This document shows, piece by piece, positions 1 to 37,723 of a stretch of DNA of 37,723 nt. Origin of the DNA: an uncultured bacterium (lineage in GTDB: Bacteria; Fermentibacterota; Fermentibacteria; Fermentibacterales; JCC-6). The stretch is taken from assembly GCA_964598645.1 (NCBI GenBank), contig CAZRCS010000002.1, positions 1 to 37,723 on the forward strand, in the 5' to 3' direction. Position 1 is the stretch's first letter. Each line of letters starts with the position of its first letter. The translations under genes and the position numbers were made by a program. The notes beneath the pieces were generated by a model. The model saw only the letters and a list, made by a program, of their open reading frames with translations, searched no databases and was not told the origin of the DNA.

Positions 1-109
1 CGAAATGGGCATTTTTCTTATCTCAACGTTAAAAAGCTATTTTGGACAGGCCTGCATTAAGAAGAATGTTGTTACGAACTGCTTCACTCAATCCTCCTTG
101 TAAGGCATT

Positions 110-430
110 TTACCACATTTTTCTTACTAACCATACCTCATACTGCACCAGAGTGTTGCTCTTGTCAAGCCATACAAGAAAAAGTATTCCGACAATACCT
201 GTAATAATGGCACATAAGGACACCCAAAGCGGTTCATCTGTTCCACGACTGAAAACCCAGTTTAAGAATCCGTCCACAACAAGCGGAATAAAAAACGCCA
301 GGGCAAGGTAGGGACTTGCGGCTGAATGACCTGAATCGTTGTCGAACGCATACACGGAAATGGAAATAAAAAGAATAATTCCTGCCAGAGTTCCCAGGAA
401 GGTAATCTTTCCAAAGAAGGTTTCAGGCAC
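110..430 (-). CDS. small integral membrane protein (about 3 predicted TM helices), function unknown
   Basis: The 106-aa ORF lies 2 nt downstream of the ABC-2 permease stop. It has hydrophobic stretches (ITFLGTLAGIILFISISVYAF, ALAFFIPLVVDGFL, WVSLCAIITGIVGILFLVWL). The only possible start is GTG at 430, since there is no internal ATG until the C-terminus. Confidence 0.45.
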   Translation of the reverse strand: MPETFFGKITFLGTLAGIILFISISVYAFDNDSGHSAASPYLALAFFIPLVVDGFLNWVFSRGTDEPLWVSLCAIITGIVGILFLVWLDKSNTLVQYEVWLVRKMW

Positions 431-432
431 GG

Positions 433-1665
433 TCAGACCCTGAAGAGTATGCGCTCGTTATTGAACATTCTCAGGGTAATGAAGATAAGGACCGCAGAAA
501 GGAAAAGGCTGGTTCCCATGGCGAAGAGAATGTCTCCCCAGACAGCGGTCTTCATGAATATGTCCTTGAGGGCGGCAAGGGTGTTGAAAACAGGGGTCAG
601 CCTCATCCAGTGTGGAGCGATGTCTCCTGACTGCATGGTGGTCATGCCCATTACCATTATGAGAAGATATACAGGCATTACTATTCCCTGGCCCTCCTTC
701 ACGTTCTTCGCAAAGGTTGAGACCAGAAGCACGATGCTGGATATGAGAACGGCCAGAGGAATCACCAGAACCCCGAACTGGAGGAAGTCCATGGTGTTCA
801 TCGTGTAGTCGGCAACCGTTTCCCCGCCTGTACTTACCATATCTATCAGATATCTCGATGCTATCTTCAGACCGATGGCGGAACTGACAGCGCCTACTAT
901 GGCCGCGGTCATAACAGACATCATTTTTCCGAGAACTATGGAGAGCCTGCCCACCTGATTAACCAGCAGAACAGCAAGTGTCCCCCTTTCCTTCTCCCCG
1001 GCAACACTGTCGAGACCAACCTTCATGGCATTGGCGAAAAGATATATGACGATGAAGAAGGGTACCATCATTCCAATTATCTTCCCCATGAGGCTGCCTT
1101 CACCTGCCAGGTCCACCGCTCCCGGTTCCATGGATGCGTTCACAGTGAGAGCCGACAGTATTTCGGGAGAAAGCCCATGCTCAGCGATCCTTTCTTTCAC
1201 AAGTGAATCGTTCAGGATGGAGAGCATGAAAGTGAACTGCTCCAGGGCGAATTCGGAGTAGTCTGCAGTGGAGTTGTGATAAGCGGTAATGTCGAATGAC
1301 GAAGCGTCCTGAGCGGTATCCATTCCCGGGGGGAATACAATGAGGAGTTCAAGATCCTTCCCGGTTACCTGCACCATGGCGGAATCAAGTTCGTTCTCAT
1401 TGATGAAGAAGATATCGGTGTTCATCTCATACAGTGCTTCCAGTATGGCTTCTGCTCCCAGCTCAGAATCATCGGGAACGAGAACAGCAACTCTGGAACG
1501 GTATTGGGCAATATCGCTCTGTCTGGACCGGTTTGCCCTGCCCATGAACGAGTACATCAGGGGGAGCATCACCAGAGGAAGGACCACCAGCATGAAGAGA
1601 AGCCTTCTGTCGGTGAATATTCTTCTCAACTCCTTCTTCAGGATTATCATGCTGTCCTTAAGCAT
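433..1665 (-). CDS. ABC-2 type exporter permease (NatB-like)
   Basis: The 410-aa product has an N-terminal TM helix, a large extracytoplasmic loop and a C-terminal cluster of TM helices, the typical ABC-2/NatB layout. The start overlaps the upstream ATPase stop by 8 nt. Confidence 0.8.
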   Translation of the reverse strand: MLKDSMIILKKELRRIFTDRRLLFMLVVLPLVMLPLMYSFMGRANRSRQSDIAQYRSRVAVLVPDDSELGAEAILEALYEMNTDIFFINENELDSAMVQVTGKDLELLIVFPPGMDTAQDASSFDITAYHNSTADYSEFALEQFTFMLSILNDSLVKERIAEHGLSPEILSALTVNASMEPGAVDLAGEGSLMGKIIGMMVPFFIVIYLFANAMKVGLDSVAGEKERGTLAVLLVNQVGRLSIVLGKMMSVMTAAIVGAVSSAIGLKIASRYLIDMVSTGGETVADYTMNTMDFLQFGVLVIPLAVLISSIVLLVSTFAKNVKEGQGIVMPVYLLIMVMGMTTMQSGDIAPHWMRLTPVFNTLAALKDIFMKTAVWGDILFAMGTSLFLSAVLIFITLRMFNNERILFRV

Positions 1666-2416
1666 TTTTCATCTCCCCTGGAAGGATGTGGCTGAAGAAT
1701 ACCTCTTCCAGGGTATTCCCCGATCCCTTGCTCACTATTTCGTTCAGAGTTCCCTCTTCCTTGAACTCTCCTTTGACCAGTATGCCGAACCGGTTGCAGA
1801 GTTTTTCGGCAATGGTCATGATGTGGGTGGAAACTATAACCGTTTTGCCTTCTTTGGCGCAGGCTGCAAGAAAGTCTGTAACGGCCTTGGAAGTGATAAC
1901 ATCGAGACCGTTTGTAGGTTCGTCGAATATGATGACCTCAGGATCATGCACCAGGCTGATGGCCACGGCTGTTTTCTGCTTCATGCCTGTGGACAGGTCA
2001 TCGATGCGTCGATGTATGAAATCCTCCATCTGAAGATCCCTGAATAGTTTGATCTTCCTTCTCTGAATCTCACCGTCCTCCATTTTGTTAAGCTGCCCGA
2101 ACCAGTTCAGCATGTAATCCGGTGTAAAATAGCCGTCGAGTTTCATGTCCGAGGTGAGAAAACCGATTTTCGACCTGAAAGCCTGCCCATTATCCAGTAC
2201 ATTGCAGTCATCAATCCAGACATTCCCGGAGGTTGGTTTTATAAGAGTGGAAAGGCATCTGAGCGTGGTGGTTTTCCCCGCTCCGTTTGGTCCCAGAAGA
2301 CCATATACCTCACCCGGAGAGCACTGGAAGGAGAGATCGTTCACGGCGACGGTCTTCTTTTCAGAATGTCCCCTGCCTCTGCTGAACACCTTTGTAAGAT
2401 TCTCAACTCTCAGCAC
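1658..2416 (-). CDS. ABC transporter ATP-binding protein (NatA-like)
   Basis: Walker A GPNGAGKTT, ABC signature LSTGMKQK, and Walker B VIIFDEPTNGLD are all present. Confidence 0.93.
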   Translation of the reverse strand: MLRVENLTKVFSRGRGHSEKKTVAVNDLSFQCSPGEVYGLLGPNGAGKTTTLRCLSTLIKPTSGNVWIDDCNVLDNGQAFRSKIGFLTSDMKLDGYFTPDYMLNWFGQLNKMEDGEIQRRKIKLFRDLQMEDFIHRRIDDLSTGMKQKTAVAISLVHDPEVIIFDEPTNGLDVITSKAVTDFLAACAKEGKTVIVSTHIMTIAEKLCNRFGILVKGEFKEEGTLNEIVSKGSGNTLEEVFFSHILPGEMKNA

Positions 2417-2912
2417 AACGGCCTCCTGTCAGTTCTATGAATGAAGAAATTTTCTCCGGAGTGTTAAGGTCCGTATCCTGAACCAGAGGAATACCAGGAT
2501 ATCTTCTTCTCAGAGCTTCAGCGAAAATTCCGGTACCATTTCTGAAAAGTTCTCCTCCTCTGTGTATTCTGGCACTGCAGATCCCACAGGATGGAGAACC
2601 TGACTTCATGATGAAGCCTCTGAGCCCGGATCCTTCTATTTCTGAAAGGCGTTTCTCCACCCAATTGACCAGAACACCGGTGAGGTCCATTCGGGTATTC
2701 ACGGTTAACAGCCTGATCTCACCAGATACCTCGAAAAGGTCCATAGGCTCCCTTGGCACTGGCATACCGCTTTCATGCTCAGGGCATATGGGAACAAGTG
2801 TATTCGAGGATTTCAGACCGAGGGCAATTTCCGGATTGTATTTGGATTTTCCATCAAATCTTACACAAAACCCAAGCAAACAACTGCTTACGCCAATGGC
2901 TGGTCTGGCCAT
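2403..2912 (-). CDS. DUF523 family protein (TudS-like putative [4Fe-4S] thiouracil desulfidase family)
   Basis: The N-terminus GVSSCLLGFCVRFDG, the later CPE, and SPSCG motifs match the DUF523 Cys pattern. Length is 169 aa. Confidence 0.78.
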   Translation of the reverse strand: MARPAIGVSSCLLGFCVRFDGKSKYNPEIALGLKSSNTLVPICPEHESGMPVPREPMDLFEVSGEIRLLTVNTRMDLTGVLVNWVEKRLSEIEGSGLRGFIMKSGSPSCGICSARIHRGGELFRNGTGIFAEALRRRYPGIPLVQDTDLNTPEKISSFIELTGGRCAES

Positions 2913-2915
2913 GTA

Positions 2916-3563
2916 TCAGAGAACGGGTTCCAGACCGGAGAGAATGGTGTTACCGTTGGGTTCATCGATTCTCACTGACCTGTCATCTCTATAATCGCAG
3001 CAGTGAATTCTGTATTTAACCAGTCTTTTACCCTCTATTCTGTATCTTGTGAGAATGAAGCAATCTTCCATGGTGGATGACCTTTCATACCTTGGAGTGT
3101 ATTCCTTCTTTTCGCCGGTTTGAGCTACAGTGAGGGTGTATCGGTGGGAATCGGGAAGACCGGGGATCGGGAAACCCCTGAATTCAACGGAACCGGGCTC
3201 TCCCTGAACCAGAACCGAGCCGTCGGCCAGCTGCCATTTCTTTTCCTCTGCTGAAGGTGTTTCACCCCTAATGATCACCATGGGAAAATCATCGGGAAAG
3301 CCTGAAATGTCCTCCAGAGGTTCGTTCAGCTGCTCTATCTCCCTATCTGTTTCCCCACAGCTCTGGCAGAACCAGAAGGCAAGGGATCCGCTTTTGAAAA
3401 ATCTGGCTGTCCAGAGATGTCCGTCGCCTTCACAACCCATCTGTTTTATCCTCCCGCTTATAACATATTCACATCGAAGGGTAATATATAAAATCTTACG
3501 CAAACACCCCCCGGACCGAACCTTCATCCATGAGAAGGCCCTGATGAATGCGGTTTCGCCCAT
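2916..3563 (-). CDS. hypothetical protein (start uncertain; internal ATG at 3440 or 3527 is possible)
   Basis: The ORF stops 3 nt before the DUF523 start, so it appears to be in the same operon. I recognise no family. A single CQSC motif is present. Confidence 0.4.
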   Translation of the reverse strand: MGETAFIRAFSWMKVRSGGCLRKILYITLRCEYVISGRIKQMGCEGDGHLWTARFFKSGSLAFWFCQSCGETDREIEQLNEPLEDISGFPDDFPMVIIRGETPSAEEKKWQLADGSVLVQGEPGSVEFRGFPIPGLPDSHRYTLTVAQTGEKKEYTPRYERSSTMEDCFILTRYRIEGKRLVKYRIHCCDYRDDRSVRIDEPNGNTILSGLEPVL

Positions 3564-3633
3564 GGTAACTGCGATCCTTGAATTATCATTGCAGATGGCA
3601 GTATGTTACTCTCCAGGAAACGAAGGGAAGACA

Positions 3634-4140
3634 ATGATAACAAGTACAGACTGGATACAGTTCCTGGGGCTGCTTCCCCATCCCGAGGGGGGATACTACC
3701 GTGAGTTCCATCGATCGGAACATGTAATACCCCGTACTGCTCTGCCAGCGGCTTACACCGGAGAGAGAGCCCTGGGATCGGTGATCTATTACATGCTGAC
3801 AGGAAATGACATCTCAGCATATCATCGTCTGATAACCGATGAAATATGGCACTTCCATGCCGGTTCGGCCTTTCTGCTTCATGTGATAGATCCCCGTGGC
3901 AACTGTAAAAGAGTACGCCTGGGTCTTGATGTCCATGTGGGAGAAGTGCCCTGTTTCGTAATTCCTGCAGGGCATTGGTTCGGAGCCGAGGTTGCAGAGG
4001 AGAAGTCCTATGCACTTGCCTCCTGCACCGTGATGCCAGGCTTCAGCTTCGAAGACTTTCACATGCCTTCAAGAGAAGAGCTTCTGTCAATGTACCCTGC
4101 CCTTTCACATGAAATCCTGCACCTGACAAGGAAGGACTGA
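3634..4140 (+). CDS. cupin superfamily protein (DUF985-like)
   Basis: LPHPEGGYYREFHRS and WHFHAGSAFLLH motifs are typical of DUF985 cupins. I chose the ATG at 3634 because the longer ORF from 3271 would overlap the divergent gene. Confidence 0.78.
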   Translation: MITSTDWIQFLGLLPHPEGGYYREFHRSEHVIPRTALPAAYTGERALGSVIYYMLTGNDISAYHRLITDEIWHFHAGSAFLLHVIDPRGNCKRVRLGLDVHVGEVPCFVIPAGHWFGAEVAEEKSYALASCTVMPGFSFEDFHMPSREELLSMYPALSHEILHLTRKD

Positions 4141-4145
4141 TCCCG

Positions 4146-4601
4146 TTGGCCGATCTTTCCAGCATTATAATTGACGACGACAGCTGCTTTGCATGCGGGT
4201 TGACCAATCCCATAGGCCTCAAGCTTAAATTCAGGATCCAGCCGGGTTCAGGCAGGGCTGTATGCGAAACGGTTATCGACAACCATTTTAACGGGTGGAA
4301 AGGCGCAGCCCACGGAGGAATAATTACAACCCTTCTGGACGAGACCATGGTTTACGCATGTACATCCACCGGCTGGCACACCGTTACCGGAACCATAACG
4401 GTCAAATTCCACAAACCGGTTCCCACCGGGGTTAGTGTTACAGTTACCGGAGAAGTTGTCGACAACCGGGGAAGATCGATTACCGCCAGGGGCACGATCG
4501 AGCTGGAGGGTTCTCTTCTGGCCTCCGCTGAAGCTGTTCTTATTCCTGTGAAGAAAGCAGAGAACCCCATGGAATCCATCAGCGGAAGACTTGTGAATTG
4601 A
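4146..4601 (+). CDS. PaaI-family hotdog-fold thioesterase
   Basis: CFACGLTNPIGL and AHGGIITTLLDETM motifs are present. The start is TTG, preceded by AAGGAAGGA. Confidence 0.8.
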   Translation: MADLSSIIIDDDSCFACGLTNPIGLKLKFRIQPGSGRAVCETVIDNHFNGWKGAAHGGIITTLLDETMVYACTSTGWHTVTGTITVKFHKPVPTGVSVTVTGEVVDNRGRSITARGTIELEGSLLASAEAVLIPVKKAENPMESISGRLVN

Positions 4602-5275
4602 AAAGGGCCTTTCTCATTCCCGGACTGGGCGGAACCGCGGACTGCTGGTCCGAGCTTTTCACCGGCCGACTCGAATCGCACTACCGGATAGAAACCACCA
4701 GTCTTCCGGAAAACGGCACCACCATAGCCGAGTTCGCCGCTGACCTTTGTCCAGCTGATCCTCCTGATCTGCTGATAGGATTCTCCATCGGTTCAGCTGT
4801 GGTTCAGGAGATACTCTGTTCTCACCCTGATGCCATTTCTCGGGCGGTTCTCATGGCCCCTCCAGCAGGCAGGAAATTCCCGAACCCTCCGGAGGAAGCC
4901 CATGATTTTTCAGACGGCAGAGGTAAATGGTCCGCAACAATGCTGGAACTGATGTTTACTCCTGATTGGCTCGCCTCCCACCCTGACGTTACCGAATTCT
5001 TCCCGAGGGTCAAAAGATCTCTTCCCAGCCAGACCCTCATAAGGCAGAGCAACGCCATCAGAAAATGGGAAGGCTGCACTGAAAGACTGGGCTCCGTTGA
5101 AACTAAGGTTCTGATAATCGCAGGGCTTCATGATATAATCACACCGCCTGTTCATGCCAGGGAAATTAACCGGTCGCTTCCCGGATCGGAACTATACATG
5201 ATGGAAACCGGCCACGGCTTTCCCTGGCAGTGTCCCCTTGAAACCGCAGATAGAATACTGGAGTTTACCCGATGA
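4598..5275 (+). CDS. alpha/beta-fold hydrolase
   Basis: Nucleophile elbow GFSIGS (GxSxG) and a late HG motif are present. The TTG start overlaps the upstream stop (TTGA). Confidence 0.78.
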   Translation: MKRAFLIPGLGGTADCWSELFTGRLESHYRIETTSLPENGTTIAEFAADLCPADPPDLLIGFSIGSAVVQEILCSHPDAISRAVLMAPPAGRKFPNPPEEAHDFSDGRGKWSATMLELMFTPDWLASHPDVTEFFPRVKRSLPSQTLIRQSNAIRKWEGCTERLGSVETKVLIIAGLHDIITPPVHAREINRSLPGSELYMMETGHGFPWQCPLETADRILEFTR

Positions 5276-6387
5276 AAATACTTGGTCAGATTTCCAGGGG
5301 ACTGGAAGAACTTGGATCCCTGGAGTTGAAAGCTCTTGGTGCATCTTCCATCAGCCCGGTCTTCAGAGGTGTTTTCTGCGAAACAGATGCCCCTGGAGCC
5401 ATGAGGTTGAATTACTGTTCCAGGCTCTTCGACAGATTCCTCCTTCCCGTTGCCTCGTTCACCTGTCATTCCTCCGATCAGATGTATGCAAAGGCTTTGA
5501 AGCATCCATGGGAAAACATCTTTGGAGTTGAGTCCACCTTCTCCATCTCAGCAGCGGTTTCAGGTGGCAAGATCACACATTCAAAGTGGGCCGCCCTGAA
5601 ACTCAAAGATGCCATTGCAGACCACTTCAGGGAGATCTGTGGAAGAAGGCCTTCTGTGGACAGACACAATGCCGACGTGAACCTCGATCTCAGAATAAGG
5701 GGAACAAGGGCCGAGATAAGGCTCGATCTTTCCGGCGGGGCCCTACACCGAAGGGGTTACAGGAAAGAAACCGTAAAGGCTCCCATGAGGGAAACCATCG
5801 CAGCAGCTGCACTGGAAATGACCGGATGGAAGGGTGAGAGACCTCTTGCAGATCCCATGTGCGGATCGGGAACCCTTCTCTGTGAAGCTCTCATGAAATA
5901 CTGCCGAATACCCGCCGGTTTCTACAGGGAAAAATGGGGATTCTTCAGAATGGAGGAATTTTCAAAGCTTGAGTGGAAAAAGGTCAAGGCACAGGCCGAC
6001 AACGAGATAATATCTCTCCCCGAGGGTCTTCTCTCCGGAAGTGACATTTCCCATAAGGCCGTGCAGGCTTCCAGGGCAAACCTTAATACGTTCAGACAGG
6101 GAAATCTGGTGAAAATTCAGCAGAAAGACTGGCACGACATCAGCGGATATGAAAACACCCTGATATTCACGAATCCTCCCCATGGGATAAGGATATTCGA
6201 GGAAACCGCCGGTGCCCTTTTAAAGGAATTCGGTGATTTCATGAAGCAGAAGTGCAGCGGCTGTACAGCCTGTATATACGTTGGTGATACAGGACTTCTT
6301 AAGAAGGTCGGTCTTAGAACTTCATGGAGGAAAGAGCTTTTTTCAGGTGGTCTCGATGGCAGGCTCGCCGGATACGAACTCTACTGA
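5272..6387 (+). CDS. THUMP-domain class I SAM-dependent RNA methyltransferase (RlmL/YpsC-like)
   Basis: There is an N-terminal THUMP-like region, a DPMCGSGT SAM-binding motif and a TNPPHG catalytic motif. The start forms an ATGA overlap with the hydrolase stop. Confidence 0.85.
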   Translation: MKILGQISRGLEELGSLELKALGASSISPVFRGVFCETDAPGAMRLNYCSRLFDRFLLPVASFTCHSSDQMYAKALKHPWENIFGVESTFSISAAVSGGKITHSKWAALKLKDAIADHFREICGRRPSVDRHNADVNLDLRIRGTRAEIRLDLSGGALHRRGYRKETVKAPMRETIAAAALEMTGWKGERPLADPMCGSGTLLCEALMKYCRIPAGFYREKWGFFRMEEFSKLEWKKVKAQADNEIISLPEGLLSGSDISHKAVQASRANLNTFRQGNLVKIQQKDWHDISGYENTLIFTNPPHGIRIFEETAGALLKEFGDFMKQKCSGCTACIYVGDTGLLKKVGLRTSWRKELFSGGLDGRLAGYELY

Positions 6388-7805
6388 TACTCCTCTATTA
6401 TTTCTTTCTTCAGTTTTTCCACTCTGCTTTCAGGGTAGGGTTCGAAGACATCTGAAGAAGTAACCGCCGCCCATGCTTTTCTGCCTGCTTCCATGGAAGC
6501 AGCCGCATCTTCCAGAACGTCTTCCTCTGAAGGATAGGATCTGGCAACTCCTGCTGCCTGAGCTGCTGCGGCCACCTTGGATGCAACGAAGGAATAAAGA
6601 CCTGTCTCGGTCATGGAAGGAAGTATCCTTCCCTCACCGATCACCCCGCGCACAGCATATTCTGCGATTGCCCTGGCAGCCGCAACAGCCATGCTGTCTG
6701 TGATGGAAACTGCTCCGGTGAGAAGAACTCCCTTGAGAATCCCGGGAAAGCCCAGTGAGTTGTTAACCTGATTGGGGTAGTCTCCCCTGCCGGTGGCAAC
6801 AATGGCGGCACCGGCGTCAATTGCCTCTGACGGGTAGATCTCAGGCACAGGGTTGGCGCAGGCAAAAACAATTGAGCCATCGGCCATTTTTCTTATCCAA
6901 GCAGGGTGTATCACATCGGGACCGGGCCTGGAGGCAGCTACAAGAACATCGGCGCCGTTCAGGGCCTTTCTGATGTCATCGATCCTTTCCGGGTTCGTGG
7001 TCCTGCACAGTTCCCTGTGCCAGTTCCAGTCCTCACCCTGAAAACTGTCAAGCTTCCCGGGATGAAGTCCGCCCTTAGAATTGAAAAGGATGAGTTTCTC
7101 AGGATCTGCACCGGCATGAATCATAAGCCTTGCAGCAGTGGAATTAGAGGCACCTGCACCGAACAGCACTATTCTGGTTTCACCGATTTTTCTTCCCGTT
7201 ACCTTCAGAGAGTTTATGAGACCTGCAAGAACCACACAGGCAGTGCCCTGGGCATCATCATGCCAGACTGGTATGGAACAGGATTCCTGCAGCTTCCGCA
7301 GAACGGAATAGCACCTGGGCTGGGCTATATCCTCTAGATTGATGGCACCGAATGAAGGGGCAATGGCGTTTACAGTGTCTACTAATCTGTCGGTATCGCC
7401 CTTGACATCCAGGCAGATGGGAACCGCATCGATACCCCCCAGAAGTCTCATGATCAAAGCTTTGCCCTCCATTACACCCATGCCGCCTGCAGGGGTTACG
7501 TCACCATCACCGAGTACCCTGGTGGAGTCGCTGACGACTGCAACGGTACGTCCACGACAGGTATGGGAAAATGAAACCGCAGCATCATCCCTGATAGCCC
7601 GTGAAACGGCTGAAACGCCCGGTGTGTACCAGGCTTCCATCCAGCCGTGGTCCGCCTGGTCCACCAGGGGGACTGTCATCATTTTGCCCCGATAGTGACC
7701 GTGGGCATCGAGGGAAAGGCGATAGAGAAATTCCGTTGAAGCTTTGTCCCTTGCTTCTTCCGGAAGGGAGCTCCTTATTTCGGCAAGTGCCTCTGATGGT
7801 TTCAT
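6381..7805 (-). CDS. NAD(P)-dependent malic enzyme (oxaloacetate-decarboxylating malate dehydrogenase)
   Basis: VAVVSDSTRVLGDGD, GMGVMEGKALIM and the GAGASNS dinucleotide-binding motif are present. The start overlaps the upstream stop by 4 nt. Confidence 0.9.
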   Translation of the reverse strand: MKPSEALAEIRSSLPEEARDKASTEFLYRLSLDAHGHYRGKMMTVPLVDQADHGWMEAWYTPGVSAVSRAIRDDAAVSFSHTCRGRTVAVVSDSTRVLGDGDVTPAGGMGVMEGKALIMRLLGGIDAVPICLDVKGDTDRLVDTVNAIAPSFGAINLEDIAQPRCYSVLRKLQESCSIPVWHDDAQGTACVVLAGLINSLKVTGRKIGETRIVLFGAGASNSTAARLMIHAGADPEKLILFNSKGGLHPGKLDSFQGEDWNWHRELCRTTNPERIDDIRKALNGADVLVAASRPGPDVIHPAWIRKMADGSIVFACANPVPEIYPSEAIDAGAAIVATGRGDYPNQVNNSLGFPGILKGVLLTGAVSITDSMAVAAARAIAEYAVRGVIGEGRILPSMTETGLYSFVASKVAAAAQAAGVARSYPSEEDVLEDAAASMEAGRKAWAAVTSSDVFEPYPESRVEKLKKEIIEEYQ

Positions 7806-8329
7806 GTGTTTCTCCTGTGAATGTCGAATATGTTATTCCCGTGCAGATCCCAGGCAACGAAAACAGGCAGCTTTTTTATTTTGAGAAGGCTTACTGCTTC
7901 CGGACCCAGGCTGTCCCATGCAATTACTCTTCTTTCCTCCACCGTTGCAGCGGTCAGGGCACCCGCTCCGCCAACAGCGGCAAGGTAAACGGCATTATAC
8001 CTTCTGAAGAGATCTCTGGTTTCCATGCTCATGTCTCCTTTACCAATGGCTATCTTCATGCCGATACGGAGCATCTCCGGTATGAACGGTTCCATTCTTG
8101 AAGAGGTGGTTGGTCCGCAGGAACCGCAGGACATTCCCGGAGGAGCCTGGGAAGGACCGGTGTAGAAAACAGGGATTCGGGCAGGATCGAAAGGGATCTG
8201 TCCGGTTTCGTTCATCAGTTTATGAGCCGCATCGCGGGCTGCGGCCACAGTGCCTGTCAGAAGCACCATTTCGCCGGTTCTCAGTGAATTCAATGCTTCA
8301 TGATCAGCTGGAAGGATCAGATCACGCAT
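7802..8329 (-). CDS. class I (Fe-S) fumarate hydratase / tartrate dehydratase family, beta subunit
   Basis: TGTVAAARDAAHK ... GPTTSSRME ... IGKG motifs are characteristic of FumA C-terminal/TtdB proteins. The ATG at 8329 gives a 13-nt overlap with the alpha subunit; the ORF could also begin at 8353 or 8362. Confidence 0.85.
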   Translation of the reverse strand: MRDLILPADHEALNSLRTGEMVLLTGTVAAARDAAHKLMNETGQIPFDPARIPVFYTGPSQAPPGMSCGSCGPTTSSRMEPFIPEMLRIGMKIAIGKGDMSMETRDLFRRYNAVYLAAVGGAGALTAATVEERRVIAWDSLGPEAVSLLKIKKLPVFVAWDLHGNNIFDIHRRNT

Positions 8330-9171
8330 GATGCAGTTCTGTGGGCGTGGCATTCGACACATACCGTTACAGGAAGGGAGGCCATGTGACAGGGCATGGT
8401 CAGTATCCTTGTTTCAAGTACCGTACAGGCACCCCCAAAACCCTGGGGGCCGATGCCCAGGGCATTCATTCCACGGGTGATCCGCTTTTCCAGTCGGTAC
8501 AGCTCCGGGTCCGGATTCTTCTCTCCGGCTTTGCGAAGCAATGATCTCTTCGCTAAAATTCCACTAACCTCCAGAGTTCCGCCAACACCGATACCCAGAA
8601 ATACCGGAGGACAGGCCCTTGATGCCCCTGAAAGAACGCACTTCTCCGCAAGGGCTCTGATACCCTCTTCCCCGGCAAGAGGTGGAAGCATTTCCGATCT
8701 GGATACATTCTCGCATCCAGCGCCCTTTGCCATCAGGGAGATCTTAACACTGCTTCCGGAAGTGTGCTCCAGATGAATTACAGCAGGGGTGTTATCCATT
8801 GTGTTTACCCGGTGGGTGATTGGCGGACAAACCTGCGAAGGCCTGAGATAGAATGCCTTACAAGCCCTCTTGACGCCTTCATTTACGAGATCTGACAATA
8901 TGCCGTCTATGAAGACGCTGTTTCCAAGTTCTATGAAAACCACGACAGTTCCAGTATCCTGGCATATAGGAAGACCTGTTTCTGCTGCGGTTTCAAAGTT
9001 CTGAAGCTCTATTTTCAGAGCCTCCCTGCCCGGTCCCGGACTCTCGTTTTCCAGTGATTTCCTGAGAATTGACTCCACGGCTGGATCCGGAGAAACACAG
9101 GCTCTTCCATAAAGGGAACACACCGCATCGGAGATAAGTTCACCCTGTATTGTTCTTATTGATTTACCCAT
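8317..9171 (-). CDS. class I (Fe-S) fumarate hydratase / tartrate dehydratase family, alpha subunit
   Basis: PICQDTGTVVVF and GAGCEN motifs are present. I chose the ATG at 9171, 13 nt after the histidine kinase stop. The longer ORF to 9255 would overlap the kinase. Confidence 0.85.
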   Translation of the reverse strand: MGKSIRTIQGELISDAVCSLYGRACVSPDPAVESILRKSLENESPGPGREALKIELQNFETAAETGLPICQDTGTVVVFIELGNSVFIDGILSDLVNEGVKRACKAFYLRPSQVCPPITHRVNTMDNTPAVIHLEHTSGSSVKISLMAKGAGCENVSRSEMLPPLAGEEGIRALAEKCVLSGASRACPPVFLGIGVGGTLEVSGILAKRSLLRKAGEKNPDPELYRLEKRITRGMNALGIGPQGFGGACTVLETRILTMPCHMASLPVTVCVECHAHRTASCVI

Positions 9172-9184
9172 GGGCTGTAATATG

Positions 9185-11059
9185 CTAATTTTTCCCGATG
9201 AGTTCTTCAATGGCTGCAAGAAGACCAGATGATGAGTAGGGTTTCTGAAGAACACTTACCCTGGCTCTGTCTTCAAAGTAACTCATGAGACTGTCACCAC
9301 TGTAACCTGTACAAAACAGGCATGGCAGCCGGGGAGATTGCTGCAGAATATGCTCGAAGGCATCCCTCCCGTTCATTTCAGGCATCATGGCATCGAACAC
9401 TGCAATTTGTATGGAACCGGCATTGGAAGAGTAAATCTCAAGGGCCTCTTTGCCGTTTACAGCCTCCAGAACCCTGTGACCGGCTTTTTCCAGGATGACC
9501 CTTGCGATCTCCCTTACCATGTCTTCGTCCTCGGCAAGAAGAACCGTGAGTTTCCCTGATGACTGGCTGTCCGATATGACCGGGGTCTCTGTTTCCTGAA
9601 TGGAAACCTCACCCAGCCAGAGGGGAATGCATACCCTGAAGCATGAACCTTCTCCCGGAGAGCTTTCCACCTTTATCGTTCCTCCATGTTTCACTGCTAT
9701 GGCATAACTGCTTGCAAGTCCCAAACCGGTGCCCTTGCCCTGTTTCTTGGTAGTAAAGAAGGGTTCGAATATCCTGCTGCGCACATCTTCGGGAATACCG
9801 GGGCCTGTATCACTGACTGATATGCATACACAGCGGACAGGGTCTTTACCTGCTTCACAGACGATCATTTCTTCCGATGTTTCAACAGTTATGCTTCCGC
9901 TCTCCATACCCTCCAGTGCGTCTCTTGCGTTTACGATCAGGTTCATCAGAACCTGTTCCAGCTGGAAGGGATCACCGTTTATTGACAGGCCGGGAGCGCC
10001 TGGTCGGAATTCAAGCTGCATCGAAGCTTCCACTATCCTTCCAACCATTCCGGTGAAGTCTCTTATCCGGCGGTCCACCTGGAATGGTTTCTTGTTGAAA
10101 CTCCCGTGTCGGCTGAAGGAGAGCAGCTGCCTGGTGAGTGACATAGCCTTCTCACCTGCCATCAGGATCTGTGAAAAATATTTCCCCGGGTCCTCCTCCG
10201 AAGAGGAACCGATCTCTGCTGCACCCATCATTACCTGAAGCAGGTTGTTGAAATCGTGGGCCACTCCCCCTGCGAGCCTTCCCACAGCTTCCATCTTCTG
10301 GGCCTGATGAAGCTGCTCTTCAAGTTCATTCTCCCGTGTTACGTCCTCCACGGTTCCCGCAACCAGGGTAGTATCCAGTAGATCATCGTACAGCGGCACC
10401 CTGACTATACTTACAGTCCTTAAACCATTTAGACCTGAAAGGGTGTATGTCCTGGGCTTCCTTCCTGAATCAGCTGACTCCAGAAGCTCTCTGTCATGGG
10501 CTTCCAGCAGTTCCGCTGAAGCAGCTCCAAAGAGATTCCAGTCTCTTCCGTCAACCGCCCTGTCAGCAGTGTATCCGAATATTTCCTCCATTTTCCTGTT
10601 CCATATCCTGTAGGAGAAACCGGAGGATGGATCCTTAGCGAAAAATCCCACTGGAAGACTCTCAACAAGCCCTGCAAGGAAATCCTTTCTCTGTCTGAGC
10701 TGGTCTCGATACTGAATGCTTTCAGTTATGTCAGAACATGTTCCGAGAACGCCTGAGACCCTTCCCTCATCATCGAAAAGGGGAATGGTGTTCAGACTCA
10801 GTATCCTTTTTTTACCCCGTGAGGAAGTAAGGTGTATCTCCCTCTGAAAGAGTGGTCTGCCGGTTTCCAGAACCTGCTTATCGAATTCAGCTGTTCTCCC
10901 CTGAAACAGACCTTTTTCCCGAAGCTCGTCGGCATGATCCAGCCCATGCTCCCGCAGGATTGATCTGTTCGCACCTGAGATCTTCCCGGATGCGTCCTTC
11001 CAGTAGATATAGAATGGAACAGCATCTATTATTTTCCCTGTGATGTCAGCACTATTCAA
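9185..11059 (-). CDS. hybrid sensor histidine kinase / response regulator with PAS domains
   Basis: Two PAS-like regions are followed by the H-box [13 protein letters not shown] boxes ([21 protein letters not shown]) and a C-terminal receiver (LLAEDEDMV ... [10 protein letters not shown]). The TTG start is preceded by GGAG with a 7-nt spacer. Confidence 0.9.
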
Positions 11060-11073
11060 TTTTCAGCTCCGGT

Positions 11074-11367
11074 CTATTCCCTTACGTGCTCCAGGCCTAC
11101 CGATATCAGTGTCTTCACATGGCTGTCAGCAAGGCTGTAGTAAACATGTCTACCCTGCTTCCTCCGCGCAACCAGCCCTCCTGTTCTCAGAACCCGTAGC
11201 TGATGCGATACTGCCGATACAGAAACATCGAGATTGTCTGAAATGCTGCATACGCATAACTCACCCTGAAACAGCATTAACAGGATCTTCAGTCTGGTGG
11301 GATCGGAAGCATTGCTGAAAAGATCCGCCAGACTCTGAATCTCAGTGCAGTTCACATTTTCCATCAC
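11074..11367 (-). CDS. ArsR/SmtB family metalloregulatory transcription factor
   Basis: DPTRLKILLML, ELCVCSI (alpha3 Cys pair) and VSHQLRVLRTGGLV recognition-helix motifs are present. Confidence 0.9.
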   Translation of the reverse strand: MMENVNCTEIQSLADLFSNASDPTRLKILLMLFQGELCVCSISDNLDVSVSAVSHQLRVLRTGGLVARRKQGRHVYYSLADSHVKTLISVGLEHVRE

Positions 11368-12601
11368 AGCAGCCTTCTTTCACAGGAGTACCGGGATATC
11401 CCGCCTTCGCCAGAGACTCAAGGACATCCGCCTCCGAAAACCCTTTTCCCGGATATACCATGGCAGTGCCTGCCTCCAGGGAAACATGGACACTCTCTAC
11501 CCCTTTAAGTCCTGACAAAGCTTCTTCGGCAGAGCGCACACAATTCTTACAGGACATCCCCTTCACTTCATACAGTTTACCGTTGGAATCATCGGAGTCC
11601 ACGGATTTACCCTTCCTCCGGAGAACATCGGATATACCAAGCCATGCCATTCCTAGGAAAAGAAGCATAGCTGCCAACTCATTGAGAATACTGCTTTCCC
11701 CATGGCTAAGCATAGGAGTGTCAACGGGTATCTCAAGCCCATTCAGGAGAAATCCGGCAAGAATGCTCACTCCGATCACCGTTATGATGTAACTGAGGAA
11801 TGAGGTCTTGCCAAGTTTCTTCCGAACGGCACCCATGGTTGCGGCATTCGTTACGGGACCTGCCATGAGGAACACGAGAGCACTTCCCACAGGGAATCCT
11901 GCATAAACCAGAGCAGCCGCTATTGGAATGGATGATACTGAACATACGTAGAGCGGTATTCCCACAGCCAGGGCCGCCGCCATGCCCAGGGGCCCTCTGA
12001 GCACCTCATATTCGGTCAGCTGACCGGGTTCTATGAATACGGTAATGAGAGCCGATACCGCTATACCTATGAAGAGCCAAACGTATATGTCCCTGAAGAG
12101 CGTTCCCCAGGCGTAATTCCATATTCGCAGGGCAATGTTTCCCTTCTCTCCCTCTGCTGCATGAACCGGCGCGGATTTATGGCCGTTCTCCTTCTCAAGG
12201 AGATCCACTATGGTTCCGCTTATCAGTCCGGCTGCAAATGCTGCAATTACCTTCGCAAGGGCCACAGGCCATCCAAGCATTGCCCATGTGGGGGCAATTG
12301 AATCTACACCTGTCTGGGGAGTGCTCGAGAGGAAACTCACTGCGGCTCCCTTACTGGCCCCGTCTCTTCTAAGTGACAGAGCAGCAGGAAGAACACCACA
12401 GGAACACAATGGAAGTGGTATACCAATCAGGCTTGCCTTGATCACACTGAATAAACCGGGTTTTCCCATGTGTCTGAATATTCTCTCACGCTTCACGAAA
12501 ACATGAAGAAGACCCGCTATCAGAAGACCAAGGAAAAGTGACGGAGCAAGAGCTTTTCCAGTAACCCAGAAAGCTTCCGCAAGTTCGATGATGAAAGACA
12601 T
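11342..12601 (-). CDS. DUF318/ArsP-type permease with C-terminal heavy-metal-associated (HMA) domain (SO_0444-like putative Cu/Zn efflux)
   Basis: The protein is polytopic with an LPLCSCGVLP motif. The C-terminal domain carries GMSCKNC (GMxCxxC). GGAGG lies upstream of the ATG at 12601. Confidence 0.85.
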   Translation of the reverse strand: MSFIIELAEAFWVTGKALAPSLFLGLLIAGLLHVFVKRERIFRHMGKPGLFSVIKASLIGIPLPLCSCGVLPAALSLRRDGASKGAAVSFLSSTPQTGVDSIAPTWAMLGWPVALAKVIAAFAAGLISGTIVDLLEKENGHKSAPVHAAEGEKGNIALRIWNYAWGTLFRDIYVWLFIGIAVSALITVFIEPGQLTEYEVLRGPLGMAAALAVGIPLYVCSVSSIPIAAALVYAGFPVGSALVFLMAGPVTNAATMGAVRKKLGKTSFLSYIITVIGVSILAGFLLNGLEIPVDTPMLSHGESSILNELAAMLLFLGMAWLGISDVLRRKGKSVDSDDSNGKLYEVKGMSCKNCVRSAEEALSGLKGVESVHVSLEAGTAMVYPGKGFSEADVLESLAKAGYPGTPVKEGCCDGKCELH

Positions 12602-12619
12602 TTGTACCTCCGGTTAATT

Positions 12620-12643
12620 TTCAATACTTGAATAACTGTTCAA
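12620..12643 (-). promoter_or_regulatory. candidate ArsR/SmtB operator (inverted repeats TTCAA-tac-TTGAA-taactg-TTCAA)
   Basis: A perfect TTGAA-N6-TTCAA palindrome (12628-12643), plus an extra TTCAA half-site, lies in the 79-bp leader of the permease-arsR operon. It resembles the TGAA...TTCA cores of SmtB/CzrA operators. Confidence 0.45.
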
Positions 12644-12680
12644 ATATAGAAAAGTTCCCGAAAAAAGGACAACGTCCAAC

Positions 12681-14378
12681 CTATAGGGAAAGTTCTCTTT
12701 CCATTTCCAGAACCTTCTCCTCGAAGACTATCATGAAGGGATCCTCTTCCAGGGTGGGATGAATCGTTTCATAATCGTTTATGATCTTTCTTCCCCTGCC
12801 GAGATCCTTAGCCCTGGATTCTCTTACAGCCCGTCGAACCTGCCTTACAAGATCAAGAAGCTCTCCAGACTCACCGGTGGTCAACGTTCCTTTACTCAGA
12901 CCTTCCACAAGGGCAAAATATCTGAGACACTTTCTGTATACCTCGATACCCGCAAGCCTGTCTTCCTGTGTTATGAAGTTCTTTCCGGCACCTTCTGCGG
13001 TGTGCCCTGAAGTGGACTCCAGATCCTTCAGGGACTCATTCACCATTTTCAGTACATCATCGGTAAACACATCAGCTTCCACATGTGTATGAACTGCCCT
13101 GCTTCTGTTGCGGAACTTCCAGAGACTCCTTAGAACCGCATACAGGTTTGAGTGGAGCATCCAGCCCGGCACCAGCCTCATCCACCCTTCGGGTATTCCT
13201 TCCGGTCTTACAGCGGGAAGACAAATCAGAGAGAAGGGAAACTCAACCCTCTGGGGCAGTGTGGTCAAACCAGTGGCAATAACACTGAAGGGGCTTCTGC
13301 TGAAATCCGAGGGAAACTTAACCGAAGTACTCAAACCGAAGAACAAACCGGTTCCCGGTCGTATTTCCTGGTCTGGAAGCCTTGAAGTGTGATTGCTGCC
13401 GATGTTGGCCCCATAACCTATGTTTCCTCTTCCTCCGGGCCACAGTGCAGCTATAAGAAGGGACTGGTGGTGCATACCCGTGAGGGGACCCACAATCGAT
13501 GCGGTGATCTCTCCCTCTCCGAGAACACTGTCCGCACCCAGGTAGGAGGAACTGAGCTTACCGTGTTTCTCCACAATGGAACATTCGCCCACTATGGAGT
13601 TCTCTACCACTGCCATTGAATCTGTCTTTGCGTTCCACTGAAGAACACTGCTGCGCACAAGTGCTCCGTCACTTACCGTTGAACCGGGAAAGAGAATGGA
13701 ACCCCTGACAGCGGTGGCAGATGTAATTTTCGCTCCTTCAAGGAGCAGACTGTTCTCCACCGCAGGGCATGAGTCCAATATGGCCCCGGCACCTATGAAC
13801 CCTTTAACTCTCCCTTTAAGTCCCAGAAGAAGAGCTGCAAGCCCTTCAGCTTCGGCCCGTCCGTCCCCCGAGGCAAGCCAGGCAGCCTGTAAATGGGTAA
13901 GTGCAGGGAAAAGGGGTACTGATCTTTCCCCGGTTTCCAGTCCTCCCTGAATAAAACTCTCGAGGAATGAAGGATCAGATGTCCATTCCACCTTTCCGCA
14001 GAAACTCACTGAACTCCCAGGGTACAGAGTCATTCCACTGATAAGTCCCGTGGAATCGATAGAAAGTGGTCCGGAAAGAGAACAGTTTCTGATTCTGGTT
14101 GACTGTAGCTTTCCTTCTGGAAGGTGAATAAGAACCCTTCCCTGGAAAACGCAGTTCCTGATCAGATCCAAATTGGTATCCGGTGATATCAGAACCGTGT
14201 TCCAGTCAATGGAGTAAGAACCGCCATTTTGTAAAAGGGAGATTTCCTTCCTGGTGAGCCTCCTGCAGTTCTGCAGGTTTTCCGGTTCCGGCAGGATAAC
14301 TGATTTTACGAATTCCTCAAAAGCAGAGTGAAAATCAGTCAACTCTGTTCCGCCTTTCACCGTGCTCCCAGGAGGCAA
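12681..14378 (-). CDS. DUF4954-like protein (predicted left-handed beta-helix), function unknown
   Basis: An N-terminal RRLTRKEISLLQNGG..IDWNTVLI region is followed by hexapeptide-like repeats and GANIGSNHTSR. The start is ambiguous (TTG 14378, GTG 14360 or TTG 14342), and every option overlaps the upstream gene. Confidence 0.6.
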   Translation of the reverse strand: MPPGSTVKGGTELTDFHSAFEEFVKSVILPEPENLQNCRRLTRKEISLLQNGGSYSIDWNTVLISPDTNLDLIRNCVFQGRVLIHLPEGKLQSTRIRNCSLSGPLSIDSTGLISGMTLYPGSSVSFCGKVEWTSDPSFLESFIQGGLETGERSVPLFPALTHLQAAWLASGDGRAEAEGLAALLLGLKGRVKGFIGAGAILDSCPAVENSLLLEGAKITSATAVRGSILFPGSTVSDGALVRSSVLQWNAKTDSMAVVENSIVGECSIVEKHGKLSSSYLGADSVLGEGEITASIVGPLTGMHHQSLLIAALWPGGRGNIGYGANIGSNHTSRLPDQEIRPGTGLFFGLSTSVKFPSDFSRSPFSVIATGLTTLPQRVEFPFSLICLPAVRPEGIPEGWMRLVPGWMLHSNLYAVLRSLWKFRNRSRAVHTHVEADVFTDDVLKMVNESLKDLESTSGHTAEGAGKNFITQEDRLAGIEVYRKCLRYFALVEGLSKGTLTTGESGELLDLVRQVRRAVRESRAKDLGRGRKIINDYETIHPTLEEDPFMIVFEEKVLEMERELSL

Positions 14379-15201
14379 TGTTAAGCAAAGCCTCTCTGGT
14401 CCTTCTCCTGATGGCTTCCACGGTTCTGTATCCGATGTGGGGAGTAACGATCACCCCGGGAATACTGAAAAGAGGGTGATCATCTGGAAGGGGTTCGGGA
14501 GTAGTCACATCAAGACCGGCACCTCCGAGCCAACCATTCTGAAGCATCTCCTGAAGAGCATCCTGATCCACTATATCACCTCTTGCAGTATTCACCAGCA
14601 CTGCTCCCCTCTTCATCACTTGGAGTTTTTCCCTGTCCATGAACCTTTCCGTCTCGTAGTTCAGTGGAACGTGAAGAGAGATCACATCGCTTTGATTAAG
14701 GAGTTTTTCCAGGCTGACATACTCTCCGGGAAAGGCATCCCTTCTGGATCTGCTCCACCCCAGAATTTTGCAGCCAGAAGCTTTAAAGAGCTTTGCGGCT
14801 TCTATTCCTATACTTCCAGTACCAATGAATCCCGCTGTTTTGCCCCGCAGTTCAGTTCCCAGATCTCTTCTGGGATCCCTGATGGACATCACTGCAAGAG
14901 AAAAAGCAAGTTCAGCGACGCTTGCTGTGGAGTAACCTGGAACATTGGAAACCGCAATGCCGAATTCTCTGGCGGAATCAACGTCTATATGGTCATAACC
15001 GGTAAAAGCAACCGAGACGATACCTCCGACAAGACCCTTGAGCATTTCCCTGTCCACAGGACGTCTCACCGTTATAAGTGCATTGTGCCCATCAGGTTCA
15101 TTCCCTGAATCAATGGACCAGCGGGGAAGAATTCTTTTAGCGACCCTTCCGGTTTCGGCAGGTGATATTCCAGGCTCCTGAAGGACGAGGAGTTTCTTCA
15201 T
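14335..15201 (-). CDS. D-isomer-specific 2-hydroxyacid dehydrogenase family protein
   Basis: The NAD-binding GFIGTGSIGIEAA motif, catalytic-region NTARGDIVD and a late TPHIG motif are present. The ATG immediately follows the pepD stop. Confidence 0.88.
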   Translation of the reverse strand: MKKLLVLQEPGISPAETGRVAKRILPRWSIDSGNEPDGHNALITVRRPVDREMLKGLVGGIVSVAFTGYDHIDVDSAREFGIAVSNVPGYSTASVAELAFSLAVMSIRDPRRDLGTELRGKTAGFIGTGSIGIEAAKLFKASGCKILGWSRSRRDAFPGEYVSLEKLLNQSDVISLHVPLNYETERFMDREKLQVMKRGAVLVNTARGDIVDQDALQEMLQNGWLGGAGLDVTTPEPLPDDHPLFSIPGVIVTPHIGYRTVEAIRRRTREALLNIASWEHGERRNRVD

Positions 15202-16617
15202 TCAGACGTTCTCCAGAAGATCCAGCAAAAACTTGAGAAAGAGATCAACCGATGAAATACTCACTGACTCACCTGGAACGTGAACGTCGCTGATGTCGGG
15301 ACCAAGGCTTATCATCTCCAGTTCTCCAACCCGCTGTCCGATTATGCCGCACTCGAGTCCTGCATGTATGGCTTCAACGGTGGGGTATGATCCTGAAATT
15401 CTTCTGAAGGATTCCCTTGCAGCATCAAGCAGCCCTGAAGACCTGTCCGGCATCCATCCCGGATAACCTTCTCCGGCGGTAACCCTTCCCCCGGCAAGCC
15501 TTCCAATGGCCGCTATGGTTTCCACATGGGCATTCTTCGCCGATTCCACGGCACTGCGTATGCTTATCAGTACTTTTAGTGTGCCCTTATCCCACGAGGC
15601 AATGGCAAGATTGGCGGAGGTTTCCACAAGATCATCCACTATCCCGCTCATTTTCTCAACTCCATGTGGAAGAGCCAGAAGGGTATCGATGAAAACTGAA
15701 GACGATTTCTCCGTTAACCTGGCGGAGGTTTCCACTTCTGTGCATTTGACCGTAATGGTTTTCTCAATATCAGCGTATTCCTCCAGGAAATCCTTCCTGA
15801 CAATTGAGCAAAGGGTTCCAGCCCTGGCAGGATCCTCAACGGTCATCACAGCTTCAGCTGTTCTTGGAATGGCATTGTGCTTGCTTCCACCCCTGAAACT
15901 CACCAGCCTTCCTCCGAGAAGCTCCTCTAGCTGCCGGCAGAGCCTTGCAGTAAGCTTGATTGCGTTAGCATTGTCTGAGTTGATCTCCATGCCGGAGTGA
16001 CCTCCGTTAAGACCATTGATTTCAACTTTGACCCCGGGACCGCTGTAATCCTCAAGCTCTCCATTAAGCTCTATCTCGACATCCCTTCCACCGGCACAGC
16101 CAATTATCACAACGCCCAGTTCTTCGGAATCAAGATTTATGAGCTTCCCTGCGGATATCCACTCCGGAGGAAATGCCAGGGCTCCAACAAGCCCCCTCTC
16201 CTCGTCGACTGTGAATAGGCACTCCAGAGGGCAGATCCCGGGATAATCACCATCAAGGAGCTCAAGCATCAGGGCAACTCCTATGCCGTTATCCGCTCCA
16301 AGGGTAGTTTCACCTGCCAACAGAAGATCCCCCTCAAGTTCCGGCTTGATGGGATCTTCCAGGAAGTCATGGGTACTCCCTGAGATCTTCTCCCCAACCA
16401 TATCCATATGGGCCTGGAGAGCAACAGGTTCACCTGAGCCTGATTTTTTGATAAGAACGTTGCCCAACGAATCTGATAAAACTTCCAAATCTCTTTCACG
16501 GGCGAATTCAACCAGGTATTTGGAAATACCGGTTTCATTACCGCTCGTGTGGGGTATTTCACAGATGTCCTTGAAAAACCTCCATACCGGCTCTTCTGCT
16601 AATTCCTCTGGAAACAT
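15202..16617 (-). CDS. pepD: aminoacyl-histidine (Xaa-His) dipeptidase, M20 family
   Basis: FFKDICEIPHTSGNE, LQAHMDMV, GADNGIG and FTVDEE motifs are typical of PepD. The ATG at 16617 shares one nt with the upstream TGA. Confidence 0.9.
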   Translation of the reverse strand: MFPEELAEEPVWRFFKDICEIPHTSGNETGISKYLVEFARERDLEVLSDSLGNVLIKKSGSGEPVALQAHMDMVGEKISGSTHDFLEDPIKPELEGDLLLAGETTLGADNGIGVALMLELLDGDYPGICPLECLFTVDEERGLVGALAFPPEWISAGKLINLDSEELGVVIIGCAGGRDVEIELNGELEDYSGPGVKVEINGLNGGHSGMEINSDNANAIKLTARLCRQLEELLGGRLVSFRGGSKHNAIPRTAEAVMTVEDPARAGTLCSIVRKDFLEEYADIEKTITVKCTEVETSARLTEKSSSVFIDTLLALPHGVEKMSGIVDDLVETSANLAIASWDKGTLKVLISIRSAVESAKNAHVETIAAIGRLAGGRVTAGEGYPGWMPDRSSGLLDAARESFRRISGSYPTVEAIHAGLECGIIGQRVGELEMISLGPDISDVHVPGESVSISSVDLFLKFLLDLLENV

Positions 16618-17306
16618 CACAACTCCTGTTCAAAGGCTCTCAGGAAATGGTCGAACACAACTTCCCCTGTGTTGAATCCCGGCCCGCCCTGAAGGGTTTT
16701 TTCTAAATCTATGCCATTAATGGTGAAAATTTCGGGATCTTCCCTGTAACACATGTTTCCGCTTTCTCTGTCAAACTCCGGATGAAATTGAGTACCGAAC
16801 AGTTTCAGCTCCTTGTTGTAAAAAGCCTGGATCTCAGTATGTGCATTCGATGCGGTTACTACGGATCCCTCAGGAAGCTTCTTCACACGGTCATAGTGTG
16901 ACTGCCATACTGCAAGGGAACCGAAAAGTCCCGGGACTGGCCAGGACGGCAGAAACTCCACAGGGATCCAGCCCAATTCCACCGAAGCACACCTCTCTAC
17001 AGATTCCCTACCGGACAAGACCCTGGCTAAAAGCTGATGCCCGTAGCAGATACCCATTTGTGGAACAGAGGAGGAACAGCAGTTCCTGATGAAATCCGAA
17101 GCACCTGCAATAAATGGATGGTCATCGATTATTGAAAGGGCAGACCCGGAATGCACCACTGCCCTGAAATCTTCAGCCTCAAGCAAGGGGAAGGTATCAC
17201 CGGCGGAAACTCTATGAACCAGCGAAGGAACACTGAACCATCTGCTTATGTTCGCTCCGGATCTGGAGTCAACGGAATAATCTAGAACCAGGACTGGTTT
17301 TTGCAT
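16617..17306 (-). CDS. class I glutamine amidotransferase (GuaA-N-like GATase1)
   Basis: The nucleophile elbow GICYGHQLL and the FHPEF His/Glu motif are present. Confidence 0.85.
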   Translation of the reverse strand: MQKPVLVLDYSVDSRSGANISRWFSVPSLVHRVSAGDTFPLLEAEDFRAVVHSGSALSIIDDHPFIAGASDFIRNCCSSSVPQMGICYGHQLLARVLSGRESVERCASVELGWIPVEFLPSWPVPGLFGSLAVWQSHYDRVKKLPEGSVVTASNAHTEIQAFYNKELKLFGTQFHPEFDRESGNMCYREDPEIFTINGIDLEKTLQGGPGFNTGEVVFDHFLRAFEQEL

Positions 17307-17416
17307 AGAAGTAATCCCCCAGTGTAAATGGTTTCACACAACAATAACCAACAGACCGAAACAATTGCAACACGGGTCTCCGTTGCTTATCATACCATGG
17401 AAACGGAAGGGTGTAT

Positions 17417-18424
17417 ATGTCTCCTGGAATCATTGCAAGAAAGAACGGTTTCCCATGGTTCCGTCCCGTTCATCCCAGACGGAAGCTCCTCGTTCGTATG
17501 GACACTACCAATCACTGCAACCTCAGGTGTTCCATGTGCCCGATGCGTCTCTCGGACAACGACAGTTCAAGAAAATGGCACCACATCGAGCATGATGTCT
17601 TCAGGAAAATAGCAGGGGAAGTATTCCCCATATCACGCACGGTGGGTATTTCCTGCGGAGCAGAACCCCTTACCAACCCGGATTTCACGGAACACATGAA
17701 AACCCTGTTCAGAAGCGGAGTTCCCTACAGGGAGATGGTAACCAATGGAACACTCCTCTCCGAACAACTTATAAAAAGCATATTGGAGTACCCCCCGACA
17801 AGCATCTTCATTTCCATCGACGGGGCATCACCGGAAACCCACGGCAGTATAAGGGACGGCGCAGATCTGAACAGAATAATATCCATGCTGACGAAACTCA
17901 TTGAATCACGCGGAAAAAGAAGATTTCCAATGGTGGGTTTCAGTACCACCCTTCAGAGGGATAACCTCCGGGAGCTTCCTGAAATAGTGGAGCTTGCGGC
18001 AAGAGTTGGTGCAGAGTCCGCTGGAGTAGTTCCCCTGGTTCCCTACGAAGGACTGGATACACTTGATAAAGTGGTAAGAACAGATTCGGCGGAGGCTTCA
18101 GAGTACATAAAAAAGGCTGAAGCGAAAGCGGCTTCCCTGGGTATTGCCTTTCATCTATCGGAAAGTGTTACCAGAGGAGATTCACCCTATCCCTGCCCCT
18201 ATCTTGAGAGTACGGTTTACATAGATCCCGATGGCTCAATTTATCCATGCCCCTACTGGAACACGGAAAACCCGCTGGGAAACATCATGGATGGTTTCAT
18301 GAACGTATGGAAAGGAACAACCTACACAAGACTCCGCAGAGGTGAATTCATCAATGAAGACAACTGCACCATCTGCCCGGAAATTACAAAAGGCGGAAGC
18401 GAAGTACTGAAGGGAAAACAGTAA
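17417..18424 (+). CDS. radical SAM protein with C-terminal SPASM/twitch-type Cys cluster
   Basis: CNLRCSMCP (CxxxCxxC) is near the N-terminus. C-terminal Cys motifs are CPYLESTVYIDPDGSIYPCPYW and CTICPE. The ATG at 17417 lies 6 nt after GGAAGG. Confidence 0.88.
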   Translation: MSPGIIARKNGFPWFRPVHPRRKLLVRMDTTNHCNLRCSMCPMRLSDNDSSRKWHHIEHDVFRKIAGEVFPISRTVGISCGAEPLTNPDFTEHMKTLFRSGVPYREMVTNGTLLSEQLIKSILEYPPTSIFISIDGASPETHGSIRDGADLNRIISMLTKLIESRGKRRFPMVGFSTTLQRDNLRELPEIVELAARVGAESAGVVPLVPYEGLDTLDKVVRTDSAEASEYIKKAEAKAASLGIAFHLSESVTRGDSPYPCPYLESTVYIDPDGSIYPCPYWNTENPLGNIMDGFMNVWKGTTYTRLRRGEFINEDNCTICPEITKGGSEVLKGKQ

Positions 18425-18940
18425 TCAGGGGAAAGCGGTTATCCCCATGAAATTCGTTATCTTCCAGGCGTCATCCTCAAGGGTCATAACAGCCTGCTGG
18501 GGTATCTCTGCTCCATTTGCGGTACGGAATATCATCTGAACGGTTGCTGTTCTATCGTTGATCGCTATGGAGTCGATCTCAAGCTCGTAGGGCACATATC
18601 TGGCGCTGATCATTGGAAGAGAGAGGGTTTGGGCAAGATAACTCTCGGGCTCCCAATCTTCTGCGGCCTCCAGATCAATGGCGTAGCCTGCGTTGGTGAG
18701 TCTGCGCATTGTTCCCTGAGGATCGCGGTCAAGGCTCTGCTTGATGGTGTTAAGCATAACTTCAACCTGATCAACGGCCCCGGATGAAAACATAGTTGCA
18801 GCGGTTTCTCCGTCTCCGGTCTGCAGTGCCTGCATGAATTGCGCTATGCCCACCCTTACCAGTGAGTCGGCTACCGCATCTTCTGCCAGAGCTGCACCGC
18901 TAAGAATCAGCGTAATTAAGAGTACAGCAAGGTTCATCAT
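18425..18940 (-). CDS. secreted hypothetical protein (signal peptide; possibly NTF2-like fold)
   Basis: MMNLAVLLITLILSGAALA is a signal peptide, and I recognise no catalytic motifs. The start was chosen at the signal-peptide Met (18940) rather than at 18997. Confidence 0.5.
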   Translation of the reverse strand: MMNLAVLLITLILSGAALAEDAVADSLVRVGIAQFMQALQTGDGETAATMFSSGAVDQVEVMLNTIKQSLDRDPQGTMRRLTNAGYAIDLEAAEDWEPESYLAQTLSLPMISARYVPYELEIDSIAINDRTATVQMIFRTANGAEIPQQAVMTLEDDAWKITNFMGITAFP

Positions 18941-19012
18941 AAATCCCCTCTCGAAACAAGCTGTCCACAGGCATAATAGAAAAAGCCTGAGCAACACGCA
19001 AGGGGCAACCTT

Positions 19013-20230
19013 TTACAGATTTTCTCCCCAAACAATAAGAGTCGTTTTCAGACCTTCAAGTGCAATTGCCATTCCCTCAACTGCAATCCATTCCCTTTTT
19101 GAGTGAAAAAGCTCTCCTCCGGTGGGGAGATTGGCGGTGGGAACTCCCATGAAACTAAGCCTTGATCCGTCGGTTCCACCGCGTATTGCACTCTCATGGG
19201 AATCGATTCCGCACCGTGCGAAACTTTGCAGCGCATAGTCAACGAGTCTTCTGTCTTTCTTAAGTATTTCACCGGGATTGCTGTACTGTTCCTTCATCTC
19301 AAGCTCTATCCCAGCCCCGGGAAACAGTGCAGAAAGACAGTCTCTGATGGCCTCCATCCTTCTTCTTCGCTGAATCATGCCTTCATTCGTAAAGTCTCTG
19401 AGAATGCACTTTACCACTGCTGATTCCGTTGTTCCGTTCACCGCAAGCGGATAGTCGTACCCCTGCATCCCTCTGCTGTTTTCAGGCATCTCCTCTGATC
19501 GGATCAAACCTATCAGCTCCCCTGCAATTCTCACGGCGTTGACCATTACGTCTGCGGCGCTTCCCGGGTGCACCTCTTTCCCCGATATTTTCCAGTCAGC
19601 AGACCAGGCATTGAAGGTTTGAGACGATATCTCCGTGACCTCCCCTCCGTCTACCGTGTAGGCAAAATCAGCCCCGAATCTCTCTACGTCAAAGTTGTCT
19701 ACTCCCCTTCCAACCTCTTCATCGGGGGTAAAGGCAATAGAAACTGGTGGTCTGGGAACATCCGGATTATCAATAAGCCAGCTGCATGTCTCCATGATGA
19801 TGGCAACGCCAGCCTTGTCGTCAGCACCAAGCAGGGTAGTACCGTCGGAAGTGATGATCGTTCCTCCAATGTATCTGTTCATGTCATGACACTGGGAGGG
19901 ATCAATAACAAGACCGTTCTGCAGGGAAATCGGTTTACCATTCCAGTTCCTGTGAAACGTTGGTTTGACGTTCTCTCCGGGAGAATCCGGAGATGTATCC
20001 ACATGGGCTATAAGGCCAATTGTTTCATGACCGCTTCCACCGGGAACCTTCGCATAAAGAACACCATGGTCTGACAGATAAACATCATCCATGCCCATCT
20101 CGAGGAGCTCATTCTCCAGAACCCGGAGAAGGTCGAACTGTCTGACAGAAGATGGTGAACCCTTTCCATCGGGATCGGAGGAAGTATATATGCCGGCGTA
20201 CCTTGCAAACCTTTCAGCAAGAGAATTCAT
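19013..20230 (-). CDS. pepT: peptidase T (tripeptide aminopeptidase, M20B)
   Basis: RFARYAGIYTSSD, GLIAHVDTSPD, GADDKAG and FTPDEEVG motifs are present. The ATG at 20230 gives a 405-aa product, the usual PepT size. Confidence 0.9.
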   Translation of the reverse strand: MNSLAERFARYAGIYTSSDPDGKGSPSSVRQFDLLRVLENELLEMGMDDVYLSDHGVLYAKVPGGSGHETIGLIAHVDTSPDSPGENVKPTFHRNWNGKPISLQNGLVIDPSQCHDMNRYIGGTIITSDGTTLLGADDKAGVAIIMETCSWLIDNPDVPRPPVSIAFTPDEEVGRGVDNFDVERFGADFAYTVDGGEVTEISSQTFNAWSADWKISGKEVHPGSAADVMVNAVRIAGELIGLIRSEEMPENSRGMQGYDYPLAVNGTTESAVVKCILRDFTNEGMIQRRRRMEAIRDCLSALFPGAGIELEMKEQYSNPGEILKKDRRLVDYALQSFARCGIDSHESAIRGGTDGSRLSFMGVPTANLPTGGELFHSKREWIAVEGMAIALEGLKTTLIVWGENL

Positions 20231-20330
20231 ATTACTCCTTTCAAAGGATATTACCGGGATAGTATAATTGCCGGGAGAGAATCGAACCACGAAACAGAAA
20301 GCAGAAGAATTGAACCGTTTCCTCTCTGAA

Positions 20331-21032
20331 ATGGACATTGCCAGATTCCTGGGAGAGAGCCTTCCCGGTGTGCGCAAAGCTCTTCTTGGGAGCAAGCTGA
20401 GGGCAATTCAAAAACAGGGCTGTATGGTCTATGCCAGGGATGATGTGCTGAACTGGATCTCGGAAAGTTTCAGTTCTCTCACCACGGAAACTCTGATGAA
20501 AGCCGACATTGCTTCAGCAGATCACGGCGGACTCGATCCATTCAGCTGTGGGATCACTCAGCTTCTGCAAGGCGGAAGGATTTACTTTCCCGAACACATA
20601 TCCACGAAACCATCCGTCTTAAGATCCCTTTCTGCCAAGGCAGTGGAACTTGGTGCCGCTTATGACCAGTCGGAACTCCTCGACCAGATGGAAAAAAGAG
20701 AACAGGTCCTTTCCACCGCTCTTAGATGCGGAGCGGCCCTGGTTCATCCCCTGGAGATAGCCAGGATGTACGTGGAGCACGAACTGCTTTTAATGATGAT
20801 ACCGCCGCACCCGGTGCCATTCGGAGAATCCTCAGGCAGACTTACTTCAATTTTCTTTCTGCTGCTGTTTCCGGATCCACACAGACACGTTCATGTTCTT
20901 GCAAGAATAAACAGAATTCTGAGAGACAGTGTATTCATAGAAACCCTCCTTGAATCAATGACGGAGGAAGAGGTTACAAATGCCTTGAGACACAGGGAAC
21001 TTCAGGTTATCAGTTCCAGTGTCAAAGGCTGA
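20331..21032 (+). CDS. HTH (excisionase/MerR-like) domain fused to a PTS EIIA type-2 (PtsN-like) domain
   Basis: The N-terminal segment DIARFLG..VRKALLGSKLRAIQKQG..VYARDDVLNWI looks like an HTH. The C-terminal region has GAALVHP (phosphorylatable His context) and IFFLLLFPD...HVHVLARI. The start could instead be TTG at 20268. Confidence 0.65.
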   Translation: MDIARFLGESLPGVRKALLGSKLRAIQKQGCMVYARDDVLNWISESFSSLTTETLMKADIASADHGGLDPFSCGITQLLQGGRIYFPEHISTKPSVLRSLSAKAVELGAAYDQSELLDQMEKREQVLSTALRCGAALVHPLEIARMYVEHELLLMMIPPHPVPFGESSGRLTSIFFLLLFPDPHRHVHVLARINRILRDSVFIETLLESMTEEEVTNALRHRELQVISSSVKG

Positions 21033-21043
21033 ATGGAGGAACA

Positions 21044-21967
21044 GTGAGTTCATTTAAGGGAAGAGACATGATCTCTCTCAGGGACATGACCATTGACGAT
21101 CTGTGGACTATCGTTAGAAGGTCTTCCGAGGTGAAGCAGGGCAGCCATGAAATGTGCCTGAGGGGTAAAACCGTTGCTTCGCTCTTCTTCGAACCTTCAA
21201 CCAGAACCAGACTCTCCTTCGAATCCGCAATTCTCAAAAGCGGCGGCCAGGTATTCGGTTTTGCCGATCCCGGAGCGTCCTCGCAGAAAAAGGGAGAATC
21301 CTTCTCCGATTCTGTGAGAACGGTAACCGGCTACTGTGATGCAATGGTTATCAGGCATCCGGTAGAAGGGGCGGCAAGACTTGCAAGCGAGACAGCCACC
21401 GTACCGGTGATCAACGCAGGTGACGGTGCGAATCAGCACCCGACCCAGACTTTTCTCGATCTCTTCACGATCCATGAAGAATTCAACAGACTCGAAGGAC
21501 TGAAAATCGGCATAATGGGAGACCTTAAATATGGCAGGACAGTACATTCACTTACCCACGCCATGTCAATGTTCGATGCCGAAATGGTCTTTATATCACC
21601 TCCCTCTCTGAAAATGCCACCGGCAATCCTGCGGGAGCTGGACGAAAAGGGAATCTCCTACACAACCGCGGAGTCCCCGGACGATGCCGGAGACATGAAA
21701 CTGGACGTTCTGTACGTAACCAGGATCCAGAAGGAGAGATTCGGTGATCCCCAGGAATACAAGAACGTGGCACACAGTTACAGAATAGACAGAAACACCA
21801 TAAAGAACCTGGGCGAACAGGTAAGGGTTATGCATCCACTACCCAGGGTCGATGAAATAGCCGAGGAAGTTGATTCAACACCCAATGCTATCTACTTCAG
21901 ACAGGCCCACAACGGAGTCCCCACAAGACAGGCTCTTCTAGGTCTGGTTACGGGAGGTATCGAGTAA
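21044..21967 (+). CDS. pyrB: aspartate carbamoyltransferase catalytic subunit
   Basis: FFEPSTRTRLSFE, HPTQ and HPLPRVDE motifs are present. Confidence 0.95.
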   Translation: MSSFKGRDMISLRDMTIDDLWTIVRRSSEVKQGSHEMCLRGKTVASLFFEPSTRTRLSFESAILKSGGQVFGFADPGASSQKKGESFSDSVRTVTGYCDAMVIRHPVEGAARLASETATVPVINAGDGANQHPTQTFLDLFTIHEEFNRLEGLKIGIMGDLKYGRTVHSLTHAMSMFDAEMVFISPPSLKMPPAILRELDEKGISYTTAESPDDAGDMKLDVLYVTRIQKERFGDPQEYKNVAHSYRIDRNTIKNLGEQVRVMHPLPRVDEIAEEVDSTPNAIYFRQAHNGVPTRQALLGLVTGGIE

Positions 21968-22428
21968 TGGACAGGGCATACAAGGTATACGCCATTGAAA
22001 ACGGTACCGTAATCGACCACATTCCGACTCCAATGGCACTGAAAGTGGTGGAGATACTGGGAATTGGCAACGAGGGGATCTTTACCATAGGGGTGGGTTT
22101 CCTGTCTAAAAGACACCCCAGAGGAAAAGACATCGTAAAGATTGAAAACAGAATTCTCCTTGAGAGTGAAACAGACACCATCTCCCTTATAGCCCCGGAT
22201 GCAACCATTAACATTATCCGGAACGGGAAGGTAAGCGAAAAGAGAAGAATCTCCATACCTTCCATCATACACGGCGTGATGGAATGCCCTAATCCGAACT
22301 GCGCCACCAACAAGCTTGGAGCAGCAAGGCACTTCACCCTCGAGAACAGAGATCAGATGACATACAGGTGCTCCTACTGCGAAAGGGTTGCTGCGGTCAA
22401 ACCTGAGAACCTCACAGCACCTGTCTGA
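21967..22428 (+). CDS. pyrI: aspartate carbamoyltransferase regulatory subunit
   Basis: VYAIENGTVIDHIP is followed by the C-terminal Zn site CPNPNC...CSYC. The start overlaps the pyrB stop (TAATG). Confidence 0.93.
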   Translation: MDRAYKVYAIENGTVIDHIPTPMALKVVEILGIGNEGIFTIGVGFLSKRHPRGKDIVKIENRILLESETDTISLIAPDATINIIRNGKVSEKRRISIPSIIHGVMECPNPNCATNKLGAARHFTLENRDQMTYRCSYCERVAAVKPENLTAPV

Positions 22429-22451
22429 CTCCCGGCTCTTTGAAACAAAAC

Positions 22452-22476
22452 GGGCCCCGGGAAAACCCCGGGGCCC
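22452..22476. terminator. bidirectional intrinsic terminator between convergent pyrI and the FG-GAP gene
   Basis: A perfect 10-bp GC stem (GGGCCCCGGG, loop aaaac, CCCGGGGCCC) is flanked by an A-rich run on the left, which reads as a T-run for the minus-strand transcript. Confidence 0.7.
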
Positions 22477-22494
22477 ATTCCTTATTCATAGAAG

Positions 22495-24321
22495 TCAGGG
22501 AGTTACAACTACCCTCTGGGCAGCCATGCTGTCTTCGGTCTGCATGACGATTGAATAGGTTCCAGCTGGAAGAGCAGGGATCATGGCGGAGTAAACACCC
22601 GAAGCCATCTCACCGTCTGCGATCGAGTGAACTGTTCTTCCCATTCCGTCGTAAACTGCTATACTGACCCTTTCCGGCTGGTCAACTGTGTATCCAATGG
22701 AAAACGCGCCGGAAACAGGGTTCCCCGAGATAAGCCAGACCTTTCTGCCATCAACGGGTGCTGATCCTTCATCCTCAATGCTCACAGGATTCCAGAGCAC
22801 TGTAATGTCCTTCAGAGATGGTGTTGTGTTGGGATTGGAGGTGGCCAGACGAACCTGATACTGAAGGAAGCTGCCGCCCTGGGCTACAACTGTGGAAAGA
22901 TCTCCCGAAGACGTTATCCAGGAACTCCATGAACCCATGCTGCCGGAGTTGTATGATGTCTTGAGCCTGAACGTCACGCTTGTTCCATCAGGAGTTGTAC
23001 TGGCCCAGTAGATGTAGTCCCACTCAACCTTCGTCGGATCTTCCGGTTCGATGTTCAAAATGGAACTGGTAAGAAGACTGGGAGTGGTGAAGCCGCTAAC
23101 CCTCCACCAGCTGACCTTGTCTCCATTGTAGGCACATCCAAGAACGTCCGGTACACCATCGCCGTCCATGTCACCTACAGAAACCCCGAGGGCACCGGAG
23201 AAAAACGAAGAAACCGGGAATGTTTCCCAGGCCTCCCCCATGTACTCTCTGTTCTTGCACCATAGTATTCTGTTCTCGTTGTATGCTGCCAGAGTGAGGT
23301 CGGGATAGCCGTCACCGTCCATATCGTGGGCCGTTATATCGTAGACTCCTGCTGCCGATGCCCCGTTCATCTGGTGAGTGGTCCAGGAACTCTGCGTATC
23401 CAGGTAATCATACCATCTGATGTTTCCGGTGCCTGAAGAAGAGGCAACTGCAAAATCGTCATTACCGTCATTATTGAAGTCGGCTGCGTTAACTGACACC
23501 GGATTGTTGTAATTCGCGTCGATGGTGTACTTAGACCAGGAGTAGCCGTAGGGTGACCGGGAAATGTAAGCACAAATATCGTCGGCACTATTACTGGCTG
23601 CGGCAATGTCAGGATGGCCGTCTCCGTTGAAGTCGCCCACATCGCATGTATATGCCCCGATGAGAGCACCATCAATGTAGTTGATGTTCCATGAAGAGCT
23701 GCCGCCGTTGTTCCTCCACCAGCACACATCTCCTGAATAGCTTGAAACTCCCACCAAGTCCATTAAACCGTCTTGATCTATATCCGCTGCCCTTATCTGT
23801 CTGGCGTCGAATCCCGATGCAATAGTAGTACTCAAGCCCCAACCGCTGGGAGAACAAAGGAAAAGGACGATCTTGTCTTCATTGTCGCTGGATGCTACGA
23901 TGTCCTTGTAACCATTTTCGTCGAAGTCACCTACTGCAATGTATCTTGGAGTGCTGACTGAACCGATCACATGCTTGCTCCAGGCGGTTCCCTGACCATT
24001 GGTGTTCTCCACCCAGAAGATCTCACCGGAAACGTATGCACAACCTGCAGCATCCATGTCTCCGTCAGCATCTATATCCACAGCAATGACGTAGTATGGA
24101 CCGTTGGCGGTAGCTATGGGATTTTCGTCTCTGTCCACTATCAGTTTCAATTGTCCGGGTTCGGTATCCCAATCCATTGCACCTGAAATGTCAAACCTGT
24201 CCTGCCAGTCAGTCACCGGTCCTGTAACACCAGGCCCACCCTGCCAGTCTGTTTGTGTTTCACTAGCCGCCAGCATTGATCCGGCGAAAACAATCAACGC
24301 TATTAATAGCATTAACTTCAT
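22495..24321 (-). CDS. secreted FG-GAP/VCBS-repeat (beta-propeller) protein with T9SS-type C-terminal sorting domain
   Basis: Signal peptide MKLMLLIALIVFAGSMLAA is followed by at least 7 Ca-binding-like repeats (DIDADGDMD, DFDENGYKD, DIDQDGLMD, DFNGDGHPD, DFNNDGNDD, DMDGDGYPD, DMDGDGVPD). The C-terminal roughly 80 aa resemble a Por secretion tail. Confidence 0.85.
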   Translation of the reverse strand: MKLMLLIALIVFAGSMLAASETQTDWQGGPGVTGPVTDWQDRFDISGAMDWDTEPGQLKLIVDRDENPIATANGPYYVIAVDIDADGDMDAAGCAYVSGEIFWVENTNGQGTAWSKHVIGSVSTPRYIAVGDFDENGYKDIVASSDNEDKIVLFLCSPSGWGLSTTIASGFDARQIRAADIDQDGLMDLVGVSSYSGDVCWWRNNGGSSSWNINYIDGALIGAYTCDVGDFNGDGHPDIAAASNSADDICAYISRSPYGYSWSKYTIDANYNNPVSVNAADFNNDGNDDFAVASSSGTGNIRWYDYLDTQSSWTTHQMNGASAAGVYDITAHDMDGDGYPDLTLAAYNENRILWCKNREYMGEAWETFPVSSFFSGALGVSVGDMDGDGVPDVLGCAYNGDKVSWWRVSGFTTPSLLTSSILNIEPEDPTKVEWDYIYWASTTPDGTSVTFRLKTSYNSGSMGSWSSWITSSGDLSTVVAQGGSFLQYQVRLATSNPNTTPSLKDITVLWNPVSIEDEGSAPVDGRKVWLISGNPVSGAFSIGYTVDQPERVSIAVYDGMGRTVHSIADGEMASGVYSAMIPALPAGTYSIVMQTEDSMAAQRVVVTP

Positions 24322-24391
24322 TAAAATCCCCCTTTGTATTTGAAGTACATATATAAATACAGAGTGAGTATCTTTTGCTCTTTGCGGAACG

Positions 24392-24946
24392 TCAATACCC
24401 ATTCTGGGGATAGAGTTCTCCCGGTGACTTGATCTTCAGATAGCGGTCCCGCTCGCTGAAAACACATCCGCAGTAAGGTTGTCTGTATAACCCTGCTTCT
24501 CTGGAAAGTACAATGGATCTTTTATAAAGATCCCGGAAGTCGAAGTGGAGATACTCGACTCCAAAGTTTTCTGCGGCTTCCATAGCAGCTCTTTTGATGA
24601 GTTCCTGGTTCTGATAAGGGCTTACTGTCAATGTTGTCGTAAAACAATCAAAACCACTTCCAGCGGCCTCCGAAGCTGTCATCTTCATTCTGTCCAAAAA
24701 ACAGGAAAGACATCTGTTCTCTGCTTCAAGAAGCAACCTTACGTTATCCTCCAGAGGGTATTCTCTGAAAAAATCCACTGGGAGATTACATTCAGAAGCC
24801 CATGTTTCAAGGGTATTCAGCCTCCTCTGGAACTCCTTCCACGGATGAATTGAAGGATTATAGAAAAAACCTTGAACATCGAAATCATCTTCCCTGAGTT
24901 TTTCCACAACCGCAGTGGCGCATGGCGCGCAGCATATGTGCAACAT
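24392..24946 (-). CDS. queH: epoxyqueuosine reductase QueH (DUF208)
   Basis: MLHICCAPC is at the N-terminus, with a C-terminal PYCGCVFS motif. A TTG at 24961 is an alternative start. Confidence 0.88.
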   Translation of the reverse strand: MLHICCAPCATAVVEKLREDDFDVQGFFYNPSIHPWKEFQRRLNTLETWASECNLPVDFFREYPLEDNVRLLLEAENRCLSCFLDRMKMTASEAAGSGFDCFTTTLTVSPYQNQELIKRAAMEAAENFGVEYLHFDFRDLYKRSIVLSREAGLYRQPYCGCVFSERDRYLKIKSPGELYPQNGY

Positions 24947-24957
24947 TATACGCTTGC

Positions 24958-25977
24958 TCAAAGGGGAAGTACCTCCTGCCCTGCTTTCGTGTATCCCAAA
25001 TGACGATAAGCAAGACCAGTTGCTACCCTTCCCCTGCTGGTTCTGTTCAGAAAACCCGTGGCAAGAAGGAACGGTTCAACCACGTCGATAAGTGTATCTC
25101 TCTCCTCGTTAAGAGTAGCGGCAATTGCAGACACACCAACCGGCCCACCTCCGTAGTGTTTGATTATCACAGATAGGTAATCCCTGTCCAGGCGGTCAAG
25201 ACCCGCTTCGTCAACTCCGTTGATATCCATAGCTTCGATTGCGGTAGCTTCATCTATGGATTCTCTGCGCATTACCTGGGCGTAATCGCGAACCCTTTTC
25301 AGCAGCCTGTTGGCTATTCTGGGTGTTCCCCGGGAACGCATGGCCACGGAATTAGATCCGTCATCGGTTATTCCGGCTTCCAGTATCCCGGCAGACCTGC
25401 GAATTATCGTACAGAGCTCATTGGTATCGTAGAACTCGAGGTGCATGGAAAAACCAAATCTGTCTCTGAGGGGCCCGGTAATGAGTCCTGCTCTGGTGGT
25501 TGCACCGATAATGGTAAAATGACTCAACTCGAGCTTCACTGTTCTGGCATGGGGTCCCGGGTCAATTACCATGTCGATCTGAAAATCTTCCATGGCTGGA
25601 TATATGTATTCCTCCACTATCCTTGGAAGCCTGTGGATCTCGTCTATGAACAGCACATCCCCCCTGGAAAGGTTGGTGAGAATTCCAACCAGATCTGCAG
25701 GTCGTTCCAGGGCGGGACCTGACGTACACACAATTTCAGCATCCATTTCTGCTGCTATTACATGAGCCAGTGTTGTCTTTCCAAGACCCGGGGGACCATG
25801 AAAAAGCAAATGGTCAAGGGGTTCCCCCCTCTCCCGAGCCGCCTGAACGGCAATTTTCAGATTCTTGATCAGTCGCTTCTGACCTATGTATTCAGAAAAA
25901 TCCCTGGGGCGAAGCGAGGTAAACTCCCTCTCCTCTGCCGGATTTTCTCCTCCTCTTACAACAGATTCAAGAGACAT
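24958..25977 (-). CDS. ruvB: Holliday junction branch-migration DNA helicase RuvB
   Basis: SLRPRDFSEYIGQ, Walker A GPPGLGKTT, Walker B LFIDEIHR and sensor GATTRAG motifs are present. Confidence 0.97.
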   Translation of the reverse strand: MSLESVVRGGENPAEEREFTSLRPRDFSEYIGQKRLIKNLKIAVQAARERGEPLDHLLFHGPPGLGKTTLAHVIAAEMDAEIVCTSGPALERPADLVGILTNLSRGDVLFIDEIHRLPRIVEEYIYPAMEDFQIDMVIDPGPHARTVKLELSHFTIIGATTRAGLITGPLRDRFGFSMHLEFYDTNELCTIIRRSAGILEAGITDDGSNSVAMRSRGTPRIANRLLKRVRDYAQVMRRESIDEATAIEAMDINGVDEAGLDRLDRDYLSVIIKHYGGGPVGVSAIAATLNEERDTLIDVVEPFLLATGFLNRTSRGRVATGLAYRHLGYTKAGQEVLPL

Positions 25978-25978
25978 T

Positions 25979-26584
25979 TCACGTCCTCGCCTTCATTGCT
26001 GCGCGTACGATTTCAGAAGGAGAGGCATCCGTGCCCGTTTCTTCCACAGCCTGATTTACCAGCAGAGACGCTTCAGAAGCAGGAATTCCCAGTTGTTCCA
26101 GTATGGCCCTTGCGTCGGCTGCACTGCCCGGTTGAGCAGAGGCTCCAGTGCTGTACTCCAGTTTGCTGAATGAATCCTGGAGTTTGGCAATGATCTGTTT
26201 GGCCCTGGAAGTTCCTATACCCGGCAGTGACTTCAGTACCGGGATGTCACCTGCAGCAATTGCCCCGGCAAGCTCTGCAGGGGGGATTGTCATTGCCTTT
26301 GCAGCAGCTCTTATACCTATACCTGAGACACTGATGAACCTTTGGAAAAACTCTCTGTCTTCAGCTGTTGGGAAAGCAACCGCCAATGGAACACCCCGGT
26401 TCCCCTCGTTAAGGATCTGAAACAACAGATAGAACCTGCGCAGTTCACCGGGAGCCACGCTCCTGGTGAAATAACCCGGGGTCAGAAGGCTGAGGGTAAC
26501 AGGACCAGTTTCAAGGAAAATCTGTAACCCGTCTATTCCCTTCACTAGTCCTTTAACACTCTCAAACACGTTTTTCCTCCTCAT
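25979..26584 (-). CDS. ruvA: Holliday junction DNA-binding protein RuvA
   Basis: HhH motifs VSGIGIRAAAKAM and LPGIGTSRAKQII are present. The start is uncertain (ATG 26584, GTG 26569 or TTG 26611), and every option overlaps the ruvC 3' end. Confidence 0.88.
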   Translation of the reverse strand: MRRKNVFESVKGLVKGIDGLQIFLETGPVTLSLLTPGYFTRSVAPGELRRFYLLFQILNEGNRGVPLAVAFPTAEDREFFQRFISVSGIGIRAAAKAMTIPPAELAGAIAAGDIPVLKSLPGIGTSRAKQIIAKLQDSFSKLEYSTGASAQPGSAADARAILEQLGIPASEASLLVNQAVEETGTDASPSEIVRAAMKART

Positions 26585-27050
26585 AGAGGGCCAGAGCCAC
26601 GGCAAGAGCATCGCTTACATCAACCGGTTTAAGCTCCTCTTTAATTCCAAATATTCTGCGAACCATTCCATTGACCTGTATCTTGCTCGCCCTTCCGTTG
26701 CCGGTTACTGCTTTTTTTACCCTGCTTGCAGGCAGGGATTCCACACGAATGCCCTTCAAACCTGCGGCAAGACACAAAACTCCCCTGGCGTGCCCCATGA
26801 TGATTGCCGTGGCAGGGTGCCTGTAATGGGAGTAAATTTTTTCAAGCCCCATCACCTCGGGGTGGTAGCTTTCTATGACCCTGGCAATACCTTCATACAA
26901 CTCGACAAGCCTGGGAGTAAGAGGATCGGAAGATATTGTCCTGATGGTTCCGGCATCTATCAGCCTGACCTTCCCTCCGGAGGCTGCGATGATTCCATAA
27001 CCGGTAATGTTCAGCCCGGGGTCAACACCAAGTATTATCTTTTCAGGCAA
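26562..27050 (-). CDS. ruvC: crossover junction endodeoxyribonuclease RuvC
   Basis: ILGVDPGLNITGYGII (catalytic Asp) and the C-terminal DALAVAL motif are present. The TTG start directly abuts the yebC stop. Confidence 0.92.
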   Translation of the reverse strand: MPEKIILGVDPGLNITGYGIIAASGGKVRLIDAGTIRTISSDPLTPRLVELYEGIARVIESYHPEVMGLEKIYSHYRHPATAIIMGHARGVLCLAAGLKGIRVESLPASRVKKAVTGNGRASKIQVNGMVRRIFGIKEELKPVDVSDALAVALALYEEEKRV

Positions 27051-27776
27051 CTACTCCGCCATGTCGAAGTTCGAATAAAGAGCCTGAACATCATCGTGCT
27101 CCTCCAGCGATTCAAGAAGTTTCATTGCCTTCTCGGCATCTTTACCCTGAAGAACCACCGTATTTGAGGGAACCTTTGTAACTTCTGCGGAATCCACTTT
27201 GATCCCTGCGTTCTCAAGGGTCTTCTTTACATCGAAAACGTCATCGGGAGCTGATGTAGCAATGATCATATCGTCCTGAACCTGAACATCTTCAAGACCG
27301 GCTTCAAGACCGGCTTCAAGAACCTCATCTTCAGAATGAGAAGCTGCGTCTATGGTTATCTGCCCTTCTCTGCTGAAGAGATAGGCGACACTGTTCTTAG
27401 ATCCCAGACTACCCCCTCCCTTCGTTAGAAGATGCCTTATCTCTGCGGCGGACCGATTCTTGTTATCGGTGAGAACCTCGATGATTATCGCAACACCTCC
27501 GGGACCGTAGGCTTCGTAGACCATCTCTTCGTAGGTTATTCCCTCAAGTTCACCGGTTCCCCTCTTGATCGCTCTTTCGATGTTGTCATTGGGCATGTTC
27601 TGACTTCTGGCGGTGTCTACGGCGACCCTTAGCCTGGGGTTCATCTCGGGATCACCACCGCCCTGTCTCGCCGCCACTGATATCTCCTTGACAAGTCGTG
27701 AGAATATCCTTCCCCTGGCGGCGTCAGCCTTGCCCTTCTTGTGTTTTATTGTACTCCATTTATTGTGTCCGGACAT
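27051..27776 (-). CDS. yebC: YebC/PmpR family DNA-binding transcriptional regulator
   Basis: The MSGHNKWSTIKHKKG N-terminus is diagnostic for the family. AAGGAGA precedes the ATG. Confidence 0.95.
   Translation of the reverse strand: MSGHNKWSTIKHKKGKADAARGRIFSRLVKEISVAARQGGGDPEMNPRLRVAVDTARSQNMPNDNIERAIKRGTGELEGITYEEMVYEAYGPGGVAIIIEVLTDNKNRSAAEIRHLLTKGGGSLGSKNSVAYLFSREGQITIDAASHSEDEVLEAGLEAGLEDVQVQDDMIIATSAPDDVFDVKKTLENAGIKVDSAEVTKVPSNTVVLQGKDAEKAMKLLESLEEHDDVQALYSNFDMAE
27290..27322. repeat. in-frame 12-nt tandem repeat (cttcaagaccgg x2 plus a 9-nt partial copy) inside yebC
   Basis: Read directly from the sequence. On the minus strand it encodes LEAGLEAGLED. Confidence 0.85.
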
Positions 27777-27839
27777 AGGTGTTCTCCTTTTTTATGAGTT
27801 CAAACAACTTGATTAGTTTAGAATGTATTACAGCCAAGG

Positions 27840-28529
27840 TCAAGCTTCCCCCGGGGCAAACTCGATTATCCGATCCCAGTCGTGCGCAGATCTCCTGAAA
27901 AAGCTGACTCCGGTATCTGCTATGTGCACTTTCTCCACCTCCTGGGTGCAAGGCAGAATCACCACGGAACTCCTTACAGCAGAAAGCACAAGATCGATCT
28001 CAGCAAGCCAGTCAGACTTTTCCGCTTCCTGCCCCACGGCAACACAACGCGCAAGGACCTCTGCATCTCCCCGGGAAATCGAGCCCCCACACACCTCCGG
28101 ATACTTCCGGGATTTCTCCAGGATGGAGGGTAGTTGGGAGAGCTTCTCTGAAAGAGTAACGCCTATCCCGGGCAATCCGTTAACTGAAAACGCAGGGAAC
28201 AGAAACTCCCGCCTCTCCGAGATACCTCCGGTTTCCCTGGTTTTACCCTTAAGCACTTCATCATCATACTTACTTTTGAACCTGAGTATGGTGGAAGTGA
28301 ACTCATTTCTCACTGTTCTTTTAAGGACATGCACCGCAGCACTTACCCTCCAGAAAGGCAGGGCAGTCCCTTCTCCGTATCTTGCCCTCTGCTCGATGGA
28401 AATGGATTTCAAACCCGATTCCTCACCGAGCCAGCCGGCTCCGCAGTTGGAGCAGACGAATATAACATCGGTACCAAGCCCCCTGAGAAAGCTACCGCAT
28501 GAACCGCATACAAGCCTGGTTACCCTCAT
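27840..28529 (-). CDS. Zn-ribbon protein C of a three-gene paralogous set (soluble, 229 aa), function unknown
   Basis: N-terminal CGSC-N14-CSNC is followed by an LPFW motif, with no TM segment. The start forms an ATGA overlap with the stop of protein B. Confidence 0.6.
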   Translation of the reverse strand: MRVTRLVCGSCGSFLRGLGTDVIFVCSNCGAGWLGEESGLKSISIEQRARYGEGTALPFWRVSAAVHVLKRTVRNEFTSTILRFKSKYDDEVLKGKTRETGGISERREFLFPAFSVNGLPGIGVTLSEKLSQLPSILEKSRKYPEVCGGSISRGDAEVLARCVAVGQEAEKSDWLAEIDLVLSAVRSSVVILPCTQEVEKVHIADTGVSFFRRSAHDWDRIIEFAPGEA

Positions 28530-29566
28530 ACGTGGCTATCCGTTCCGGCATTCTTCCCTGCCATGTTCAGAAATCTCAGGGAAACAGCTCCCAGCCCCCA
28601 GAGAGAGAGAATGAAAAACATCAGCACAGGCCCCACCGAAAGAAATCCAGAGAAGATAACCAGCAGAATAAGAGGCAGCAGGCCAGCCCATATGCTTCCC
28701 AGTATTCCGGTAACTTTTTTCCAGTGTTCGTAATCTGCGGGGAAAGTTCCCCTGAGAACTTCTCCACTCACCCCGTCTACTACTATTCTGAAGCGTTTAC
28801 TTCCAAGAGAATAGTCAACCGTCCACAGGGGATAATGAATCAACCGCTCTCTGGAACCTGTTACAGCCAGGTACATTGAACGCTGTTCAAGACCGACTCC
28901 CACACCTTCACAGAGCCTTGAAACATACTCTTCGGATTCAAAACGGGCCTGGGCAATGGATACAGCCGGATCCACAACATGAGCTTCCGCAGGAAGATGC
29001 TCCGAGTCGAATACCTTCAGAGGAAGTCTGGAACCAGACCTGCCCAGAGCCATTCCTGACAGGGCCATCTGTGAATTTTTCCCCAGTGAAGGTATCCCCA
29101 GAGGTTCCAGGTTGGCGGCACTGACGATCATGTCAATCTCATTGCTGATCTGGTGCTCTTCTGCCCTGATGCCCTTCCTCTGCTTGATGGTCCTCACAAT
29201 TGATGTCTGCCCGCCACCGCCGTCGTTCTCGGCAAAGGTTTTTATCTGCCTTTCCTTGAACACAGGTTTCACACCGAAAACATAGCCGTCCACCCTGCAT
29301 GAGATAAGCCAGAATGGTACGTATGCCAGGAAGGGCTTACCAACCCTGCACCGGCTGAAAACCCCCCTGGATACTTCTTCAAGCTTCCTTCCAACCGACC
29401 GGATTACCCCGGTGGCACCGGTTTCGGATTCAATAATGTAGCGTTTAACGATGCCTTGAAGCAAAAGCGGCGTATCACAGTGTGAACACCTGGTATTGGT
29501 ATTTCCCTCACTGGTTTTCAAAAGTCCCCCGCATGAGGGACATTGCAGGGTAAGAAGATCACTCAT
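28526..29566 (-). CDS. Zn-ribbon protein B (346 aa, C-terminal 2-TM hairpin), function unknown
   Basis: N-terminal CPSC-N14-CSHC; two W-motif modules (YVPFWLIS and IHYPLWTVDY...VVDGVSGEVLRG); C-terminal helices ILGSIWAGLLPLILLVIFSGF and PVLMFFILSLWGLGAVSL. The ATG at 29566 overlaps the protein A stop by 8 nt, whereas the longer ORF to 29773 would overlap A by more than 200 nt. Confidence 0.6.
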   Translation of the reverse strand: MSDLLTLQCPSCGGLLKTSEGNTNTRCSHCDTPLLLQGIVKRYIIESETGATGVIRSVGRKLEEVSRGVFSRCRVGKPFLAYVPFWLISCRVDGYVFGVKPVFKERQIKTFAENDGGGGQTSIVRTIKQRKGIRAEEHQISNEIDMIVSAANLEPLGIPSLGKNSQMALSGMALGRSGSRLPLKVFDSEHLPAEAHVVDPAVSIAQARFESEEYVSRLCEGVGVGLEQRSMYLAVTGSRERLIHYPLWTVDYSLGSKRFRIVVDGVSGEVLRGTFPADYEHWKKVTGILGSIWAGLLPLILLVIFSGFLSVGPVLMFFILSLWGLGAVSLRFLNMAGKNAGTDSHV

Positions 29567-30203
29567 GGGTTTTCCTGCGTAGTCTGTTCCAGATATCCGG
29601 GGCATATACCGCAGCGGCCATTCCCAGAACAGACGCCCAGAATATGGAAATGTTCCTGAGAAGGAAAAAAACCAGAAGAGCTGGAAGAACTCCAAGGCCG
29701 AATGCCCTGAAGGCCCAGTAAAAAGGATCGAACTTCCTGGAAGACTCCGGAGAGTCACCCAGGATCTTGCCACTCACCGCATCTACTATGGATCCCTGAC
29801 CGGATGAAGAATCTATGAGAACCCAGAATGGATGATAAATGACACCCTGTTCTCCGATCAGGTCGGGGTCTACAGGTATTACTTTACCCTGGGCTGACTG
29901 CTCATCCCATATGCGTCTGTCTGCAGCGGGAGGCACGTATTTCTCCATCTCCGGATATGGCTGGGTAAAAACGGATGAAAGATCTTCAGGATCGTAGGGA
30001 AACCAATAGATAGATGCAGAAGCAACCCCACCAACAGGGAAAAGCCGAATGGCATCCTGCTTCGAAAGAACCGGTCGATGAAGATAGCTTTGACCGGTAA
30101 AACCCGTAATTATGGCCCTTGCTCCGCAGTACGAACAGTTCGCATAGGCATCCGGGGAGGTTACCGCGATGAAAGCTCCGCATTGTGTGCACTTAAGTTT
30201 CAT
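29559..30203 (-). CDS. Zn-ribbon protein A (214 aa, C-terminal 2-TM hairpin), function unknown
   Basis: N-terminal CTQC-N14-CSYC; IYWFPY and IYHPFWVLI...IVDAVSGKILGD motifs; C-terminal helices FGLGVLPALLVFFLL and IFWASVLGMAAAVYA. GGAGGA lies 7 nt upstream of the ATG. Confidence 0.6.
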   Translation of the reverse strand: MKLKCTQCGAFIAVTSPDAYANCSYCGARAIITGFTGQSYLHRPVLSKQDAIRLFPVGGVASASIYWFPYDPEDLSSVFTQPYPEMEKYVPPAADRRIWDEQSAQGKVIPVDPDLIGEQGVIYHPFWVLIDSSSGQGSIVDAVSGKILGDSPESSRKFDPFYWAFRAFGLGVLPALLVFFLLRNISIFWASVLGMAAAVYAPDIWNRLRRKTHE

Positions 30204-30231
30204 CGCAGAATCCTCCCCGCTCTTTGCCCTG

Positions 30232-32409
30232 TTATTCCCCTGCTACTATAACCCTTGAAGTAACCACCCCTGAACCTGTCTCAAGCCTCACGAAGTGAAC
30301 CCCTGAAGGCACCCCTGAGGTGTTCCAGAGAACGTTGTCTGAACCGCTCTCTGAAATGGAGGCAGACAGGTCGGCTATGGTTCTTCCGGACAGATCGAAA
30401 ACCTTCAGTGATGCTCCTGCAAGGTCACAAGGCGTAATGAAAACCGGTATCACTGCTGTGTCAGTCACAGGATTGGGGGTTACAAGACCCAGGGTGGATA
30501 CCGCCGGGGAAACCCCCTGGGAAAAGTCCTCTGCTGAAGACCCGCTGACCATGGCCTGCACAGGCTCTGAAGGCCATCCAGGTCCGAAGGAATCATCCAC
30601 GGCCCATACCCTGAACCAGTGCTCGCCGTCGGCAACTCCGGTAACCGTATGCTGGGAAGATGCGATCTCATCTGCCTGAATACAGTTGGAATCCCATACA
30701 TCCAGTTTGATGTCGTCAATATAGAGTTTGCAGGAGGAGCTGCTTCCGTAACTCTCCCACCGGAACATCAGTGTTTCACCCTGGAACTCGTCCAGTTCAT
30801 GCACGTTGAACCGCCAGGTCATGTCATTCCTGCCGAAGGTCTGCAGGTAGTACCAGTTTGCTCCGGCGTCGGGACTGTATGAGAAAGCTCCCTGACAACT
30901 TTCAGGAGTGATGTTCTGCATTGACCAGAAGCTTATCCTTGCTCCGCCTCCGGCGGGAACCGTTACGGTTTCCTGCCATGTCATGGATCCGGTGCCGTTT
31001 GAAACGTAGCATTGAGGCGAGCTGTGATACTGGGCAGAGGTCATTATCCAGTTGACCCTGTCGAAGGGACCGCTGTCGCCGGAATCATCAAGGAGCACCT
31101 GATAACCGTCGAGTCTCTGAAGGGTGTAGTAGTCTGCGTCGGCAGCGTCGCTCCAGTCCACTGTAAAGGGAGGTGTTACAGAACCTATGGCATCCACAAC
31201 AGGCACACCGGGTTCATGGGGATCGTAGGGGCACCCGGCAAGACACGCCGTTACCAGATAGCTTCTGAGGTTACGGCGGGAAAGCTTGACCACCTCGGTT
31301 GCAGAGGGCCAGAAACCCGCAAAAGACGCACCTGTTTCATGGTTCCAGCTCATGGCACCGTAAAGGGCATATGAGTGGTCTCTGGTGTTTCCCGAAGCAT
31401 AGTAGAACTGTGCTGATGGATAGTGATCCTCTCCGGTTCCCCAGAGAACCATCATATCGCCCTGGGTCTGATACTGGGCAGCGTGGGTAGTCGGATCATC
31501 GGTCCAGCCCCAGGGATAGATCAGAGCATTGGAATAGCAATGGGTGGAGTGCATCTGGTCAGGCTCGTGGGTCTGCCAGAACGTATCGATATTCGATGAC
31601 TCAGGCTCTGAAAGAGGGCCGGTTCCCCTGTAGGTTTCAGAAGAAGGATCACCGCTGGAACCTGAACCGCCCCAGGCCACGGACCAGTTCCTGTTCAGAT
31701 CTATTCCATTTCCTCCGGCGGAGAGATTCCGGTTCTTCCTGTGCATGCCGCCGCCGCCGGGGGATGTGGTTTCGTTATAAACCCAGCCGTCCACATTGTT
31801 GCATGGAAGACACCATATCTCGCGATTCTCAAGGAGCCAGGTAGCCTGGTATCCGCAGTAGCCGTTCCTCTGATAATTACTGCAGAGCCACATCATCCAG
31901 TAGCGGATGTTACGCATTGAAGCGCCTTCACGGGCATGTATGAGGCCGTCGTACCAGGCGTTGGCCATTGAGGGGTCATCGTCGTTGAAGCTGTTGTTGA
32001 CGGATAGTTTGACAACCCTCTGGGGCCGTCCTTCATAGGTATTGCCTATGGACTCCACGGATGTGATGGAAGGATTCGCTGCAACCAGAGAATCGATCCA
32101 GGCATCTATCTCGGCCCATGTGTAGAACCCCCCCATGGAACGGCTGCTGCCGTTCAAGGCCCTGTAATAGCCTTCCATATCAGCTATTCTCGTTTCAGCG
32201 GAAAGCCCGTTCTCCAGAAGCAGAGACCTCTCGTATGATCCTGCAACGAAGTCCACCGAGCCGTCCCTGTAAATCTGAACCACATCGAAACCCAGCCTGG
32301 CGAAAAGCTCCTGCTGGGAATCGGACAAAGGGTTGAAATTCATAAGAGAATAGATCTCCCCTGCAAACACAACCGCAGGTATCACAACCACTAAGAACAG
32401 ATATTTCAA
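30232..32409 (-). CDS. secreted M14 zinc carboxypeptidase with extra beta-rich domains and a T9SS-type C-terminal sorting domain
   Basis: M14 motifs are IHAREGAS (HxxE), DLNRNW and HCYSNALIYPWG. The C-terminal roughly 80 aa (...LKVFDLSGRTIADL...SGVHFVRLETGSG...) look like a Por secretion tail. The TTG start at 32409 lies 6 nt after a perfect GGAGG and is followed by the signal peptide KYLFLVVVIPAVVFA. Confidence 0.88.
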   Translation of the reverse strand: MKYLFLVVVIPAVVFAGEIYSLMNFNPLSDSQQELFARLGFDVVQIYRDGSVDFVAGSYERSLLLENGLSAETRIADMEGYYRALNGSSRSMGGFYTWAEIDAWIDSLVAANPSITSVESIGNTYEGRPQRVVKLSVNNSFNDDDPSMANAWYDGLIHAREGASMRNIRYWMMWLCSNYQRNGYCGYQATWLLENREIWCLPCNNVDGWVYNETTSPGGGGMHRKNRNLSAGGNGIDLNRNWSVAWGGSGSSGDPSSETYRGTGPLSEPESSNIDTFWQTHEPDQMHSTHCYSNALIYPWGWTDDPTTHAAQYQTQGDMMVLWGTGEDHYPSAQFYYASGNTRDHSYALYGAMSWNHETGASFAGFWPSATEVVKLSRRNLRSYLVTACLAGCPYDPHEPGVPVVDAIGSVTPPFTVDWSDAADADYYTLQRLDGYQVLLDDSGDSGPFDRVNWIMTSAQYHSSPQCYVSNGTGSMTWQETVTVPAGGGARISFWSMQNITPESCQGAFSYSPDAGANWYYLQTFGRNDMTWRFNVHELDEFQGETLMFRWESYGSSSSCKLYIDDIKLDVWDSNCIQADEIASSQHTVTGVADGEHWFRVWAVDDSFGPGWPSEPVQAMVSGSSAEDFSQGVSPAVSTLGLVTPNPVTDTAVIPVFITPCDLAGASLKVFDLSGRTIADLSASISESGSDNVLWNTSGVPSGVHFVRLETGSGVVTSRVIVAGE

Positions 32410-32557
32410 TGCATGCCTCCTGAATGAAAAATACGGGGTAATACAGGTTTTATAAATAATAAGCAAAGCAGATGCAATCGGATGAATAGGGCCGGAAGTC
32501 GCTGATTTTTGTATCTTTCCCAGGTAGGAACAAGTTTAAATCAATACGGAGGAAACC

Positions 32558-34561
32558 ATGAAAACCTTCAAGGAACAGATACGGCAGGGAATCCCAGGTG
32601 AGATGCCGCCCATGCCGAAATCGGAAGAAAATGTAAACAGAGCTCCCGCCAGACCGGATATCCTTACAAAGAACGAGAAAAAACTCGCCCTGAAAAATGC
32701 CCTCAGATACTTCCCGAAGGAATGGCATGAAACCCTCGCCCCTGAGTTTGCAGAAGAGCTGAAAAGAACCGGCAGGATCTACATGTACAGATTCCGGCCA
32801 ACCTATGAAATGAAGGCAAGGGCCATTGAGGAGTATCCAGCTGAAACCTCCCAGGCTGCTGCGATCATGCTTATGATCCAGAACAACCTTGACAAGGAGG
32901 TTGCACAGCACCCTGAAGAACTTATAACATACGGCGGCAACGGTACCGTGTTTCAGAACTGGGCTCAATACCTGCTCACAATGAAGTACCTTTCGGAAAT
33001 GACAGAAGAACAGACACTGGTTCTTTACTCGGGACATCCCCTTGGTCTCTTCCCCTCCCACAAAGACGCTCCGAGAGTGGTTGTGACCAACGGCATGGTC
33101 ATACCAAACTACTCGAGCCAGAACGACTACACGAAGATGGCTGCTCTGGGCGTAACAAGTTACGGTCAGATGACAGCAGGCAGCTTCATGTACATAGGTC
33201 CCCAGGGAATAGTACATGGAACTACGATCACCCTTCTCAACGCAGGCAGAAAGTATCTGAAAACCGGTGAGGCCGGCCTTGAGGGAAAAGTATTCGTAAC
33301 AAGCGGACTGGGCGGCATGAGCGGTGCCCAGGCAAAGGCTGCTGTTATTGCCGGCGCTGTGGGAGTTGTTGCAGAGGTCAACCCCAAGGCCCTGAATACC
33401 AGATACGAGCAGGGCTGGCTCCAGGAGGTGGAGGAAGACCTTGACAGGGCGGTAGCCAGGATAAGAAGAGCCAAGAAGGAAGGCAAACCCCTTTCACTTG
33501 GATTCCTTGGCAACATAGTCGATCTATGGGAAAAACTCGTGGATGAAAACGTTCAGATCGAACTTGGAAGTGACCAGACAAGCCTTCATAATCCCTGGAT
33601 GGGCGGTTACTATCCTGCGGGGCTTTCACTTGAAGAGAGCAACCGCATGATGGTGGAGGAACCTGAGAAGTTCAAGGAAAAAGTAAGGGAATCCCTGAGA
33701 AGGCACGTGAAGGCTGTAAACACCATGTGTCAGCGGGGAATGCACTTCTGGGACTACGGAAATGCATTCCTCCTCGAGGCCTCCAGGGCAGGTGCCGACG
33801 GGATACTGAAAGAAGACGGCACCTTCGCATATCCGTCATACGTTGAAGATATCATGGGCCCTGTCTGCTTTGATTACGGTTTCGGCCCCTTCAGATGGGT
33901 TTGCACATCGGGAGATCCCGATGACCTTAGAAAAACCGACAGAATCGCCGCAATGGTTCTGGAAAAAATGGCACAGGATGCCACCGATGAAAACAGGCAG
34001 CAGCTTCTGGATAACCTGCGGTGGATCCGCCACGCCGAAGAAAACCGTATGGTGGTTGGCTCTCAGGCTAGAATCCTCTACACCGACTGGGCAGGAAGAA
34101 TAGCAATAGCCACCGAATTCAATAGAGCGGTTTCCGAGGGAAGAGTATCCGCTCCCATAGTCCTTGGCAGAGACCACCATGACGTTTCCGGTACCGACAG
34201 CCCCTACAGGGAAACCGCCAACATAAGAGACGGCTCCATGTTCACGGCAGACATGGCAATTCAGAACGTAATAGGCGACTCCTTCAGGGGAGCCACCTGG
34301 GTAAGCATACACAACGGTGGCGGAGTCGGCTGGGGCGAGGTCATCAACGGCGGGTTCGGAATGCTCCTCGACGGTTCACAGGATGCTGGAAGAAGAGCAA
34401 AATCCATGCTAAGCTGGGACGTGGGCAACGGTCTTGCCAGAAGAAGCTGGGCAAGGAACGACGGTGCTATCTGGGCGATAAAACAGGCAATGCAGGCTGA
34501 GCCCCTAATGAAGGTAACCATTCCTGAAATAGCCGACGATGAAGTTCTGAACCAGTTCTGA
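32558..34561 (+). CDS. hutU: urocanate hydratase (long ~670-aa form)
   Basis: ELITYGGNG, MTAGSFMYIGPQGIVHGT, GLGGMSGAQ and IHNGGGVGWG motifs are present. GGAGGA lies upstream of the ATG. Confidence 0.95.
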   Translation: MKTFKEQIRQGIPGEMPPMPKSEENVNRAPARPDILTKNEKKLALKNALRYFPKEWHETLAPEFAEELKRTGRIYMYRFRPTYEMKARAIEEYPAETSQAAAIMLMIQNNLDKEVAQHPEELITYGGNGTVFQNWAQYLLTMKYLSEMTEEQTLVLYSGHPLGLFPSHKDAPRVVVTNGMVIPNYSSQNDYTKMAALGVTSYGQMTAGSFMYIGPQGIVHGTTITLLNAGRKYLKTGEAGLEGKVFVTSGLGGMSGAQAKAAVIAGAVGVVAEVNPKALNTRYEQGWLQEVEEDLDRAVARIRRAKKEGKPLSLGFLGNIVDLWEKLVDENVQIELGSDQTSLHNPWMGGYYPAGLSLEESNRMMVEEPEKFKEKVRESLRRHVKAVNTMCQRGMHFWDYGNAFLLEASRAGADGILKEDGTFAYPSYVEDIMGPVCFDYGFGPFRWVCTSGDPDDLRKTDRIAAMVLEKMAQDATDENRQQLLDNLRWIRHAEENRMVVGSQARILYTDWAGRIAIATEFNRAVSEGRVSAPIVLGRDHHDVSGTDSPYRETANIRDGSMFTADMAIQNVIGDSFRGATWVSIHNGGGVGWGEVINGGFGMLLDGSQDAGRRAKSMLSWDVGNGLARRSWARNDGAIWAIKQAMQAEPLMKVTIPEIADDEVLNQF

Positions 34562-34578
34562 ACAAACAGACAAATACT

Positions 34579-34610
34579 CCCCCGGAATGCGAGAAGGTTC
34601 CGGGGGTTTT
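34579..34610 (+). terminator. intrinsic terminator downstream of hutU
   Basis: A 9-bp stem (CCCCCGGAA / TTCCGGGGG) with a 10-nt loop is followed by TTTT. Confidence 0.65.
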
Positions 34611-34695
34611 CCCGATTATCAGAAGGCAATATCCACAGAGGAGGAATGAGAAACTGTTAACCCGCTGTATTACACTTAGCAAGCCGCGTCAGTCT

Positions 34696-36039
34696 TTATT
34701 GCCAGACAATTATTGCTTCTCTATTCAGAGTATGAAGCTGCAGTAATTGCTGAAGATATCTCCTGTTCTTTTGAGTAACTTCAGGCTCGAATTCATTATA
34801 TGCAAAAAAGGTAACAAGCCCGGGTATTGATTCAAGAATCGGTTCGCTATCATAGACAGGTCCACTCTGTGTTTCTGATAGCTGCCTGACAGCAAGCTTG
34901 ATAGCAATAGGGGTCTCTACTGCGATTTTCCCCTGGCTGTAACCCCACACTGCTGTTGCAGAAAAAATGCATAAGGCAGTTGCTATTTTTAAAATATTTT
35001 TAACTCTGAATTCTCTAAGTAATGCGAATAAATACTCAAAGAGACCAGCAGCAATAAGACAAAGACCAACAGAAGGCAGCCAAAGAAAAGTTTTCTGTAC
35101 CCAGACAAAAGGAAATGGAGCAAGAGAGACAATAGTAATAAAAGCGCCCATTCTGACAGTCTTAGGCAATCTTCCGGAAATTGCAGTAAGCACCAGCAGA
35201 GCAATGCCAACGCTACCAGTCACCAAATTAGCTGGAACGGAACCAGGAATTCCCCAATTAAACAAACAGGCCATTTTAACAAGGTAACCTGTACCGATTT
35301 CAGCAGGAACCACGAGGTTTGATGATATGAGCGGTTTTGTCAACATAAGAATGATAAACAGCCCACCGCCCCCAAGCCATAGAAACCGTCCATCCTTGCA
35401 CACAGAAAGAAAGTCTCTACCCATAGCAATCCAGCACCAGCCAAAAGACAGGGCTAGATATGGTAATGATGTTTCTTTTGCAAAAGAACCCACAGCAGCC
35501 GTTATCAGGGCAAGTATGAGAAAGCGGTTTCTCGCCTTTGAAGAGCTGAAAGCTTTGTCACATAGCATAATCGTAACAAGAACGAAAATACCTATCAGTC
35601 TGTCATTTCTACCTGTAAAGGAAACAAATGAGAATGTCTGGGCGGGGTGGAGCGCCCACAAGGTCAGTGATAGAGCAGCAACAATCAGGCCAAATCTCTT
35701 CCTGAGCAGATATAGCAAAAGACCGAATGTAATCCACGACAGAATAAAATCGGTAAGATGATAAAACCTGTAATCATTGCCATATAGTGTGTAATCAGTG
35801 AGAAATGACATACTGTAAATAGGCCTTGTGAAACCATGCTGGATCGATTCAGTCAATGTCCATTCAACCGTATTCTTACCACTGAATACAAAAGGCATAA
35901 GGAACCGTGCAGTTGTTTCTGAGTCAAAAGGAACACCAAAAACAAACGAGTGTTGAAGAACTGTGATTGCCGGGTATAACAGCATCAGTATCAGCACAAA
36001 ATACTTATGTTGAAAGCGACTCAAGTGACCTGGCTCCAT
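34696..36039 (-). CDS. polytopic membrane protein, GT-C-fold glycosyltransferase-like (GT39/GT83/TMTC-type N-terminal module, no TPR tail)
   Basis: There are more than 10 hydrophobic helices. The first-loop region has an acidic motif (FDSE) followed by RPIYSMSFLTDYTLYGNDYRFYHLTDFIL, which resembles the RP..lSf..dy...G..p..yH motif of PMT/TMTC-like enzymes. The ATG at 36039 is preceded by GGAAGGA. The ORF is open up to 36165. Confidence 0.5.
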   Translation of the reverse strand: MEPGHLSRFQHKYFVLILMLLYPAITVLQHSFVFGVPFDSETTARFLMPFVFSGKNTVEWTLTESIQHGFTRPIYSMSFLTDYTLYGNDYRFYHLTDFILSWITFGLLLYLLRKRFGLIVAALSLTLWALHPAQTFSFVSFTGRNDRLIGIFVLVTIMLCDKAFSSSKARNRFLILALITAAVGSFAKETSLPYLALSFGWCWIAMGRDFLSVCKDGRFLWLGGGGLFIILMLTKPLISSNLVVPAEIGTGYLVKMACLFNWGIPGSVPANLVTGSVGIALLVLTAISGRLPKTVRMGAFITIVSLAPFPFVWVQKTFLWLPSVGLCLIAAGLFEYLFALLREFRVKNILKIATALCIFSATAVWGYSQGKIAVETPIAIKLAVRQLSETQSGPVYDSEPILESIPGLVTFFAYNEFEPEVTQKNRRYLQQLLQLHTLNREAIIVWQ

Positions 36040-36447
36040 CGTTCCTTCCAGTTTCCAGAAGAGTTCCGAGATTGAAAAACACATGCATACATTGCTCTGC
36101 CCTGACCTTTGGTCAAGACGTTCTTCAATTCCGGAACCGGTGATCTGAAGCCGGAAGAGCTGCACGCAAGGGAGCGGAGCGGTTAAACCTTAGTTCGATT
36201 ATCCTTCTGGGTAACTCCTTATTGTAAACACAATATGGAAAATATCAGACCTAGTCTCTTGAGAGCCCAGGGAGCGCCCAGCACGAACAAGATGGACACA
36301 GGTCGTGCTTTCCCACAGCTGGATTCCATTGAATCTCCCGCTTTTCTGCATTGACTCAGTACGTGAGATATCGGTGACATCTCATGATCCCAGTAGGTAC
36401 TCAGTTAGCATACTTGGAGTTTATTTACCGCTGGTAGCTTGAATTTC

Positions 36448-36476
36448 TTGCTTTATTTAAAGAGATATAGTATATT
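36448..36476 (+). promoter_or_regulatory. candidate sigma70-type promoter for the RRM gene (TTGCTT-17 nt-TATATT)
   Basis: Hexamers read directly: TTGCTT at 36448-36453 and TATATT at 36471-36476. This would give a roughly 85-95 nt leader containing two hairpins (36494-36511 and 36532-36546). Confidence 0.35.
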
Positions 36477-36569
36477 AAAATATAGTTATGGCTACAGGAA
36501 GCAGATCCTGTCGCTGTCACTTGTATACTGTCCGGCGGTGTGCCGGGCAACTTTGAATCGGAAGAAAAT

Positions 36570-36833
36570 ATGAAAATGTACGTAGGAAACTTGGCCTTCT
36601 CGGTTACCAACAGTGAACTGGAGAATCTTTTCAGCCAGTGTGGCACTGTTACCAGTGCACAGGTAATCACCGATCGTGAATCAGGAAGGTCAAAAGGATT
36701 CGGATTTGTCGAGATGTCAAGCACATCCGAGATGGAGTCAGCAATCGAGAAATTCGACGGCTCAGAGCTCGATGGCAGGTCCATCAAGGTTAACAAAGCC
36801 AAACCAAGGGAAGAGCGCCCTTCCAGATACTAA
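36570..36833 (+). CDS. RRM-type (RNP-1/RNP-2) RNA-binding protein
   Basis: RNP-2 MYVGNL and RNP-1 KGFGFVEM are present in a roughly 87-aa single-domain protein. ATG at 36570 or 36576. Confidence 0.9.
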   Translation: MKMYVGNLAFSVTNSELENLFSQCGTVTSAQVITDRESGRSKGFGFVEMSSTSEMESAIEKFDGSELDGRSIKVNKAKPREERPSRY

Positions 36834-36848
36834 GCTCAAGATACATTA

Positions 36849-36881
36849 AAGAGGAGGCCGGCATTTTGTCGGCCTCCTCTT
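36849..36881 (+). terminator. stem-loop terminator downstream of the RRM gene
   Basis: A perfect 12-bp stem (AAGAGGAGGCCG / CGGCCTCCTCTT) has a 9-nt loop. The trailing T-run is weak. Confidence 0.6.
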
Positions 36882-37012
36882 CGTATGGAGTCTTTTCCCA
36901 AAGGTATTTCTGATACCGCGCAGAAAACGGTTTTCGTGCCGGGAAGGTCTGCTCTTATACAGCATTCCTTTATAGATATGTGTATCATGCGAAAAGGAGG
37001 GAGACTGTAGTA

Positions 37013-37570
37013 ATGAAAACCAACATCAGTAAGAACAAAAAAGATTCTAACGGCAAAACAGCTGGAAAAATCAGATTCATTATAATCGCAGTTTTCTCTC
37101 TGCTTGCATCTTACGTCTCTTCCGCTTCTCATTATGAGACAATATCTTTTATCCCGGAAGAGGGGATTGAAGAGTTCATTGTTGAAAAACTGGACCTGAC
37201 CTCATTCAGGAATTCCCTTGGACCAGCCAGGAGTCCGGGTATGCGCTACTTTTCCGACATGGGTTTGGCACCAACTGAGATATCAGAGGGAAGAATCGTC
37301 TTTGAAACTGAAACCTGGTACTACTGTATTGAGTTGATTGAGCGCAGGGACATAAATCACGAAGGAGTTGAAGACATTCAGATAACTTTCACAGATGAAT
37401 CCATTGAAGGGACTTACTTAACCGAATACATTTACCTCCTGACAGGTCTTTCAGATGAATCTGACCTGATTGCAATTGCCTATGGTCCATCAGGATATCT
37501 TCACAGCGAAAGAGATCCTGGAATGAGTGAAGGACTGATAGTCCCCTGGAGCGAGCAAAGCGGACCATGA
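37013..37570 (+). CDS. hypothetical protein with N-terminal signal-anchor
   Basis: MKTNISKNKKDSNGKTAGKIRFIIIAVFSLLASYVSSA is followed by a soluble domain I do not recognise. AAGGAGGG lies upstream of the ATG at 37013. Confidence 0.45.
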   Translation: MKTNISKNKKDSNGKTAGKIRFIIIAVFSLLASYVSSASHYETISFIPEEGIEEFIVEKLDLTSFRNSLGPARSPGMRYFSDMGLAPTEISEGRIVFETETWYYCIELIERRDINHEGVEDIQITFTDESIEGTYLTEYIYLLTGLSDESDLIAIAYGPSGYLHSERDPGMSEGLIVPWSEQSGP

Positions 37571-37723
37571 TCAGGTACCCCATATTGAAAACTTTTCGAA
37601 CTATTTCATTAATGGGGCCTGGCACCCCTGTGGATGCTTATGGAACTGGAGCTGCCTTCTCCAGTCAGTCAGTTGACTATCTTCTCCTATGAAGACCTTT
37701 AGTACTCTGCAAAACCGGTCAGA

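Follow-up and report, generated by a model that had tools for sequence, protein, structure and literature searches.

Three zinc-ribbon paralogues in one cassette: a new architecture within a known but little-characterised protein family

What do three consecutive, tightly packed zinc-ribbon genes do in an uncultured bacterium of the Fermentibacteria, and do they belong to any system already described? The genes lie on the minus strand of the window, the whole 37,723-nt stretch of DNA analysed here, and are called A, B and C in the order of transcription. The sequence-only reading had taken them for paralogues outside any named family that form a dedicated membrane-associated complex. We compared the three proteins with profile databases, models of B and C with structure databases, and the neighbourhood of the genes with those of relatives across bacteria and archaea.

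Gene organisation and domain layout

According to the sequence and the list of open reading frames, gene A occupies positions 29559..30203 (214 aa), gene B 28526..29566 (346 aa) and gene C 27840..28529 (229 aa). The listed frame of gene B runs further, to a GTG at 29773 within gene A; conservation places its start at the ATG at 29566. The stop of A and the start of B overlap by 8 nt (ATGAGTGA), and a 4-nt ATGA overlap joins the stop of B to the start of C; the genes are translationally coupled, as had been proposed. Gene A also has the ribosome-binding site ascribed to it, a Shine-Dalgarno-like GGAGGA on the same strand (30211..30216), 7 nt 5' of the ATG. A scan for promoters and terminators around the trio gave nothing above shuffled expectation. 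Frameshifts are absent from all three genes, and comparison with an 80-88% identical relative gave dN/dS values of 0.16 for A, 0.08 for B and 0.11 for C. The genes are under purifying selection.

All three proteins open with a CxxC-N14-CxxC motif, exactly as first described: C5-x2-C8-x14-C23-x2-C26 in A, C9, C12, C27 and C30 in B, and C8, C11, C26 and C29 in C. The four cysteines are invariant or nearly so in alignments of 29-32 orthologues, and the N14 spacing is kept in other phyla by 73 of 76 A-like, 79 of 79 B-like and 74 of 76 C-like proteins. Beyond the ribbon, A has a reduced YdjG-like alpha/beta core with the motifs WFPY and YHPFW...VDAVSG, which leads into a predicted C-terminal two-helix membrane hairpin at about residues 161-202 (hydropathy). 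In B, a helix and then a very long beta-hairpin (79-149) come after the ribbon; the conserved loop LEPLGIPSLG and further helices lead to a second hairpin sheet with YPLW...VDGVSG, and two predicted membrane helices (279-340) close the protein. These two appear both in the hydropathy profile and in the AlphaFold2 model (pLDDT 75.7). C repeats this order of zinc ribbon, hairpin, helices and hairpin; neither hydropathy nor its AlphaFold2 model (pLDDT 83.5, pTM 0.81) indicates a membrane segment. A and B carry the ribbon at the N-terminus and the predicted membrane hairpin at the C-terminus, together with a basic C-terminal tail, and the suggested division into two anchored paralogues and one soluble paralogue agrees with the predicted helices.

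Alignment of broad family profiles with hhalign upheld the paralogy of the three proteins. The A-like and B-like profiles matched with a probability of 100% (E 2.6e-47, 222 columns), the C-like and B-like profiles with 97.3% (E 2.5e-11, 162 columns), and on the strength of these alignments A, B and C are true paralogues. The window's own families fall within the broad ones, with matches of 98.8% (E 8e-17) for A, 100% (E 4.7e-41) for B and 99.7% (E 8e-27) for C. Judged by its profile match, gene A is an orthologue of the A-like gene that comes first in the trios of other phyla.

Pfam and NCBIfam returned nothing for A, B and C except zinc-ribbon matches, all sub-threshold; Pfam found no SPFH domain (PF01145 or PF13421) in them, and PADLOC and PHROGs gave zero matches for A, B, C, the archaeal SPFH proteins and the archaeal B-like proteins. 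No enzymatic motif had been seen in the trio, and this absence was borne out by all four resources, none of which assigns a family. Foldseek searches with the model of C found nothing significant in the PDB or BFVD. The model of B likewise had no significant match in the PDB (best E 0.03, TM-score about 0.1), and its top hits, pore forms of epsilon-toxin, cytolysin and haemolysins, were reached through the long hairpin only. With its modelled strands of about 35 residues, this hairpin could suggest a membrane pore or conduit, in which the hairpins of A, B and C oligomerise into a barrel comparable to those of beta-pore-forming toxins. We regard such a pore as highly improbable, because the structural matches fall short of significance, the hairpin sequence is charge-rich instead of amphipathic like a membrane barrel, a signal peptide is absent, the Cys4 ribbons are of a cytoplasmic type, and neither PADLOC nor PHROGs recognised the proteins.

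Kinship to YdjG/SamG of Bacillus subtilis

When B. subtilis YdjG (SamG) was compared by phmmer with all open reading frames of the window, B and A were the sole matches. Profile alignments with hhalign extend this likeness. A B-like profile aligned with YdjG at 98.4% (E 7e-15), and the 266 aligned columns stretch from the second zinc ribbon of YdjG to its membrane helix; the broad B-like profile reached 98.2% (E 6e-14, 255 columns), the broad A-like profile 96.9% (E 1.7e-10, 218 columns) and the broad C-like profile 92.5% over 73 columns only. Compared directly, the window's own B family and YdjG matched along the N-terminal 83 columns (91%, E 1e-6). The direct matches of the window's three families are all confined to the N-terminal part, and their full-length kinship to YdjG goes through intermediate profiles. 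Gene B is the nearest of the three to YdjG/SamG. Profile alignment identifies A and B as distant homologues of YdjG/SamG; for gene C the kinship is partial. The earlier placement outside all named families thus stands as far as Pfam, NCBIfam, PADLOC and PHROGs are concerned, and gives way where the profiles put A and B in the YdjG/SamG family. Matches of all three proteins to a characterised family had been named as the result that would speak against an undescribed system: B has such a match, A has a weaker one, and the match of C covers only its zinc ribbon and the first hairpin. YdjG/SamG itself is studied, though poorly understood, and the trio is a new architectural variant of this family.

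The domain make-up of YdjG has been described, with its core termed 'related to YpeB' (PMC11237479). Like A, B and C, YdjG has a CxxC-N14-CxxC zinc ribbon at its very N-terminus, and it shares their alpha/beta core, with the motifs PFW and [YL]P[LV]W...[DN]G.[ST]G. The first of its ribbons matches the TFIIB type. YdjG has a C-terminal membrane anchor of one helix; A and B each end in two hydrophobic helices, a putative anchor, and C has none. The architecture differs: in YdjG one gene encodes two zinc ribbons, the second of which (CENC-N14-CSFC) aligns with the single ribbon of the trio proteins, whereas the trio consists of three diverged paralogues with one ribbon each.

The second hairpin unit of the trio proteins (YPLW...VDG.SG.VL) also resembles the C-terminal strand pair of the PepSY/YpeB domain (PF03413). 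Pfam found no PepSY match in A, B or C; a B-like protein of Geobacter (P0152) gave E 0.004 and 17.9 bits, below the cutoff of 24. PepSY domains are usually extracytoplasmic, whereas the core here follows a presumably cytoplasmic zinc ribbon and precedes the predicted membrane anchor.

In B. subtilis, YdjG is encoded in the operon pspA-ydjGHI, also named pspA-samGHI. YdjG and YdjH interact, and together they anchor the cytosolic SPFH protein YdjI (SamI) and PspA to the membrane; deletion of ydjG or ydjH removes the membrane foci of both YdjI and PspA (PMC8581546). SamG has also been described as the membrane anchor for SamI (bioRxiv 10.64898/2026.02.06.704340).

Distribution and the SPFH neighbour

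An exhaustive profile search matched about 1,500 cluster representatives to the family. A genome scan, for which an alignment of 12 closer sequences served as the query, found A, B and C together and in this order at 75 of the 76 testable loci of bacteria and archaea, including Ignavibacteria, Chloroflexota, Acidobacteriota, Bacillota, Methanoperedens/ANME-2 and Hadarchaeota. Geobacter carries it as well, in the order SPFH-A-B-C. The trio is therefore not a peculiarity of one genome, a possibility that the sequence-only reading had left open, nor of one phylum. Overlaps of start and stop codons recur between trio genes at other loci, and B and C are fused in several proteins (P0185, P0178, P0201, P0277 and P0279). 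Conserved gene order and coupling across phyla and archaea, together with these fusions, argue for the dedicated membrane-associated complex that had been suspected. A literature search for the trio or for LIMLP_15305 found no functional description.

SPFH proteins (stomatin, prohibitin, flotillin, HflK/C) are universal membrane organisers. To our knowledge, the membrane attachment of their soluble Band_7_1 subgroup is known from one B. subtilis operon only. At 54 of 70 testable trio loci (77%), the gene immediately upstream, in the same orientation, encodes a Band_7_1 SPFH protein of the YdjI type, a neighbourhood shared with YdjG. This SPFH protein matches YdjI of B. subtilis (about 1e-36); it is of the soluble Band_7_1 kind and ends in a zinc ribbon or a SHOCT tail. 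The SPFH gene is often preceded by a small gene for a coiled-coil protein with the motifs IPGYxGY and GYSG. We considered this protein as a diverged PspA/ESCRT-III and rejected the idea, since hhalign gave 0.4% and a PDB sequence search returned generic coiled coils. Whereas YdjG has the TPM-domain protein YdjH and PspA as partners, phmmer found no homologue of either in any trio locus examined.

This arrangement follows the logic of known SPFH-partner modules (HflK/C-FtsH; QmcA with the NfeD protein YbbJ; flotillin with YuaF/YqiJ), in which a dedicated small membrane protein is encoded beside the SPFH protein, which depends on it for its organisation at the membrane (PMC11237479, bioRxiv 10.64898/2026.02.06.704340). 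Unlike those partners, A, B and C lack an NfeD, YqiJ or protease domain, nor was any kinship of sequence or fold to them detectable. The archaeal loci are also reminiscent of the 'Meth_adaptin' ESCRT neighbourhood of Methanosarcinales-type archaea, where SPFH proteins with coiled-coil and zinc-ribbon parts occur with zinc-ribbon proteins; the defining components there are Vps4, ESCRT-III and adaptin-appendage proteins (Makarova et al., PMC11188069). We discarded this context for the archaeal trio, as no Vps4, ESCRT-III or adaptin-appendage genes lie near the loci examined. The neighbours are PAC2, a DNA methylase, a kinase-ORC protein and an H-NOB protein at the Methanoperedens locus (L008), and glutamine amidotransferase-like proteins, DUF362 and ornithine cyclodeaminase at a locus from a genome titled as a Thermococci MAG (L005).

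From the homology to YdjG, combined with the YdjI-type SPFH gene upstream in most other lineages, we lean with modest confidence towards a hetero-oligomeric platform at the cytoplasmic face of the membrane that docks and positions an SPFH scaffold. A, B and C would be ancient YdjG/SamG paralogues, each pairing a Cys4 ribbon with a PepSY/YpeB-like alpha/beta core of two helix-plus-long-hairpin units. A and B would be tethered to the cytoplasmic membrane by their predicted C-terminal two-helix hairpins, with their bulk probably facing the cytoplasm, and C, which has no membrane segment, would join them at fixed stoichiometry on the inner membrane face. The assembled platform may then dock the soluble Band_7_1 scaffold and hold it in position at the membrane, and would in this way contribute to sensing membrane stress or to maintaining the membrane.

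The SPFH gene is not a constant companion. Phmmer found no SPFH, PspA or TPM (YdjH-like) gene in the 37.7-kb window, nor was one present within 7-8 kb of the trio at five other Fermentibacteria loci. An adjacent SPFH gene is missing from 16 of the 70 testable loci, mostly in Chloroflexota, where the only conserved neighbours are housekeeping genes particular to the lineage, for EF-P, GNAT, RidA and a regulator of the OmpR type. These loci lend themselves to another reading, that of a self-contained module for sensing and signalling membrane stress, with no need of SPFH, in which the hairpins of A and B sense and C relays or buffers. Such a module would account for trios without adjacent SPFH in Fermentibacteria, Chloroflexota, Acidobacteriota and others, and for a core conserved everywhere that comprises A, B and C and excludes the SPFH gene. 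It is also in keeping with B. subtilis genetics, read as signalling by SamGH under restraint by SamI (bioRxiv 10.64898/2026.02.06.704340), with one B-C pair that adjoins a HATPase_c_2 kinase-like gene, and with the regulator near the Chloroflexota trios. However, A, B and C contain no recognisable output domain (kinase, cyclase or HTH), the neighbouring regulators are lineage-specific and stand among housekeeping genes, and SPFH does adjoin most testable loci; we therefore hold the self-contained sensor to be unlikely. Under the SPFH-docking platform, the absence of an adjacent SPFH gene in Fermentibacteria would mean that the partner is encoded elsewhere, or that the platform acts alone.

The yebC-ruvCAB-queH context

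In the window, the trio is followed on the same strand by yebC-ruvC-ruvA-ruvB-queH (24392..27776, Pfam matches). The yebC start lies 63 nt past the stop of gene C, and the gap holds no terminator beyond shuffled expectation. The order A-B-C-yebC-ruvC-ruvA-ruvB-queH is kept in Fermentibacteria down to 39% identity (loci L001-L004, L087 and L091), and the SPFH-A-B-C cassette of Geobacter is found within 5 kb downstream of yebC-ruvCAB, just after queH. This linkage raises the question of a role in DNA metabolism, in which the ribbons bind nucleic acid and the anchors tether DNA or RuvABC/YebC to the membrane, which would explain a putative co-transcription with yebC-ruvC-ruvA-ruvB-queH. The conserved order, the Geobacter cassette, the gap without a terminator above chance and the TFIIB type of the first YdjG ribbon could all be cited for it.

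A general link of the trio to ruvABC, yebC or queH was nevertheless rejected. Among 80 loci of other lineages, none has yebC, ruvA, ruvC or queH near the trio, and ruvB occurs in two, on the opposite strand both times. The partner that recurs across phyla is SPFH and no DNA enzyme, and zinc ribbons are generic interaction modules. Moreover, synteny in Fermentibacteria spans the whole region, including urocanase and an M14 peptidase, so that the linkage of the trio to yebC-ruvCAB-queH may be simple inheritance. A function in DNA metabolism thus seems improbable to us, and yebC-ruvC-ruvA-ruvB-queH is best treated as context, at most a putative member of the system.

A bolder proposal joins several of these observations. 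The trio could be an ancient hetero-oligomeric sub-membrane machine of bacteria and archaea, belonging to a new SPFH-organising or SPFH-independent class of membrane complexes unlike PspA-SamGHI, with the coiled-coil and YdjI-type SPFH proteins as accessories; its function in Fermentibacteria and Geobacter would be bound up with yebC-ruvCAB-queH and would reach beyond membrane stress alone. We put this forward as speculation that is unlikely to hold.

The family of YdjG/SamG extends far beyond the one operon from which it is known; no Pfam or NCBIfam model covers this family, in which more than 1,000 clusters named 'hypothetical' or 'zinc ribbon domain-containing' could gain a better name. As the fixed three-paralogue cassette recurs in many phyla, usually with SPFH and the new coiled-coil protein, the putative hetero-oligomeric platform is the unit to study, and Geobacter sulfurreducens offers the full cassette, around AAR34411.1, in a genetically tractable organism. 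The family also occurs in two-gene modules of an SPFH protein and a YdjG-like protein, which are carried on megaplasmids of Comamonas and Vibrio.

The zinc-ribbon trio in Fermentibacteria

Genes A (29559..30203, 214 aa), B (28526..29566, 346 aa) and C (27840..28529, 229 aa) lie consecutively on the minus strand of the window, within 27840-30203. Where A stops and B starts the two genes overlap by 8 nt (ATGAGTGA), B and C share an ATGA overlap, and GGAGGA stands 7 nt 5' of the gene A ATG. The sequence-only reading had all three proteins opening with CxxC-N14-CxxC; this was borne out, with identical motifs. Hydropathy and the AlphaFold2 model predict a pair of C-terminal membrane helices for A (about residues 161-202) and another for B (279-340), and none for the gene C protein. 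The start of gene B, the ATG at 29566, is common to all orthologues in the alignment. The longest gene B ORF (window 28526-29773, minus) begins at a GTG at 29773 within gene A, 207 nt 5' of the conserved ATG; automatic gene callers may over-extend B, and one database homologue, P0004, is 15 residues longer at its N-terminus.

Each trio protein has 40-47 cluster representatives (53-100% identity) from Fermentibacteria metagenome bins, with consecutive locus tags wherever these are given. The names borne by near-identical proteins place the organism in Candidatus Fermentibacteria/Sabulitectum. Orthologue alignments of A, B and C showed all four cysteines to be invariant or nearly so, as are the motifs WFPY and YHPFW..VDAVSG in A, PFW, LEPLGIPSLG, VDP, EQR, YPLW and VDG.SG in B, and PFW and FPAF in C. 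Comparison with the relative L087 (proteins 80-88% identical) gave dN/dS values of 0.16 (A), 0.08 (B) and 0.11 (C); internal stops were absent and both the A/B and B/C overlaps were retained. A, B and C are genuine genes under constraint.

Downstream of the trio, from 63 nt past C and on the same strand, follow yebC, ruvC, ruvA, ruvB and queH, and the order A-B-C-yebC-ruvC-ruvA-ruvB-queH is kept among Fermentibacteria relatives to as low as 39% identity. Upstream is an M14 zinc carboxypeptidase gene with a type-IX secretion tail (window 30232-32466, minus). The trio-ruv block is flanked by two large secreted proteins with type-IX C-terminal sorting domains, this peptidase and an FG-GAP repeat protein (window 22495-24402, minus). 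The M14 peptidase and a urocanase (window 32558-34561, plus) are syntenic in other Fermentibacteria. As listed, the RuvA ORF (window 25979-26611, minus) overlaps ruvC by 50 nt, and its Pfam match is to HHH_5 only, without a RuvA_N match; probably its true start lies further downstream or its N-terminal domain is divergent.

Distribution and paralogy

Curated family libraries returned only zinc-ribbon matches for the trio proteins, all sub-threshold. An exhaustive search using the B-family profile gave 1,507 cluster representatives with E <= 1e-3 (238 of them with E <= 1e-10), including Geobacter sulfurreducens AAR34411.1 and proteins of Anaerolineae and Deltaproteobacteria MAGs, all named 'hypothetical' or 'zinc ribbon domain-containing'. 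One conserved peptide pattern, scanned against one genome per species, gave 324 loci, and 80 of these were retained. The majority are from Ignavibacteria, others from Chloroflexota, Acidobacteriota, Bacillota and Vulcanimicrobiota, and the archaeal loci from Methanoperedens, ANME-2, Hadarchaeota and one MAG titled Thermococci. The corresponding orthologues, termed A-like (about 250-275 aa), B-like (about 350 aa) and C-like (about 200 aa), stand in order on one strand in 75 of the 76 loci with sufficient flanking DNA, frequently with 4-nt overlaps, and retain the N14 spacing (A-like 73/76, B-like 79/79, C-like 74/76). The trio is not confined to the Fermentibacteria phylum. In a more distant lineage (L092:5730-8048), a B-C pair occurs alone, without an A-like gene, and a small gene for an HATPase_c_2 protein (anti-sigma-factor-like kinase) lies before it.

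Pairwise BLASTP among A, B and C aligned the ribbon only, plus a C-terminal stretch for A versus B. Broad clade profiles were built from the orthologues of the 80 loci in other phyla. The A-like and B-like profiles matched over 222 columns (100% probability, E 2.6e-47), and the C-like and B-like profiles over 162 columns, well past the ribbon (97.3%, E 2.5e-11). The window families pair one-to-one with the clades (B/B-like E 4.7e-41, A/A-like E 8e-17, C/C-like E 8e-27). Judged from sequence, A, B and C are paralogous, the profile comparison being decisive. AlphaFold2 models of B (pLDDT 75.7) and C (pLDDT 83.5, pTM 0.81) share the element order ribbon, long hairpin, helices and second hairpin sheet, followed in B by the two membrane helices. 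A pore built of the long hairpins, for which Foldseek gave non-significant matches, is an unlikely alternative for the trio.

Five representatives (P0185, P0178, P0201, P0277, P0279) are B-C fusion proteins, in which the B-like part keeps its membrane helices and is joined to a C-like protein; P0185, a 604-aa protein from Anaerolineae, gives E 2.7e-15 against the C profile. The existence of these fusions suggests that B and C act together.

Relation to YdjG

YdjG is the Bacillus subtilis membrane partner of the SPFH protein YdjI. It has been described as a protein with two zinc ribbons, a membrane segment and an uncharacterised NTF2-like domain related to YpeB (PMC11237479). It interacts with the TPM-domain protein YdjH, and deletion of ydjG or ydjH abolishes the membrane foci of YdjI and PspA (PMC8581546). 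A 2026 preprint renames the proteins SamG, SamH and SamI, and proposes SamGH signalling restrained by SamI (10.64898/2026.02.06.704340). The pspA-ydjGHI sequence was located via a published ydjG primer (PMC8581546); YdjG is 341 aa long and begins MIISYKCPNC; besides its two ribbons it has a core and a single membrane helix. The alignment of the B-like profile with YdjG covers 266 columns (98.4%, E 7e-15): it begins at the second YdjG ribbon, takes in PFW and LPVW..NGQTG and extends to the membrane helix. The broad A-like profile matched at 96.9% and the broad C-like profile at 92.5%, the latter in its N-terminal part only, while the window's own B family matched directly at 91% (E 1e-6). A phmmer search of YdjG against all window ORFs matched B and A only. 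By these alignments, the trio proteins are homologous to YdjG, C in its N-terminal part only. The trio looked like an orphan because YdjG has no family-level model in Pfam or NCBIfam; the family is known via one Bacillus protein.

SPFH neighbours and proposed role

Clustering of the neighbouring ORFs of all trio loci revealed two further same-strand upstream genes, encoding an SPFH protein and a helical protein. The SPFH gene (about 336 aa) is present in 54 of the 70 loci with sufficient upstream DNA; its product matches Band_7_1 (PF13421; E down to 8e-65) and YdjI (about 1e-36), and ends in zinc ribbons in archaea and in a SHOCT tail in Ignavibacteria. YdjI/SamI has the architecture of the archaeal neighbours, Band_7_1 joined to a C-terminal zinc ribbon. 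The helical, coiled-coil protein (about 175 aa) is encoded ahead of the SPFH gene in 31 loci (L005:3614-4123, L008:3500-4045, L046:3426-3950 and 28 others). Its IPGYxGY and GYSG motifs are invariant. Pfam has no family for it, and its NCBIfam match, to LIMLP_15305 (Leptospira), is sub-threshold; it is unrelated to PspA, and that identity was rejected.

The trio consists of three YdjG-family paralogues, two with a predicted C-terminal membrane hairpin and one soluble; their order is fixed, the genes overlap, fusions occur and an SPFH gene is often adjacent. The zinc-ribbon and core domains would face the cytoplasm, because the Cys4 ribbons are N-terminal, a signal peptide is absent and the C-terminal tail is basic. 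A, B and C would assemble as one complex in fixed proportions, which would dock a soluble YdjI-type SPFH oligomer at the inner face of the membrane, serving membrane maintenance or stress sensing. The trios of Chloroflexota, Acidobacteriota and Fermentibacteria have no adjoining SPFH gene, their neighbours being lineage-specific housekeeping genes, and SPFH, PspA and TPM genes are absent from both the window and the Fermentibacteria loci. The trio might instead be a sensing module independent of SPFH. For this genome an SPFH partner to be docked is not seen, which makes the assignment of function less secure than that of family.

Geobacter has a Band_7_1-A-B-C arrangement. In G. sulfurreducens (L088 1-8624), it lies just downstream of yebC-ruvC-ruvA-ruvB-hda...queH-DUF2905; in Fermentibacteria this housekeeping cluster follows the trio (window 24392-30203). 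A role tied to the ruv/yebC operon would accord with this proximity and with the synteny in Fermentibacteria, but the link is missing from 80 other trio loci, and for that reason the yebC-ruv-queH linkage may be chance or a relic.

In the literature searched, which did not extend to subscription-only papers, we found no description of the three-paralogue cassette, of how widely it occurs in bacteria and archaea, of its usual association with a YdjI-type SPFH protein and the new coiled-coil protein, or of the B-C fusions. On megaplasmids of Comamonas and Vibrio there is a simpler two-gene module, made up of an SPFH gene and a gene for a YdjG-like 'TFIIB-type zinc ribbon-containing protein' (L089, Comamonas plasmid, 3393-5873; L090, Vibrio coralliilyticus plasmid, 3714-5867). 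A TIR-domain gene lies within a few kilobases of the V. coralliilyticus pair, and a weak YdjG-like match is present in Enterococcus phage Efs 1-1-1 (138-kb record).

Follow-up and report, generated by a model that had tools for sequence, protein, structure and literature searches.

Three adjacent YdjG/SamG-type paralogs in a Fermentibacteria genome as a candidate platform on the inner face of the cytoplasmic membrane

What might three adjacent genes do when their products carry the same zinc ribbon and tryptophan-containing strands, two with a membrane hairpin and one without? Such a trio, here called A, B and C, lies on the minus strand of a marine-sediment Fermentibacteria genome, within the 37,723-nucleotide stretch of DNA that was analyzed as a whole (the window). 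Open reading frames place gene A, a short membrane-anchored YdjG-like paralog of 214 aa, at 29559–30203, and gene C, a soluble paralog of 229 aa with no transmembrane segment, at 27840–28529; for gene B, a long membrane-anchored YdjG-like paralog of 346 aa (28526–29566), the open reading frame and the junction sequence together set the start at an internal ATG at 29566. Stops and starts overlap, by 8 nt between the end of A and the start of B and by 4 nt between B and C; the trio is a translationally coupled cassette. An M14 carboxypeptidase gene with a T9SS sorting tail is found 28 bp upstream on the same strand, and in Fermentibacteria yebC-ruvC-ruvA-ruvB-queH always follow the trio directly on that strand.

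Pfam and NCBIfam models gave sub-threshold zinc-ribbon matches only for A, B and C. A sequence-only reading of this DNA had quoted several short motifs in the three proteins, and every one of them was found at its position; within the window (351 six-frame ORF fragments, 38,670 residues), the patterns [YHFW]xP[FL]W, VD[AG]VSG and CxxC-x10-20-CxxC are confined to these proteins. The zinc ribbon, the aromatic-x-P-[FL]-W strand, the VD strand (VDGxSGxVL) and the C-terminal two-helix hairpin that the same reading described as common to A and B are all present in both. Homologue alignments bear out the conservation of the motifs: their residues vary little or not at all across 39 (A), 44 (B) and 46 (C) homologues, and they are still the conserved columns in 69 distant relatives at 18–42% identity.

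Protein A, whose 39 homologues are all unnamed proteins from Ca. Fermentibacteria / Sabulitectum, opens with the zinc ribbon CTQC-x14-CSYC (aa 5–26; 30126–30191, minus strand, as for all features below), where the four cysteines are invariant in all 39 and Pfam zinc-ribbon matches stay below threshold. Its first W-motif, IYWFPY (aa 65–70; 29994–30011), had been taken for a degenerate copy, a description that fails because F68 and P69 are invariant, W67 is nearly so, and the motif aligns with YVPFW of B. The second W-motif, IYHPFWVLI (aa 122–130; 29814–29840; H124 and P125 invariant), pairs with HYPLW of B, and the strand IVDAVSGKILGD (aa 139–150; 29754–29789), with D141, V143 and S144 invariant and G145 nearly invariant, pairs with VVDGVSGEVLRG of B. 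The C-terminal transmembrane hairpin (aa 164–182 and 185–202; 29598–29714; Kyte-Doolittle peaks 2.1–2.2) has a loop of 3 residues, and Lys/Arg are enriched after its second helix (mean 3.3).

For protein B, 47 close homologues were collected, and the AF2 model is of moderate confidence (pLDDT 74). Its zinc ribbon CPSC-x14-CSHC (aa 9–30; 29477–29542), in a region where AF2 places short β-strands (aa 5–44), has cysteines that are invariant or nearly so across 44 homologues and 69 distant relatives. A long β-hairpin follows (aa 79–149; 29120–29332; AF2 strands 79–112 and 121–149), opened by AYVPFWLIS (aa 81–89; 29300–29326; L80, V83, P84, F85 and W86 invariant) and turning at its tip through GGGG (aa 116–119; 29210–29221), which is not conserved in homologues. 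Beyond it lies the linear motif NLEPLGIPSLG (aa 152–162; 29081–29113), invariant from L153 to P159 in 44 homologues, with 'ACDxxEFGV' as its counterpart in Chloroflexota relatives. The second module (aa 196–275; 28742–28981) consists, in the AF2 secondary structure, of VVDP, a helix at 204–220 and then a β-meander that contains IHYPLWTVDY (aa 243–252; 28811–28840) and IVVDGVSGEVLRG (aa 261–273; 28748–28786). The C-terminal transmembrane hairpin (aa 289–308 and 311–333; 28568–28702; Kyte-Doolittle peak 2.47; AF2 helices 279–305 and 312–340) has an uncharged loop of about 4 residues with Lys/Arg on both flanks.

The extra upstream W-motif that had been noted in B is thus genuine, but the single insert of about 150 aa said to accompany it is not: some 130 additional residues are spread over at least 3 places, namely the distal β-hairpin, residues ~164–182 and the helix before module 2. 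The largest of these length differences is the far end of the ~30-residue β-hairpin, with its Gly-rich turn at the tip. Top Foldseek rows for B were β-pore-forming toxins and ring-forming long-hairpin proteins, a class that we rejected, since B does not combine significant structural similarity to them with an amphipathic membrane-spanning hairpin; the distal part of the hairpin is 31% charged and so is not a membrane stem.

Protein C, modeled by AF2 at pLDDT 84.7 and pTM 0.82, has a zinc ribbon (aa 8–29; 28443–28508) with cysteines invariant among 46 homologues, the element LPFW (aa 57–60; 28350–28361) and a C-terminal helix and sheet (aa 153–211; 27897–28073); a hydropathy scan revealed no hydrophobic segments. 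It had been described as keeping LPFW alone, which proved incorrect: C is a complete soluble paralog, and its profile alignment with B includes the second module (hhalign probability 97.4%, E 1.3e-11 over 206 columns).

The relationship among the three extends over their whole length. BLASTP aligns A with B in two collinear segments (E 5e-5 and 3e-3), and hhalign relates them at 86% with profiles of close families and at 99.9% (E 7e-33) with diverse profiles, A and C being related at 95.2%. Judged by these comparisons, the three proteins are diverged paralogs over their full length; the family they belong to is YdjG/SamG. Within B, moreover, module 1 (aa ~43–105) aligns with module 2 (aa ~196–266) at E 1.7e-5 and a probability of 78%; together with the full-length homology, this internal repeat supports the earlier proposal that one module was duplicated and diverged. 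Each paralog is accordingly built from one N-terminal four-Cys ribbon and a helix-plus-β module that occurs twice, with an aromatic-x-P-[FL]-W strand in its first copy and, in its second, another x-P-[FL]-W strand followed by VDGxSGxVL. The order of the predicted secondary structure fits a single sheet formed by the W-strand and the VDG strands.

As for the fold, PepSY domains (PF03413; YpeB, M4 peptidase propeptides) are typically extracytoplasmic, whereas a cytoplasmic location is predicted for the modules of A and B. In predicted secondary structure the modules appear to resemble them, with a helix and then a small antiparallel sheet whose last strand is of the type '...VDxxTGxVL'. Neither the invariant x-P-[FL]-W strand nor the long hairpin is known as a PepSY feature. 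The loose PepSY resemblance first suggested for the VD strand survives in part, since PepSY is the sole recurrent Pfam match, but always below the Pfam threshold: 7 of 33 isolated module-2 sequences match (best E 0.025), as does 1 of the 69 full-length distant relatives (E 0.004), while A, B and C themselves give no match even at E ≤ 1. Foldseek returned no PepSY structure. By sequence, the PDB yielded nothing but zinc-ribbon look-alikes such as ribosomal eS27 and Rpb12 for the B and C profiles, and for that of module 2 only non-significant look-alikes, mainly transglutaminase 2 (E ≥ 0.57), with no PepSY-containing structure among them. The YdjG core has been described as 'related to YpeB' (PMC11237479).

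The link to an experimentally studied protein comes from Bacillus subtilis YdjG, to which the B family aligns with a probability of 99.1% (hhalign, E 1.1e-18, 261 columns), module 2 of B matching YdjG 261–337. Profile HMMs score YdjG at 71 bits (E 4e-24) when built from diverse B sequences, at 24 bits (E 7e-10) when built from Fermentibacteria B sequences only, and at 18.7 bits for A. Like the family, the trio has an N-terminal four-Cys ribbon and homology along the entire core, which takes in the x-P-F-W and DGxTGxVxGxxP strands; the C-terminal anchor with a soluble part predicted to be cytoplasmic is found in A and B, and C is without an anchor. The order of parts in YdjG is also shared, with its N-terminal CxxC ribbon, helix, 'YIPFW' strand, long β region, 'LLPVWMVSYDY...MNGQTGKVVGKPP' and C-terminal membrane anchor. 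YdjG differs in having two zinc ribbons and one transmembrane helix, as against the single ribbon and the transmembrane hairpin of A and B, and Bacillus has one YdjG with an unrelated TPM-domain partner, YdjH, in place of three paralogs, one of them soluble. Few components of the Bacillus PspA-SPFH membrane-stress module are as poorly understood as YdjG/SamG, whose core has no Pfam family.

To form foci at the membrane, YdjI and PspA of B. subtilis need YdjG and YdjH, which interact by two-hybrid assay (PMC8581546; bioRxiv 10.64898/2026.02.06.704340). PspA is an ESCRT-III homologue and YdjI/SamI an SPFH protein. Recruitment of SPFH protein and PspA to the membrane by YdjG has been shown for B. 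subtilis only (PMC8581546; 10.64898/2026.02.06.704340). A comparable arrangement, in which small integral membrane proteins keep a soluble protein of membrane maintenance on the inner side of the membrane, exists in E. coli PspB/PspC and the NfeD partners of SPFH proteins (by analogy from PMC8581546 and the 2026 preprint 10.64898/2026.02.06.704340), but we detected no sequence relationship to these proteins, which are without zinc ribbons or PFW/VDG modules, so the analogy is one of role and not of family.

The topology of A and B is consistent with such a role. Hydropathy revealed no N-terminal hydrophobic segment or signal peptide in either protein, and their inter-helix loops of 3–4 residues are essentially uncharged with Lys/Arg on both flanks, a positive-inside pattern. 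The membrane tether with a cytoplasmic soluble part that the sequence-only reading presumed is therefore also our prediction, further supported by the action of YdjG with cytoplasmic YdjI and PspA (PMC8581546). The hairpins would insert from the cytoplasmic side, so that the zinc ribbons and modules of both proteins would lie at the inner surface of the cytoplasmic membrane. In that position A and B, together with soluble C, probably make up a hetero-oligomeric platform beneath the membrane.

The family to which B belongs is large, with 1,451 representative clusters at E ≤ 1e-3 (~1,450 at 50% identity), and its consensus retains the CxxC pairs, YxPFW, YYPLW and VDGxxGxVLxGxxP. Pfam has no model for the family core domain, that of YdjG included, and since the YdjG-type domain defines a large family with an internally duplicated module, a new domain family definition would be justified. 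Among long relatives, domain fusions were uninformative, and a kinase/AAA_16 match in one of them (P0164) seems to stem from a chimeric gene call. At least five phyla preserve the A-B-C order (Fermentibacterota, Krumholzibacteriota, Chloroflexota and Acidobacteriota, plus other lineages), which also occurs in 'Deltaproteobacteria' MAGs, further unclassified lineages and metagenome contigs. In 89 loci, mostly from Chloroflexota with Fermentibacterota and unclassified metagenome lineages, an A-like gene lies upstream of the B-like gene in 79 and a C-like gene directly downstream in 86. The common form in these phyla is thus a conserved three-paralog cassette, two anchored and one soluble, sometimes with a YdjI-like SPFH gene. 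Such a gene, whose product is a Band_7_1 SPFH protein bearing double zinc ribbons, adjoins the trio on either its upstream or its downstream side in 8 loci that represent at least four lineages. No SPFH gene neighbors the trio in any of the 80 Chloroflexota or 14 Acidobacteriota loci, and the 37.7-kb window has no YdjI-like SPFH, PspA or TPM/YdjH homologue and hence no pspA-ydjH-ydjI operon context, so the functional link comes from a minority of lineages and one model organism. PspA and TPM were never found near related loci at phmmer sensitivity.

On balance, we favor the view that A, B and C are YdjG/SamG-type paralogs forming a cytoplasmic-face platform that recruits or regulates membrane-maintenance proteins. 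Two anchored copies and one soluble copy recurring in at least five phyla probably represent a little-studied scaffold under the cell membrane, and a cytoplasmic-face scaffold or sensor is the best reading of function that we infer. By analogy with B. subtilis YdjG/SamG, the platform would recruit or regulate cytoplasmic membrane-maintenance proteins, its likeliest partner being a YdjI-like SPFH protein with C-terminal zinc ribbons that would be encoded elsewhere in this genome; the zinc ribbons are likelier to be protein-protein contact modules than DNA binders, and the complex may serve envelope-stress sensing or membrane homeostasis. The cassettes raise the testable idea that, in most lineages, the receptors for SPFH proteins and PspA consist of several subunits, and they provide a comparative framework with conserved residues in the zinc cysteines, the Pro-Phe/Leu-Trp strand, the invariant 'LEPLGIPSLG' and the VDG strand. 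A bolder version, which we hold to be doubtful, makes the trio an ancient, self-contained hetero-oligomeric machine of the inner face, of which the single-copy YdjG/SamG of Firmicutes would be a reduced derivative; its subunits would form a ring or lattice, the ~30-residue β-hairpins of B a cytoplasmic β-collar, and the whole a general dock or regulator of SPFH and ESCRT-III-type remodelling proteins in many uncultured phyla. If true, this would add a new widespread component of bacterial membrane homeostasis, based on a so far unclassified domain.

The zinc ribbons could also be read differently, with the trio as a membrane-bound signalling or sequestration device whose ribbons bind a transcription factor or nucleic acid, anti-sigma-like or in the manner of 'SamGH signalling', and with soluble C as the released or competing partner. 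SamG/SamH have been read as a stress-signalling unit restrained by SamI (10.64898/2026.02.06.704340), the TFIIB-type ribbon of YdjG could be regulatory (PMC9239133), and a soluble paralog missing just the anchor suits a decoy or release model. The first ribbon of YdjG matches Zn_Ribbon_TF at E 1.8e-12, but the ribbons of A, B and C fall below every Pfam threshold, TFIIB-type included; no regulator gene is conserved beside the trio across phyla, and there is no sign of proteolytic release sites. We consider this device unlikely.

Gene neighborhoods suggest two further roles. In DNA recombination or repair, the trio might tether YebC or RuvABC to the membrane: the A-B-C-yebC-ruvCAB-queH synteny is kept in Fermentibacteria relatives down to 39–49% identity, a terminator scan gave no convincing terminator in the C-yebC gap, and exonuclease VII genes follow the trio in one distant locus. 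Outside Fermentibacteria, however, the trio has other, unrelated neighbors (SIR2, penicillin-binding transpeptidase, ABC ATPase, PLD), so that the yebC-ruvCAB linkage looks like phylum-level synteny, and YdjG, the homologue known from experiments, has its role in membrane biology; a repair role is very unlikely. About as improbable is a part in anti-phage defence or conflict, alongside a PLD-family nuclease and a HerA-like ATPase. In Anaerolineae, a two-HKD PLD protein is encoded right after C in 38 of 80 loci, with a HerA/AAA_10-like ATPase of ~850 aa next in 23, and these proteins match the PADLOC DrmC and HerA/mad8 models; yet A, B, C and their Chloroflexota counterparts match no PADLOC-DB 2.0 model (E ≤ 0.01), the PLD and HerA genes are absent in all other phyla sampled, and the trio sits amid housekeeping genes at a chromosomal position that is stable phylum-wide, unlike a mobile defence island.

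That the modules are true extracytoplasmic PepSY domains regulating a secreted peptidase, such as the upstream M14 carboxypeptidase, is barely plausible, because the recurrent weak PepSY matches never reach the Pfam threshold, the missing signal peptide, N-terminal zinc ribbon and positive-inside pattern put the modules in the cytoplasm, and the M14 gene, despite its close same-strand position and one metatranscriptome contig that spans the M14-A junction, does not neighbor the trio in other phyla or in other Fermentibacteria, where glycosyltransferases stand between them or in its place. Among metatranscriptome contigs there are matches to B, to C and to the junction upstream of A on the M14 side. 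A promoter and terminator scan, with counts at or below the shuffled expectation, placed a candidate promoter for yebC at 27843–27815.

We found the three genes adjoining one another on the minus strand: A (29559-30203, 214 aa), B (28526-29566, 346 aa, starting at an internal ATG of a longer ORF) and C (27840-28529, 229 aa), with the start ATG of B 8 nt before the stop of A and the ATG of C overlapping the stop of B by 4 nt. Downstream of C on the same strand are yebC, ruvC, ruvA, ruvB and queH (24392-27776), and 28 bp upstream of A is a gene for a 744-aa M14 zinc carboxypeptidase (30232-32466, minus strand) with a C-terminal Por_Secre_tail, a T9SS sorting domain. Because a metatranscriptome contig (30155-30406) spans their junction, the M14 gene and A may be co-transcribed; metatranscriptome contigs matching B, C and this junction are sparse, and the DNA is present in marine-sediment metagenomes. 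Close homologues of A, B and C, none of them named, came only from Ca. Fermentibacteria and Ca. Sabulitectum, where they were neighbours in every case.

The analysis shows A, B and C to be paralogs of the YdjG family with an internally duplicated module, in a cassette conserved across phyla. Every motif quoted in the sequence-only reading is present, and the three patterns (zinc ribbon, CxxC-x10-20-CxxC; W-motif, [YHFW]xP[FL]W; VDG strand, VD[AG]VSG) are confined to A, B and C among six-frame ORF fragments of the window (38,670 residues). Conserved columns in family alignments are the motif residues: C5, C8, C23, C26, F68/P69 (YWFPY), H124/P125 (YHPFW) and D141/V143/S144 for A; V83 to W86, Y245 to W248 and D264/G265 for B; and four cysteines plus F59/W60 for C. 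BLASTP of A against B gave two collinear matches, one over the zinc ribbon (E 5e-5) and the other spanning the W-strand through TM helix 1 (E 3e-3). With close-family profiles, hhalign aligned A and B over their full length (86%, E 5e-6), pairing YWFPY of A with YVPFW of B and YHPFW with HYPLW; with diverse profiles, built with relatives from other phyla, the values were 99.9% for A/B (E 7e-33, 265 columns), 97.4% for C/B (E 1.3e-11, 206 columns) and 95.2% for A/C. C had been thought to retain only the LPFW element, a view contradicted by the C/B alignment, which pairs '...VVILPC...KVHIADTGVSFF' of C with '...LIHYPLW...IVVDGVSGEVL' of B; since it extends through the C-terminal helix and sheet of C, we read C as a full soluble paralog rather than a remnant. 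An alignment of residues ~43-105 of B to its own residues ~196-266 (E 1.7e-5, probability 78%) supports an internal duplication of the helix-plus-W-hairpin module. The proposal that one module duplicated and diverged is thus supported by full-length homology among the proteins and by the alignment within B.

The AF2 model of B (pLDDT 74, pTM 0.62) has ribbon strands at aa 5-44, a helix (51-65), a very long hairpin tipped by the GGGG turn (strands 79-112 and 121-149), short helices, a further helix (204-220), strands 230-254, 257-264 and 270-275, and two long C-terminal helices (279-305 and 312-340). C, modeled confidently (pLDDT 84.7, pTM 0.82), has the same order of elements without the TM helices. 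Of the ~150-aa insert with GGGG previously described in B, the GGGG is present, but the ~130 residues in excess of A are spread over at least three places: the distal part of the hairpin, aa ~164-182 and a helix ahead of module 2 (~aa 196-275). This helix is kept in A-like proteins of other phyla and absent from Fermentibacteria A, which has lost it. The distal hairpin was ruled out as a membrane stem, being 31% charged. No N-terminal hydrophobic segment was found in A, B or C. The loop between the two TM helices has 3-4 residues and hardly any charge in the 39 A and 44 B sequences compared, and Lys/Arg are enriched before TM1 (means 1.5 in A, 3.0 in B) and after TM2 (3.3 and 2.4). Such a pattern is that of an N-in/C-in hairpin and predicts a cytoplasmic soluble part, on the side earlier presumed for the modules.

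The B profile matched 1,451 representative clusters at a cutoff of E<=1e-3, of which 226 also passed E<=1e-10; the consensus retains CPxCGGxL...C.YC, LhYhPFW, LhYYPLWhhRY, VDGxxGxVLxGxAPG and a hydrophobic tail, and no Pfam model covers the family core. One relative, P0164 (558 aa), carries N-terminal protein kinase and AAA_16 fragments, which suggests a chimeric gene call and not a true fusion. Among loci from genomes and metagenomes, the A-B-C order occurred in every group sampled: Chloroflexota (80 loci), Acidobacteriota (14 loci), Krumholzibacteriota, 'Deltaproteobacteria' MAGs and several unclassified lineages. In the first loci analysed, an A-like gene was just upstream in 79 of 89 and a C-like gene just downstream in 86. 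We located the Bacillus ydj locus via a published primer (PMC8581546). In B. subtilis YdjG (341 aa), two zinc ribbons are followed by a helix, 'MYIPFWMF', a long β region, 'LLPVWMVSYDY...MNGQTGKVVGKPP' and a single TM helix; the protein scored 71 bits against the B-family HMM and, against the B profile, aligned over 261 columns (99.1%, E 1.1e-18), making membership of A, B and C in the YdjG family very probable. This family and its Bacillus member are already known, if barely characterised; no account of the cassette of three paralogs, of how widely it occurs, of the soluble member or of the internal duplication turned up in the papers searched.

Only one neighbour of the trio recurs from lineage to lineage: an SPFH protein (Band_7_1) bearing double zinc ribbons at its C-terminus, the architecture of B. 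subtilis YdjI. Its gene adjoins the trio in 8 loci; six have it upstream of A and one has it downstream of C. Beside it in two unrelated loci of the 8 is a charged, probably coiled-coil protein of about 170 aa (168-171 aa; L088 7720-8235 and L107 1451-1957) with no Pfam match, which could be a further partner, possibly small and PspA/ESCRT-III-like. In B. subtilis, membrane foci of YdjI and PspA depend on YdjG and YdjH, two interacting proteins (PMC8581546); YdjG, YdjH and YdjI have recently been given the names SamG, SamH and SamI (bioRxiv 10.64898/2026.02.06.704340). We infer that the soluble parts of A, B and C lie in the cytoplasm and that the three proteins assemble with one another; by analogy, the assembly would anchor or regulate SPFH/PspA-type membrane-maintenance proteins. 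We put this function forward tentatively, at slightly under an even chance; the window contains no SPFH, PspA or TPM gene, so the functional step is one of analogy.

Cross-phylum support is absent for a signalling or sequestration role of the trio, and equally for readings that draw on its flanking genes, which vary from phylum to phylum. A link to RuvABC/YebC would suit Fermentibacteria, where yebC-ruvCAB-queH always follows the trio, an order kept in loci L001-L004 with B proteins only 39-49% identical. A defence role together with PLD and HerA would draw on Anaerolineae, where a two-HKD PLD protein matching DrmC models follows the trio in 38 of 80 loci and an ~850-aa HerA/AAA_10-like ATPase matching HerA and mad8 models comes next in 23 (for example, L005 7585-8685 and 8765-11341). 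Both contexts are lineage-specific, and the two Anaerolineae genes may form a defence-like pair of their own or extend the operon in that lineage. An extracytoplasmic PepSY role likewise lacks support across phyla. The PepSY resemblance suggested earlier shows in recurrent, sub-threshold PepSY matches, in agreement with the published description of the YdjG core as 'related to YpeB' (PMC11237479).

In L088, the SPFH gene is followed by one for a DUF2207 membrane protein (9367-11136), and the edge of the contig encodes a LiaI-LiaF-like TM protein; both hint at an envelope-stress neighbourhood. Elsewhere in the window, a 489-aa ORF (34696-36165, minus strand) had no Pfam family at E<=1e-5, and downstream of queH is a 635-aa FG-GAP/VCBS-repeat protein (22495-24402, minus strand), whose counterpart in related contigs has a faint T9SS tail signal.
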